From: an uncultured delta proteobacterium
Lineage (GTDB): Bacteria > Myxococcota_A > Polyangia > Polyangiales > Polyangiaceae
Length of the DNA stretch: 64,000 bases
Assembly (NCBI GenBank): GCA_963716725.1
Contig: CAVQUB010000002.1
Location: 288,001-352,000 of the forward strand
Direction: 5' to 3'
Shown: in pieces, positions 1 through 64,000 of the stretch
How positions within the stretch are numbered: position 1 is the stretch's first letter
How the letters are laid out: each line of letters starts with the position of its first letter
Translations under genes and position numbers: made by a program
The notes under the pieces: generated by a model
Told to the model about the DNA's origin: nothing
Seen by the model: only the letters and a program-made list of their open reading frames with translations
Database searches by the model: none

Positions 1-417
1 ACGCCCCTCGAGGAGTTCCGACAGCAGAACCGCGGCGGCAAGGGCATCATCTTGATCGACGCCAGCGACCGCAACGGTCCCGTGGTGGGCATCGCGCTGG
101 TGATGGAAGCCGACGAGGTCATGCTGATCACCGATCGCGGCCAGACCATCCGGACGCGGGTCTCGGAGATCCGCGAGACCGGCCGCAACGCTCAGGGCGT
201 CAAGGTGATGAGCGTCGAAGAGGGCGAACGCGTCGTCGCCCTCGAGGCCATGAGCGAGAGCTCGTCGGGTCTCGACGACGAGAGCCTCTTGCCGCCGGAC
301 GGCGAGACGGCTGGCGACTTGCCCCCGGCCGAGACGGCCGGCGGTGAAGACCCGGAGCCGCCCGCGGGCGATTCGACGCCAGACGGGGACGAGGACGGCG
401 AGCCGAGCGACGGCTGA
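1..417 (+). CDS. gyrA: DNA gyrase subunit A, C-terminal part (5' truncated by window)
   Basis: Frame open from base 1: TPLEEFRQQNRGGKGIILI...ITDRGQTIRTRVSEIRETGRNAQGVKVM, GyrA beta-pinwheel blades followed by an acidic tail. Confidence 0.92.
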   Translation, partial: TPLEEFRQQNRGGKGIILIDASDRNGPVVGIALVMEADEVMLITDRGQTIRTRVSEIRETGRNAQGVKVMSVEEGERVVALEAMSESSSGLDDESLLPPDGETAGDLPPAETAGGEDPEPPAGDSTPDGDEDGEPSDG

Positions 418-446
418 ACGGGCGCGCTGGAAAGGTTTTGGTCGCG

Positions 447-1199
447 ATGTCGCCAGCGCCGCGCACGCGAAAGAAGGCTCCTCGCACGGATCGCTCGAAG
501 TCAGGTGCCGCCAAAGGGGTGGTGCCCGCGTTCGATCTGCTCTGTCGCCAGCATCCCGACGCGCACTGCGAGCTCGAACACGCCGATCCCTTCCAACTCG
601 TGGTGGCCACGGTGCTCTCGGCCCAAGCCACCGACGTCGGCGTCAACAAGGTCACGCCCGAGCTGTTCCGGCGCTGGCCCAACCCGGCGGCGCTGGCCGG
701 CGCCAAACCCGCCGAGGTCGAGCAGGTGATCGGCAGCCTGGGCTTCTTCCGTCAGAAGACCAAGAGCATCACCGGCCTCGCGCAGCGCTTGATGGCCGAT
801 CACGGCGGCCAAGTGCCACGCACGCTGACCGAGCTGACCCAGTTGCCCGGTGTCGGACGAAAAACGGCCAACGTCGTGCTCGGCGTGGCCTTCGGCGCGC
901 CCGAGGGGGTGGTGGTCGACACCCACGTGCTCCGGCTCTCGCAGCGCCTGGGCTGGAGCAAGCACGACACGCCCGAGAAGGTCGAGCTCGACTTGATGCA
1001 GCTCTTGCCGCGTGAGCACTGGGACCGCGTCTCGCACACGCTGATCTTCCACGGTCGGCGTGTCTGCTCGGCGCGCAAGCCAGCGTGCGCGGCCTGCAGC
1101 GTCAGCGAGCTGTGCCCGAGCGCGTTCGCGGCCGAAGCGGTCGGTCGCAAACCGCCACGGGTGCGCGCCGACACCGGAAAGAAGCAGACCAAGAAATGA
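447..1199 (+). CDS. nth: Endonuclease III (HhH-GPD DNA glycosylase)
   Basis: LVVATVLSAQATD, LPGVGRKTANVV, VDTHV and the C-x6-C-x2-C-x5-C 4Fe-4S motif. Confidence 0.95.
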   Translation: MSPAPRTRKKAPRTDRSKSGAAKGVVPAFDLLCRQHPDAHCELEHADPFQLVVATVLSAQATDVGVNKVTPELFRRWPNPAALAGAKPAEVEQVIGSLGFFRQKTKSITGLAQRLMADHGGQVPRTLTELTQLPGVGRKTANVVLGVAFGAPEGVVVDTHVLRLSQRLGWSKHDTPEKVELDLMQLLPREHWDRVSHTLIFHGRRVCSARKPACAACSVSELCPSAFAAEAVGRKPPRVRADTGKKQTKK

Positions 1200-2435
1200 C
1201 GACCGTCGCCCGCATCGAGCTGTTCCACGTCGCGGTCCCGCTGCCGGCCACCTTTCGGCCCAGCTGGATCCCCGGATTCCCGCAGAATGAGAACCGGTTC
1301 ACGCTGGTCAGGATCACGACCGACGACGGCATCGAGGGATACAGCGCCGGGCCCAGCATGGGCCACGAACGCTCGGGGCTGGGCGAGTTGGTCGGCCCGT
1401 ACCTGATCGGCGCCGACGCCACCGACATCGATCTGGTGCAACAGCGCCTGCGAGAGATGAGCTACCTCGGGTGGCGCAACTGGTGGATCGAGCCCGCGTT
1501 CTGGGACATCTTGGGCAAGCTCGCGCACAAGCCCGTGTACGAGCTGCTGGGCGGCAAGTCTCGCGAGGTGTCGCTCTACGCTTCGACGGGCGAGGTGAAG
1601 GAACCCGGCGCGCGCATCGCCGAGGCCGAGGCTCGCCTGGCCGAGGGATTCTCCGCCATCAAGCTGCGCGTCCACGACTTCGATCCTGCCGTGGACGAGC
1701 GGCAGGTGGTCGAGACCGCCAAGGCCATGGGCGGCCGCATGAAGATCGGCGTGGACGTGAACCAGGCTTGGCGCGTGACGGCCATCGGCCCGGCGCCGCT
1801 CTGGGATCTCGCGCGCGCCAAGCGCTTCGCCGACGTCTGCGCTGATTCGGGCTTGGCGTGGGTCGAGGAGCCTCTGCCGATGGACGCCTACGACGACCTC
1901 TCCGAGCTCACGCGCGTACAGCCGCGTCCCCATCAGCGGCGCGGAGCTCCACACCCAAGGGCTGCCTGAGCTGCGCATGATGATCGAGCGACGCTGCTAC
2001 TCGATCTTCCAACCCGACGCGATCTTCACCGGTGGCATCGCGCAGACGTTGGAGGTCGCGCGACTCGCCAAGCAGGCCGGCCTGATCTACACGCCGCACA
2101 CCTGGACCAACGGCATCGGCTTCGCGGTGAACCTTCAGCTCTATCTGGCGACGGACTCCCAGAAGGAACTCGAGTATCCGCTGAACCCTCCAGGGTGGGT
2201 GCCGGAGGCTCGGGACGGCCTGCTCGAGACGGCATTCCTACACCGTCGGGGCAAGCTCGAGCCCCCGACCTTGCCCGGGCTCGGCTTCCGGATCGATCCG
2301 CGCGCGCTCGCTCGGCACGGCAAGCGCTTCTTCGTGATGGACAAGAAACGCCTGGTCTGGTTCTCGCTCCGCAGCCGAGGGCTCAAGGCGTCCCTCGAGA
2401 TCGACAAGGCCCGCAAGGCGGCGGCGCGCAGCTGA
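1196..2435 (+). CDS. Mandelate racemase/muconate lactonizing enzyme (enolase superfamily); one frameshift near 1913
   Basis: ATGA overlap with nth; WDILGK, KLR, DVNQ, EEP in the first frame; continues YSRVPISGAELH...FQPDA...PGLG in a shifted frame. Confidence 0.85.
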
Positions 2436-2499
2436 CCGAGCACCGGCCCTCGGTGCCGCACCGGGTGCCGCTCTGCCACCAAGAGCTGAAAGGCCTCAC

Positions 2500-3054
2500 C
2501 TAGTCTCCCAGCAGCTTGCGCACCTTGTCGAGCAGCTCCTTCACCTTGAACGGCTTGACGATGTAACCGCGGGCGCCCACCTGGATGCCGTGCACGATGT
2601 CGGCCGGGGAGTCTCGAGCCGTGATGAACAAGATCGGAATGCGCCGGGCGCGGGGCACGAGCTTCAAGCGCTGCGCCACGCCAAAGCCGTCGAATCCCGG
2701 CATCATCACGTCGAGCAGCACCAGCTGCGGTGGGGGCTCCGCGGTCGCCTGCGCAAACGCTTGCGGACCGTCTTTCGCCCAGCTCACCTCGTAGTCGGGC
2801 TCCAACATCCGGACCAGCAACTTCGCGATGGCGGCATCGTCGTCGGCAACCACGATTCGCTTCCGCGGCGGCGGCGGCGGCGGTTTCTTGCTGACCGGCG
2901 ACCCCGGGGCCTTCGAGAGCCTCCTCGACGGACGCTTCGACGAGGTCGCCTTCGACGGGGTCGCCTTCGACGCCGAAGGCCTGGCCGGAGCTTTGGACGG
3001 CGTGCTCCTCGGGCGCAGCGACTTGCGACCCGGCGGCGCCTTCGAAGCTGGCAT
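2500..3054 (-). CDS. Single-domain response regulator with N-terminal Ser/Lys/Pro-rich disordered extension
   Basis: IVVADDD, LLDVMMPGFDG, FITA, KPF receiver motifs. Confidence 0.9.
   Translation of the reverse strand: MPASKAPPGRKSLRPRSTPSKAPARPSASKATPSKATSSKRPSRRLSKAPGSPVSKKPPPPPPRKRIVVADDDAAIAKLLVRMLEPDYEVSWAKDGPQAFAQATAEPPPQLVLLDVMMPGFDGFGVAQRLKLVPRARRIPILFITARDSPADIVHGIQVGARGYIVKPFKVKELLDKVRKLLGD
2935..2979. repeat. Three imperfect 15-nt tandem repeats encoding xxSK-type pentapeptides
   Basis: cttcgacgaggtcgc / cttcgacggggtcgc / cttcgacgccgaagg. Confidence 0.6.
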
Positions 3055-3154
3055 CGTCCCCTTGTACGTTTCGAAAGTGAGGGTCGCAAGCGTCCTGTCG
3101 GACGGTCGCCCCTCGACGCTTCCCTTCGCCGGCGCGCCTCGCTAAAACGCCGAG

Positions 3155-4402
3155 GTGTTCCTCGGTTATTCGTGCCGCCGCTGCAACGCCGAGCTTGGTC
3201 CCGACGAGGCGACCTACCGCTGCCCCCGCTGCTCCGGCAACCTCGACGTTCGCTGCGACATCGCCCAGACCGACCGCGACCGCATCGCCCAGAGCCGCGA
3301 CCCTTCCCTTTGGCGATACGCGCCCCTCTTGCCGGTGCCCGTGGCGGCCGACGACGCCGGGCCGCTTCGAGGCGTCGGTGGCACACCGCTCTATTGCGCG
3401 CCGCGGCTCGCGCAAGAGTTCGGACTCGGCCGCGTCTGGCTCAAGGACGAAGGTCGCATGCCCACCGGCTCGCTCAAAGATCGCGCGAGCGCGGTGGTGG
3501 TGCAGCGAGCAAGAGCCCTCGGCCTGAGTCCGATCATCACGGCGTCCACCGGGAACGCCGGAGTGGCGCTGGCCGCCATGGCGCCCTGTGCGGGCATCGC
3601 TGCGGTTATTTTGGTTCCCGCGAGCGCGCCGCCCGCCAAGTTGGCGCAGCTCCAGGTGTTCGGCGCGCAGCTGGTGCTAGTGCGCGGCAGCTACGACGAC
3701 GCCTTCGATCTGAGTGAAGCCGCGGCTCGCGAGTTCGGCTGGTACTGCCGCAACACGGCCCAGAACCCCTTCACCACCGAGGGCAAGAAGACAGTCTCCT
3801 TCGAGATCGCCGAACAGCTCGGCTGGCGCGCGCCCGATCGGGTGTTCGTCTCCGTCGGCGATGGCAACATCTTGGTCGGCGTGCACAAAGGCTTTAGCGA
3901 GCTGTTGGCCCTGGGCTTCATCGACCGCATGCCCAAGATCATGGGAGTGCAGGCCGAGGGCTCTTCGCCCATCGCCCGCGCCTTCCTCGCAGGCAGTGAT
4001 CGCATCGAGCCCTGCCAGACGAACACGCTGGCCGACAGCATCGCGGCTGGACGCCCGGCGGACGGCGAGCGCGCGTTGGCAGCGGTGCGCGAAACAGGCG
4101 GCGCGTTCGTCATCGTCAGCGATGACCAGATCTTGGAGGCGATCCCGAAGTTGGGGCGCGCCGCGCAAGTCTTCGCGGAGCCCGCGGCCGCAGCAGCTTA
4201 CGCGGGCCTCGAGGCCCTCGCCCGAGCCGGCGAGCTCGCCTCCGACGAAGAGGTCGTCGTGCTCGTCACCGGCACCGGCCTGAAAGACGTCGGCGCGGCG
4301 ATGCGTGCCGTTCCGGGCGCCCCACCCAGCATCGAGCCCTCGCTTTCGGCCCTCCGGGACGTACTATCCGTGGTTCCGCCCACCCAAGAAAGACAGCCAT
4401 GA
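3155..4402 (+). CDS. thrC: Threonine synthase-like fold-type II PLP enzyme
   Basis: N-terminal CxxC...CxxC, PTGSLKDR, ASTGNAG, EGKKT, EPAAA; first gene of a coupled operon. Confidence 0.8.
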   Translation: MFLGYSCRRCNAELGPDEATYRCPRCSGNLDVRCDIAQTDRDRIAQSRDPSLWRYAPLLPVPVAADDAGPLRGVGGTPLYCAPRLAQEFGLGRVWLKDEGRMPTGSLKDRASAVVVQRARALGLSPIITASTGNAGVALAAMAPCAGIAAVILVPASAPPAKLAQLQVFGAQLVLVRGSYDDAFDLSEAAAREFGWYCRNTAQNPFTTEGKKTVSFEIAEQLGWRAPDRVFVSVGDGNILVGVHKGFSELLALGFIDRMPKIMGVQAEGSSPIARAFLAGSDRIEPCQTNTLADSIAAGRPADGERALAAVRETGGAFVIVSDDQILEAIPKLGRAAQVFAEPAAAAAYAGLEALARAGELASDEEVVVLVTGTGLKDVGAAMRAVPGAPPSIEPSLSALRDVLSVVPPTQERQP

Positions 4403-5858
4403 TCGACCTGACCGTGAACGAAGCCGGCCTCGCCAAGGCCGTGCAGCGCGCAAAAGAGAAGAACGTCGTCATCCCGACGCTGGCGCAGATGGTCGATCCC
4501 AAGCAGATCCCCGCGAAGGTCGTGGCGAACCTGAGAGACATCGGCCTCTGGGACCTGAACCCGGCCAACCTGTTCCGGATCGGCTGGCACAACGATCCGG
4601 TGGAGAAGGGTGGCGGCTTCGGCCGCGTGAACTACGTCGAGCTGCCCAGCGCCCTCACGGGGGTCGAAGCACGCATCATCGCGCTGGTCGGCAAGTGGTT
4701 CCCCACTGGCGCCCACAAGGTCGGTGCCGCCTTCGGCTGCCTCGCGCCGCGCCTCGTGACCGGCCAGTTCGATCCGACCTCGCAGAAGGCCGTCTGGCCC
4801 TCCACCGGCAACTACTGCCGCGGCGGTGCCTACGACTCCGCGCTGCTCGGCTGCGAGTCCATCGCGATCTTGCCCGAGGGCATGAGCAAGGAGCGCTTCG
4901 AGTGGCTCTCGAAGGTGGCCGGCGAGGTGATCAAGACTCCTGGCACCGAGAGCAACGTGAAGGAGATCTTCGACAAGTGCTGGGAGCTCCGCCGCTCCGG
5001 CCAATCGCTGATGATCTTCAACCAGTTCGAGGAGCTGGGGAACTACCTCTGGCACCACGAGGTCACCGGCCGCGCCATGGCCGAGGTGCTCGAGCACGAG
5101 CTCGGACCCAAGGGCCGCTTTGCCGGGCTCGCCGTCACCACCGGCTCCGCCGGCACCATCGCGGCCGGCGATTTCCTCAAGAAGCAGTTCTCCGGCAGCA
5201 AGATCGCCGCCAGCGAAGCCGCCCAGTGCCCGACGCTCTTGGCCAACGGCTTCGGCGAACACCGCATCGAGGGCATCGGCGACAAACACGTGCCCTGGAT
5301 CCACAACGTCAAGAACACCGATCTGGTGATTGCCGTCGACGACGAGGCGAGCGTCTCTGCCATTCGACTGTTCAACGAGCCCGCGGGCAAGAAGCACCTG
5401 GCCGGTCGTGGACTCGAACCGGCGTTGATCGAGAAGCTTTCGCTGCTGGGGATCTCCGGTGCGGCCAACCTGATCTCCGCCATCAAGATGGCCAAGTGGT
5501 ACGAGCTCGGGCGCGAGAGCGTGGTGATGACCGTGCTCACTGATTCCGTGGAAATGTACCGCAGTCGCCTCGCCGAGCTGAACGCGGAGCGCGGAGCGTT
5601 CACCGAGGTGGACGCGGCGGTCGCCCACGAACGCCACATCTTGGGCGCCGGCACCGACCTGATGGAGGAGCTGAGCTACCCCGCGCGCAAGCGCGTTCAC
5701 AACTTGAAGTACTACACCTGGGTCGAACAACAGGGCAAGACGCACGCCGAAATCCAGGAGCAGTGGCACGACGACGAGTACTGGACGGGGATCCCCGAGG
5801 TCGCGCCCAAGCTCGACGAGCTGATCGTCGAGTTCAACGCGCGCACGGGGCTCGGCTG

Positions 5859-5859
<1 letters not shown>
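4399..5859 (+). CDS. Fold-type II PLP-dependent enzyme (cysteine-synthase-like, purine-catabolism-associated)
   Basis: PTGAHKVGA (PLP Lys), WPSTGNYCRGG, TGSAGT, HRIEGIGDKH; ATGA overlap with upstream gene. Confidence 0.8.
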
Positions 5860-8485
<2,626 letters not shown>

Positions 8486-8495
<10 letters not shown>

Positions 8496-9715
8496 GCGGC
8501 CCCCGTCCCTTGTTCCTGGATGCAGGCGACAGCTCCGCCCTGATCACCGGCGGAGTGGTGGCGGCCTTCGGCCCGCACGCCCGCGCGAGTGACGACGCAA
8601 GAGTGATCGACTGCCGCGGCATGTCGGTCCGTCCTGGCGCCGTCAACGCGCACACGCACTTGTACAGCGGCCTCGCTCCGCTGGGCATGCCCGCGCCGGA
8701 GCCGCCGCCAGAGAGCTTCGTGCAAATCTTGGAACGCGTCTGGTGGCGACTCGATCGGGCGCTCGACGCCGCGTCGCTCCGCGCCGCCGCCGAGCTCTAC
8801 ATCGCCGAGGCGCTGCTCGCAGGCACCACGACGCTGATCGATCACCACGAGTCGCCGAGCTTCATTTCAGGCTCTCTCGAACTGCTCGCTGATGCCGCCC
8901 AGACTCTGGGCTGTCGCCTGGCCACGGGCTACGGCGCGACCGATCGCAACCGGGGCCCCGACGAAGGACGCCGAGGTCTCGACGAGTGCCAGCGCTTCGC
9001 TCGGGAAAACACCCGCCCGCTGGTCCGACCGCTAGCCGCGCTGCACGCCTCGTTCACCGTGAGCGACGACACGGTGATGCACGCCGGGAAGCTCGGCTTG
9101 CCGATGCACGTGCACGTGGCCGAAGATGCCGCCGACGTCGCCGACGCCAAGCAGCGCGGCTATGCCGGTCCGCTCCAGCGCCTGATGGCCCTGGGAGCCT
9201 TGCCCCCGGGTTCGATCCTCGCACACGGCGTGCACCTCAGCGAAGACGAGGTGCGGAGCGCCGATGGTGCCGGGCTCTGGTTGGTGCAAAGCCCGCGCTC
9301 CAACGCCGGCAATCGGGTCGGCTTCGCTCGCACCCTCGACGCTAGCTGCCACGTCGCCCTCGGCACCGACGGATACCCCGCAGACATGCGGGCCGAACGG
9401 GCGGCGCTCTTGACCGAGGCCCGAGGCGCGGGACACGTCATGGACGATGCGCTCGGCGCGGCACGCGCCCGCGGCGCCTACCCGCTGGCGTCCTCGCTCT
9501 TCGGTCTGAGGCTCGAGAGTGAAGTCGGCGCGGGGTGCGCGGCCGATCTGGTCGTCTGGCGTTCCCTCGACGACAACTCACCGCTCTACGTCGTGGTGGG
9601 AGGCGAGCTCGTCGTGGAAAGCGGGCGCCTTTGCCGCGGCGAGATCCAGCTCATTCGAAGCCGGGCCGCCGAGCAGGCGCCCTTGCTCTGGCAGCGCATG
9701 AAGGCCCTGCCATGA
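8486..9715 (+). CDS. ssnA: SsnA-like metal-dependent amidohydrolase
   Basis: NAHTHLYSGL, WWRLDRALD, DHHES, HASFT, HVHVAED, LGTDG. Confidence 0.75.
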
Positions 9716-10980
9716 GTCGACTCTCCGTCGATTTCGATCGCCTCTACGCCTCCCTCACCACGCTGGGCGAGATCGGCGCGTACCAGGACACACGCACGGG
9801 TCTCAGCGGCGTGAGTCGCCTTGCTCTCACGGCCGCCGACGGCGCCGGGCGACGCCACGTGGTCGAGCAGATGAACTCCCTTGGGCTCTCGGTGAGCGTT
9901 GACCGAATCGGGAATGTGTTTGCCCGGCGGGAAGGCCTCCGCCCCGAGCTTTCGCCGGTGATGATGGGGTCGCACATCGACTCGGTCGAGACGGCGGGAC
10001 GCTTTGACGGTTGTCTGGGAGTGCTCGGCGGCCTCGAGGTGATCGCGACCCTGAACGATCACGGCGTGCGAACCGCGCGCCCCGTGCTGGTCGCCTTCTT
10101 CACCGACGAGGAGGGCTCGCGCTTTGGCACGGACATGCTGGGCAGCGCCGTCGCGACCGGGCGGCTGTCGCTCGATGAGGCCTACGGTCTCCGGGACAAG
10201 CGAGGGCTCGTGCTGCGCGACGAGCTCGAGTCCATCGGGTTTCTCGGCGACGCATGCGAGCGGATGGCCCCGCCGCATGCCTATCTCGAGTGCCACATCG
10301 AGCAGGGCCCGGTGCTCGCGTCCCGCGCTGTCGAGCTGGGCGTCGTCACCGGGGTGCAGGCCATCAGCTGGCACGAGCTCACCATCGTTGGCAAGAGCGC
10401 CCACGCGGGCACTACGCCCATGGGCCTGCGCGCCGATCCGGCGGTGGCCGCGGCGCGCATCGCGCTCTTCATGCGCGAGATGGCCACTTCGGGTCGCTAC
10501 GGCGATGGCATGCGAACGACGATGGGCTCGATCATCCCGCGACCCGGGTTGGTCAACGTCGTGCCCGCCGAGGTGGTGTGCACGGTGGATCTTCGAAACC
10601 CGGATGACGCTCATATGCGGCGCGCCGAGACGGATCTCATCGGGTACTACGCCGAAGTCGAGAAACTCGAAGGGGTGAAACTGAGCTGGCGCCAGACCGC
10701 GCGCACCGACACCGTGACCTTCGCAGAGGGCGTGCAGGACCGCATCGAGGCCGCCGCCAAAGCCCGAGGCCTCTCGACGGCTCGAATCGTCTCGGGCGCC
10801 GGCCACGACGCCCAAGAGCTGTCGCGCATCGCGCCGGCCGGCATGATCTTCGTTCCCGGTGAGCACGATGGCATCAGCCACAACCCTCGCGAGCTCTCGA
10901 CCCGGGAGCAGTGTGGCAACGGCGTGAACGTGCTTCTGGACGTCCTCACCAGCTTCGCCAACGAGGAGACCCCAGCATGA
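9712..10980 (+). CDS. M20 Zn-dependent hydrolase (allantoate amidohydrolase / N-carbamoyl-amino-acid hydrolase family)
   Basis: [44 protein letters not shown]. Confidence 0.9.
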
Positions 10981-11921
10981 CAGCTGCTCGCGTGGTTCGC
11001 GTCGCAGTGACTGAGACGCGGAATGCCTTTGCCGACATGCCCGCGAGTGTGGGCGAGCTCGAGCAGCTCGAGGGCCGACTGGAGCAGTTGCGCGCGGCAA
11101 ACGTGGAGCACCACGTCGATCTCATGCGCGCCGCCCGGGCCCAAGGCGTGCAAATCATCGGCTTCGGCGAGCTCTTCGCTGGCCCGTACTTCGCCCTCGG
11201 TAAGAACCCGCTCTGGTTTGCCCTGGCCGAAGATGCGCGGGTCGGTCCGACGGTGACGAGGCTGTCGGCGGCCGCCAAAGAGCTCGGACTGATCGTGGTC
11301 GCTCCCATCTACGAGCGGGACCCCTCCGGCCAGCGCTTCAACACGGCCGTGGTCATCGACGAACGCGGCGCGGTGCTCGGCAAGTACCGCAAGACCCATC
11401 TGCCCTGCGGCGAGAACGAGCAAGGCGCCTTCGACGAGCCCTTCTACTACGACAAGAGCGACGGTCGGAACGGCGCGGGCGAAGCCGTCGTCTCCGAGAA
11501 CCCGTTTTTTCCCGTCTTCCAAACTTCCCTCGGCCGCATCGGCGTCGCCATCTGCTACGACCGCCACTTCGACTGCGTGATGCCCTCGCTGGCTCGCGAG
11601 GGCGCCGAGTTGGTGTTCGCTCCCGCCGTCACCTTCGGACAGAAGAGCCAGCGCATGTGGCACCTCGAGTTCCAAGTCGATGCCGCACGGCACAACCTCT
11701 TCATTGCGGGGTCGAATCGGCGCGGCAGTGAGCCGCCCTGGGACCAACCGTACTTCGGCGAGAGCCACATCGCGGGGCCGAACGGCGTGCTGCCGAACCT
11801 GAGCTCGCACAAAGACCTGATCGTCGCCGACGTCGCCCTCGACGAGCTGTCGAGACCCGACCCCTCGGGTTGGGATCTGCCGCGAGACGTGCGCTACGAC
11901 ATCTACTCGAAGCGCGGGTGA
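10977..11921 (+). CDS. Nitrilase-superfamily amidase (beta-ureidopropionase / N-carbamoyl hydrolase-like)
   Basis: E-K-C triad: GELF, YRKTHLP, ICYDRHF. Confidence 0.88.
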
Positions 11922-11941
11922 GGGTCGAACAGCGGCGGCCC

Positions 11942-13975
11942 TCAAACGCTGACGTAGCTCACGCCGCTCTGCTCGAGCACGCTCCGACCGAGCAGCGCCA
12001 TGAGCCGTAAGTAGGTGAGGTCCACCTCGCCGCTGGCAGTGCCCCTGAGCCCGTCTGCCGGTGTGGCCTCGGCACAGGCGAGGTCGAAGCCCTCGCCCCG
12101 GTAGCGCGCGAGACCGTCCTCGAAGGTCGCGCTGAAGTCCTGGCCTCGAAAGCGAGCGAGCACCGCGAAGCCCGCTTCGGTCTTCTCGACGAAGAATCCG
12201 TCACGGCTGCGGTGCAGCTCGAACTGCTCGCGGCTGCCGAAGAAGCGCGGCTTGAGCAGGTAGGGCCCGCCGTCTTCCGGGCAAAAGACGTCGCAGTTGC
12301 CGCACTCGTTGCAGAAGTCCGCAAAGTTCGCCAGCTGGTGCTTCTTCTCGACGCTGAGCTGACCCTCGCAGCGGATCTGGAACAATCCGGAGGCGTCGCG
12401 CACCGCCTTTTCGATGGGGATCACCTGGCGCGGCAGCTCAAAGGTGAAGTTCGCGTCGTTGGGGCAGACCGGAACGCACTTGTCGCAGGTCAGGCAGTCG
12501 AAAAAGACCAGCAGCGAGCCGACCTTCTTGGGAGACTTGTTGTTGGCGGCGCGCGTGTAGCGAGCGTCGACCAAGAGCTGCTCGAGGTAGTCGCGCGTAT
12601 TTTCCAGCTTCGCTTCCGAGACCCAGCGCGCCCAGAGTTCGGAGCCGGCGGCCGCTCGGAGATCTCCGCCGTCGGCCAAGGCTCGACGGCATGCGGCGTT
12701 CTCGCCGCCGCCGGCTCGCGAAAGGGTCAGCTCGGCGTTGCCCCGACCACGAACCACGAGGTCTTCGATGGTCCTGGCCTGCACGGCGTCCATGCGGACT
12801 CCAAGCTCACGGAAGTACCCGTCGAGCCGGGCGTAGCCCCCAGTGCGCAGCAGATCGGTGCAGACCGTCACGGGTACGAGTCCGAGGCAGACCGCGTCGG
12901 GGAAGTTCTTGGCGTCGATGCCCGCAGAGAAGGAGATCGGGAAGCGGTCGCCGAAAGTGTCCCGGAAGCGCCCCACCAAGCTCATCGCCAGTACGTGGAG
13001 CGGCTGACCGGACAGGTACATCACCTTCTCGGAGGGAGGGAAGAAACTCCGCTCGTTCTGGACGATCAGCGTGTTGCTGAACTTCACGCCGAAACCGCGC
13101 CCCAGCTTGTCGGCCTTGTCGCCCAGGCGGCCCACGAGCGCGACGGCCTGCTCCCAGCTCGCGTCTTTCTCGAAGGCTTCGTCGGGCGCGTGATCCGCGT
13201 AGCCCAGCACCTCGTTCAGCAACCGCCGAACCTCGGACTTGCCGAGCAGCGTCGGGTTGAGCTTCACGATGCAGTGCAGCCCGACCTCTTCCAGCAAGAA
13301 CGCCGTGATGCGCTCGATCTCGCCGGGTGGGCAGCCGTGAAAAGTCGAGAGCGTGAGCGTGTCGGAGAGCCGAGTGCGAAACTCGAGATCGCGGTATTGC
13401 GACAGTTCGGACGGTATCTGACGGCGCAGACGCTCCACGACCTCCTTCGCGTCCATCATGCCTCCGAGGAAGGCCCGCACGCGCTCGCTCTGAATGCCAG
13501 CGAGGTCGTAGCCGACGCTCATGTCGAAGATCACGCGGTCGAAGCCCGGGTCGAGATCGAGCTTGCCGCTGGCGATCAGGATCTCGACCAGCATCGAGGC
13601 CTTCACGTACTCCTCCAGCGACTGCTCGAGCGTCAGCTCCTGAGACCACTCGACGTTGTAGCCGATGGTCTCGGCGTCGATGCAGGGGCGGGGGATCTGC
13701 AGGCGATCCATGATTTGGACGGTCTTCAGCTCGAAGATCCTGCCGCCGCCCAGGAACGAGAGCACGATGTTCTGCGCCAGCTGAGAGTGGGGGCCGGCGG
13801 CGGGCCCGAGCGGCGACGAGGCGGTGTGGCCGTGGAAATTCACGGACAAGTCCTTGCCCGGCAGGCCGCGCACCATCTTCTTCTGGGGCAGATGGAAGAT
13901 GGACTGTTCGGTCTCGATCTGGCTCAGCGCCCGCGTCAGGAGACGTGCGAAGGGATACGGAACGAGCTCGGCCAC
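11942..13975 (-). CDS. ygfK: YgfK-like oxidoreductase (dihydropyrimidine-dehydrogenase-like domain plus 4Fe-4S ferredoxin domains), short form
   Basis: GPAAGPHSQLAQN, RPCID, NVEWSQEL, STFHGCPP, KLNPTLLG, CLTCDKCVPVCP, CNECGNCDVFCP. Confidence 0.78.
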   Translation of the reverse strand: MAELVPYPFARLLTRALSQIETEQSIFHLPQKKMVRGLPGKDLSVNFHGHTASSPLGPAAGPHSQLAQNIVLSFLGGGRIFELKTVQIMDRLQIPRPCIDAETIGYNVEWSQELTLEQSLEEYVKASMLVEILIASGKLDLDPGFDRVIFDMSVGYDLAGIQSERVRAFLGGMMDAKEVVERLRRQIPSELSQYRDLEFRTRLSDTLTLSTFHGCPPGEIERITAFLLEEVGLHCIVKLNPTLLGKSEVRRLLNEVLGYADHAPDEAFEKDASWEQAVALVGRLGDKADKLGRGFGVKFSNTLIVQNERSFFPPSEKVMYLSGQPLHVLAMSLVGRFRDTFGDRFPISFSAGIDAKNFPDAVCLGLVPVTVCTDLLRTGGYARLDGYFRELGVRMDAVQARTIEDLVVRGRGNAELTLSRAGGGENAACRRALADGGDLRAAAGSELWARWVSEAKLENTRDYLEQLLVDARYTRAANNKSPKKVGSLLVFFDCLTCDKCVPVCPNDANFTFELPRQVIPIEKAVRDASGLFQIRCEGQLSVEKKHQLANFADFCNECGNCDVFCPEDGGPYLLKPRFFGSREQFELHRSRDGFFVEKTEAGFAVLARFRGQDFSATFEDGLARYRGEGFDLACAEATPADGLRGTASGEVDLTYLRLMALLGRSVLEQSGVSYVSV

Positions 13976-13995
13976 GGTGGCCGGATGATAGCCTG

Positions 13996-15015
13996 TCAAC
14001 GGCCCGCGCGGAACTTGCCGATCAGCTCTTCCGAAGCTGTGTACGGGTCGGTCTCGCGGCGCGCAATGCGTCCGGCGGCCGCTTCGACCTCGTCGCCGAG
14101 TTCAGCGAGGGCTTCTTCGGCGAGTGCGTCGCGCAAGAACGACAGCATCACGAGGTTCATGCGCTCCGCGCGCCGGGCGCGCCCCGCGTCGCTGTCGAGC
14201 CAGGCGCGGTGTTCACGGAGCTTCTGTTCGAGCTCATCGACGCCCGTGCCCCGGGTCGCCACCGTCTTCACGATGGCCGGCGTCCAGCCCGCGCTCGTTG
14301 CGCCGGACTCGGCTCGAGCGTTCGCGGTAACGCCGCTGTGGCCCCGGGATTTGGACGCGGAGACAGAGAACAAATCGCCGCTCAGCGCCAGCATCACTTC
14401 GAGATCGCGCACCGTAGCGTCAGCGCCATCTCGGTCGGCCTTGTTGACGGCGAAGACGTCGGCGCACTCGAGGATGCCCGCCTTGATGGCTTGCACGTCG
14501 TCACCGAGGCCTGGCGCCATCACCACCAAGGTGGTGTGTGCCATGCGGGTGACGTCCAGTTCGTCTTGTCCCACGCCAACCGTCTCGACGATCACCACCT
14601 CGGCGCCCCAGGCGTCGAGGATCCGGCTCATGTCGCTGGCGGACCGCGAAAGCCCCCCCAGCGCGCCGCGGGTGGCTACCGAGCGAATGAAGACCTCGGG
14701 GTCCTCGAAGTGCCGCTGCATCCGGATGCGGTCGCCGAGGATCGCGCCTCCAGAAAACGGGCTGGTGGGGTCCACCGCAACCACCCCGACGCGATGACCC
14801 GCTCTGCGCAGGCGCACGACCAACTGATCGGTGAGCGTGCTCTTGCCGGCGCCCGGCGTCCCGGTGACGCCGATCAGCCAGGCATGCCCGCTGTGGGGGT
14901 AGAGCTCCTTCATCAGCTCGCGATGGCCGGGCAGCCGATCGTCGACCGCGCGGCAGGCGCGCGCCGCGGCGAGGGTATTCCCCGAGAGCACGCGCGCGGC
15001 AAGCTCACTCGGCAT
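13996..15015 (-). CDS. meaB: Methylmalonyl-CoA mutase-associated GTPase (copy 1)
   Basis: GTPGAGKST, VDPTSPFSGGAILGDRIRM, ETVGVGQ, NKAD. Confidence 0.92.
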   Translation of the reverse strand: MPSELAARVLSGNTLAAARACRAVDDRLPGHRELMKELYPHSGHAWLIGVTGTPGAGKSTLTDQLVVRLRRAGHRVGVVAVDPTSPFSGGAILGDRIRMQRHFEDPEVFIRSVATRGALGGLSRSASDMSRILDAWGAEVVIVETVGVGQDELDVTRMAHTTLVVMAPGLGDDVQAIKAGILECADVFAVNKADRDGADATVRDLEVMLALSGDLFSVSASKSRGHSGVTANARAESGATSAGWTPAIVKTVATRGTGVDELEQKLREHRAWLDSDAGRARRAERMNLVMLSFLRDALAEEALAELGDEVEAAAGRIARRETDPYTASEELIGKFRAGR

Positions 15016-15025
15016 CCTGCCCCCT

Positions 15026-16384
15026 TCAGCTCCGTTCGCGCTTCCGCTGTTCCATGATGCGCTCGACGGTGCGCGTCGTCATGCGCCCCTCGCGCACCTC
15101 GACGTCTGCCATCAGGCGCTTGTGAAAATCGATATTGGTGCGAATACCGCCAATGATGAACTCGTCCAGCGCTCGATCCATGCGCACGATGGCCTGTTCG
15201 CGCGTGGGCGCGTGCACGATGACCTTGGCCAACAGCGAATCGTAGTGCTGGGGCACGGTCCACCCGCCGTACACGCCGGAGTCGATGCGGACGCCACCAC
15301 CCCCGGGCGGATGGTACTCGGTGATGAGCCCGGGCCACGGCGCGAAGGTCTCGGGATCCTCGGCCATGATCCGGCATTCCAGCGCGTGGCCCCGGAACTT
15401 CCACGGGCGGGTGTCGGGCAGCTCGAGCTTCTCGCCGGCGGCCGCGCGAATTTGTTCGACCACGAGATCGACCCCCGTCACCACCTCGGTCACCGGGTGC
15501 TCGACTTGCACCCGGGTGTTCATCTCCATGAAGTAGAGGCTCTTGTCCTCGTCCATCAGGAACTCGAGGGTGCCGAGGCTCGTGTAGCCCGTCTCGCGCA
15601 CGGCCTTGCGGATGCGCTCGCCCATCTCGGAGCGAAGCTTCTCGCTCATGATGTTGCTGGGAGACTCTTCCACCAGCTTCTGGTTCCTACGCTGCAGCGA
15701 GCACTCGCGTTCGCCGAGAGTCCACACTTGCCCGTGCTGGTCGGCGAGGGCCTGAAACTCGATGTGGCGCGGTCGCTCGACGAAGCGCTCCAGGTAGAGC
15801 TCGGGGTTTCCGAAGCTCGCCATGGCTTCCGCCGTCGCGCTTTCGAACGCCCGCCGCACCTCCGCGAGCTTGCGAACGACGCGCATTCCTCGGCCGCCTC
15901 CGCCGCCACGCGCCTTCACCATCACGGGCAGCCCGACCCGTTTGGCCTCGCTCTCGGCGTGAGAGGCGCTCTCGAGCGCGGTGCTGCCCGGCAACAGCGG
16001 CAACCCGAACCGCTCGGCGGCTTCCCTGGCCCTGAGCTTGTCGCCCCACTGCCGCATCGCATCCGGTGTCGGCCCGATGAAGGTGAGCCCACACTGCCCG
16101 ACGATCTGAGCGAACTCCGGGTTCTCCGACAAGAAGCCGTAGCCGGGGTGGATGGCGTCGGCCCCGGTGATCTCCGCGGCGCTGATGATGGCCGGAATGT
16201 TGAGATAGCTGCGGGTGGCAAGCGCGGGGCCGATGCACACCGCCTCGTCGGCGAAGCGAACGTGCAGCGCCTTCGAATCCACCTCCGAGTGGACCGCGAC
16301 CGTCTCGAGGTCGAGCTCGCGACAGGCGCGGATGATGCGCATGGCGATTTCGCCACGGTTGGCGATGAGGACCTTGCGGAACAT
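15026..16384 (-). CDS. accC: Biotin carboxylase
   Basis: IANRGEIA, HPGYGFLSEN, GGGGRGM, MNTRVQVEHPVTE, YDSLLAK. Confidence 0.96.
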   Translation of the reverse strand: MFRKVLIANRGEIAMRIIRACRELDLETVAVHSEVDSKALHVRFADEAVCIGPALATRSYLNIPAIISAAEITGADAIHPGYGFLSENPEFAQIVGQCGLTFIGPTPDAMRQWGDKLRAREAAERFGLPLLPGSTALESASHAESEAKRVGLPVMVKARGGGGGRGMRVVRKLAEVRRAFESATAEAMASFGNPELYLERFVERPRHIEFQALADQHGQVWTLGERECSLQRRNQKLVEESPSNIMSEKLRSEMGERIRKAVRETGYTSLGTLEFLMDEDKSLYFMEMNTRVQVEHPVTEVVTGVDLVVEQIRAAAGEKLELPDTRPWKFRGHALECRIMAEDPETFAPWPGLITEYHPPGGGGVRIDSGVYGGWTVPQHYDSLLAKVIVHAPTREQAIVRMDRALDEFIIGGIRTNIDFHKRLMADVEVREGRMTTRTVERIMEQRKRERS

Positions 16385-16387
16385 GGC

Positions 16388-16834
16388 TCAGCTCTTCTTG
16401 AGCTTGAAGAGCTTCTGCCCGAACTCGACGCTCTGTCCGTTCTCGACGAGCACCTCGAGGATGGCGCCCGGGAACTCGGCCTCGATTTCGTTCATCAGCT
16501 TCATGGCCTCGATGATGCAGAGCGTCTGGCCCTTCTTCACCGCAGCGCCCACCTCGACGAAGAAGTCCGCGTCCGGCGCCGGTGAACGGTAGAAGGTGCC
16601 GACGAAGGGCGAGGTGATGAACACCACGCTGGGATCGCCCTCTTCTTCTTTGCCCGCAGCGGTGACCGACACCTGCGGCGGGCCCGCGACCGCAGCGGCG
16701 GCGGTCACGACCGGCGTGCCGCGCGCCATGCCCACGCGGATTCGCACGTTCTCATCCTCGTATTCGAACTCCGAAGCGCCTCCATCCTCGAGGGTCTTGA
16801 GGAGGTTCTTGATCTGCTTCAGCGGAAGGTCCAT
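16388..16834 (-). CDS. accB: Biotin carboxyl carrier protein
   Basis: [18 protein letters not shown] biotinylation motif. Confidence 0.96.
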
Positions 16835-16890
16835 CGCGCGCGAAGCTACTCCGAGAGCAAGAGCAGCGTAAAGCGCGTCATTTCCCCGGG

Positions 16891-16916
16891 GCGGCGCGAA
16901 GCGAGTTTCGCGCCGC
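16891..16916. other. GC-rich hairpin between aroQ and accB (possible terminator or processing site)
   Basis: gcggcgcgaa-gcgagt-ttcgcgccgc, 10-bp perfect stem; no U-tract. Confidence 0.35.
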
Positions 16917-16945
16917 GCCTCGTCGTGACGCCCTGCGGCGCAGCG

Positions 16946-17518
16946 CTAGCGCTGAGCGCGTACGCGGGTGAGCAAAGCGCGAAGGGCCAGCAGGTACGAG
17001 TCCACGCCGAAGCCCGCGACCCGGCCGACGCAGGCAGGCGCGACCCGTGAGCGCCTGCGGAACTCCTCGCGGGCATCAGGGTTGGTCAGATGAACCTCGA
17101 CCGCTGGCACCCCCGCGCCCTTGAGCGAGTCGTACAGCGCGTACGAGGTGTGCGTGAGTGCTCCGGGGTTGATCAGAATCCCAGCCGAGCCGTCGTCTTG
17201 CGCCGCGTTGATCCAATCGATCAGCTGGCCTTCGTGGTTGCTCTGCCGACATACGGCCTCGGCGCCGAGCTCCCGCGCTAGGGCGGTGATCCGCGCGTGG
17301 AGCTCCTCGAGGGTGACGGCTCCGTAGATCTCGGGCTCGCGGCGGCCGAGACGATCCAGGTTGGGGCCGCTCAGCACCAGGATACGGTCGAGCCCCGCCC
17401 CCCGCGCCTTGCGGTGGCGCGGCGGAACCCGCGGCGCCGGCGAGCGTCGGGCCTTGACGGCGGGAGCACCGCGCCGACCTTTGGGGTTGCCCGCAGTGGT
17501 TCGCGAGCGCGCCGTCAT
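16946..17518 (-). CDS. aroQ: Type II 3-dehydroquinate dehydratase with Arg-rich N-terminal extension
   Basis: GPNLDRLGRREPEIYG, QSNHEG, INPGALTHTS, EVHLTN. Confidence 0.93.
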   Translation of the reverse strand: MTARSRTTAGNPKGRRGAPAVKARRSPAPRVPPRHRKARGAGLDRILVLSGPNLDRLGRREPEIYGAVTLEELHARITALARELGAEAVCRQSNHEGQLIDWINAAQDDGSAGILINPGALTHTSYALYDSLKGAGVPAVEVHLTNPDAREEFRRRSRVAPACVGRVAGFGVDSYLLALRALLTRVRAQR

Positions 17519-17522
17519 CGTT

Positions 17523-17882
17523 TCAGCCGAGCTCTTCGGCCAGCTTGGGAGCGGCCAGCCGGAGCAAGAAGCGACCCTTGCCCAGGTTGCCCTCGGGCGT
17601 CATCGTGATCGCCACGAAGTAATTCTCGTTGAGCACGCGGATCAGCGTCACCATTTTCGCGCTCTTGAACGCGACCTCGCGGGTGTCCCCCGCTTCGAGC
17701 ATCTCGGACGCGCGCTGGATCGCCTTGACGACCACGCTCACTTCGGCCCCGACGGTCTCGATGTCGAAGGGCGAGTCACCCTTCGAGTAGCTCTCGAGCG
17801 GAATGCCCTCGAAGTCCATGAGTAGGCCGGCCGTGCCGCCCTCCACCCCGTCGACCATGCCTTGAAGGGCCTCCTTGAACAT
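17523..17882 (-). CDS. mglC: Roadblock/LC7 protein, MglC-like polarity factor
   Basis: 119 aa; C-terminus GNLGKGRFLLRLAAPKLAEEL resembles M. xanthus MglC as recalled; upstream of accB/accC. Confidence 0.75.
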   Translation of the reverse strand: MFKEALQGMVDGVEGGTAGLLMDFEGIPLESYSKGDSPFDIETVGAEVSVVVKAIQRASEMLEAGDTREVAFKSAKMVTLIRVLNENYFVAITMTPEGNLGKGRFLLRLAAPKLAEELG

Positions 17883-17888
17883 GGGCAA

Positions 17889-17918
17889 ATCGTACTTTCT
17901 TTGGCTGTCCTCGGTGAA
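17889..17918 (-). promoter_or_regulatory. Putative sigma70 promoter giving a leaderless mglC transcript
   Basis: TTCACC-N18-TACGAT-N6-ATG on the minus strand; no Shine-Dalgarno. Confidence 0.5.
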
Positions 17919-18210
17919 TGTTTCTGCGGTCCCGACCGGGACCGGCCCCGCGGAAACCCACGATGAACCGCCCCCAGGGCCCCGGGATTCAGCCGGCGGG
18001 AGCCCCAAAATCCAGCCGTTTGTCGGGTGCCCAACCGCTTTTTCCATGGGGCTTGCACCCGGACGCCGGCTGGGAGATGTCCTCCAAGGAGTTCTGCCCG
18101 CTGACCGTCCTTGACCCCCCCGATGGCGAACGGCTACCTTCCCGTCGCTCTCGAGGCGCGTGGCCCCGGGACGTCGAATTTGCTCGCTCGAAGTAGGTAG
18201 TCGAAAGCCC

Positions 18211-20013
18211 ATGCGTGCGCGGGCGGGGGATCCGCCCCGCACAATGACTCAGAAGGTCCTCGCCGGACGAGCCGACGATCCGGAGCTCAAGGGCGACTTG
18301 GTGCGGGTCAAGGTCGACCAGGTCATCCTGGCGCGGGAGCCGCAACGCGTCCTCGGGGAGGCGTTGCAGGCCGGCATGAAGAAATGCGCGGTCGAGGTCG
18401 CCGTGGCCTACGACACACGCTGCGTGACGACCGATGGCGCCGAGACGCCGGGCGACCGCACGATGCGGGCTGCGCTCGCAACGGGCCTTCTGCTCTGCCG
18501 ACCCGGCATCGGCTTTCCGGCTCCGGTCCACCTGGAGCGTTTCGGCAGTCCAGCGCGACTGGCGCTCACCGACGAGCCCCGCCTCGCGTCCGTCGGTGGG
18601 GCAGGCATGCTCACCTTGGTCGCCGCGCCGTCGCAATTGGCCGAAGTACTGGCCACTGGCGCGCTCTGGCTCAGGCCACCGCGCAGCGTTCAGGTCCTGC
18701 TGTCGGGCCGAATCCGTCCCTTCGTCTGCGTTCGCGACGTCGCCCTCGAGCTCGTGCGCCGCGGACTGGGAGAAATCATCCAGCGAGTCGATCGCGAACA
18801 CCGCGCACCCGTCGTCGTGGAGTTTGCCGGACCGAGCGCACGCCTCTTGTCGGTGCCCGATCGCGCGGTGCTCGCCGCGCTCGGTCCCCACGTCGGCGCC
18901 GCCGCGGCAGTCTTCGTCAGCGACGAAAAGACCGAGGTCTACCTCCGCGATCAACGTCGCTCCAAGGCTCACCGCAGCCTCACGCCTGATCCGGGCGCCC
19001 CCTGCGACGACGTGATCAGCGTGGATCTCTCCGCCGTGGACCCCTTGGTCATGGATGAACAAGGCGTGGTCCGCCCGGTGCGCGAGCTGGCGGGCAAGCC
19101 GGTGGTGCAGGTCGTGCTGGGCGGCGACTCGGGCGCGTCGCTCCGCGATCTCTTGGCAGCAGCCGCGCTGCTCAAGAGCAAGCGCGTGCCACCCCGCCTC
19201 GATCTCTTGATCGCGCCTCCGTCGCGTCAGGCCCTCGAGGTGCTCGCTCACTCGGGCGCGCTCGTAGATCTCATCGCCACGGGCGCACGGCTGATCGAGC
19301 CGGATCAGCGCCTGGTGACCGGCGAGCTCTACCCGCCCCCGGCCGGCGGCGTCTCGCTTCGGACTTGTGATCCGGAGCCAAGCGCTCCGCCCGAGCGTCG
19401 CTTCGTGGTCGCCTCCGCCGAGACCATCGCTTACGCGGTGGCCTCGGGCAGCGTCGGGGATCCTCGGTCCTTCAAGCGTCCAGTCCGCGTCACTGTGCCC
19501 CGCACCCTGCCCACCGACGACGTGCTCATCGTGCGCAAGTCGAAGACCAAGGGCAAGGCCGAGGGCGACAGCGCCAAGGCGACGCTCGCGACCTTCCCCC
19601 AACCCACCGGCTGGAACGCCGCCGCGGCGCTCACCTTGGTCAAGGAGCGCTCAATCCCCACCGAGCCCAGCGCGATGCTGCTGCCAACCCTGGACGCGGT
19701 CCGCTGGGCCGCGCGTCACGCATCCGAGCTTGGCCCTGCCCTGCGCGCGGTCATCGCGGAGCACCTGCCCGCAGGCATCGTGCCCCAGTTCGCCGCGCTC
19801 GGCATCGCAGCCTTGACCACAGACGCCGCGACGCTCAAGAAGCTCGGGCTCGAGCCGAGCATCTCCTTGCCGGCCCCGGCCGACGGCGAGGTGTCCGTCA
19901 GCGCCGGCTCGACCAAGGCCACTCTGCGCTGGGAGGCTGTCGGCGCCGAACGCGCCTGGACCGAGGCCGGCACCGCCCGGGGCTCGACGGCCGTGGCAAA
20001 ACCGGGCCGCTGA
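18211..20013 (+). CDS. Aconitase-fold protein, degenerate (Fe-S ligands lost)
   Basis: Colinear with small bacterial aconitases (VHLERF, LSVPDRA, DLSAVDPL, APPSRQAL, ASAET...DPR) but catalytic and Cys motifs are replaced. Confidence 0.8.
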   Translation: MRARAGDPPRTMTQKVLAGRADDPELKGDLVRVKVDQVILAREPQRVLGEALQAGMKKCAVEVAVAYDTRCVTTDGAETPGDRTMRAALATGLLLCRPGIGFPAPVHLERFGSPARLALTDEPRLASVGGAGMLTLVAAPSQLAEVLATGALWLRPPRSVQVLLSGRIRPFVCVRDVALELVRRGLGEIIQRVDREHRAPVVVEFAGPSARLLSVPDRAVLAALGPHVGAAAAVFVSDEKTEVYLRDQRRSKAHRSLTPDPGAPCDDVISVDLSAVDPLVMDEQGVVRPVRELAGKPVVQVVLGGDSGASLRDLLAAAALLKSKRVPPRLDLLIAPPSRQALEVLAHSGALVDLIATGARLIEPDQRLVTGELYPPPAGGVSLRTCDPEPSAPPERRFVVASAETIAYAVASGSVGDPRSFKRPVRVTVPRTLPTDDVLIVRKSKTKGKAEGDSAKATLATFPQPTGWNAAAALTLVKERSIPTEPSAMLLPTLDAVRWAARHASELGPALRAVIAEHLPAGIVPQFAALGIAALTTDAATLKKLGLEPSISLPAPADGEVSVSAGSTKATLRWEAVGAERAWTEAGTARGSTAVAKPGR

Positions 20014-20071
20014 CCCGCCAGCGGCCGGAGCCGTCGACTGGAGCCCCGCAGCTCGTCTATGCTCCGCGACC

Positions 20072-20887
20072 ATGCGAAGCGTCCGAACACTCGGGGTGGC
20101 ATGCGGTCTGACCCTCGCAACACCCGCCCTTGCACAGGAAGAAGCGCCGGCCACGCCGGACACGGCAGCGGCTGCGCCAGCGACCGCGGACACGGCGAAG
20201 CCAGCTGCGCCAGAACCCACGAAGGTCGCCAATCCAACCAGCCTCGCCAAAGAGAGGGACGAAGCGGGCAGCAACGAGAAGCCGGCGACCACGGCCTCTC
20301 TCGACGAAGCCGAGGCGAAGGCAAAGAGCGCGAGCGCTTACGGTCATGGCCGGCAGTTCGGGCTGCGCGGCGGGATTGTCGGCGGTTACCGGATGGTGTT
20401 CCGCTACGACAAGTCTCCATTCTGCAACGACTACGACACGACGAAGAGCCTCAAGGACCAGCAGAAATTCTGTGGTCATTCCTCACCGCTCGCCGCCGAG
20501 GTAGCGCTCAGCTTTGCGCCAATCGACGGCATCGAGCCCTTTGTGTTCGGGCGCTTCGGCCTTCAGCCCGAAAAGAAGACCGACACCGACCCCGTCCTCA
20601 TCTTCGGCGCCGGACTCCGTGTCTACACGATGTCGGACTCGGCCTTCAAAGTGTTCATCGAACCGGCGTTGGGCGTCGAGCTCGAAGGTGGACGCGGAAC
20701 CGAGGAGTGGAAGGCGAACGACCCGGACTACAAGAAGGACGTCCTGTTCCACCTCGCGGCCGGCCCTCAGTACGACTTCGCCAAGATGATCGGCGTCTAC
20801 CTCGACGCGGGAATCACCACCGGCATCCTGCGCAGCATCCACTCGAACCTCGAGCTCCAGCTCGGCCTGCAGTTTCGGGCGCCCTGA
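20072..20887 (+). CDS. Secreted protein, probable small outer-membrane beta-barrel
   Basis: Sec signal ending ALA|QEE, Ala/Pro/Thr linker, alternating beta-strand pattern, C-terminal [10 protein letters not shown]. Confidence 0.6.
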
Positions 20888-21378
20888 TGAGCGCCCGCCC
20901 GTTTCGCGTGCTCGGCGTCCAGCAGGTGGCCATCGGCGCGCGGGACAAGAGCGCGCTCCGAAGGCTCTGGATCGACACGCTCGGGCTGCCCCTCGTGGCC
21001 GAAAAGCGCATGGAGCGGGAGAACGTCGACGAGGACATTGCGGCGGCCGGCGTCGGCCCCTTCCGCGTCGAAATCGATCTGATGCAGCCCATCGATCCGG
21101 AGAAAAAACCCGCCGTGCACGAGGTGCCCCTCAATCACCTCGGGCTCTGGATCGACGATCTGCCCAGGGCCGTGGAATGGCTCACTGCGCAAGGCGTCCG
21201 CTTCGCGCCCGGCGGCATCAGACCCGGCGCCGTCGGGCACGACATTTGTTTCATCCACCCCAAGGGCAACGCCGAGTCACCCATCGGCGGCGAGGGCGTG
21301 CTGATCGAGCTGGTGCAGGCCCCGCCCGAAGTGATCGCGGCCTTCGACCTCATCGCGAGCCAGGCTCTCCAGCTCTGA
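20887..21378 (+). CDS. VOC family protein (methylmalonyl-CoA epimerase-like)
   Basis: [26 protein letters not shown]...GVLIELVQ; mutase nearby. Confidence 0.8.
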
Positions 21379-24028
21379 CAAGTCTCTTCGCCAGCAGGTC
21401 GAGAGCGAAGAAGATCGGGCAGCCCATCGCGGCGAGCACGACGAATTTCGGACTCACGGGTCCAGTGCCGATTGCGGCGGACAGCGGCGGGAAATAGAGA
21501 ACAGCCCACGCGAAGACCAGCTCCGCAGCGACGCCCACCACGAAGAATGGGTTCCGGAGCAGTCCGCGGTCGAGACCCGAGCGGCGAGTGTAGCGTCGGC
21601 CCACCAAGTTGCCGACCTGCAGGAAGATCACGCTCACGAGCGTGATCCCGGTGGCGCTGCGATACAGAGCGTCGTCGGCCGGCGGAATCACGCCGAAGCG
21701 CCAGCCTCCGGCCCACAGCACCGTAAAGAACATGCCCATGGACCACAGCGCCTGAATCGCGCCCAGAAACAGGTAGCTTCGGAGCAATAGCGAGCGACTG
21801 AGCAGCCGACCCTGAGCGCCGCGGGGAGGGCGCTTCATCTCCTCCCCGTCCGGTGGCTCTTGTCCGAGGCCGATGGCGGGGATCAGATCGCTGCCGAGAT
21901 CGATGCAGAGGATTTGGATCACCGTGAGCCCGAGCGGGATCGGCAGGGCGACGTAGAGGAGGAAGGGAACGATCTCGGGGACGTTGCTGGCGAGCACGTA
22001 GCTCGTGAACTTCTGCACATTCGCAAACACGGCCCGCCCTTCTTCGATGCCCGCCACGATGCTCGAGAAGTCATCGTCCAGCAGCACGATCTGCGCCGCT
22101 TCCCGCGCCACGTCGGTGCCAGCGATTCCCATCGCGATGCCGACGTCCGCCGCGCGCAGCGCCGGTGCGTCGTTGACCCCGTCTCCCGTCATTGCCACCG
22201 TGAGCCGCATGCGCTTGAGCGCCGCCACGACGGCCAGCTTCTGCTCCGGCGTGGTGCGCGCGAATACCCGGGCTCCCGCTTGCAGAACCTCCACCAACTC
22301 GTCCTCGCGAAAGCGCGCCAGCTCCTCGCCGCTGCACACGGCGCCGCTATCCGATCCGGCATCGACGATGCCAGCTTGCTCGGCGATGGCGTGCGCGGTG
22401 TCTGGGTGGTCACCCGTAATGAGGATCACCCTCACCCCGGCGGCATGACAGCGTGCGACGGCCTCCGGAACTCGCTCCCGCAGGGGGTCCTCGAGACACA
22501 GAAAGCCGAGCAGGGTGAGACGGTCATCCAGCTCGACTTCGCTGGCACCTTCCGCGCGGATCTCGAGCCCGCGCGACGCCACCGCGATGATGCGCAGGCC
22601 GCGGGACGCGAGGTGACGCACGTTGGCGTCGCACCGTTCGAGCGTCGCGCCATCGGCGGGTTGACCACGACTCGCGCTGAAGACCTGGGCCAGGTGCGGG
22701 CGCACCACCTCCCACGCGCCTTTGATCACGAAGTGCTGCTCGCTCCCGAGGCTCACGACACTAGCCGCGCGCCGAAGCGCCACGTCGAAGGGCAAGTGTC
22801 GAACGATGCCCCTCGCGATGGCCTCGGGCGCTCCCCCGGCCCGCACCAGCGCCCGGGCGGCCGCCACGTCCAGCGGATCGCCCGCGAGCTGTCCGGCGTT
22901 GTGGTGGAGTTCCGAAGCGCCCACCGCCGCCTCGAGCACCCGACGAGCAGCGTCGCCGCTGAGGGCTTCACCGCTCAGCGCATCCACCGTCGCGACCACC
23001 GTGAGCTCGTTCTTGGTCAAGGTCCCGGTCTTGTCGGTGCAGATCACGTTCACCGCGCCGAGCGCTTCGACCGCGTTCAGGCTCTTCACCAAGACCTTCT
23101 TCTTGGCCAGCCGGACGCCGCCCATGGCCAACGCCAGCGTCAGCGTGGGCAAGAGACCCTCGGGCACGTTGGCCACGATGATGCCCAGCATGAACACGAT
23201 GTTGGTCCAGAGCGGACGGCCGGCGACGGCGCCGTAGGTGAAGAACACGAGACCCATCGTCAGCGCGATCGCGGTGAGCACCCTCACGGTCCGTGCCACC
23301 TCTGCTTCCAGTGGAGTGGGCGGGCGCCGGACCGCCACGCTCAGCTCCGCGACCTTCCCGAACTCGCTGCGCCTCCCCGTGGCGAAGACGATCGCTTCGG
23401 CGGAGCCCCGGAGCACGACCGAACCTGCGAAGGCGATGTTGGAGGAGTCGACGAGCCTGCCCGCCACCATGGCCTCGGGCGAGAGGCTCACGTTTCGGCT
23501 CTCCCCGGTTAGCGCGGCGTTGTTCACCAACAAGCCGTTGGCCGCCACGACGCGAGCGTCGGCCGGGACCCGGTCGCCCTCACCGAGCAGGATCACGTCG
23601 CCGATGGCGACTTCGGCGATGGGCAAGCGACGCTCGCGCCCGCCCCGGCGAACTCTGATCTCTCGGGGCAAGAGCTGCGCCAAGGCCTGCATCGCGCGCT
23701 CGGCTCTCAGCTCTTGGGCAGCGCTGAAGGCAGCGTTCAGCGCTGCCACGCCGAACAGGGCCCAGCCGAGCACCGCCATGCCCTCTCCCGATTGCATCCG
23801 GTCGGCGACGAAGCAGAGTAGCGCGGACACCGTAAGCAAGAGGCTGAACAGGTTGAGCAGCTGTTTGCCCAGGGACCTGATCAAGCTGAGCCGCGGGGCG
23901 CCGCTCAAAACGTTCGGTCCGAGCTCGGCAACCCGCTCACGGGCCGTGGCGTCATCGATCCCATCGCGCGCGCTTCCAAGCAGCGCGAACACCTCGGCAC
24001 ATTCCAGGTTGTGGATCTGCCTCTTCAT
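21350..24028 (-). CDS. Cation-transporting P-type ATPase, type IIC (Na/K/H-ATPase-like)
   Basis: [48 protein letters not shown]. Confidence 0.9.
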
Positions 24029-24861
24029 CCACGCCCACTCCGCACCACGGCCACGTCGCAGGGCGCGTCGCGAAGCACCTGCTCGATGGGATTGCCGTAG
24101 ACAACTCGCCGGGGAAGCGAGCGTTCGGTCGCACCGAGACAAATCAAGCGGGCACGCTGCCGACCGGCCTGCACCAAAATCTCTCGCGGCACGTCGTCGG
24201 AGACGACGGCGCTCGAGCCCATCGCGAAACTCCGGTCGGCGAGCTCGCCGCGAACCTCCTGCTCGACGGCGCGAACGAACCGTCGGCCCTCAGCGAGCAG
24301 ACGCTCCGCGGCGGAGGCGTCGAGTCCTCGATAGCGGAGCCTGGACACTTCGCGCACGAAGAGTAAGTGCAGGTGGACGAGCCCGGGCCCCAGATGCCGC
24401 AGCAGCGGCAGCGCGCCGGCGGCTCCACGGGCATGTCCCGCGAGCGGCAAGAGCACGCGCTCGGGGTGCCCCAGCGTTCCTGGGTGCACCACTCGCATCG
24501 CCACCACCGCGCAGGGGGCGCGGGCGAAGATCTCCGCCGTGACCGTCTTCGCGAGGTAGGCCAGCTCCCTGGCCCGTTGGCGTGTGCCCGCGACAATCAG
24601 CGCGTCGCTCCGACCTCGCAGTCGCTCCAGGATGAGATCCGCCACCGGACGCCCTTCGCGGGGCACCAGCTCGCATTCGAGGGCAACGCCCGCGAGGCCG
24701 CACTCCGACTCGATCCGTCCCAGGCGAGACTCGACCTGTGGAGGCCCCTCGTGCACGTGCATGAGCCGGAGTCTTCTTTCCGCCGAAGATGCCGCGAAGC
24801 GCACGGCGTAGTGCGCAATCCAGTCACCATTCAGGCTGCCGTCGTAGGCAAAGAGCAGCAC
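24025..24861 (-). CDS. Universal stress protein (tandem USP domains)
   Basis: FAYDGS, LIVAGT, LICLGAT...GNPIEQVLRDAPCDVAVV; overlaps ATPase start. Confidence 0.82.
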   Translation of the reverse strand: MLLFAYDGSLNGDWIAHYAVRFAASSAERRLRLMHVHEGPPQVESRLGRIESECGLAGVALECELVPREGRPVADLILERLRGRSDALIVAGTRQRARELAYLAKTVTAEIFARAPCAVVAMRVVHPGTLGHPERVLLPLAGHARGAAGALPLLRHLGPGLVHLHLLFVREVSRLRYRGLDASAAERLLAEGRRFVRAVEQEVRGELADRSFAMGSSAVVSDDVPREILVQAGRQRARLICLGATERSLPRRVVYGNPIEQVLRDAPCDVAVVRSGRG

Positions 24862-24873
24862 GCATCCCTCCCC

Positions 24874-25857
24874 TCAGCTCGACCGAAACACCTCGAGCAG
24901 TCGCCGTGCACCCTCGGTCGGCGTGATGCTACCGCTCTGAACCAGCGCCTCGATGGCCGGACCCGCGCTCTTCACGCCGGGGTCATCCCACAACTCCGCC
25001 GCGAGCGCCTCGCGCACCAAGCCCGAGAGCCAGTGCTTTCGTTGCGCACTTCGGCGCTCCTCGAGGGCGCCGCTCAACTGGAGAAAGCGGCGATGCTCTT
25101 CCAAAAGCGCCCAGACCTCCTCGATGCCGCGCGCCTCGATCGCGCTGACGGTAGTGACCCGCGGCACCCACGGCGAGCCGTCACCGCGCAAGAGTCGGAG
25201 CGCGCTTCGATACTCGGCCGCAGCGCGCTCCCCGCGCTGGCGCTCGGCACCGTCGGCCTTGTTGATGGCGATCACGTCGACGAGCTCCAGAATTCCGCGC
25301 TTGATGCCCTGCAGCTCGTCACCGGCGCCCGCGAGGGCCAGGAGCAAAAACGAGTCGACCATGCTCGCCACCAGATGCTCGCTCTGCCCGACCCCCACCG
25401 TCTCGACCAAGACCACATCGAAACCAGCGGCCTCGCACACGAGCAGGGCTTCGCGCGTGTGGCGCCCGACGCCTCCAAAGGCGCCCGCCGCCGGGCTGGG
25501 GCGAATGAACGCGGCCTCTGCGGCCGAGAGCCGCGACATGCGCGTCTTGTCCCCGAGGATGCTGCCGCCCGACACCGAGCTCGAAGGGTCCACCGCGAGC
25601 ACCGCCACCCGATGCCCTGAGGCGATCAGGAACAAGCCCAGCGCCTCGATGAAGGTGCTCTTGCCCGCGCCTGGGACCCCGCTCACGCCGATTCGGGCGG
25701 CGTTGCCGGTCTGGGGCAGGATGCGTTCGAGGAGCCGCTGGGCGGCGTCGTGGTGATCGCTGCGCCTCGACTCGACGAGCGTGATCGCCTTGCCGATGGC
25801 CCGGCGCTCGCTCGCGAGCACCCCCCGAGCCAGCTCCTCGATCTCGTCGGGGCTCAC
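24874..25857 (-). CDS. meaB: Methylmalonyl-CoA mutase-associated GTPase (copy 2)
   Basis: GVPGAGKST, VDPSS..GGSILGDKTRM, GDELQGIKRG; directly downstream of the mutase. Confidence 0.95.
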   Translation of the reverse strand: MSPDEIEELARGVLASERRAIGKAITLVESRRSDHHDAAQRLLERILPQTGNAARIGVSGVPGAGKSTFIEALGLFLIASGHRVAVLAVDPSSSVSGGSILGDKTRMSRLSAAEAAFIRPSPAAGAFGGVGRHTREALLVCEAAGFDVVLVETVGVGQSEHLVASMVDSFLLLALAGAGDELQGIKRGILELVDVIAINKADGAERQRGERAAAEYRSALRLLRGDGSPWVPRVTTVSAIEARGIEEVWALLEEHRRFLQLSGALEERRSAQRKHWLSGLVREALAAELWDDPGVKSAGPAIEALVQSGSITPTEGARRLLEVFRSS

Positions 25858-25863
25858 GGCGCC

Positions 25864-28014
25864 TCAGCGTGCGCGGCGCGCCTCGATGGCGCCCAGCACT
25901 CGATCCGCCGACACCGGCACGGCGGTGCCGGGACCGAAGACCGCCGCCACACCGGCCGCTTCCAGGGCCGGGTAGTCCTGCGCGGGGATCACTCCGCCAC
26001 ACACCACGATCACGTCCTCGGATCCCGCGCGCCGAAGCTCGTCGATGAGCTCCGGCACCAAGGTCAGATGACCCGCGGCTTGCGTGGAGACTCCGATGGC
26101 GTGCACGTCGTTCTCGATGGCCTGACGGGCGACCTCGGCCGGTGTCTGGAAGAGCGGTCCGACGTCGACGTCGAAGCCGGCGTCGGCAAACGCAGTAGCG
26201 ATGAGCTTCGCGCCGCGATCGTGGCCGTCCTGCCCCATCTTGGCCACCAAGATGCGCGGGCGCCGACCCTCGGCCTTCAGAAACTGCTCGATGCGTTCGC
26301 GCAGCGCTCCCCACTTCGCGTCATCCCGATAGTAGCTGCCGTACACGCCCGCGATGCTGCGCGTCTCGGCCTGGTGGCGGCCCCAGGCTGCCTCGAGCGC
26401 GTCCGAGATCTCGCCGACGCTGGCCCGGGCGCGCGCCGCCGCGACGCTGAGCTCGAGCAGATTGCCCTGACCCGCCTCGGCGGCTTTCCGCAGCGCGCCG
26501 AGGGCGTGCTCGAGCGCCTCTCCGTCCCGCGCCTTGCGGACGGTCTCCAGGCGGGCGATCTGCGACGCTCGCACCGCGGTGTTGTCCACGACCCGGACCT
26601 CGACCGGCTCTTCGTGCGCGGCTTGGTACTTGTTCACGCCGACCACGACGTCGTTGCCACGATCGACGCGCGCCTGCCGGCGGGCCGCTGCTTCTTCAAT
26701 GCGCAGCTTGGGCATGCCCGCCTCGACGGCGCGCGTCATGCCACCGAGCTTCTCGACCTCGTCGATGAGCGCGAGCGCCTTTCCGGCGAGGGCGTGCGTC
26801 AGGTGCTCCATGAAATAGCTGCCCGCCCAGGGATCGACCACGCGGGGGATACCGGTCTCGTGCTGGATCACCAGCTGCGTATTGCGGGCGATGCGCGCGG
26901 CGAAGTCACTGGGCAGCGCCATCGCCTCGTCGAAGGAGTTGGTGTGCAGGCTCTGGGTCCCGCCGAGCACCGCCGCCATGGCCTCGATGGTGGTGCGGAT
27001 CACGTTGTTGTGGGGATCTTGCTCGGTGAGGCTGACGCCGCTGGTCTGACAGTGCGTGCGCAGCAGCATCGAATCGGGGTTCTTGGGGCCAAAGTGGCGC
27101 TTGATTAGGGTGGCCCAGAGCAGCCGCGCTGCCCGGAGCTTGGCCACCTCCATGTAGAAGCTCATGCCGATGCCGAAGAAGAACGACAGCCGCGGCGCGA
27201 AGCTGTCGATGTCGAGGCCCTTGGCCAGCGCGGCGCGCACGTACTCGAGGCCGTCGGCGAGCGTGAACGCCAGCTCCAGATCTGCCGTCGCCCCGGCCTC
27301 TTGCATGTGATAGCCCGAGATCGAAATCGAGTTGAAGCGCGGCATCTGTCGCGCCGTGTATTCGATCACGTCGGCGACGATCCGCATCGAGGGCGCCGGC
27401 GGATAGATGTAGGTGTTGCGGACCATGAACTCCTTCAGAATGTCGTTCTGAATGGTCCCGGTCAGCTCCCCGGGTTTCACGCCCTGCTCCTCGCCGGCCA
27501 CGATGAACATGGCCAAGATGGGCAGCACAGCGCCGTTCATCGTCATCGACACGCTCATCTCTCGGAGCGGGATGCCGTCGAAGAGGATCTTCATGTCCTC
27601 GACGGTGTCGATGGCAACGCCTGCCTTGCCGACGTCGCCGACCACGCGCGGGTGATCGCTGTCGTAGCCGCGATGGGTGGGCAGATCGAAGGCGACACTG
27701 AGGCCCTTCTGGCCTCCAGCCAGACCTCGGCGATAAAACGCGTTGGACTCTTCGGCGGTGGAGAAGCCCGCGTATTGGCGGATGGTCCAGGGACGTCCGG
27801 CGTACATGGTCGCTTTGGGCCCGCGAACGAAGGGGTAGTCACCCGGGATGCTGTCCCCGAAGTCGAGCCCCTCGAGGTCCTGTCGAGTGTAGAGCGGCTT
27901 CACGTCGATGCCCTCGGGCGTGTGCCAGACCAGGGTCTCGGGATCTTTGCCTTTGAGCTCGCCGGTCGCGAGCCGAGTCCAGTGGCTGAGGTCAGCGCTC
28001 TGCTTCGGATCCAT
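25864..28014 (-). CDS. scpA: Methylmalonyl-CoA mutase (B12-dependent)
   Basis: [29 protein letters not shown]12-binding motif. Confidence 0.97.
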
Positions 28015-28081
28015 GGCGCAGACTTTTAGCACCGAACGCCTGGCGGTGGACGTTCCCCCGCTCGTGCCTTATCCCTCGACC

Positions 28082-28684
28082 ATGGACGCGGTCGATGATG
28101 TGCTCGGGTTCTGGTTCGGCACTCCGGATCCGGTCGGCGATCTGCCCGACGAGGTCTTTGCGCGCTACTGGAAGCGCGACGACGCCTTCGACGCCGAGAT
28201 CCGAGAACGCTTTTCGGCGCTGCACACCAGCGCCGCGGCATCGGAGCTGGACTCCTGGTGCGCCACTGCCCGCGGACGCTTGGCGCTGGTGATCCTGCTC
28301 GACCAGTTCTCCCGAAATCTGAGCCGCAAGAGCCCCGGGGCCTTCGCCAACGACGAAAGGGCGCTGGCCGTGGCCCTCGAGGGCATCGAGCAGGGCGAGC
28401 TCGCGCAGCTCTGCCCGATGCAACGCTACTTCCTGATCATGCCGACGATGCACGCCGAGGACCTCGCGGCCCAGGAGCACGGGATCCGACTCTTCGACGA
28501 GCTCGTGAAGCTCACCGAAGACCCGGGGCTCGGTAGACGCTTCGCCGGCGCCGCCGACTTTGCCCGCCGTCACCGGGACATCGTCGCGCGTTTCGGCCGG
28601 TTCCCGCATCGCAACGCCAGCCTGGGACGCGCGTCGACGCCCGAAGAGACCGAGTTCCTGAGCCAGCCCGGCTCCTCGTTCTGA
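28082..28684 (+). CDS. DUF924 family protein
   Basis: VLGFWFG, ILLDQFSRN, HAEDL, FGRFPHRN..LGR. Confidence 0.9.
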   Translation: MDAVDDVLGFWFGTPDPVGDLPDEVFARYWKRDDAFDAEIRERFSALHTSAAASELDSWCATARGRLALVILLDQFSRNLSRKSPGAFANDERALAVALEGIEQGELAQLCPMQRYFLIMPTMHAEDLAAQEHGIRLFDELVKLTEDPGLGRRFAGAADFARRHRDIVARFGRFPHRNASLGRASTPEETEFLSQPGSSF

Positions 28685-28726
28685 GGGTCAACGCCGGCCC
28701 CGGTGGAAGTCGTGTACTGTTTGCAG

Positions 28727-29263
28727 ATGCGCGCGCTGTTCCCGGCTTTGCTCTGTCTCACGCTCATCGGCTGCGGATCGTCGGATGACGACTCGGGGGG
28801 AGGAGGCGGTCCCGGCGGCAGCTGCGACGGCTCGGCGTCCGGCGGCGCCGCCTTCGAGTGCAAGGTCCTCGAGATCGTCAATCAACACCGCGCCCAGGGC
28901 GCGACCTGCGGGGGCAGCGCTCAAGCGCCGGTCGGGCCGCTGAAGATGCATCCTATCTTGCGCTCGACGGCCCGCGCCCACGCCGACGACATGGCGACGC
29001 AGGGCTACTTCGCCCACCAGAGCCTCGACGGCAGATCTCCCTTCGATCGCATGAGCGACGCGGGCTACGACTTCAAGACCGCCGGCGAGAACATCGCGGC
29101 GGGCAGCGCAACGCCCGAAGGCGCGATGGATCAATGGATGAACAGCCCGGGCCACTGCACGAACATCATGAAGGCCGGGTTCGAGGATCTGGGCGTGGGG
29201 TACGTCGAGAAGCCGGGCACCAAGTACACCCACTACTGGGTCCAGAATTTCGGCGCGCAGTGA
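28727..29263 (+). CDS. CAP/SCP domain lipoprotein
   Basis: Lipobox LIGC, HADDMA, GENIA, WMNSPGHC, YWVQNFG. Confidence 0.9.
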   Translation: MRALFPALLCLTLIGCGSSDDDSGGGGGPGGSCDGSASGGAAFECKVLEIVNQHRAQGATCGGSAQAPVGPLKMHPILRSTARAHADDMATQGYFAHQSLDGRSPFDRMSDAGYDFKTAGENIAAGSATPEGAMDQWMNSPGHCTNIMKAGFEDLGVGYVEKPGTKYTHYWVQNFGAQ

Positions 29264-29275
29264 GCTGACCTAGCG

Positions 29276-30088
29276 TCACGACCTTCGGCGCGCCGCATCG
29301 ACTAGCGCCCGGGCCCGCGCCGCATCGACCGGCTCGTGCACCTGCCCCTCGCGTTTGAGCGAGGTCCCGACGATCACGCCATCGGCGATCTTCAACAGCT
29401 CGCCGATGGTCGCGGCGCTCACACCGCTGCCGACAAAGAGCGGGCGGTCCGGCACCGCGCGCCTCACGACCTCGAGCCGTGACACGCTCGTCGCTTCACC
29501 CGTGCCCGAGCCCGTCACGATCAGGCCGTCGGCGAGGCCACGCAGGGCCGTGTCCTTGGCGCTCTGCGCCAGATCGAAGCCCGCGGGCGGGGTCGCGTGT
29601 TTCACCGCCACGTCGGCCAGGATCTCCACGCTCGCCCGGCTCGCGGCGCGTTCGCGCAAGGTCTCCGGCGCGCGCCCCTCGAGCGTGCCCTGGTCGGTGT
29701 GCATCACGCCGACGTGCACGTTCACCCGGATGAAGTCGCCGCCGGTCGCCGCCGCGATGGCCAGGGCCGCCCGCGCGTCGTTGCGCAGCACGTTCACTCC
29801 GATCAGAGGCTCGGGGCCCACGGCAATCCTCAGCCGCTCGGTCATCGCTGCCATCTCGGCGATGGTGGTCGCCGGCACGCGGTCGCCGAAGAAGGGAGCG
29901 TCACCGAAGTTTTCGACCACGAAGCCGTCGAAGCCCGCGGCGACCAGTACCTCCGCGTCGGCCAGCGCGTGATCGACGACCAGCTTCCGGCTCGAAAAGC
30001 GCGGACTGCCGGCCAGCGGTAAGAGGTGCACGACGCCGAGCAGGACGCGCTTGCCGGCGCGCACCCGGGCAGCAATGGCGCGCGGCAC
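29276..30088 (-). CDS. BtpA/SgcQ family protein
   Basis: GVVHLLPL, ENFGDAPF, GVNVLRND, ADVAVKH, VGSG; start chosen just after the HAD stop. Confidence 0.88.
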   Translation of the reverse strand: MPRAIAARVRAGKRVLLGVVHLLPLAGSPRFSSRKLVVDHALADAEVLVAAGFDGFVVENFGDAPFFGDRVPATTIAEMAAMTERLRIAVGPEPLIGVNVLRNDARAALAIAAATGGDFIRVNVHVGVMHTDQGTLEGRAPETLRERAASRASVEILADVAVKHATPPAGFDLAQSAKDTALRGLADGLIVTGSGTGEATSVSRLEVVRRAVPDRPLFVGSGVSAATIGELLKIADGVIVGTSLKREGQVHEPVDAARARALVDAARRRS

Positions 30089-30090
30089 GG

Positions 30091-30936
30091 CTAGAGCCCC
30101 ACGCGATCGATCACCGCGTCGAGGGACTCGCTCAGCCCGCACTTCTCCATTCGGGTCACGAAGCGAAGCTCGTACTCAGGAGTCACGGCGCTCGCGACCA
30201 GGTGGATCGACACTCCGAGGTGGTAGGGCATGGCGAGATCGAGTTCGTAGATGTCGCCGACCAAGAGTGTCTGCTCGGGCGCGGTCCCCGTCTCCTGCCA
30301 GATCCGGCGGAGGACCTCGTAGTAGCGGCCGCGACGCAGATAAACCGGACGCGGCAAGCCCTCGAGCAGCTGCGTCTCGGGCAGCCCGGTGAAGCGTGCG
30401 TCGAGCTCCGTCGGTGGCTCGATGAACGCCTTCATCGCGTTGCCGCGCACCGTCGGCCGCCGCTCGGCGTCGGGCAAGAGCGCTTCGACCTTGCGTGTGA
30501 CCGCGGCCGTCCCCGAGTTGGTGACGACGTAGATCGGTGTCCCCGTCCCGAGCAAGCGCTCGAGCACCTGCTTCGCACCCGGTCGGAAGACCGTCGCCGA
30601 GAGTTCGTAGCTGCGTGAGTAGAGATCGGAGAGCGCCTGCTCCCGCTCGGCCGATTCGCGATAGGCGCCAAAGCGGTCCATGATCATTCGCGCGACGGTC
30701 GTCGAGCGAATGTAGGGATCCGCGTTGCCCGGCGCCACGAGCTTGCCCTGGAAGAGCCAGCCGTACTCGCTGGGGCTCGCGCGGACGGTCGCCTCGCCCT
30801 CGGCCCACTCCGCCGCGATGTCGCGCCCGAGGCGCTCCGCGAGGTCGGCCCGGTAGGCCTCCACGAAGGGAGCGCCCTCTTCCTCGGCGAGGGTGAAGGT
30901 TCCGTCGAAGTCGAGCAGGACGCAGTCGAAACGCAT
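30091..30936 (-). CDS. HAD-superfamily hydrolase
   Basis: DFDGT motif I, VTNS motif II, VGDIYELD motif IV. Confidence 0.82.
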   Translation of the reverse strand: MRFDCVLLDFDGTFTLAEEEGAPFVEAYRADLAERLGRDIAAEWAEGEATVRASPSEYGWLFQGKLVAPGNADPYIRSTTVARMIMDRFGAYRESAEREQALSDLYSRSYELSATVFRPGAKQVLERLLGTGTPIYVVTNSGTAAVTRKVEALLPDAERRPTVRGNAMKAFIEPPTELDARFTGLPETQLLEGLPRPVYLRRGRYYEVLRRIWQETGTAPEQTLLVGDIYELDLAMPYHLGVSIHLVASAVTPEYELRFVTRMEKCGLSESLDAVIDRVGL

Positions 30937-31031
30937 GGGGGGCAGCGGCGAGCAGCCTAGCACCCCGGAAATCCGTCGGAAACTGCTTCGAGCACCACGA
31001 CCAGTCCGAGCCTCGGGCATCATTGCCAGAC

Positions 31032-31336
31032 ATGCCGCTCTTCGGCCGCTCCGACGGCGATCTGATCCGTGATCTCTCCCCGCTCCGCAGGATTGTCCCG
31101 CACCTGATGCGGACTCGCGCCGGCGCCGTCGTCTTCCACGATTGGTCGGCGACGACGGAGCGCCCGCGGTGAAGGACACGGTCGAGATCCGCTGGAGCTT
31201 CGACGAGCACATCAACGACGGTTTCTACTGCGCGTCGTCCCTGGCGTTGGCCAAAGAGGTAGTCGAAGATCCAGAGAGCGTGCTGGGGCCACCCGTCGAC
31301 GCTGCTCGGGGCGGAGCGCGCGCGGCCGCGAGTTGA
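31032..31336 (+). pseudogene. Remnant of a 2-oxoacid dehydrogenase E2-like acyltransferase with a large internal deletion
   Basis: MPLFGRSDGDLIRDLSPLRRIVPHLMR...VFH joined out of frame to ...IRWSFDEHINDGFYCASSL...VEDP (DHRxxDG-like motif). Confidence 0.6.
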
Positions 31337-31337
31337 C

Positions 31338-33243
31338 TCAGACGTCGAGTACGTCGGCCTGATCCGCGCGGTCCATGATGAAATGGAAGCGGGCCTGGGG
31401 GTCCTTGCCCATCAGATCGCTCACCACGCGGTCGGTGGCCAAAACGTCCGCGACTTCGATCTTGAGCAGCCGCCTGGTCTTGGGATTCAGCGTGGTCTCC
31501 CACAGCACCTTGGGCATCATCTCTCCCAGGCCCTTGAAGCGAGTGATCTCGGGCTTGGACTTGCCGCGGGCGTGATCCTTCACGATGCGCGCTTTGTCGG
31601 CGTCGTCCACGGCCCAGAAGGTCTCTTTGCCGATGTCCACCCGGTAGAGCGGCGGCACGGCCACGAAGAGCTTGCCCTGCCGGATCACCTCCGGCAGGTG
31701 ACGGTAGAAGAAGGTGAGCAGCAGCGTCGTGATGTGGTGACCGTCGCTGTCGGCGTCCGCGAGCAAGACGACGCGCTCGTAGCGCAGGCGCCCGATCTCG
31801 AAATTCTGACCGACGCCGCAGCCGAGGGCGGTGACCAGATCGGTGAGCTCTTTGTTCTCCATCACCTTGCCCAGGCTCATGCCCTCGGTGTTGAGAACCT
31901 TGCCGCGCAGGGGCAGCACCGCCTGCGTATTGCGGTCGCGCCCTTGTTTGGCGCTGCCCCCGGCGCTGTCGCCTTCGACGATGAAGAGCTCGGTGTTGCG
32001 GCGGTCGCTGGCGCTGCAGTCGCTCAGCTTGCCCGGCAACATCATGCGCCCGCCGGTGGCGGTCTTGCGGATGACGGCTTGGCTGGCGGCGCGGGACGCC
32101 TCGCGGGCCCGCGCTGCCAGGATGATGCGCGCCACGACTTGCTCGGCCGTGCTGCGGTTCTGGTTCAGCCACTGTTCGAGCGAGGGACGCACCGCTCCGT
32201 CCACCGCCGCTTGGACCTCGGGGTTGTTCAGGCGATCCTTGGTCTGCCCCTGAAACTGCGGATCCGAGATGAAAACGCTGAGCACGCCGGTCAGCCCCTC
32301 GCGAATGTCCTCGGCGCTGAGCGTCACCCCCCGAGGCGTCAGGTTGTGCGTCTCGATGTAGTTCCGGACCGCCTTGACCATGCCCGAGCGAAAGCCGAAC
32401 TCGTGGGTGCCGCCGGAGCCCGTCGGGATCCCGTTCACGTAGCTCTTGAGCGTCTCGTCGGTGGACTCCGTCCACTGGAAGGCCAGCTCGATCCGGAGCC
32501 CGTTGTCCCGGAACAGCGTGAAGGGGACCTCGTGCACCGCGCGTGAGCCGCGCTCGCTCACGATGCGCCCCAGGAACTCCACGATGCCCTCGGGGTGCTG
32601 GAAGGTTGCCTTGGTGCCCTGCGCCTCGTCGATGAAGGTGACGGAGAGCCCCTTGTGCAGGTAGCTCGCGATCTCGAGCCGCTCGCGCATGAGCTCGGCG
32701 GAGAAGTCCGTCTTGCGGGAAGATCTCGGGGTCGGGCCTGAAGAAGACCGTGGTCCCGCTGCCGCGGGCCTTGCCGAGCTTCTGGAGCTTGCCCACCGGC
32801 GTGCCGCCGCGAAACTCCATGCGGTGCTCGAAGCCGTCACGCTTCACGGTGGCGACCAGCTGCGCCGAGAGCGCGTTGACCACGCTAGCGCCCACGCCGT
32901 GCAGGCCGCCCGCCGTCTTGTAGCTGTCGTGCTCGAACTTGCCGCCTGCGTGCAGCGTGCAGAAGATGATCTCGAGCGCCGGCTTCTTGTGCAAGGGGTG
33001 CATGTCCACTGGCACACCGCGACCGTCGTCGCTCACGGTCACGCTCTGTCCGTCTTTGTGCAGCGTCACGTGGATCTGGCTGGCGTGGCCGTTCATCGCC
33101 TCGTCCACCGAGTTGTCGACGACCTCCCAGACCAGGTGGTGCAGGCCGGCGCTGCCGACGCCGCCGATGTACATGCCCGGGCGCTTGCGGACGGGATCGA
33201 GCCCCTCGAGCACCGTGATGTCTTTGGCGGAATAGCTGGGCAT
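31338..33243 (-). CDS. parE: Type IIA topoisomerase B subunit (ParE/GyrB paralog); frameshift near 32716
   Basis: LEGLDPVRKRPGMYIG, EVVDNSVDE, GLHGVGASVVNALS, EGDSA, PLRGK, DADSDG, RFKGLGEM. Confidence 0.88.
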
Positions 33244-35670
33244 CGCGGATCGACCGCTCCCTTCTTCGAACGAGACCGGCGGCGACGGCGGCTCGAACAC
33301 CGGCTCGATCAGCGCGCCGCGCTTGATCACCTCGCGGCCCTTACCGCCGCGACTCGACAGCTCGTACCGGCTCGGCGAGATCTTCTGCTCACCGCCCAAG
33401 CTGGTCTTCATCGAAAGACCGTCGCTCTCCTTGGTCACGGCGCGGAAGCCCACCAGCTTGTCGCCCTTGTCGAGCTTGATCAAGAGCACGCCCTTGCCGG
33501 GACCCGAAAGGTAGTTGACCTCGTCGACCTTGCAGAGCAGCGCGCGGCGCGCGGCCGTGGCCGCCATCAAGGTCTCTTCGCCGCCGACCGCGAACACGCC
33601 CACCACGCGGGCCTCGCCGGCCGGCCTGGCGAAGCGCCGGCCCGCACGCGTGCTGGGCTCGACGAAGGTCGAGAGACCAAAGGCCAGGGCGTAGCCGTCG
33701 CTGGTGGCCGCGCAGGCGTAAGTCGCGGGGAAGTAGCCCTCCTTCTCGGCGATGTCGCCGGTCACGCGCGGATCGAGGGAGAACATCGCGACGATGCTCT
33801 CCCGGTCCTTCAGCTTGAACAGCTTCTGGATCGGCTCGCCGTAGCCGGTGGTCGCCGGCAGGTCGGCGATGCGAGCGGTGTAGGCCGTGCCAAAGCTCGA
33901 GAAGAACACCACCGTCGCGCGGGTCGAGCCCGCGACGCAGGCCAGGACCTGATCGCCCTCGCGCAGGCGGGTCGCGCTGGGATCCTTGATCTCCTTCTGT
34001 CGCTTCACCCAGCCGTCGCGGGTGATGAGCAGGTGGTTGTCTTCTGCGATGATCAGATCTTCCGCCGTGAGCTCGGGCTCGGCCGCAGCCTCTTCGATGA
34101 TGGTCCTGCGCTTGGAACTCTTGCCGAAGGTCGCGGAGATCTCCTCCAGCTCTTTCTTGACCATGGCCCAACGTCCGCGGCTCTCGGCCTCGCCGAGCAG
34201 CTTCTTGATGGCGCGCACGCGCTTCTGCTTGTCGTCGAGCTCGCTTTGGATCACCAAGATCTCGAGGCGCGCCAGCCGATAGAGCTTGAGTTCGAGGATG
34301 GCGTCGGTCTGCTCGGCGTCGAGGGCGAAGCGCGCCATGATCTTCTGGGCCGCGTCGGCCTTGCCCTCGCTCTTGCGGATGATGCGCAGGATCTCGTCGA
34401 GGGCGTCGAAGATGGCGGCGAAGCCCTAGAGGATGTGGATGCGTCGCTCGAGGGCGGACAGCTCGTGCTGCAGGCGGCGGGTCACCACCTCCAGCCGAAA
34501 GTGGAGGAAGTGCCAGAGGATCTGCGCGAGATCGAGGCGCTCGGGCCGACCCACCTCGGGGTTTTCGGTGGGCACCAGGCAGGTGAGATTCACCGCGAAG
34601 TTCGTCTGCAGCGGCGTCTGTTTGTAGAGGTAGGCGAGCACCTTGTTTTCGTCGGCCTCGCGCTTGAGCGTGAGCTCGATGCAGACGTCGTCGGTCGAGA
34701 CGTCACGCACGTCGACCAGCATCGGCATCTTGCGGCTGGTCACTACCTCCGCGATGCGCTCGACGAGCAGCGCCTTGTTCACCGCGTAGGGGATGCTGGT
34801 GACGAGCAGCTTCTTCTCGGCGCGGCTCACCGGACCGAGCTTCCAGGTGCCGCGCACCTTGAGCGTGCCGTGGCCGGTCTCGTAGATCTGCTTGATCTCG
34901 TCCGCGCTCGAGACGATCTGCCCCCCGGTCGGGAAGTCCGGACCCTTGATGGTGCGGCACAGCTCCCGGGCGCTGAGCGCCTTCTTCTCGACCAGGGCGT
35001 CGAGCAGGCGGATGGCGGCGGCGCAGACCTCCTCGAGGTTGTGCGGCGGCACGTTGGTCGCCATGCCCACGGCGATGCCGGTCGCGCCGTTGACCAGCAG
35101 GTTCGGCACCTTGGCGGGCAGGACGACCGGCTCTTCCTTGGTGCCGTCGTAGCTCGGACGAAAGTGGACCGTGTCCTCGTCGAGTTCGCCGAGCAGCTCG
35201 GCGGAGATGGGCGTCAGCCGACACTCGGTGTAGCGCATCGCCGCGGCGGGATCGCCGTCCAGCGAGCCGAAGTTGCCGCTGCCGTCCACCAGCGGCGCGC
35301 GCAGCGCGAAGGGCTGCGCCATGCGGACCAGCGCGTCGTAGATCGAGGCGTCTCCGTGCGGGTGGTAGTTGCCCATCACGTCGCCGACTACCTTGGCGCA
35401 CTTGCGGTGCTTGGCGTCCGCCGTCAGGCGCTGCTGCCACATCGTGTACAAGATGCGGCGCTGCACCGGCTTCATGCCGTCGCGCACGTCGGGCAAGGCC
35501 CGCGACGTGATCACGCTGAGGGCGTAGCTCAGGTACTTCTCTTGGGTGACCTCGTGGAGTGCCGCCCGCTCTTCGGTCTTCGCCAACCCGAGCTCGAGCT
35601 GATCACGCCCGCGACCCCGCCGAGGCGGCTCGCCTCCGCTGGATTTTCCTGATTTTTTTCGGGCCGCCAC
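33244..35670 (-). CDS. parC: Type IIA topoisomerase A subunit (ParC/GyrA paralog); in-frame TAG at 34426-34428 and no terminal stop
   Basis: [22 protein letters not shown] catalytic Tyr, [13 protein letters not shown]; same frame continues past TAG into the C-terminal pinwheel. Confidence 0.85.
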
Positions 35671-35706
35671 CGCGATGAGGCTGCTAGCCCGTTCAGCGTG
35701 AAGCTG

Positions 35707-36891
35707 TCAACCCCCGCGCTTCTTGTCGCGCAGGATCCGCTCGAGCGCGTCTTCGGCGCGGCGGGCGATGGCGTCGGCCCAGCGGGTCGAGTCGAGCGAG
35801 CCGAACAAGCCCGAGAGCACCAGGCAGATGGGGGCTCGGTCGCCGATGCGCACCGGGACGACGTACACCTCCGCCTGACCGAGCGCCCCGGCCAGGTCCT
35901 GGTGCGCCTCGTCTGCGGGGATGGGTCCGAGGTAGTGGCCGTCGCGCAGGGCGAAGCTGGCGACGGTCTCCGCGCCGAGCAGGACCGATACGTCGTCGGG
36001 ATGAGCCGCCCGCGCCGCGTACCCAGCGCCGCGGGCAGTCAGGATCAGCACCCGCTCAGCCAGTGGTCGAGCCGCGTCCAGAATGTGAGCCACGAGCGCG
36101 TCGGCGTCCGCTGCGCCATCGAACGCCGTCAGATCCGGCTCGCGTCGACGCTCCATCGGAGGCGGAGCCTTGGAGCGATTCAGCCCGAGGACTCCGGTCC
36201 CGGTCTCGTCCACGCCATAGCCGATGGCGCCGAGCAAATCGCCCCCCGCACTGCCGACCCCGGGGTTGGTGTCGATGCGCGACCGCTCCGGCGCTGGCAT
36301 CGAGCGCCGAACCAGGGGGATGGGCGGCCAGCTCTGGTGCGCGTTTGTCCCCTGGTCCGCGCCGCCGTCCGTGGAGACGCGGTAGGCCTGACGAAAGGGT
36401 GGTGACGAACCCCGACGCACGGCGCGAGTCCCGAACGCGGGAGTGCGGGTGCTGCGCACGCCCGTACGATCGCGCTCGTCGAGCCAGCGATCGAGGGCCA
36501 AGAGCAGCTCGCCCAGCGGCACACGCACGATCGATACCGGCGCTCCGAGCTGAAAGGACAGCTCGTCACCCACGGCCAAGTCCGTCGGATCCACCGCCGC
36601 CACCTCGACGGCGCCGCTGGGCGCGAGCCCAATGGGGACCGCCAAGAGCCGCTCGCAGAGCCCGGTGGGCAGGTTCTCGGTGAGATCGTGGGAGACCGTG
36701 ATTGACGAGAGCACCGGGCCGCGCAGCCGCGACAACTCGCGATCCACCAAGTCGGCGGTGAGAGGGCCGCGGGTGACTAGCGCTTGCACGAAGGGCACGC
36801 CGAGCGCCACCGCGTCGGACAGCGCCGCGTAGATCTCGTCCGCCGGCACCACGCCGGTCTCGAGCAAACGCCGCGCAAGCTCCGCGCTCAT
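35707..36891 (-). CDS. Hypothetical protein with N-terminal MshEN/T2SSE_N-like domain
   Basis: LARRLLETGVV..EIYAAL, LP..LCERLLAVP, AAVDP pattern; low-complexity linker; possible GAF-like C-terminus. Confidence 0.6.
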   Translation of the reverse strand: MSAELARRLLETGVVPADEIYAALSDAVALGVPFVQALVTRGPLTADLVDRELSRLRGPVLSSITVSHDLTENLPTGLCERLLAVPIGLAPSGAVEVAAVDPTDLAVGDELSFQLGAPVSIVRVPLGELLLALDRWLDERDRTGVRSTRTPAFGTRAVRRGSSPPFRQAYRVSTDGGADQGTNAHQSWPPIPLVRRSMPAPERSRIDTNPGVGSAGGDLLGAIGYGVDETGTGVLGLNRSKAPPPMERRREPDLTAFDGAADADALVAHILDAARPLAERVLILTARGAGYAARAAHPDDVSVLLGAETVASFALRDGHYLGPIPADEAHQDLAGALGQAEVYVVPVRIGDRAPICLVLSGLFGSLDSTRWADAIARRAEDALERILRDKKRGG

Positions 36892-37073
36892 GTCGACAAT
36901 CGAACAACGAAGGACCCCGCGCCGCAACTGGCTACTGGGCTCATGGCCGGGAGCGGCGCTGCTTTCGCCCGCCTTTGACCCTCACCTCGCGATGCTCAGC
37001 GGACCGCGAGCCGGCCTGCGCGGCAGAGCCATACCTCGACCCGAACTCGCCGATCACGTATTGTATCGCCCCG

Positions 37074-37637
37074 GTGGGCCGTCGCAGTTCAGAAGTTCTC
37101 GGCGCCTTTGGGCCCGGCGCACGCCAGGCGCGCTGGCTGGGTTTGGGCTTGCCGCTGCTAGCCTGCAGCGGCGCTCGCTATCCCGAAGGCTCCACGCTGG
37201 ACGTCACCGGCAAGTGCGCGGTCTTTTTGCCGGACCTGGTCGAGGCGCTGGCGGTCGAGGCCAAGGCTCCGCGGAGGCCAGCGGGGCCAGCGGACCAAGG
37301 CTACGGCTACGAGTTCGAGCAGGAGCGGGGCACCCGCATCGGCTTTCACTTTCAAGACGGCCGTTTGTTGGCCATGAACTGGGAGGTCATCGAGGGGGAC
37401 GCGCAGAACTTCGACCCGCACCGGATCAAGCTTCAGCCGGGCGAGCGCGCTGCGGGCAACGCCGAAGTGCCCGACGGCGCGTTTGTGGGCGGGCGCTGGG
37501 AGCAGCTGAAGGTGCGGGGGAGGGCTGGGCAAGACACGCGGCTTTCGGTCCGATTTGCCGGCGAGCGAGTCGAAGTCAAGCTGGCGGACGCCACTCATCT
37601 AGCAAGCTGCGACTGGGAGCTGGCCGGCGCCGAGTAA
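37074..37637 (+). CDS. Hypothetical lipoprotein
   Basis: GTG start 9 nt after TATTGT; hydrophobic stretch ending LLAC; coding-like composition. Confidence 0.55.
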   Translation: MGRRSSEVLGAFGPGARQARWLGLGLPLLACSGARYPEGSTLDVTGKCAVFLPDLVEALAVEAKAPRRPAGPADQGYGYEFEQERGTRIGFHFQDGRLLAMNWEVIEGDAQNFDPHRIKLQPGERAAGNAEVPDGAFVGGRWEQLKVRGRAGQDTRLSVRFAGERVEVKLADATHLASCDWELAGAE

Positions 37638-37913
37638 GCGACTGCGGTTGGGTTGTGCGACGAACTCGACTGCCGCGTGCCGGGGTGCCGGACTCGCAAC
37701 TCGCGGCTGAGACCGCGCCCTCGACCACCTCCTTCCCTCGCGCAGGGCGCGTGTCCAGACGAGCAGCCGGACCGCCACTGCTGCAGCAGCCAGCTCGATC
37801 CCGAGCTGGGATACACGCCGCCAGAGTCGCCCGGCCGCAAGCCACCTCGACGGGCGAATGCTGCTGCCAATCCTGCCGCCCAGTGACGCCGTGGGTCACT
37901 CGCGGCGGAGCGC

Positions 37914-38207
37914 TCACTCCTTGAACTGGAAGATGACCTCGGTCTGCCGCACGAGCCCGAGCTCGTCGCGGGCCACCCGCTCCACGGCGGCCGGGTCGCT
38001 CTTGATGCGCTGCACCTGGGCTCGGAGCTCGGTGATTTGCTGGCCCATGCGCGAGATCTCCTCGTCGGCCTTGGCGCGTTCCTGGCGAAGGCCGCTGAGG
38101 CGGTTGAGCCCCGTGGGCGACAAGATCAGCACCGGCACCGCCACCACGGCCAGCACCAAAATGGTCAGGGGCAGGGCCCGCTCGAGGAGGACGGCTCGCG
38201 ACGACAC
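37914..38207 (-). CDS. ftsB: Septum formation initiator (FtsB/DivIC family)
   Basis: Single TM, coiled coil, DPAAVERVARDELGLV. Confidence 0.85.
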   Translation of the reverse strand: MSSRAVLLERALPLTILVLAVVAVPVLILSPTGLNRLSGLRQERAKADEEISRMGQQITELRAQVQRIKSDPAAVERVARDELGLVRQTEVIFQFKE

Positions 38208-38418
38208 GCTCGTCCAGCTTTCTCACGCCAGGCCGGACAGGTCCAGAAAGCCGCCGGGAATCGCCGCCGCGACGCGCTTCGCGATACCCGAAGGGGTGCT
38301 GCGCCATTTTCCTCAATTTTTACGCGCTGTTTTTCGTCAGCCTATTCGCTATCATGCGCCGCCGCCGGTGGGGTCGTTCCGAGTAGGAGCGACGTGACCG
38401 CGGCGGATTGGGACGCAC

Positions 38419-41400
38419 ATGGAGACCGACATCCTTCGAGCAGAGCTGGAACGAAATTTCGAGCTGGACGAGCTCTTGAACCTGACGCGCAACGTGCTCG
38501 GCTTCGACCCTGAAGCCGTGGGAGGGACGGCCGCGAAGGGCTCCTTCGCCAACGCTCTGACCCAGCATTGCGTCGAGGCCGACGCGGTCGAGGCCCTCTG
38601 CGACGCCCTCTTGGCGTCCAAGCCCGACGTGAACGCCAAGGTCGCGAACATCCGCATCAGCGGGCTGCCCTTCGACGAAGAGATGCGGCCGGGCTCCACG
38701 CTCGGCGGTTTCACCATCGTGCGCAAGTTGGGCGAGGGTCGTCTGGCGCTGACCTATCTGGCCAAGGGCGAGGATGGCGAGTACCGACTGCGCGTGCTCC
38801 GTCGCGAGGCGACCCGCGATCGACGCGGCTTGCACCGCTTCCTGACGGTGAGCCGGCTGATCGGCAGCATCGACCACCAGGGTCTGCCCCAGGGGCTCAC
38901 TGCCGGACAGGTGGGTGACCGCTTCGCGGTTGCGCACAAGTACATCGACGCCCAGCCGCTCTCGGTGCGCATCGCACGCACCGGACCGATGCACATCAAC
39001 GAGGCTCGCCCGCTGCTGCGCGCGGTGCTCGAGGCTCTGCGCTCCATCCACGAGCGACGCCTGGGCCACGGCGATTTGCGCCTCGAAAACCTGCTCGTGC
39101 ACAGGAACCCGGACGGCAGTCAGCAGCTGGTGCTGGTCGATGCCGGCTCCGATCGCCTGCGCGCCCGCGCGCGCGTGCAGAGCCCGGGACAAAACGAGCT
39201 CTTCTCCACCGTCGGCTCACCCAAGAGCGTCGCCCCCGAACAAATCCGCGGTATCCCCTCGGATCCGCGCAGCGACGTGTATTCGTTCGGCTGCGTGCTC
39301 TATGAGATCCTGTGCGGCAAGCCGGTCTTCGGCGGCGCAACCGCCATCCACGCCGCCATCGGTCACCTGACCGAGACGCCGCCCGTGCCGAGCAGCGTGG
39401 CGCCCCGCGGATGGATCACCAAAGAGATCGACGAGTGGGTGCTGTCGATGCTCGAGAAGGATCCCGACAAGCGACCCAAGAGCGCCAGCGCGCTGCTCGA
39501 GGCCCTCGAGACCATGGGGCGCTCGGCGGTCGCCAAGAAAGAGTCCAAGCTCTCCGATGCCGATCTCGACAAGCGCATCGAAGCCTTGGTCGCGGATCCG
39601 GCCGACGAAGACGCCGCCGTGGCCCTCGAGGCCGCGGTGGAAGAAGGCGCCGACGCCGCGCGCATCGCCGAGGCCTTCAGCATGGCCGCCGACGGCATCG
39701 AGGTCGGCGAGGACAAACAGAACCGCGAGACCAAGAAGAGCCTGCTCTTCCGCGCTGCGCGCCTCTTCGAGTACCAGGCCAAGGACGCCGAGAAGGCCGA
39801 GCAGATGTACGTGTGGTTGGTCGATCTCGATCCGGCTGACGACATCGCGATCACCGCCCTCGAGGACGTGCGCAAGCAACTCGGCAAGTACGAGGACCTG
39901 ATCGAGATGCTCCTGACGCGCACCGAGAAGGCGGAGAGCCGCAGCGAGCGCGCGCGGGCCTACGCCGAGATCGGTCGCGTGTACGTGAACGAGATCGACG
40001 ACGCCGAGCAAGCCATCGTCGCCTACACCCAGGCCTTCTGCGAAGACCCCAGCCAGTCGTCCTACGCCGACGAGATCGAGCGCCTGGCCGGCACCAACGG
40101 CGAGCGCTGGAACGAGGTGCTCGCCACCTCGGCGCAGACCGTCACCAGCAGCGAGATCCCCCTCGAGACCAAGAACCCGCTGCTCGCCCGCATGGGGCGC
40201 TGGTACACCGAAAAGCTCAGCCGGCCGGACCTGGCACTGCCCTGTTATCAGACGGTGATCGGCAGCGATCCCGCCAACGACGCCGCCCTCGACGGCATGA
40301 CGCAGATCTACCGCAAGGCCCAGCAGTGGCCCGAGCTGGTGATGGTGCTCGCCCGCCGCGCCGACGGCGCCGTGACTCCGGCTCGCGCCCGGGATCTGCG
40401 CACCGACGCCGGCGACATCCTCGAGACGCAGCTCAGCGACACGGGGCGCGCGCGCGATCTCTACGAGCAGGTGCTCGAGCAGGATCCGGGCACGAGCGGG
40501 CCAGCGAGGCGCTGGCGCGCATCTACGAGCGCACCGGGGACTTCCCGGGCTTCGTGAAGTTGCTCGAGCGGCGCGCGGAAGCGCTCCGTGGCGAGGAGCG
40601 GCTGAAGGTGCTTTGCCGCATCGCGGACATCTACGAGGACCACCTGAAGGACGAAGCCGAGGCCGTTCGGCGGCTGAACGTCGTGCTCAGCGAAGACCCG
40701 ATAAACCTCGACGCGCTGCGGGCGCTCGACCGCCTCTACAGCAAGATGGGACTGTTCCAGGATCTACTGGAGAACCTCCTGTCCCAGCTCGCGCTGGCTG
40801 CGACGCCGCGGCAGAAGATCACGCTCTGGGAACGCATCGCCGGAATCCACGACGAAGAGTTCTTGAACCACGCCAAGGCCGCAGAGGCGTGGGAGCAGGT
40901 GCTGGCCATCGACAGCGCGCACGACGCCGCGCTGTCCGCTCTGGCCCGCCATTACCGCGCCCTCGACCGCTGGGAGGACGTGGCGACCTTGGCCGAGAAA
41001 CAGATCAAAGTCGCGACGGATCCCGCGCGACAGCTGGAGATCTACCTGGGCCTCGGCCGGGTGCTGGGGGAGCAAATCGGCAACCCCGAGCGGGCGACCA
41101 AGGCCTATGAGAGCGCGCTGGCGCTCGATCCGGAGAACGCAGGCGCGCTCGAGGCCTTGGCCCGCATCCGGGAGACCTCCGGCGACGCGGACGCCGCGCT
41201 GGCCGCCATCGAAGCCCTGGCCGAGAAGGCCGGCAGCAAGAGGCGCGCGCCGAGCAGTACCTGCGCGCGGCCAAGATCCTCGAGGGCCGCGGCGATCACG
41301 ACGGCGCCATCGAGCGCTACAAACTCGCGCTCGACGCCAACCCGCGAGACGCCGGCGCCTCCGCCGCGCTGCGAGCGGCGTACCTCGGGCGCGGCGACGT

Positions 41401-43744
41401 CAACGCCGCCGTTCAGCTCCTCGAACGCGAGATCGGCGAGACCGACGGCGATCGCGCCAAGGCCAAGCTGGCCGGCGAGATGTCGATTCTGTTCCGCGAT
41501 CGACTCAAGGACGAGAAGCGCGCTGAAGAGGCCGCCAAGCGCGCCATCGCCTTCGACCCGACCAACCTGCAGGGCCTGATGGTACTGGGCGAGCTCGCCT
41601 TCGAAGCCAAGCGCTTCCTCGAAGCCGCGAACCACCTCGGCTTGATCGCCGAGCGCGCCGGCAGCCTCGACAAGAAGGACGCAGTCCGCATCCTGGTTCA
41701 TTTCGTGGACGCGCTCAGCCAGACCGGATCCACGGAGCAGGCGCTGGCGCCAATGGACACCCTGGTGCGCATCGCGCCGGACGACGCCGAGGCCATCGGT
41801 CGCGTGGCGGCGGTGACCTTCGAGCACGGCTCCCCGACCCGCGCCGCCGAGCTCTACAAAGATCTGCTCGATCGCTTCGGCAAGCAGCAGAAGGGCAAGG
41901 ACCGCGCGCTCAGTCTGTATCGCTTCGGCGAGTCGCTGCGCCGCGCGAATGATCTGGATGCAGCCCTCGCGCCCCTGGAGGAAGCAGCCGAACTCGACCC
42001 CTCACTGCCGGACCCCCTGGAGGCGCTGGCGAAGTATTGGGAGACCAAGGAAGACTGGGAGAAGGTCCTCAAGGTCAAGAACCGCCACCTCGATCTGGCG
42101 ACCGGGGAAGACCGCGTGCAGATCTTGCTCGACATGGGCGATATCGCGGCGGCTCGCCTCAACGATCGCACCCGCGCGGCCAAGAGCTACGTCGCCGCGC
42201 TAGAGGACAAGCCCGATGACCGCCGGCTGCTCACGAAGTTGATGCAGCTCTACAGCGAAGAGAAGGACTGGGGGAAGCTGGTCGACGTCGTGCTTCGCCT
42301 GGCGGACTTCGTCGAGGAGCCGAAGCAGCGCGTGAAGTACCTGCACACCGCGGCGGTGGTCTGCGCACGCCAGATGGGCGACGTGGACCGCGCCCTCGAG
42401 CTTTACCACAAGGTGCTCGAGCTCGATCCGAAGCTGGACAAGGCGCTGAACGAAGCCATCGATCTCAGGCGCGAGAAGGGCGACTTCGAGGGCGTCGAGC
42501 GCCTGCTCCAACGCAAGCTCGAGACCGCCACTACCGAGAAGAGCCGCGCGGACATGTTGGCGACCTTCGCCGATCTCGCCGATCTCTACGACAAGAACCT
42601 CGGCTGGACCGACCGCGCCATCGACGCCTACGAGGCGGCGCAGACCCTCGAGCCCGACAACGCCGCGCGCCAGTCCAAGCTCGCCGAGCTGTACGCTTCG
42701 GATCCCAAGAAGTACCTCGACAAGGCCGTCTCGGCCCAACAGGTCATCTTGCGCCAGAACCCGTATCGCGCCGACACGTACAAGGCGATGCGCAAGCTCT
42801 ACACCGAGGTCAAGCAGGCCGACGCCGCCTGGGCCCTGTGCCAAGCCCTCTACGTGCTGAACCTGGCCGAGCCCGATGAAGAACGCTTCTTCAAGCGCAT
42901 GCGGCCGGAAACCGCGGCGCCCGCCCAGGCAGCCCTCAGCGACGACGACTGGCTCGCGCACCTGATGCACGCGGACGCCGATCCGCTGCTGACCAGCGTG
43001 TTCGCGCTGATCGAGCCGGCCGTGATCGCCGCCCGTGGCCAGCACTTCGAGACCCTGGGCTTCGATCGCCGCTACGCCATCGACCTGGCACGCCACCCCT
43101 ACCCCATGAGCCAGACGCTGTTCTACGCCTGCGGCGTCCTGGGCATGGAGCCGCCGCCCACCTTCCAGAACAACAACGATCCGGGCGGCCTCTCCTACCT
43201 GCACGCCTACCAACCTTCCGTCGTCTTGGGCATGGCCGCGCTCTCCGCCGACGTGCCTCCGCAGGCAGCGGCGTTCATCGCGGCGCGTCACATCACCTAC
43301 TTCCGACCGGGCATGTACGTGCGACACCTGGTCCCCAGCGGCACGGGCCTGAAGGCCTGGCTCTTCGCGGCCATCAAGATGATCGCGCCGCAGTTCCCGG
43401 TCGCCGCGGAGATGGAAGGCCCCGTCGGCGAGGCGCGTCAGGCGCTCGAGCACAGCCTGCACGGTCAGGGCAGGGACCAGCTCGCCCGCATCGTCGCCAA
43501 GCTGATCCAGTCCGGCGGCGCCCTGGACCTCAAGAAGTGGCTTGGTGGCATCGACATGACCGCCGATCGCGCGGGCTTCGTCTGCGCCCACGACCTCGAG
43601 ACCGCGGTCGAAATCATCAAGGCCAGCGACGAGAGCTCCAGCGCCGTGCCACCGCAAGAGCGGCTCAAAGAGCTGGTGCTCTACAGCGTCAGCGAGCCGT
43701 ACTTCAAGCTGCGCAAGAAGCTCGGCATCTCCGTGGATTCCTGA
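38419..43744 (+). CDS. Giant EAD-like / Ser-Thr (pseudo)kinase / TPR protein, about 1770 aa; frameshifts near 40490 and 41239
   Basis: LGEG, HGDLRLEN, APEQ, SDVYSFG kinase motifs; long TPR array across three frames; myxobacterial-type C-terminus TADRAG...YFKLRKKLG. Confidence 0.8.
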
Positions 43745-43772
43745 GCGGGAGCGCCGGCAGCCGGCCTGTCGC

Positions 43773-43804
43773 CGGGGTGCGCACCGGGATCCGGGCGCAC
43801 CCCG
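43773..43804. terminator. Strong hairpin between convergent genes
   Basis: cggggtgcgc...gcgcaccccg 10-bp stem with inner ccgg-gat-ccgg; no U-tract. Confidence 0.45.
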
Positions 43805-43810
43805 CGGAGT

Positions 43811-46800
43811 TCAACACCAGCTGCCGCAGAAGCCCACGCAGCATTTGTTGACACACTGCGCGCTCGACGTGCACGTGCCGCCATTGGCCTTCTGCGAGTA
43901 GCACTTGCCGTCGACGGCGCACCACTTGCTCGAGCTGCAGTCGCTGTGCTTCGCGCAGTTGACGCAGAGGCCAGCGGGGCACTTGCCGCTCGTGCACTCG
44001 AAACCGGCGGCGCAGGCCGCGCCGTAAGCCTTTTCGGCGTAGCACTTGCCGTCGACCGCGCACCAGGCGCTCGACGAGCAATCGCCCTGGGTCACGCAGT
44101 TGACGCAGAGGCCGGCGGGGCACTTGCCGCTCGTGCACTCGAAACCGGCGGCGCAGGCCGCGCCATAGGCCTTCTTTGCGTAGCACTTGCCGTCGACCGC
44201 GCACCAATCGCCGCCCGTGCACTGCGACTGCTGCGCGCACTCGACGCACACCTTGGCCGGACAGTTCCCGCTGGCGCATTCGAAGCCCGCGAAACACGCG
44301 GTGCCATTGCTCTGCTTGGGCTGGCACGAGCCGGTGCCTGAACACCAACTGCCGCCCGAGCAGTGCGACTGCTGGGCGCATTCGACGCAGACCCCGACGA
44401 GGCAGTTCCCGCTACTGCACTCGGCGTTCGCGCCGCAGTACTTGCCGTTGTCGGCCTTTGCGTGACACATGCCGTCGAGCAGACCGCACCACTCGCTGCC
44501 GCTGCAGTCCGCGTGCACGACGCAACCGACGCACGAAAGGAGGGGGCACTTGCCGCTGGCGCACTCGAAGCCATTGACGCACACCGCGCCGCTGGGCTTC
44601 GGCGCCTCGCAGGTGCCTAGACCGCTGCACCATTTGGGTGAGCCACAGTCCGATTGGTTCGCGCAGGCGACACACAGTCCGGCCGGGCAATTCCCGCTGG
44701 CGCACTCGAAGGCGTTCAGACAGGCCGCGCCGTTGACCTTGGGCGCTTCGCAGGTGCCCAAGCCACTGCACCAGTTCTTGCCCTGGCAGTGGGCGTTCGT
44801 GACGCACTGCACGCACAGCCCGGTCGGGCAGTGACCTGAAGCGCAGTCCTGTCCGAGCGTGCACGGGCTGCCGCCGGGGCACGCACCGCAGTCCTTCTGA
44901 CACGCCGGCTCGTCCCAGTGGCAGCTCTCGACGCCGTTGCACTTGCCGTCGCCGCACACGGACTCGCAGGTCGCGCTCGCCTCCCACGCCGTCACGCCGG
45001 CGCACAATCGCACCACGCAGGGGGCACCCTGAATGGCGGCCGCGGTCTCGCCGCAGAGCTGCTTCTTCGTCCAGTCGAAGTAGAGCATCATGCCAACCTT
45101 GCCGAGGTTGACCTGCACGCCGTCGATGGGGATCGAGCCGAAGTCCACGTCGCCTTTGGCGACCAGCGTCACTTCGTCGCCCGCCACCCGCATCAAGATA
45201 TCGGTCGTCTGTTTGCCGCCGGTGCCGAAGTACTTCAGCTCGGTCGTGTAGCGGTAGGCCCAGTCCGTGGCGGTCCTGAAGTAGCCCTGCACGTCGTGGC
45301 TCTTGATCTGCTTCCACTTCTCCAGATCGGTCCCGGGCAACAAGCTGCTGGCGGTCCTGCCGCGGAACAGGACTTCGACACCGTCCGAATCGGAGTAGGT
45401 GTACATGCTCGCCGCGGCCAGCGGGGTCGGGGTCAAATCGATGCCCACCTCGCTGCCGATGAGGGCAGCCACCTTGGCTTTCGCCGGCAGCTTCAGGTTC
45501 AGCTCGCCGACGATCATCTCGGCGATGTCGAGCTGCTTGGCCGGGATCCCGGCGAGCGACGCCGCGAGCCCTCCGATGGCCGTGTTCAGAACCAGCGGGT
45601 GAGCGAGTCCATCTCCCTTGGGGTCAAAGTCCACGATCCGCGCGACGCTCGCGGCCAGCAACTTCACGCTGGGGACCGCGGCGGTCCCCTGGATGTAACT
45701 GTGACCGCTGACCGGGCGGATCTTGCTCGTCGTCCCATCCCAGAGCGGCAGCGCGCTCTGCAGTTTCAGGGCTCCGTGGTCCGATCCGCCAATGCTGCCC
45801 ATGGACTTGGCGGCATCGTTCTGCATCGGCTTCGGCACCTGGAACAGCCAGAGCGGGTCACAGGGGTCCTGCAGGTACCGGATCAGCGTGGCGTTGGCGA
45901 TGGGCCCCGACTTGAACTCAGGGGGCGGCGGCTGGCTGGTCCATGGACCGCGAAAGGTGATGTTGTTGAGAGGATCCCCGAAGCTGAACTGGAAATACTT
46001 GCTGTCCTTGGGCACGAGCGTGAGGCCGCCGAGGGCGGCGATGGCTTCCGTGCCGGTGATGATCTCGAGCTTCGCTTTGACGGCGACGTCGAGGTCGAGG
46101 TTCATCCCGAAGGTCGGCGTGGGCAACTTCGTGGACTGGAAGCTGGCGGACACGCCGGAACCCTGCTTGGTGAGGATCAGCTTGTAGGGCGTGATCGGTA
46201 TGTCCCCGAGCGGAGTGTGGATCACCGACGGGCCACTGAGGCTGTAGCTGCCATTGCCCTCGTCCACCCATTTGTCCTTGCCGTTGGCGGGACCGATGAA
46301 CGTGGCGCACGCAAAGCCGTCGACGGGGATGAAGGAGCTCTTGGTGGGATCCGTGATGGGAGGACCGCAGACGAAGCCCTGCCCGCCCGGGACACAGGCA
46401 AGGCCCGGCGCACAATCGCCGGGCGCGGTGCACGAAGCGCCGACAGCGCAGGCCCCGCAGTCAGCCTGGCAGCTGCCGAGCGCGCAGGTCTCGCCGGAGT
46501 CGCAGACTCCGTTGCCGCACAGCCCCGAGGGCGCCAGCTGACAGCTCGAGCTGCAGGCGTCCCCCAAAACGGAATTCCCGTCGTCGCACTCCTCCCCGGC
46601 GCCGAGATTCAGCTTTCCATCTCCACACGCAGAGGTGGTGCAGTCGATGTTGCACCCCGCTGACTCGCCGCCGTCGTCGCACTGCTCGGGGGCGCTCACA
46701 TAGCTGTTGCCGCAGCCCACCGGGATCTCGATGGCGCAGGTGGCGTCGCATCCGTCGCCAGCGGCGGTGCCGCCGTCGTCGCACTGCTCGCCCGCCAAGG

Positions 46801-47047
46801 CATTCGGGATGCCGTCTCCGCAGGCGCTGACGGTGCAGTCGTGATTGCAGGTCGCGGACTGGCTGCCGTCGTCGCAGGCTTCGGCGCCCTCGACGGCTCC
46901 GTTGCCGCACTTCGCTGGCGCCGCGCCGCCACTGCCGCCGCTCCCACCCGTACCAGTGGCCGCTTCATCCTCGCCACAGGCGACCACGCCGCCGAAGCCC
47001 ACCAGTCCAATTCCGAGCACCCAGCATCCCAATGCGCGACCGTCCAT
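43811..47047 (-). CDS. Large Cys-rich repeat lipoprotein (myxobacterial CGDG/ECDDG repeats plus C-terminal 47-aa Cys repeats)
   Basis: AGGAGG RBS, lipobox VVAC, CGNG..E.CDDG repeats, Cys-poor central domain, about 7 C-terminal Cys repeats. Confidence 0.85.
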   Translation of the reverse strand: MDGRALGCWVLGIGLVGFGGVVACGEDEAATGTGGSGGSGGAAPAKCGNGAVEGAEACDDGSQSATCNHDCTVSACGDGIPNALAGEQCDDGGTAAGDGCDATCAIEIPVGCGNSYVSAPEQCDDGGESAGCNIDCTTSACGDGKLNLGAGEECDDGNSVLGDACSSSCQLAPSGLCGNGVCDSGETCALGSCQADCGACAVGASCTAPGDCAPGLACVPGGQGFVCGPPITDPTKSSFIPVDGFACATFIGPANGKDKWVDEGNGSYSLSGPSVIHTPLGDIPITPYKLILTKQGSGVSASFQSTKLPTPTFGMNLDLDVAVKAKLEIITGTEAIAALGGLTLVPKDSKYFQFSFGDPLNNITFRGPWTSQPPPPEFKSGPIANATLIRYLQDPCDPLWLFQVPKPMQNDAAKSMGSIGGSDHGALKLQSALPLWDGTTSKIRPVSGHSYIQGTAAVPSVKLLAASVARIVDFDPKGDGLAHPLVLNTAIGGLAASLAGIPAKQLDIAEMIVGELNLKLPAKAKVAALIGSEVGIDLTPTPLAAASMYTYSDSDGVEVLFRGRTASSLLPGTDLEKWKQIKSHDVQGYFRTATDWAYRYTTELKYFGTGGKQTTDILMRVAGDEVTLVAKGDVDFGSIPIDGVQVNLGKVGMMLYFDWTKKQLCGETAAAIQGAPCVVRLCAGVTAWEASATCESVCGDGKCNGVESCHWDEPACQKDCGACPGGSPCTLGQDCASGHCPTGLCVQCVTNAHCQGKNWCSGLGTCEAPKVNGAACLNAFECASGNCPAGLCVACANQSDCGSPKWCSGLGTCEAPKPSGAVCVNGFECASGKCPLLSCVGCVVHADCSGSEWCGLLDGMCHAKADNGKYCGANAECSSGNCLVGVCVECAQQSHCSGGSWCSGTGSCQPKQSNGTACFAGFECASGNCPAKVCVECAQQSQCTGGDWCAVDGKCYAKKAYGAACAAGFECTSGKCPAGLCVNCVTQGDCSSSAWCAVDGKCYAEKAYGAACAAGFECTSGKCPAGLCVNCAKHSDCSSSKWCAVDGKCYSQKANGGTCTSSAQCVNKCCVGFCGSWC
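43898..44207. repeat. 141-nt intragenic tandem repeat (47-aa unit)
   Basis: gtagcacttgccgtcgac recurs at 43898, 44039 and 44180 with near-identical internal segments. Confidence 0.85.
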
Positions 47048-47305
47048 TCATCCTCCTGGCCTCGAGCCCGATCGCGCATCATCGAGGGTCGATGGGGCTT
47101 CGCCAATGACGGAGGTCAACTCGCACGCAGTGACCAGCCACCCTCGCGGGGCTACCAAGACGTCGTTGCCGTCGGGCGCAGGCCTGGCGGTGCGGACGAT
47201 GTCGGCGAAGGAGAAGCCGCGCTTGTGCGCTTACCGCGGGGGCCGCCCCGGCGAGCACGCTGCCGCTCCGAACCCCCGGCATTGGCTCAATAGAACGCGC
47301 CGCCC

Positions 47306-48616
47306 TCAAGCGGGACGAACGACCCGAATCAGCCCGGCCTTCTCGGCCGACGCCAACGAACCCACGAGTGTCTCTGCCAAGCCATCGGGATTCGACGTCA
47401 GCTCGGGACCGCCGAGGACCCCGACGGACCGATCCCGGCCCTCGACCTTGGCGATGTACAGCGCTTGGTCGGCCAATCGCAAAGACGCCTCCCACGACAT
47501 CACGGTGGGATTCCGGTCCGAGAGGGGGTGGAGAGTCCACCCGATGGACGCCGTTTGCTTCAGGACCTTGCCGCCCGCGAGCCGAAACTCCTGCTTTCGA
47601 AGCGTCGACAGGATCCGGTTCACGACCAGCTCGACCTGGTGGCGGTCCTCCCAAGGCACGCGGAGCACCACGGCGAACTCTTCTCCACCCCAGCGGACGG
47701 CCTCGTCGCATTTGCGGATGCTTCGGGCGATGAGCGCACCGACCTCTTTCAGCACGAGATCGCCGGCGTCGTGTCCGTGTTCGTCGTTGACGCGCTTGAA
47801 ATGGTCGAGGTCGATCACGAGCAGACCGAGCGCCACGACTCGAAGCGGCTTGCGCCGGTCTTGAAACACGCAGGAGCTCTCCGCCGCCGCGGCCTCTTTG
47901 TCCAGAAGCACCCCGAAGAAGCGCCGATTGAACAGGCCGGTCAGCGGGTCGCGCAACGCTTGATCGGTGAGCTCGAGCTCGAGGACGATCGCGTGTCGAC
48001 GCAGGCGGGCTTGCTGCAGCGAGATCGCCGTGACCGTGGGCAGGTACACACACAACAGCGCGAGCAGCGTCTTCTCGCCCCAGCCGCGGTCATCGAGCGC
48101 CGTCATCACGCCCAGCGCCGTGAGGTTCGGCACGGCATACAGCAAGAACGCAACCGCGCTGGACCCCAGGCTGGACAGGCCGGCAGCGACGACGCCCGTC
48201 GCGCAGGTGGCGAGCAGCGCCGATTGCGCCGGTTCGAGCCGTGGATAGGCGACCGCCATCAGCGCACCGAGCGCGACGCCGGTGGCTCCAACGCCGACGT
48301 GGAAAGCGGCTTCCCTGCCGCGCGGGCTCGGGAACGGATTCCGCCCAGCACGGTCCAGTGAATAGAGGACCAGTCGAGCCGCGATCAGGCCAGCGAGCAC
48401 GCCGAGGGCGACTCTCACACCGAGCCCGCCCGGTCCAATCACGAAGCTCCCGATGACGACGAGCGCGACGGCCATCCCGACGTTGGATGCCATGCCCCGC
48501 TTGTAGAGATCGTCGACGATCCGGTGCTCGATCCGTGCGGCGCGCTCGGCGCTGATTGCGCCCTCACCCGCGCCCCCGCCGTCAGCGCCCGCCATCGCCG
48601 ATTTCACCCCACCCAC
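47306..48616 (-). CDS. Membrane-bound diguanylate cyclase
   Basis: About 6 TM segments, DPLTGLFNRR, DLDHFK, RxxD I-site (RKCD), RWGGEEF. Confidence 0.93.
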   Translation of the reverse strand: MGGVKSAMAGADGGGAGEGAISAERAARIEHRIVDDLYKRGMASNVGMAVALVVIGSFVIGPGGLGVRVALGVLAGLIAARLVLYSLDRAGRNPFPSPRGREAAFHVGVGATGVALGALMAVAYPRLEPAQSALLATCATGVVAAGLSSLGSSAVAFLLYAVPNLTALGVMTALDDRGWGEKTLLALLCVYLPTVTAISLQQARLRRHAIVLELELTDQALRDPLTGLFNRRFFGVLLDKEAAAAESSCVFQDRRKPLRVVALGLLVIDLDHFKRVNDEHGHDAGDLVLKEVGALIARSIRKCDEAVRWGGEEFAVVLRVPWEDRHQVELVVNRILSTLRKQEFRLAGGKVLKQTASIGWTLHPLSDRNPTVMSWEASLRLADQALYIAKVEGRDRSVGVLGGPELTSNPDGLAETLVGSLASAEKAGLIRVVRPA

Positions 48617-48659
48617 TCGGCCAGCTTACACGCCCGGTCGGGACCCGCACTATCGGTAG

Positions 48660-49700
48660 TCACCGCGTCCCCGAGAACCCGCGCACCGTCCCGCGCCCCG
48701 GGCCGGCGCCGCCGGCCGAACCCAGTGGCGCGGGCTGCGCGTCCAGCTTGCCGAGCGGACCCGTGAGTCGGTAGGCATAGAAGCCGTCGGGACGCTTGGC
48801 GGTCTTGTTCTTCGGATCCAGATCGAAGAGCCCCGGCAGCGAGGACCCCGGTTCGCCGAAGAGCGCCTTCGTGGTGTCGTTCTTGGTCTTGAGCTTGTCG
48901 GCGAACTTGAAGCGAAAGCTGAGCTCCGCCAGGCTCATGTCCACGGGCTCGCGCAAGCGAATGGTGCCATCCGCGGCGAGCTCGACGTCGCTGCCGTTGG
49001 CCGCGAGCTTCTCGATCTTGAGCCGCCCCTCCGTGGCCTCGGCGATGAGTTCGAGCTCCCCCGCCTCGACGCGAGGCAGCGCGATGGTGTCACGGACCTT
49101 GGCTTTGCCATCGCCAAAGGCCAGATCCGTGATCTTCAGCGACACCTTGCCCTCGGCCTTGGAGAGCCTTGCCTCCGGCATGCGCAGGTCGATGTTTCCG
49201 CTCAGCTTGCCTTCGAGCGGCAGCCCGACGACCTCACGCATCAGGGGCAAGTCGCCGACGTTCACGCCATCGAGCTCGAGCACGAGACTCCGTGCGCCGT
49301 CCGCATCCGACGTGCTGCCGCTGAGGTTTCCCCCAAAGGCCTCGCCTCCAAACGCGATGTGCAGGGTGCCGAAGAGCAGGCGGAACAGCGAGACGCGCAG
49401 GTGGATGTCGTCCACCGTCACGACGCGCCCGTTCTCTTGCTTGCCGTCCGGCTTCTGCTCCGCCGGAGCCCCGTGCAGCTTCACGCCTTGGGCCTCGACG
49501 CCCGAGATCCAGTAGCCGCTCATCTTTTCGATTTCGAGACGGGTGCCTGCGCCAGCGGGTTGGCGGGCGTTGAACTCGGCGACGAGCCGGTCTCTGAGGC
49601 GATCGTAGGGGAAGCTCAGGAGCAGAAAGAACGTCAGCGCGACCAGGTAGAAGGTCGGAAAGAGCACCCCCTTGAGCACCTTCTTTGCGCGGGGGCTCAT
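48660..49700 (-). CDS. gspN: T2SS protein N
   Basis: N-terminal TM then FPYD, beta-rich body; last gene of the gsp operon. Confidence 0.8.
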   Translation of the reverse strand: MSPRAKKVLKGVLFPTFYLVALTFFLLLSFPYDRLRDRLVAEFNARQPAGAGTRLEIEKMSGYWISGVEAQGVKLHGAPAEQKPDGKQENGRVVTVDDIHLRVSLFRLLFGTLHIAFGGEAFGGNLSGSTSDADGARSLVLELDGVNVGDLPLMREVVGLPLEGKLSGNIDLRMPEARLSKAEGKVSLKITDLAFGDGKAKVRDTIALPRVEAGELELIAEATEGRLKIEKLAANGSDVELAADGTIRLREPVDMSLAELSFRFKFADKLKTKNDTTKALFGEPGSSLPGLFDLDPKNKTAKRPDGFYAYRLTGPLGKLDAQPAPLGSAGGAGPGRGTVRGFSGTR

Positions 49701-50275
49701 GGTTCCACCCCGGGGTCCGGTTTGGATTCCTTCTTCTTCTCCTCGGCCTTGCGGTCGAAGGCGCTCACGATCATCTCGACGTCGTAAGAGTCCGGCTCGG
49801 TGGCTCGCTTGCGGATGTTGAGCCGAGCCACGCTCACCGGATGACCCGACTGCGCCATCTTTTCCATGAAGGTGACCAGCTTCAGCATGCCGACCTTGCG
49901 CAGCATGATCTTGGTGGAGCGCTCTTCGAAGCGTTTGCCGTGGGGGACCATCGCGCGGTCCTGGCTCTCCGGGATCTCGATCTGCACGCCGGTCGCCAGC
50001 TTCTCGAGGAAGGAAGCCAGCGGGGGGGTCACCTGGGAGTAGCGCTGGGCGAGTTGTTGCCGCTCGTGGTCACGGGCGGCGATCTGGGAGCGACTCGCCT
50101 GGATGCTCTCGACGGCCCCGCGCAGAGACTCGTTTTCGCCTCGCTTGCTCGCGAGCATCGCCGCGACGCCGGCCGGCAGCGCCAAGAGAAAGAGAGCCGC
50201 AAACACCGTGAGCAAGATGCCCAACAGCTGCCTCTCGCGGGGCTCCAGTTGCTGAATGCGATCACCTAGGGACAT
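49697..50275 (-). CDS. gspM: T2SS protein M
   Basis: LEPRERQLL N-terminus, single TM, position after gspL. Confidence 0.8.
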   Translation of the reverse strand: MSLGDRIQQLEPRERQLLGILLTVFAALFLLALPAGVAAMLASKRGENESLRGAVESIQASRSQIAARDHERQQLAQRYSQVTPPLASFLEKLATGVQIEIPESQDRAMVPHGKRFEERSTKIMLRKVGMLKLVTFMEKMAQSGHPVSVARLNIRKRATEPDSYDVEMIVSAFDRKAEEKKKESKPDPGVEP

Positions 50276-50278
50276 GAC

Positions 50279-51754
50279 TCACTCCGGCGCGGCTTCGCCG
50301 CCCTCCGTCTTCTTCTTGGCCTTCTTCTCGTCGGCACACTTGACGTCGAGCTCCAGCACGTACTTCTGGCGGTCGCTGTTGATGACCTGCGTCATCTTCG
50401 AAATCTTCACGTCGTTGTAGCAGCGCACGTTCTTCAAGTTTGCGGCGATGGTCTGGGCGTCCTCGGCCGAGCCCACCACGCCGTTGACCTTCACGTGGCC
50501 CCGCTGCACGTCCAGCTCCTCGATGTCGTGGGTCACGCTGGAAGGAACGGCCTTCGAGATCTCCACCATCACGTCGAAGGCGTCGCTCTGGGGACGCGGG
50601 TCCACTTCGTCCTTGCCCAGGCTCTTTTCCAAGAGGTTCTTGGCTTCTTCGGGATCGGTGGTCTCTTGCCCCAGCACCTGTTTGCTCAAACTGGCGAGGG
50701 CGCGCGAGAGCACTTCTTCGTCGTGCACCAGCGTGCGGAGCTCGGCCCAGGCCGCGAAGCCGAAGCTCACCAAGATCGCGACGCCGAGCCCAGTCAGGAG
50801 CGGGATCCGATCCTTGATGAAGCCGTAGCCGCGCTGAAACGCCAGCGGCCCGCGGCGCAGGTCGAGATCGCGGGCTCGCCCGCCCAGTCCTAGACCGATG
50901 GAAATCGCCTTGGCAAAACGCGGCATCGCCTCCACCAGCTCGGGCGGCACGCCCTCGACGTCCAAACGCGGCAACGGACCCACCGGCACGCCGAGCTCGT
51001 GGGCGAGGTACGCTTCGGCCCCAGGCGCGGCTGCTCCGCCACCCAGCAGATAGATCTGAGTGAGGGGCTCACCTCCCTGCGCCGCAAACGCCGCGGTGGT
51101 CTGCCGCAGCTCCGAGGCCAAGGCCGGCGCCGTCTCCGGCAGACCCGCTACTCCGCGAGACAGCGTGCGGGCGAAGACCGGCGCTCCAGCGGCGAGCACG
51201 ACGACCTCGGAGTTCTTGCCGCCGAGGTCGACCAGCGCCACCGGACCCGGCACGGCTAGCTCGGGACAGACACTGGCCAGGTTGGCTAGTGAGAGCGGTC
51301 CCACGGCCATACGTTCCACTGGCCGACCGAGCACCCGCATCACCTGATCGATGCGCGCACGAACGTGCTCGATGCGGGCTGCCGCGGCCAAGACGACCAC
51401 CGGCGCCTGACCGTCGCTGCGGCGGAGCACGCGGTAGTCGAAGACCAGCTCGTCGAAGTCCACGGGGACCTGCGCCTCGAGCTCGAAAGGAATGACCTCC
51501 GCCAGCTGCTTCATGGCCGTGCTGGGCAGCTTCAGCCGATGCAAGAAGGTCTGCTCGCCGTCCATGGCCACGGACACGGACTCGCTGTGCTGCACCAGCG
51601 GCAACGCGCAGGTCGCCAGCGCCTGCTCGGTGTCTTCTGGCGACGCGATCTCTACCTCGAGCATTCGCTCGATCGCCACGCGGCGGTAGCTGGTGCTGAG
51701 CACCACCGCTCGGACGTGCGAAGCGCGAAAGTCGATTCCTACGAGTCTTGCCAT
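50279..51754 (-). CDS. gspL: T2SS protein L (PilM-like cytoplasmic domain plus PilN-like periplasmic domain)
   Basis: VGIDF, FELEAQVP, VDLGG, GGGA, DLRRG then TM. Confidence 0.82.
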   Translation of the reverse strand: MARLVGIDFRASHVRAVVLSTSYRRVAIERMLEVEIASPEDTEQALATCALPLVQHSESVSVAMDGEQTFLHRLKLPSTAMKQLAEVIPFELEAQVPVDFDELVFDYRVLRRSDGQAPVVVLAAAARIEHVRARIDQVMRVLGRPVERMAVGPLSLANLASVCPELAVPGPVALVDLGGKNSEVVVLAAGAPVFARTLSRGVAGLPETAPALASELRQTTAAFAAQGGEPLTQIYLLGGGAAAPGAEAYLAHELGVPVGPLPRLDVEGVPPELVEAMPRFAKAISIGLGLGGRARDLDLRRGPLAFQRGYGFIKDRIPLLTGLGVAILVSFGFAAWAELRTLVHDEEVLSRALASLSKQVLGQETTDPEEAKNLLEKSLGKDEVDPRPQSDAFDVMVEISKAVPSSVTHDIEELDVQRGHVKVNGVVGSAEDAQTIAANLKNVRCYNDVKISKMTQVINSDRQKYVLELDVKCADEKKAKKKTEGGEAAPE

Positions 51755-51793
51755 GGGCGAATACCAATCAGTCGGACGAAGATGAAGCGCCGC

Positions 51794-53263
51794 TCAGTCG
51801 ACGCGATAGTAGATGATGTTGCCACCGGGGTTGGGCTGGAATGCGGCGGCGATGGCGGCTTCGGTGGCGCCCTCAGGCAGCGGGCTCGCCCCGGCTGCGG
51901 CCGCGCCCGCGCCTGCCGCGGCTGCGGCGGCCTCGACGGCGCTCATGGTGCCCGGCGCCGCGCCCGGCGGCGGGGCCCCGCGGAAATCCACCACCGCGTG
52001 GATCCTCACGCGCGTCTCGCGCTTGCCCGCCTTCACGTAGCCGGTGGAGTAAATGCTGAACACCAGGCTTTCGGTGGTGATCCCCTTGAGCGTCTCGGTG
52101 TCCGACAAGAGCTGGATGGGCTTCATCTCGAGGGCCGACAGCGCGGCGCCGAACATGCCCTTGCCCTTCAGCGCGCTGAGGAACGCCTTCGGTGTGCCGA
52201 AGAGGGGAGCGCCCGCCGTGAACGACTTGACCAGATCGAAGGCCGTCAGAAACTTCAGAGCTTCTGCCGGATCGCTGCAGAGTGGGGTCCCGGGCACCGC
52301 CGCGCCGCAGATCACGGCGAGCACGGTCTGCGGGTTCGCGGTGTTGACGTTGACCTTGCCCTGTCCCCAGACCGTCATCACACGTTTCTCGGGGCGGCTC
52401 GGATCCGGATCGACGAAGGTCGCCCAGAAGTCCTCGCCGACGCCTCGCACCAAACGCAGCTCCTCGATGCTGTCGAAGGCCGCGTTCTTCCGCGGGTAGG
52501 GCTTCTTGAGCAGCTGGTAGTAGGAGTCTTCGGCGCCGGCTTGCTGCGCCGACCCCGAGTGCGGGTCGCAGACGTAGGCTTCTTGGTCCGGATCCGTCCA
52601 GTCGATGATGGCCCCGCAGATGGCCTGACGATCCGAGAACTGCCCGTCGGCGTCTCGGCTGGAGAACATCGGATCGTATTGCGGGCCGGAGAGCAGACCA
52701 ATGAGCTGCGCCGCCAGGCGGGCTTGGCTGAACGCATCGCCGCGCGCCGGCGTGTTGATGTTGACCTTGGCGTCCTCGTCGACGATTCGGATCTCGAACC
52801 CCGCGCCGTCGAGCCCCAGGTTCTTGCCTTCGCTGATCGAGACGCCCGCGAGGCTCAGGAAGGACTCGTTGCCCTCGCTGTCGTTGAACGCACCGAGCAC
52901 CCGATCGGCGAACTCCCAGACGGGGATCTGCGGCGGGCCCTGCTTCATCAGCAAGAACAGCGGAGCGAGAGCCTTGCGAATGGTCGGCTCCGAAGCGATC
53001 AGGAGCCGCGACAGGTTGACGGAGCTCTTGGCCGCGTACTCCGCCTTCAACGCGTCACGCTGCGAGAGCGCGCTGCCGAGCTCGGCGCTGGTCTCGTCTT
53101 GGAACTCGGCCAGCATCACCGCCAAGATCGTCAGCGCCGAGAGCACCAGCACGATGGCGACACCGCGACGCGGCTGCCGCCGACGTGGCCGCCGCCCGCC
53201 GCGTCTGGGAGGGCATGGGTCGGCGGTGGCGCCCCGACGCAGCAATGTCAGCACTCGTTTCAT
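51794..53263 (-). CDS. gspK: T2SS minor pseudopilin K
   Basis: RRG|VAIVLVL, DEDAKVNIN, IIDWTD, KNAAFDSIEEL, NVNTA. Confidence 0.88.
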   Translation of the reverse strand: MKRVLTLLRRGATADPCPPRRGGRRPRRRQPRRGVAIVLVLSALTILAVMLAEFQDETSAELGSALSQRDALKAEYAAKSSVNLSRLLIASEPTIRKALAPLFLLMKQGPPQIPVWEFADRVLGAFNDSEGNESFLSLAGVSISEGKNLGLDGAGFEIRIVDEDAKVNINTPARGDAFSQARLAAQLIGLLSGPQYDPMFSSRDADGQFSDRQAICGAIIDWTDPDQEAYVCDPHSGSAQQAGAEDSYYQLLKKPYPRKNAAFDSIEELRLVRGVGEDFWATFVDPDPSRPEKRVMTVWGQGKVNVNTANPQTVLAVICGAAVPGTPLCSDPAEALKFLTAFDLVKSFTAGAPLFGTPKAFLSALKGKGMFGAALSALEMKPIQLLSDTETLKGITTESLVFSIYSTGYVKAGKRETRVRIHAVVDFRGAPPPGAAPGTMSAVEAAAAAAGAGAAAAGASPLPEGATEAAIAAAFQPNPGGNIIYYRVD

Positions 53264-53976
53264 TGGGTCGCGTAGGTGAGGGCTCGTTGGATGGGGATGC
53301 CGATCTTGGCCGAGAACCGGATGGGCTCGCGACCGCGGCCTTCGCCAGCGCGTCGACCTTCGTTCAGGACCAAAATCACGCGGATCTGTAGGGGCAGCCG
53401 CCCGAGCTGTCCCGTGGCCTGGCTGGTGTCCCAGGTCTCGGACCATTGGCCCGTGAGCGGGTCCAGGTATTCGAGGTCGAAGAGATCGATGTCGGTGGCC
53501 AGCACCTCGACCCGCCCGCCGCGCTCGGGCTTGAGATCGGGCCGCCCGCTCACGCGGCGCACCAGGTGCGTGGTGCCCTGCTGCTTCTTGTCGCTCTCAC
53601 CAAAATAGGAGATCTCGGCCTGATCCGAGTCGTGCGCGTCGCGATCGCGCCGCACGTTGGAGAAAGAGGCGAAGTCCACCCGGTCGGCCGGCGTGCCGCG
53701 GGTACCGATGAAGGCGGTCTTCACCACCACGATGCTCTGGTCGATGGGAATGTGCGCGGAAACGTAGGCGCTCTGGAGCTCTCGGGTGATGCGTGCCATG
53801 GCCAGGCGGCCCTCGCGATAGCGGTCCCCCACCCGCTGAATGCCTTCACGGCTGCGCTTCATCCCCGCAAAGGCCGAGTAGATGAGCACCGAGATCATCG
53901 ACAACACGGCGATGGCGACCAGCAGCTCGATCAGCGTGAAGCCGCGGAGCAGCGTCGGAATTCTGCGCCGCCTCAC
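53260..53976 (-). CDS. gspJ: T2SS minor pseudopilin J
   Basis: RG|FTLIELLVA; GTG start overlapping gspI stop. Confidence 0.85.
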   Translation of the reverse strand: MRRRRIPTLLRGFTLIELLVAIAVLSMISVLIYSAFAGMKRSREGIQRVGDRYREGRLAMARITRELQSAYVSAHIPIDQSIVVVKTAFIGTRGTPADRVDFASFSNVRRDRDAHDSDQAEISYFGESDKKQQGTTHLVRRVSGRPDLKPERGGRVEVLATDIDLFDLEYLDPLTGQWSETWDTSQATGQLGRLPLQIRVILVLNEGRRAGEGRGREPIRFSAKIGIPIQRALTYATQ

Positions 53977-54731
53977 CTGCTTCCTCCTCGCGTGCTGCCA
54001 CCCGTGGCGCTGCTGCCGCCGCCAACGCCCGTGGCGCCACCACCGACACCACCGAGCGCGTCGCCAATGGCGCCGAGCCCCGCCGCCGCATTGGGATCGA
54101 GGCCGCCCATCTGCGGATTGGTGATGTACTGCGTGACCGCAAGGTCTCGCTCGTTCGAGCCTTCTTTCCAGTGAACGGTGAGCGTGGTCTTGCGGATGCT
54201 GGCCTCGAGCATGGGCTTCAGATCGGGATAGACCATGCTCATCACCAGCGGGGCCATGCCCTGCACCCCGCCCGCCGCCGCGCCCGACGAGAGCAAGCTC
54301 GACAGACCGCCGATGCCGCCGTCCGCGCCGAGCACCCCCGAGCCGCCCGATTGCAGCGCGGCCAGGCCGCCGAAGGCGCCGAGGCCCCCGGGATCGTCGG
54401 TGCCGCCGTCCTCGGGGCTGTTCAGATCCTTCGGCGCCGGCAGCTCGACGACCTCGATCTTCCACGAGCAGCGAAAGCGGCTCTCGCTGTCGTCCTCGCA
54501 GCACGGGCCTTCGTCACTCTGATCGAGCAGCGAGAAGCCCTTCCGCTGGAGCTCGACCTCGACCTCTTCCATCTTGCAGCGCGCGAGGCCGGTCGCAATG
54601 CTCAAATTCTGTGCGCGTTGGGAGCTCGTGAACAAACCGGCCTGCGAGCTCAGGAGCACGGTCATGCCGAGCCCGAGGATGGCGATGGCCACCAGGACCT
54701 CGAGCAGGGTGAAGCCCCGACCCGCCCTCAT
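53973..54731 (-). CDS. gspI: T2SS minor pseudopilin I
   Basis: RG|FTLLEVLVA; Gly-rich insert. Confidence 0.82.
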   Translation of the reverse strand: MRAGRGFTLLEVLVAIAILGLGMTVLLSSQAGLFTSSQRAQNLSIATGLARCKMEEVEVELQRKGFSLLDQSDEGPCCEDDSESRFRCSWKIEVVELPAPKDLNSPEDGGTDDPGGLGAFGGLAALQSGGSGVLGADGGIGGLSSLLSSGAAAGGVQGMAPLVMSMVYPDLKPMLEASIRKTTLTVHWKEGSNERDLAVTQYITNPQMGGLDPNAAAGLGAIGDALGGVGGGATGVGGGSSATGGSTRGGSR

Positions 54732-55507
54732 GGTTCTTCCTCGAGTTGCCCGAACTCGTCGTCGTTGCGCGAGCCCTCGATGGCCACGGCGCCGCGCTCG
54801 ATCTTGGCGCGCCCCGTGAGCGGGCTCACCACCACGCTGAGACCCTCCTTGTCGCCTTCCCGGACCACCTGAACCACGGCCCGCTCGGTGCCACCACCGG
54901 GCCAGAAGTAGAGGTAGGCGCGCCCGCTGGTCCGCGGGTCTTCGTCGTGATCGGTCTGGACCTGCTTGAACTTGACGCCCGCGCCCAGCGCGCGACCCTG
55001 CGCGGGGTCGTCACCGTCGAAGCCGAACTGCTTCACCGGCGCAAACTCGGGGCGCGGCGCCCGCGGTCCTTCGAGGATGCGCTCGGCCTCGGCCTTGGCC
55101 TCCTTCTCGACATCGGTGGCAGCTTCGGCGCCGCCGCCGGTGTTCTTCGCCTCTTTTTGGCGCAGCATCACGCCGCTGGTCTCTTCGAGCAGCACCCGGT
55201 GGTTGTCGATGTCGAAGGCCAAGCGCACCGGGCGGCCGGTGGTGTTCGCGCGAGTGATGCCCATGCGCACCGCGCTGGCGATCAGCGTCGCCGCTGCGCG
55301 CTGCCGGCTGGACGTCAGCATGCCGGAGCCGAAGATCACGCCGCCCGACATGATCGCGATCAGCGAGATGACGATCAGCGTCTCGACCAGAGTAAGACCA
55401 CGCCGACCCGACTTCATCGAGCGCCCGACGGAGTCCTTCGCCGGGGCCACGGCCCCGATCCTGCAACGCTGGTCGCAGGTTGGCTGCGTTCGCCGGCGAA
55501 GGTCCAT
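54728..55507 (-). CDS. gspH: T2SS minor pseudopilin H (start uncertain; alternative ATG at 55417)
   Basis: RG|LTLVETLIV; FWPGG. Confidence 0.78.
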   Translation of the reverse strand: MDLRRRTQPTCDQRCRIGAVAPAKDSVGRSMKSGRRGLTLVETLIVISLIAIMSGGVIFGSGMLTSSRQRAAATLIASAVRMGITRANTTGRPVRLAFDIDNHRVLLEETSGVMLRQKEAKNTGGGAEAATDVEKEAKAEAERILEGPRAPRPEFAPVKQFGFDGDDPAQGRALGAGVKFKQVQTDHDEDPRTSGRAYLYFWPGGGTERAVVQVVREGDKEGLSVVVSPLTGRAKIERGAVAIEGSRNDDEFGQLEEEP

Positions 55508-55517
55508 CAGCAAAGCT

Positions 55518-55952
55518 TCACTCTCCGCCGCCCTCGGTGGCTGCGGTGCCCTTGGGCACCCTGACGTCGTCCTTGGTGCCCTTCTTCTTGTCCGGACCGA
55601 TCGAGGCCACGGTCACGTCCCCGTCGTTGCAGGTGATCGCGTAGGGCTGCCCCCACGGGTCGTTGGTATTGGCCGCTGGATCGAGCTGTTTGTCCTGAAC
55701 GAGCTGGCTGATGGTCGGGCAGTTGGTCTCGTTGTTCGAGGCCTGCCAGCTCTGGGTGGCCTGACGGATCACCCGGGCGCCGGTCTCAGCGCTGGTGATC
55801 TGCGATTCCCGGAAGCGAGGGAGGGCGTAGAACGCCACACCGCCGGCCACCATGGCGATGATCGCCACGACGATCAGCACCTCGAGCAGCGTCACGCCAC
55901 GCACCACGCGTCGGCTTCGGAGTAGCGCCAGGACCTGCTTGTCGTTCATCAT
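55518..55952 (-). CDS. gspG: T2SS major pseudopilin G
   Basis: RG|VTLLEVLIV, DPWGQPY, SIGPD. Confidence 0.88.
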   Translation of the reverse strand: MMNDKQVLALLRSRRVVRGVTLLEVLIVVAIIAMVAGGVAFYALPRFRESQITSAETGARVIRQATQSWQASNNETNCPTISQLVQDKQLDPAANTNDPWGQPYAITCNDGDVTVASIGPDKKKGTKDDVRVPKGTAATEGGGE

Positions 55953-55965
55953 GCAATCTCCTCTG

Positions 55966-56379
55966 TCAATCGATGCGATCGAGCCCGCCGGGCTTGCCGT
56001 CCGGTCCGTCGCTCATCAGCTGGTAGTCCGACCCCTCTCGCTTGCCCGGGCACACGAGCCGGAGCGGCCGGCCCCAGGCGTCCTTCGGCGGCTCCTCCTT
56101 CGCCGAGAAGCGCACGATGGCGCCCAGATCCGGTGGGCATCCGCCATCGTGCTCCGCCATGTACGCATCCATGGCCCGGCGGGCGTCGAGCAGGGTGGCT
56201 CGCGTCTGGCGCACCCCAGAGCGGTCGCGTTCGCGCACGCCGATCCAGACCACGACCCCCATCACCAGCAGCACGAACAACACTGGTCGCACCCGGGCGA
56301 GCCCCAACCGACGCACCAATCCGCCCTTGCCCTCCCAAGGGAAAAAGATGCGCGGTTCTCGGGGTCGTCTGCGACGCAT
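55966..56379 (-). CDS. GspG-like protein without canonical prepilin cleavage motif
   Basis: TM helix, DAWGRP, SDGPDG (T2SSG-like), but no G|FTLxE. Confidence 0.75.
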   Translation of the reverse strand: MRRRRPREPRIFFPWEGKGGLVRRLGLARVRPVLFVLLVMGVVVWIGVRERDRSGVRQTRATLLDARRAMDAYMAEHDGGCPPDLGAIVRFSAKEEPPKDAWGRPLRLVCPGKREGSDYQLMSDGPDGKPGGLDRID

Positions 56380-56385
56380 GCTGCC

Positions 56386-57611
56386 TCATTGGACCAACTG
56401 GTTCATCTGCATCAGCGGCATCAAGATGGACATGGCAATGAACCCAACCACGGCGCCGAGCGCGAGGATCATCACGGGCTCCAGTAGACTGGTCAGAGCC
56501 GTGACCCGCGTCTCGACGTCGGACTCGTAAGCCCGGCTCACATTCTCGAGCATGGCCTCGAGCTGACCGGTGCGTTCCCCGACCGCGATCATGTGGATGA
56601 CCATTGGCGGGAATGCCCCGCTGCGCTTCAGCGGCTCGGCGATGCTCTCGCCCTCGCGGATCGAGCCGATGGCCTCGGTCACGACCCCCGCGAGCTTGGC
56701 GTTGCCCAGCACGTTGCGACCGATCTCCATGGCCTTGAGCAAGGGCACGCCGCTCGAGAGCAGAGTCGAGAGCGTGCGAGTGAACCGCGAGACCGCCACC
56801 AGCAGATTCAGCCGACCAAACACCGGCCAGCCAAGCTGCATCGTGTCCCAGCGCAAGCGGCCCTCCGGCGGGACCTCCAGCGCTGAAAGACCACCGTCGT
56901 AATGACCGCGAGCGTGATCAAGAGCCACCAGTAGTCGGCGAGCATGTCCGAGCTGAAGATGAGCAAGCGCGTGTTCCAAGGCAGCGTCTGCCCCAGGTTC
57001 TCGAAGATGCTCGTCACCTTTGGCACCACCGCCACCATCAAGAAACCGACCAACAAGCCGCCGATCAGCATCATCAGCACCGGGTAGGCCAGCGCCGAGG
57101 CCACCTTGCCCTTGAGGCGCGCCTGGCCCTCCATGAAGTCGGCCAAGCGCTCGAGCACGGCCTCGAGGGTGCCCGACGCTTCGCCGGCAGCCACCATGTT
57201 CACGTAGAGCGGCTGGAACACCTTCGGGTGCATGCCCAGGCTCTTGGCGAAGCTCGTGCCTTCGTTGAGGGTCTCGCGCACCGCCGACAGCACGCGCACC
57301 AGCTGTTCTTTCTCGACCTGCTCAGTGAGCGCAGAGATCGAGTCCACCAGCGGGACACCGGCGCGCACCAGGGTCGCCAGCTGTCGGGTCATGACGGCGA
57401 TGTCCGCGGTGCTGATCCGCCGAAAGAACGCCCACAGATCGATCTCGCGCTTTGACTTCTTCTTCTGCTCGCCTTCTTCGTTGGCGAGCGTGAGCATGAC
57501 GCCTTCTTTTCGCAAGAGCGCCCGCAGCGCCTTGGCGTTGTCGGCATCGCGATAGCCCTTGACCGCCTTGCCGGTCTCGATCTGGATGCCTCGGTATTCG
57601 AAGACTGCCAC
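56386..57611 (-). CDS. gspF: T2SS inner membrane platform protein F; frameshift near 56870
   Basis: TRQLATLVRAG, AGEASG, LAYP then, in a shifted frame, RFTRTLSTLLSSG, GERTGQL, LLEP. Confidence 0.92.
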
Positions 57612-57618
57612 GTCGTCC

Positions 57619-59391
<1,773 letters not shown>

Positions 59392-59394
59392 GGC

Positions 59395-61926
59395 TCACTC
59401 CACGCGCTCGACGTTCACGCTGCGCGCGATGGGGTTGATGCGGATCGGCGAGTCGAGCCCGCCCCGCGGCGGGCTGATGGGCGGAGGCGTCGGATTGCCG
59501 CCGGGGTCGACCACTGGCGGCGTCGCCGGGCGCGGCTGACGCGGGCGCACGGGACGCGCAGGATTGACGGGCGGGGGCGCCGCAGGCGCAGCACCGCCCG
59601 CGCCGGGGCGGACCGAGTGCGGCAGATCGATGGGCTCGCTGCCCGTGTGCTCGAGCTTCCGGGGCCGAGTCTCGTCCTCCAGGCGCTGCTGCTCTTCCAC
59701 GGCAAAGTACGCCTGTCGGATCTCTTCGACCAGGCCGTTGGTCTTCGCGTAGTCGAGCGGCGGCTTCCAGTCCTGGCCACTGAAGACGAAGTAGCGGTCG
59801 ATGAACTCTTGCCGCTCCTGCATCTTGCGCTCGAAGATCTTGCGCAGGTCTTCTTGGCTGTGAATCACCGTGGGCGTGAGCACCAAGAGCAAATTCAGCT
59901 TCTCCTTGGTGACCTCCGAGTGGCGGAACAGGAAGCCAAGGACCGGCAGGTCACCCAGCACCGGGATCTTCTTCCGGCTCTTGCGCTCGGCTTCGCGCAT
60001 CAGGCCGCCGAGCACGATGGTCTGTTGGTCATCCACCTCGACCGTGGTCCGCGCCGTGCGCTTCGTGATCGGCACGACGCCCAGCGCGCCGACGGCGGAG
60101 CCTGCCTCGCTGATCTCCTCCTCGATTTCGAGACGCACCTGATTCGTCTCGTTCAAATGCGGCGTGACCTTGATCTTGATGCCAACGTCCTGTCGAGGTG
60201 CATTGAATCCGCCCGAGAGCATCGGCAAGTTCGCGAGAGCTCCCGCCGCTCCCGCCTGCCCGCCGGCGAGCGCAGCAAGGCTACCAAGACCGCCTCCGCC
60301 GCCCAGGTTGGTCTGGAGCGGAACGTTCTCGCCGACGCTGATCTCCGCCGCGGTGTTGTCGGTCGCCAAGATGTGGGGCGTGGCCAGCACGTTCGCGTCA
60401 CCGCTCGACGCCAACGCCTGGAGCACGACGCCGAAGGCTGGGATCGACAGTCCGGTCCCCAACAGGTTCGAGGTGCCGGCGAGCTCGGGGCCGCGGGCGC
60501 CCAGGGCCACGCCCTGCAAGAGGTCGGGGTTCGCCGGGAAGGTCAGTGAGTTCGAGGTCTCGAAGCCGCCGAGGAAGAGCGAGTCGCCGCCGCCCCCGAG
60601 ATCGGCCGCCGCGCCGCCGTGGAACGACACGCCCAGGTTGCTCGAGTGCTTCACCGAGACGTCCATGATCACGGCTTCGATGAAGACCTGGCGCCGGGCC
60701 CGATCGAGCTTGTTCACGACCAGGCGCATGGCGGAGAAATCGCGCCCCGACGAGGTCACCACCAGCGAATTCGTCGCCTTGTCCGCGATCACGCGCACCT
60801 CGCCCTCGAACATGCCCGCGGAGCCGCCCGGTTGACCCGGTTGGCGGCTCGCGCCTTGGAGCATCTGGGACAGCACGTTGGCCAGCTCCTCGGCCGTCGC
60901 GTGCTGGAGCGGCATCACGTGAACCTTGCCTTCGGCAGCGGGCTGCGTGTCGATGCGCTTCATCAGCTGGAGCAGCTTCTGGTAGCTGTCGTCGGTCCCC
61001 ACCACGATCAGCGAGTTGGTCGTGTCGTCGGCGACGACCTTGCTGAGGCCACCGCCACCGCCGGCGGCACCCTTGTCGAGCTCGAAGAGCTCGTTGATGC
61101 GCTTGGCCATGTCCGAGGCCGATCCGTAGTGAACGGGCTCGATCCACATGCGCGATCCGGCCCCACCAACGTCGATCTCCTCCAAGATGCGGATCATGCG
61201 GCGGATGTTGGTGCCCGTGTCCGTCATGATCAGCAGCTGACCGGGCCCGTACACCGAGATGTCGGCCTCCTTGCTCTTGAACTTGGACAGGAGCGCGTTG
61301 GCTTCGTCGGCCGGCACGTTCTTGAGGCGATACAAGCGCGTCACGTAGCGATCCGACGCCGGCACGGGCTCGCCCCGGGAGTAGACCGGGGTCGGTGCCG
61401 TGACCGAGCCGGCGCTGTCGATGATCTTGAGGAAACGTCCGTGGGGCACCACGGTCATGCCGTTCGCTTCCAGGATCGACAGGAACGCCTCGTAGGCCTC
61501 GGCGAGCGTCACGGCCTCTGGGGAGACCACGGTCGCCTTCACCTGGCGGACCTTCGGGCCGTAGATGAAGCGACGACCCGTCATGCCGCTGATGTGGTTC
61601 ACCAACTCGGCGAGATCCGCGTCTTGCAGGTTGAACTTCACCAGGTGCCCGCCCGGCTTGGGGCGATACGGGACGTCCGTCGCCTTGGCGATCTGCTCCA
61701 TGTTGGCCGGCAGCCCGCCCTTGGCGCCCGGCGGTTCCTTCTCGGCATTGCCCACCGGCGCCGCAGCCGGCTGACCCGGGGCCGGAATGGCCGGCGTGGC
61801 GCGGGGCGCGACCGGGGCGCCCGGCCTCCGCAGTGGCGGCGCTTGCTGAGCTTCAGCCCACGGGGTCGCGAACAGCGCCGAGAGCGCCCAGGCCCCGGCC
61901 ATCGATACTACCTTGCGCTTCATCAC
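59395..61926 (-). CDS. gspD: T2SS secretin D
   Basis: Signal peptide, N0/N3 domains, QVFIEAVI, VGIKIKVTP, KIPVLGDLPVLGFLFR. Confidence 0.95.
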   Translation of the reverse strand: MMKRKVVSMAGAWALSALFATPWAEAQQAPPLRRPGAPVAPRATPAIPAPGQPAAAPVGNAEKEPPGAKGGLPANMEQIAKATDVPYRPKPGGHLVKFNLQDADLAELVNHISGMTGRRFIYGPKVRQVKATVVSPEAVTLAEAYEAFLSILEANGMTVVPHGRFLKIIDSAGSVTAPTPVYSRGEPVPASDRYVTRLYRLKNVPADEANALLSKFKSKEADISVYGPGQLLIMTDTGTNIRRMIRILEEIDVGGAGSRMWIEPVHYGSASDMAKRINELFELDKGAAGGGGGLSKVVADDTTNSLIVVGTDDSYQKLLQLMKRIDTQPAAEGKVHVMPLQHATAEELANVLSQMLQGASRQPGQPGGSAGMFEGEVRVIADKATNSLVVTSSGRDFSAMRLVVNKLDRARRQVFIEAVIMDVSVKHSSNLGVSFHGGAAADLGGGGDSLFLGGFETSNSLTFPANPDLLQGVALGARGPELAGTSNLLGTGLSIPAFGVVLQALASSGDANVLATPHILATDNTAAEISVGENVPLQTNLGGGGGLGSLAALAGGQAGAAGALANLPMLSGGFNAPRQDVGIKIKVTPHLNETNQVRLEIEEEISEAGSAVGALGVVPITKRTARTTVEVDDQQTIVLGGLMREAERKSRKKIPVLGDLPVLGFLFRHSEVTKEKLNLLLVLTPTVIHSQEDLRKIFERKMQERQEFIDRYFVFSGQDWKPPLDYAKTNGLVEEIRQAYFAVEEQQRLEDETRPRKLEHTGSEPIDLPHSVRPGAGGAAPAAPPPVNPARPVRPRQPRPATPPVVDPGGNPTPPPISPPRGGLDSPIRINPIARSVNVERVE

Positions 61927-62900
61927 TTGATCCGAAAGTCGATGCTCATGGGTTTGCCGCGGCGATTGATCTTCACGTTCAGGTTGCTCGCGGTCCGAAG
62001 TCGGGCGTAGGCCTCGAGGGCTTTCTCGGGGCTGGCCATGTTGAAGCCGTTGATGGTCTCGAGCCGGTCACCAGTCTGGAAACCCAGCGTGCCGAGCAGC
62101 GTCTCGGGCCGGATCCCGAACAAGCGAATGCCGACGACCTTGCCGTTCTGTTGCTCTGGCACGATGCGAGCCGAGCGCATCAGCTCCGCCTGGTTCTCGA
62201 GGATTTTGTCGACGACCGAGCGGTCCACGTTGAACTCCGACTCGCTGACCTTCTGGATCTTGGAGGCGATGTCCGCCGGCACGCCCTTGGCTCCGCCTCT
62301 GGCCGGCGGCGCGTTGGGCGCCGGGGCGGCGACCGCCGGCTGGGGGGCTGGCTGCGCGGCGAAGAGCACGAGCTGACACACCGCTCCGCCGTTGCTGAGC
62401 CACACCGACGGGCTGTTCTCGCGGGGGTTGTAGCCGATGAACGAGACGTCGTGGGTGCCGACCTTGTCGCCCACGCGCCGAATGGTCGGGCGCGGCTCGC
62501 CGGGCCCTTGCAGCGCCGCGATGGACCAGGTCGGATCGTTCGACTCGGTGATGATGCTGACGCGAATGCCGTCACAGCGGCCAACCGCGAGCGGATCGCT
62601 GAGATCCGCTGCCGGCAAGGGCAACGAGCTGGTGTCGAGCTCCGTGGCGTTGAGCGGACCGGTCACCGAGTCGAAGGGGTTGCGCGAGAGGATGGGCTCG
62701 GCGCTGCGGGTCGCGACCGAGGTCTCGAAGGGGCGCGCGTTGGGCGCCGGCATCGGCGCCTGGGTCAAAGTCCGCTCGTCGGCGCCGAGCGAAGCCCCAA
62801 AGAGCTTCATGGCGCCGGACGCCTGGAAGTACGCCATGGCCGCCACCAGGGTCAGCACGACCACGGAGAAATACTTTTTGAGGAGGGCGTCGAATGCCAC
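61923..62900 (-). CDS. gspC: T2SS protein C with PDZ domain
   Basis: N-terminal TM, RNPF, C-terminal PDZ (GIRLFGI, GDRL..ING). Confidence 0.9.
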   Translation of the reverse strand: MAFDALLKKYFSVVVLTLVAAMAYFQASGAMKLFGASLGADERTLTQAPMPAPNARPFETSVATRSAEPILSRNPFDSVTGPLNATELDTSSLPLPAADLSDPLAVGRCDGIRVSIITESNDPTWSIAALQGPGEPRPTIRRVGDKVGTHDVSFIGYNPRENSPSVWLSNGGAVCQLVLFAAQPAPQPAVAAPAPNAPPARGGAKGVPADIASKIQKVSESEFNVDRSVVDKILENQAELMRSARIVPEQQNGKVVGIRLFGIRPETLLGTLGFQTGDRLETINGFNMASPEKALEAYARLRTASNLNVKINRRGKPMSIDFRIK

Positions 62901-62919
62901 GGCTGCCAGGACCGCTTAA

Positions 62920-62935
62920 AGCCAGAGGCGTGCCA
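62920..62935 (-). promoter_or_regulatory. Putative sigma54 -24/-12 promoter of the gsp operon
   Basis: Minus strand TGGCACGCCTCTGGCT: GG and GC at consensus spacing, about 20 nt upstream of the gspC GTG. Confidence 0.65.
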
Positions 62936-63040
62936 GGGTCAATGGATAAAGAAAGCTCGGGATTTCCTGGCGTTACGCAGCAACCAGGAGGGGTTTTTCT
63001 CGCCATCCTGGCAGGGCCAGGCCCTCACGCCTGCTCAGTG

Positions 63041-63053
63041 TGACAAGTTGTCA
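63041..63053. promoter_or_regulatory. Palindromic candidate enhancer-binding-protein site
   Basis: TGACAA-G-TTGTCA perfect AT-rich palindrome about 105 nt upstream of the -24 box. Confidence 0.55.
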
Positions 63054-63059
63054 TCGGCT

Positions 63060-64000
<941 letters not shown>

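Follow-up and report, generated by a model that had tools for sequence, protein, structure and literature searches.

The locus considered here raises the question of which pathway is encoded by a compact cluster of seven genes lying in the window, i.e., the whole stretch of 64,000 nucleotides that was analysed, from an uncultured soil and water myxobacterium of the Polyangiaceae. A sequence-only reading had interpreted it as a variant cluster for reductive purine degradation, and the comparative evidence presented below supports its assignment, in variant form, to the reductive urate (2,8-dioxopurine) pathway. That pathway, elucidated no earlier than 2025 (bioRxiv 10.1101/2025.05.19.654654; bioRxiv 10.1101/2025.04.24.650524), has been regarded as a property of gut anaerobes; no description of the present variant was found in the literature searched.

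The gene families of the window were assigned by Pfam and NCBIfam profile searches. Six overlapping genes on the + strand (3155–11921) converge with a YgfK-type gene on the - strand (11942–13975); hence, the coupled six-gene operon facing a YgfK-like gene that had been described from the sequence is indeed present, with overlapping reading frames. The + strand genes code, in this order, for a ThrC-like fold-type II PLP enzyme (3155–4402, 415 aa), a CysK/CBS-like PLP enzyme (PLP2; 4399–5859, 486 aa), an FAD-less molybdenum hydroxylase (Xdh; 5859–8495), an SsnA-like amidohydrolase (8486–9715, 409 aa), an M20 carbamoylase (M20a; 9712–10980, 422 aa), and a CN-hydrolase, that is, an amidase of the nitrilase superfamily (CNH; 10977–11921, 314 aa), the overlaps between consecutive genes being 4, 1, 10, 4, and 4 bases. 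The seventh gene, read from a GTG at 13975, encodes a protein of 677 aa, named short YgfK. Probing the window with the E. coli proteins (tblastn, E ≤ 1e-5) did not retrieve any homologue of ygeW, ygeY, hyuA, yqeA, ygfM, or xdhB, while ygeX gave a weak match to the ThrC-like gene alone; no carbamate kinase was found in the window either. These data agree with the previous statement that YgeW, YgeY, DpaL, HyuA, and carbamate kinase are absent from it.

The three core proteins of the cluster were then compared with those of E. coli. Xdh is a single chain with two [2Fe-2S] and Moco domains (Fer2, Fer2_2, hammerhead, MoCoBD_1, and MoCoBD_2), whose best family is TIGR03311; its orthologue in the related genome G002 passes this model (932.9 bits, cut-off 830.45) and does not belong to the XdhD family TIGR03313. 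Neither an FAD domain nor an FAD subunit was found for it by tblastn of E. coli YgfM and XdhB over the window. Short YgfK consists of an FMN-barrel reductase domain and a ferredoxin domain with two [4Fe-4S] clusters, and lacks the entire GltD-like NAD(P)H/FAD module: it matches only positions 5–397 and 910–984 of the 1012 of TIGR03315 (419 bits, cut-off 835), and it shares 41% identity with residues 7–405 and 32% with residues 904–979 of E. coli YgfK. The former region is the FMN site as modelled by Li et al. (bioRxiv 10.1101/2025.05.19.654654), who also connect a residue of XdhD with the formation of 2,8-dioxopurine. The AF2 model (pLDDT 87) has the FMN barrels of pig DPD and DHODH as its top Foldseek matches, and the two CxxCxxCxxxCP motifs are invariant in 39 sequences. 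The best family of the SsnA-like protein is SsnA (NF005540, 245 bits, below the cut-off of 444; TIGR03314, 234 bits), with 34% identity to E. coli SsnA across almost its whole length. The metal-binding and catalytic His, Glu, and Asp residues are kept: 16 sequences share with E. coli SsnA and GuaD, without variation, the HxH motif (56, 58), H208, H210, E213, H247, and D295.

As for the distribution of the cluster, the same gene order is shared by four genomes of the same genus, within which it is syntenic, and a collection in which each species is represented by a single genome yielded 546 sites with relatives of short YgfK. We surveyed 80 short-YgfK loci of other taxa, with flanks of up to 10 kb, many of them ended by contig ends; 60 out of 80 harbor parts of the cluster, namely Xdh (33), the SsnA-like gene (34), M20a (25), CNH (23), PLP2 (31), and the second PALP enzyme (30). 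Thus, the conservation of the neighbourhood, which had been proposed as a check, holds both within the genus and outside it, and the arrangement is far beyond chance. Parts of the cluster surround short YgfK in at least eight phyla, and the same gene set is found in Planctomycetota, Acidobacteriota, SAR324, Pseudomonadota, and others; consequently, the branch that had been proposed for a myxobacterium is not peculiar to myxobacteria. It is carried by environmental bacteria from soil, groundwater, sediment, and wastewater, including myxobacteria.

The two carbamoylases deserve particular attention. M20a passes TIGR01879, the M20 hydantoinase/carbamoylase family amidase model (377.5 bits, cut-off 204), and scores 413 bits against the allantoate amidohydrolase subfamily NF006769, under its cut-off of 452; blastp against E. 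coli YgeY gave no significant match, and among solved structures N-carbamoyl-beta-alanine and N-carbamoyl-L-amino-acid hydrolases are the closest to it. CNH can be assigned to the CN_hydrolase superfamily only (PF00795, 135.8 bits), its score against the AguB model TIGR03381 (137.8 bits) being below the cut-off of 410; the solved structures closest to it are those of beta-ureidopropionases and N-carbamoylputrescine amidohydrolase, with D-carbamoylases coming next. The nearest solved relatives of both proteins are, hence, decarbamoylases. Both are most similar to beta-ureidopropionases, a likeness also compatible with pyrimidine breakdown.

In the 80 loci, the pair M20a/CNH (module A) was compared with the set YgeW-like/carbamate kinase/YgeY-like (module B). 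Module A occurs in 30 loci and module B in 11, the two being found together in a single one (L117). The representatives of module B score 403.6 bits with the YgeW model (cut-off 453), 312 with the carbamate kinase model NF009007 (cut-off 266), and 194 with the YgeY model (cut-off 321). None of the YgeW-like, YgeY-like, SsnA-like, and short YgfK proteins reaches the curated cut-off of its E. coli-based model. In the Polyangiaceae locus L046, module B lies within an otherwise equal cluster, and eleven loci with Xdh and SsnA (from Comamonadaceae and some SAR324) have neither module nearby. Moreover, in a FastTree phylogeny of 70 short YgfK sequences (26 labelled A, 9 labelled B, and 35 unlabelled), the label changes six times, and at least five of these changes are forced by well-supported branches. 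The canonical genes were also sought elsewhere in the genomes: neither ygeW nor arcC was found in any of the seven genomes of the genus, and the best YgeY match in the genome of the window lies on a different contig and is below the cut-off (106.6 versus 321.5 bits). The single co-occurrence of the two modules, together with their repeated exchange on the reductase tree, supports the hydrolytic replacement that had been predicted; that is, on comparative grounds, the two carbamoylases occupy the place that YgeW, carbamate kinase, and YgeY hold in the sister clusters.

The replacement of diaminopropionate ammonia-lyase (DpaL) by the two PLP enzymes, also suggested by the sequence-only reading, has a more mixed outcome. 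The ThrC-like protein carries an N-terminal four-Cys ribbon, and its C7, C10, C23, C26, and K108 are invariant in 11 orthologues. It matches PF00291 (263 bits) and TIGR00260 (205.8 bits, over the cut-off of 167.1), remains just under the cut-off of NF006050 (298 versus 303 bits), and has threonine synthases as its nearest solved structures; it is a paralogue of a second, better-scoring thrC on contig C11 of the same genome. PLP2 is of the CysK/CBS type in its fold and PLP-binding motifs (K107, S135-T-G-N138, and G249-S-x-G-T253, invariant in 21 orthologues), with additional N- and C-terminal helices. Its PF00291 match reaches 57 bits, its score against TIGR01139 (CysK) is far under the cut-off (94.9 versus 350.95 bits), and the top Foldseek matches of its AF2 model (pLDDT 86) are cysteine synthases and CBS. 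The pair is present in 28 out of the 80 short-YgfK loci and DpaL adjoins just one, which agrees with the suggested replacement. On the other hand, a DpaL-family gene is located on contig C28 of the genome of the window (NF006058, 307 bits, cut-off 276), the only one of the eight related carrier genomes, drawn from three genera only, that possesses it; this counts against the replacement.

A hydantoinase is similarly missing within 10 kb in 79 out of the 80 loci, with one nearby in the remaining locus. The search for hyuA in the rest of the genome, which had been recommended, did nevertheless retrieve a D-hydantoinase on contig C5 (586 bits, 39% identity to HyuA), unlinked to the cluster and in an unrelated gene context. 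A D-hydantoinase (E ≤ 1e-60) was found in all eight carriers versus 11 out of 33 other relatives without the cluster. Given the gene on contig C5, HyuA has probably not been replaced but is provided in trans.

The same search covered selD, yqeB, and yqeC. SelD is present in the genome of the window, with one in-frame TGA, while yqeB was not found in any of the seven genomes of the genus and yqeC was found neither in the genome of the window nor in the five other carriers searched; of the selenium-dependent molybdenum hydroxylase trait (YqeB and YqeC with SelD), SelD alone is thus present. According to Liu et al. (bioRxiv 10.1101/2025.04.24.650524), YqeB and YqeC occur in every cluster-bearing gut strain; this difference suggests that the Mo enzyme may differ in cofactor or reaction from the gut one. 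Regarding the oxidative route, its marker HIU hydrolase was found in one of the seven genomes of the genus (G006), which is only 73% complete and is the sole one where neither the SsnA-like gene nor short YgfK was found. A further genome, G009, carries both the cluster and HIU hydrolase, implying that the oxidative and reductive routes are not strictly alternative.

Taken together, it appears fairly likely that the cluster codes for a hydrolytic form of the reductive urate (2,8-dioxopurine) pathway found in environmental bacteria; we infer its steps, with their substrates, products, and electron donor, from the families assigned to the proteins and from what has been published on the pathway in E. 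coli and Clostridium. In the first step, the FAD-less TIGR03311-type Mo enzyme would reduce urate to 2,8-dioxopurine, whose purine ring would then be reduced at the FMN barrel of short YgfK. Since the latter lacks an NAD(P)H module, the electrons should come from an external carrier, probably ferredoxin, through the two 4Fe-4S clusters; no electron donor gene conserved beside the cluster was found. The SsnA-like amidohydrolase would open the six-membered ring, and the unlinked D-hydantoinase would probably open the five-membered hydantoin ring. In the fifth step, M20a and CNH would hydrolyse both ureido groups of 2,3-diureidopropionate to CO2 and NH3, each enzyme presumably acting on one group or the other; with hydrolysis in place of YgeW, carbamate kinase, and YgeY, no ATP would be gained. 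Finally, the CysK-like and ThrC-like enzymes, in place of diaminopropionate ammonia-lyase, may convert 2,3-diaminopropionate to pyruvate and ammonia.

A different, rather unlikely scenario is the degradation of some other N-heterocycle, i.e., another oxopurine, a pterin-like compound, or a pyrimidine. With the same low likelihood for each role, the Mo enzyme would then be a hydroxylase, short YgfK a DPD-like ring reductase, the SsnA-like protein a ring-opening amidohydrolase, and the carbamoylases enzymes of the beta-ureidopropionase type. The N-carbamoyl-beta-alanine amidohydrolases among the nearest solved relatives of both carbamoylases, the likeness of the barrel to DPD and DHODH, and the core proteins scoring too low for the equivalog thresholds of the E. 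coli models are consistent with it, as are YqeB and YqeC not being found and the cluster having no hydantoinase. However, the best family of each core protein is the one of the urate pathway (TIGR03311, YgfK, and SsnA), and the sister clusters contain YgeW-like, carbamate kinase, and YgeY-like genes, known only from that pathway; a plain pyrimidine route, moreover, has no need of a Mo hydroxylase or of a pair of PLP enzymes. In addition, Liu et al. (bioRxiv 10.1101/2025.04.24.650524) report that E. coli YgfK selected 2,8-dioxopurine among three xanthine isomers.

It is also conceivable, although improbable, that Xdh is a real pseudogene and that the cluster is decaying and non-functional in this strain. 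In the assembly, its frame is broken five times by single-base indels (7142, 7189, 7514, 8258, and 8410), and the resulting pieces match positions 2–424, 437–544, and 548–786 of TIGR03311. The five breaks are packed in 1.3 kb of one gene, while eleven of the other neighbouring genes that were compared match their G002 counterparts unbroken; an enolase-superfamily gene (1085–2432) is split in the window. Also in favour of this scenario, the metagenome contigs that cover the gene are 97–98% alike and so represent other strains, not necessarily of the same population as the window. Against it, the window letters at 7142, 7189, 7514, and 8410 are missing, and an extra A follows 8258, in every covering contig from the runs of four metagenome studies. 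The indels are likewise not present in three relatives. The frameshifts are, thus, peculiar to this assembly and, given these contigs and relatives, they are probably assembly errors. Once the five corrections are made, an open frame of 877 aa is obtained, which aligns gap-free with the G002 orthologue, also of 877 aa, at 90.8% identity, on par with the neighbours. Furthermore, frameshifts affect other genes of the window, including a topoisomerase A-subunit gene (around 34425) and the enolase-superfamily gene (at 1779–1966), and the genome, in 35 contigs, is 84.5% complete.

Lastly, that the genes are mere neighbours without a common pathway, the PLP enzymes working in threonine and cysteine synthesis and the carbamoylases in the salvage of allantoate or pyrimidines, is very improbable: the ThrC-like protein does pass the generic thrC model and M20a does approach the allantoate amidohydrolase cut-off, but the reading frames overlap, the set is kept beside short YgfK across eight phyla or more, a separate thrC exists in the genome, and HIU hydrolase is missing in six out of seven genomes of the genus.

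If the hydrolytic urate pathway is accepted, the same core chemistry would be widespread in soil, groundwater, sediment, and wastewater bacteria, predatory myxobacteria included, and the pathway could be built for nitrogen scavenging by pure hydrolysis rather than for ATP gain. The alternative catalysts would be a carrier-dependent short YgfK, two diureidopropionate decarbamoylases, and a PLP pair for diaminopropionate, enzymes of interest for engineering urate-degrading strains; the names "threonine synthase", "allantoate amidohydrolase", and "selenate reductase subunit" are examples of automatic annotations that would be corrected. A bolder and doubtful extension, put forward tentatively, is that this variant represents the main route of urate and purine breakdown in a large set of non-gut bacteria, with four or five steps performed by catalysts that are still unassigned: a ring reductase and a Mo enzyme working without NAD(P)H, the latter maturing independently of the YqeB/YqeC selenium-cofactor system, two hydrolytic decarbamoylases instead of the ATP-yielding chemistry, and a two-PLP-enzyme ending instead of DpaL, possibly via serine. 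The FAD-less Xdh and short YgfK might even exchange electrons through their Fe-S clusters, in which case hypoxanthine or xanthine could be degraded without a net electron donor; this would explain a "reductive" pathway in oxygen-respiring myxobacteria.

Among the known systems, the uricolytic locus of E. coli K-12 (ygeW-ygeX-ygeY-hyuA-yqeA ... ygfK-ssnA-ygfM-xdhD, bioRxiv 10.1101/2025.05.19.654654 and bioRxiv 10.1101/2025.04.24.650524) resembles the window cluster in the Mo hydroxylase, the YgfK-type FMN barrel (41% identity), the SsnA-type amidohydrolase (34%), and the removal of two carbamoyl groups followed by a PLP step. In contrast, the window cluster has neither the YgfM FAD subunit nor the NAD(P)H/FAD module in YgfK, its Mo enzyme is of the TIGR03311 type instead of the XdhD family TIGR03313, HyuA, YgeW, YqeA, YgeY, and YgeX are not in it, and the search of the genus retrieved neither YqeB nor YqeC; what the cluster has instead is an M20 carbamoylase from a different subfamily, a CN-hydrolase, and two PLP enzymes from different families. 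The variant cluster of Clostridioides difficile (FAD-less XdhD, UacX, and UacY), described by Li et al. (bioRxiv 10.1101/2025.05.19.654654), shares with it an FAD-less Mo enzyme, a ring reductase with FMN and Fe-S and no FAD domain, and a hydrolase instead of YgeW plus carbamate kinase. However, the window reductase is homologous to the YgfK barrel and not to the PydA-like UacX, its hydrolases are M20a and CNH instead of the D-aminoacylase-like UacY, neither HyuA nor YgeX is part of the cluster, and the hosts are environmental bacteria rather than gut Firmicutes. The reductive pyrimidine pathway (dihydropyrimidine dehydrogenase, dihydropyrimidinase, and beta-ureidopropionase) likewise combines ring reduction at an FMN barrel with a cyclic amidohydrolase and a decarbamoylase, and the unlinked D-hydantoinase falls in the dihydropyrimidinase-type enzyme family; the window cluster has, in addition, a Mo hydroxylase and two PLP enzymes, its decarbamoylases are two rather than one, and its ring-opening enzyme belongs to the SsnA/deaminase branch and not to dihydropyrimidinase. 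The module B clusters (e.g., L046, L088, L107, and L116) share short YgfK, Xdh, the SsnA-like protein, and often the same PLP pair, and differ in keeping the carbamoyl-phosphate, ATP-yielding chemistry, whereas the window cluster harbors the purely hydrolytic pair.

The genes of the cluster, their order and their coordinates, as given by the sequence-only reading, were confirmed by gene content and by the coding frames, which were judged by third-position G+C because the G+C content of the window is 68%. Six genes lie on the forward strand, encoding a ThrC-like PLP enzyme (3155-4402, 415 aa), a CysK/CBS-like PLP enzyme, PLP2 (4399-5859, 486 aa), a molybdenum hydroxylase, Xdh (5859-8495, 877 aa with the frame restored), an SsnA-like amidohydrolase (8486-9715, 409 aa), an M20 carbamoylase, M20a (9712-10980, 422 aa), and a CN-hydrolase, CNH (10977-11921, 314 aa). 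The overlaps between successive genes, from 3155 to 11921, are of 4, 1, 10, 4, and 4 bases. These genes converge on a reverse-strand gene encoding a short YgfK (11942-13975); in its relatives, the protein starts at the residue that corresponds to the GTG codon at 13975. Probing the window with E. coli K-12 proteins (tblastn, E ≤ 1e-5) did not retrieve ygeW, ygeY, hyuA, yqeA, ygfM, or xdhB, in agreement with the absence of the first three already noticed. Moreover, no riboswitch or other RNA family was retrieved from Rfam for the window and four relatives' loci (gathering scores) or for positions 2400-3400 (E ≤ 1), and a promoter/terminator pattern scan of 2400-14200 found fewer sites than in shuffles.

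According to Li et al. (bioRxiv 10.1101/2025.05.19.654654) and Liu et al. (bioRxiv 10.1101/2025.04.24.650524), the reductive urate pathway starts with the reduction of urate to 2,8-dioxopurine by XdhD or DOPDH; YgfK reduces the latter, and ring opening by SsnA yields ureidomethylhydantoin. HyuA converts the hydantoin into 2,3-diureidopropionate, two carbamoyl groups are removed by YgeW (with carbamate kinase), or by the hydrolase UacY in C. difficile, and by YgeY, and YgeX converts diaminopropionate into pyruvate. The two preprints disagree on which ureido group is removed first.

The intact Xdh of a relative (genome G002) scores 932.9 bits against TIGR03311 ("selenium-dependent xanthine dehydrogenase"), above the curated cut-off of 830. 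The chain contains two 2Fe-2S domains and the Moco domains, the FAD domain being absent, and shares about 30% identity with each of E. coli XdhD and XdhA. Residue E606 of XdhD is linked by Li et al. to 2,8-dioxopurine formation; in 17 environmental Xdh sequences this column, in a poorly aligned region, holds Lys, with a conserved Glu/Asp one residue earlier. The match of short YgfK to the YgfK model (1012 positions) is confined to positions 5-397 and 910-984; identity to E. coli YgfK is 41% over residues 7-405 and 32% over 904-979. Two CxxCxxCxxxCP motifs are invariant in 39 short YgfK sequences, and the best matches of the AF2 model (pLDDT 87) are the FMN barrels of pig dihydropyrimidine dehydrogenase and of dihydroorotate dehydrogenases.

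The SsnA-like enzyme shares 34% identity with E. coli SsnA but scores under the SsnA cut-off (245 vs. 444); HxH, H208, H210, E213, H247, and D295 are kept. M20a passes TIGR01879; among solved structures, those closest to it are N-carbamoyl-beta-alanine and N-carbamoyl-L-amino-acid hydrolases, and those closest to CNH are beta-ureidopropionases and N-carbamoylputrescine amidohydrolase. PLP2 has the CysK/CBS fold, with the PLP lysine, Asn-loop, and Gly-loop motifs, and falls far under the CysK cut-off. The ThrC-like protein passes the generic thrC model; since each genome searched harbors a second, better-scoring thrC, it represents a paralogue.

In the window, the Xdh frame changes at about 7142, 7189, 7514, 8258, and 8410, with a TGA at 7239 in the starting frame; the orthologue is a single open frame of 877 aa in three genomes of the same genus. 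Logan contigs from four runs of four studies (biofilter, groundwater, sediment, and wastewater), roughly 97-98% like the window, were aligned to positions 6900-8700. All the contigs covering each site lack one window letter at 7142, 7189, 7514, and 8410 and carry an extra A behind 8258. Once these five differences are applied, the frame is open over 877 aa and its product is 90.8% identical, without gaps, to the G002 protein. This demonstrates that the breaks are peculiar to this assembly, and the five indels are very probably assembly errors. They fall in one gene, none being present in eleven of the other neighbouring genes compared. The topoisomerase A-subunit gene is also broken, at about 34425 (PF00521 positions 1-341 in one frame, 345-430 in another). 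Apparently frameshifted or truncated genes lie at 31228-35706 (reverse strand), 18115-20010 (forward), and 56811-57629 (reverse), namely the topoisomerase A-subunit gene, a GyrB/ParE-like gene without the N-terminal part, a T2SS F-type gene, and an aconitase-family gene with only profile positions 135-291 in frame. Several such genes within the window point to indel errors across the assembly, which is 84.5% complete despite comprising only 35 contigs.

Four genomes of the same genus share the gene order (enolase-family gene)-ThrC-like-PLP2-Xdh-SsnA-like-M20a-CNH, opposite short YgfK-MeaB-like-accC-accB-aroQ. A pattern scan of one genome per species, based on a short-YgfK alignment, yielded at least 546 confirmed loci. 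The best 80 of these belong to Polyangiaceae, Sandaracinaceae, Myxococcaceae/Archangium, Nannocystaceae, and Anaeromyxobacteraceae, and also to Planctomycetota, Acidobacteriota, Gemmatimonadota, SAR324, Comamonadaceae, Rhodoplanes, Vulcanimicrobiota, and Elusimicrobia. The term myxobacterium is right for the host, since the nearest named records are Polyangiaceae MAGs, but the cluster is not restricted to myxobacteria.

Gene tallies were obtained by tblastn over these 80 loci, with flanks of at most 10 kb, many of them cut by contig ends, because simple gene calling picked wrong-strand ORFs in several high-GC loci. Near short YgfK, Xdh occurs in 33/80 loci, the SsnA-like gene in 34, M20a in 25, CNH in 23, PLP2 in 31, and a second PALP enzyme in 30, the last two together in 28. 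YgeW-like, carbamate kinase, and YgeY-like genes were found in 9, 7, and 11 loci, respectively; a hydantoinase, DpaL, and the FAD subunit in one each; and none of the tallied genes in 20.

In nine Comamonadaceae/Rhodoferax loci (L052-L054, L058, L060, L061, L068, L071, and L102), the cluster is represented by Xdh, the SsnA-like gene, and short YgfK only, beside a Liv-type ABC transporter, a TctC receptor, and isocitrate/tartrate dehydrogenase-like and MOFRL/glycerate-kinase-like genes; their 10-kb flanks contain no decarbamoylase module and no PLP pair. Three cultured Rhodoplanes strains (L081, L091, and L101) harbor a short YgfK (56% identity) whose 10-kb flanks contain neither Xdh nor an SsnA-like or lower-pathway gene, so this reductase may have other uses or partners encoded elsewhere.

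As for the flanking genes, an enolase-superfamily (MR_MLE) gene lies at 1085-2432 on the forward strand, with a frame change between 1779 and 1966; its G002 counterpart is uninterrupted, with 63 bases between its end and the ThrC-like gene. N-acylamino-acid racemases belong to this superfamily, and the gene could encode a racemase for N-carbamoyl amino acids. It was left out of the cluster because it lies beside short YgfK in 0/80 loci outside the genus. A MeaB-like G3E GTPase gene (13996-15015, reverse strand; TIGR00750, 315.6 bits) lies about 20 bases upstream of short YgfK, after aroQ-accB-accC. Neither this gene, absent beside short YgfK in other genera, nor accB/accC was counted as a part, their synteny being limited to the genus. 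A second MeaB adjoins methylmalonyl-CoA mutase (24877-28068, reverse strand). An open frame of 1078 codons (43814-47047, reverse strand) has coding-type third-position G+C and no Pfam match at E ≤ 1e-5.

The distribution of the decarbamoylating genes bears on the proposal that two carbamoylases would remove the ureido groups hydrolytically. Module A (M20a and/or CNH) is present in 30/80 loci and module B (YgeW-like, carbamate kinase, and/or YgeY-like) in 11/80; tblastn found both in one locus only (L117). Module B representatives score 403.6 against the YgeW model (cut-off 453), 312 against that of carbamate kinase (266), and 194 against that of YgeY (321). A Polyangiaceae locus (L046) has module B where the window has module A, its PLP2 and Xdh being 77% and about 80% identical to those of the window, respectively. 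On a quick, unrooted FastTree phylogeny of 70 short YgfK sequences (26 A, 9 B, and 35 unlabelled, which were not counted), whose labels were assigned from short flanks and whose sequences come in part from related, non-independent genomes, the module label changes six times, at least five of the changes being forced by well-supported branches. A number of changes this low was reached in 26 to 34 of 500 label shuffles, which means that clustering of the labels is only weak. Functionally equivalent modules would be expected to replace each other repeatedly within a single reductase lineage; this alternation represents the main support for hydrolytic decarbamoylation.

Beyond the window, the absence of canonical genes holds for ygeW and yqeB, each found, as arcC, in 0/7 genomes of the genus (completeness of 90% or more in four), and for ygeY, the best match of its model in the genome studied (106.6 bits) being below the cut-off of 321.5. 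A D-hydantoinase, by contrast, was matched in 7/7 genomes of the genus (E ≤ 1e-10), in six of them over the family cut-off. Carriers of the cluster, defined by an SsnA-like match at E ≤ 1e-50, are 8 of 41 relatives, from three genera (G000, the genome studied, to G005, G009, and G019); four genomes with weak matches (33-37% identity) were placed among the 33 others. D-hydantoinase (E ≤ 1e-60) is present in 8/8 carriers and 11/33 other relatives, and HIU hydrolase, a marker of the oxidative route, in 1/8 (G009) and 14/33. Within the genus, HIU hydrolase was found in 1/7 genomes, G006 only, which is 73% complete and the only one in which neither the SsnA-like gene nor short YgfK was found.

For dpaL, the expected absence stands in part: the family occurs in 1/8 carriers and 3/33 other relatives, that carrier being the genome studied. 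The gene (contig C28:1195-2352; NF006058, 307 bits, cut-off 276) is found in 0/6 other genomes of the genus and is located close to the beginning of a 58-kb contig, with unrelated genes around it; it may be accessory or stem from binning contamination (contamination estimate 3.9%). Both this gene and the hydantoinase gene have contexts unrelated to purines.

According to Liu et al., YqeB, YqeC, and SelD occur in every cluster-bearing library strain. Here, yqeC was found neither in the genome studied nor in five others, and SelD is present in the former (contig C6:227368-228291), with one in-frame TGA, as in selenocysteine-containing SelD. In spite of the missing YqeB and YqeC, selenium is probably used by the organism; their lack argues that the maturation of the TIGR03311 member of the window proceeds independently of the selenium-cofactor system, or that this enzyme has another function.

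Among 45 recurring neighbour families of short YgfK analysed with Pfam, none is a conserved electron-donor gene, such as one for a ferredoxin, a flavodoxin, or an NAD(P)H-linked partner; the families include transporters, unrelated genes and, in a few loci, XdhC-like and MobA-like Moco maturation genes. An XdhC/CoxI-like gene (PF13478), whose product shares 24-28% identity with E. coli YqeB over the N-terminal half of the latter, adjoins the ThrC-like gene in Myxococcaceae/Archangium-type and Phycisphaerales loci (L073, L074, L065, L085, L110, L089, and L098), two of which also harbor a MobA-like nucleotidyltransferase. Both are absent from the window and are probably Moco maturation factors of the cluster.

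The cluster is best explained as a version of the reductive urate pathway that would depend on an electron carrier and remove the carbamoyl groups by hydrolysis. Its weakest link is the opening of the hydantoin, a step that the unlinked hydantoinase would probably catalyze. The two PLP enzymes most likely stand in for DpaL: the CysK-like enzyme might carry out a beta-replacement to serine, followed by a ThrC/dehydratase-like deamination, a purely conjectural route, or the two enzymes might catalyze racemisation and elimination.

The main texts of Li et al. and Liu et al. mention no Myxococcota, Planctomycetota, nitrilase, or allantoate amidohydrolase, and their supplements (Liu Tables 8-11, Li SsnA network) could list such MAGs; among the papers listed on dioxopurine and on ygfK, ssnA, and uric acid, titles and abstract openings point to no such variant. 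What is new is the alternation of modules A and B, the examination of whole genomes within one genus, and the finding that the Xdh breaks are peculiar to this assembly. FAD-less redox enzymes and one hydrolytic replacement are already known from C. difficile, according to Li et al. and Liu et al. Compared to the full YgfK, the form encoded in the window is a short one, an FMN-barrel reductase domain with two [4Fe-4S] clusters and without the GltD-like NAD(P)H/FAD module.
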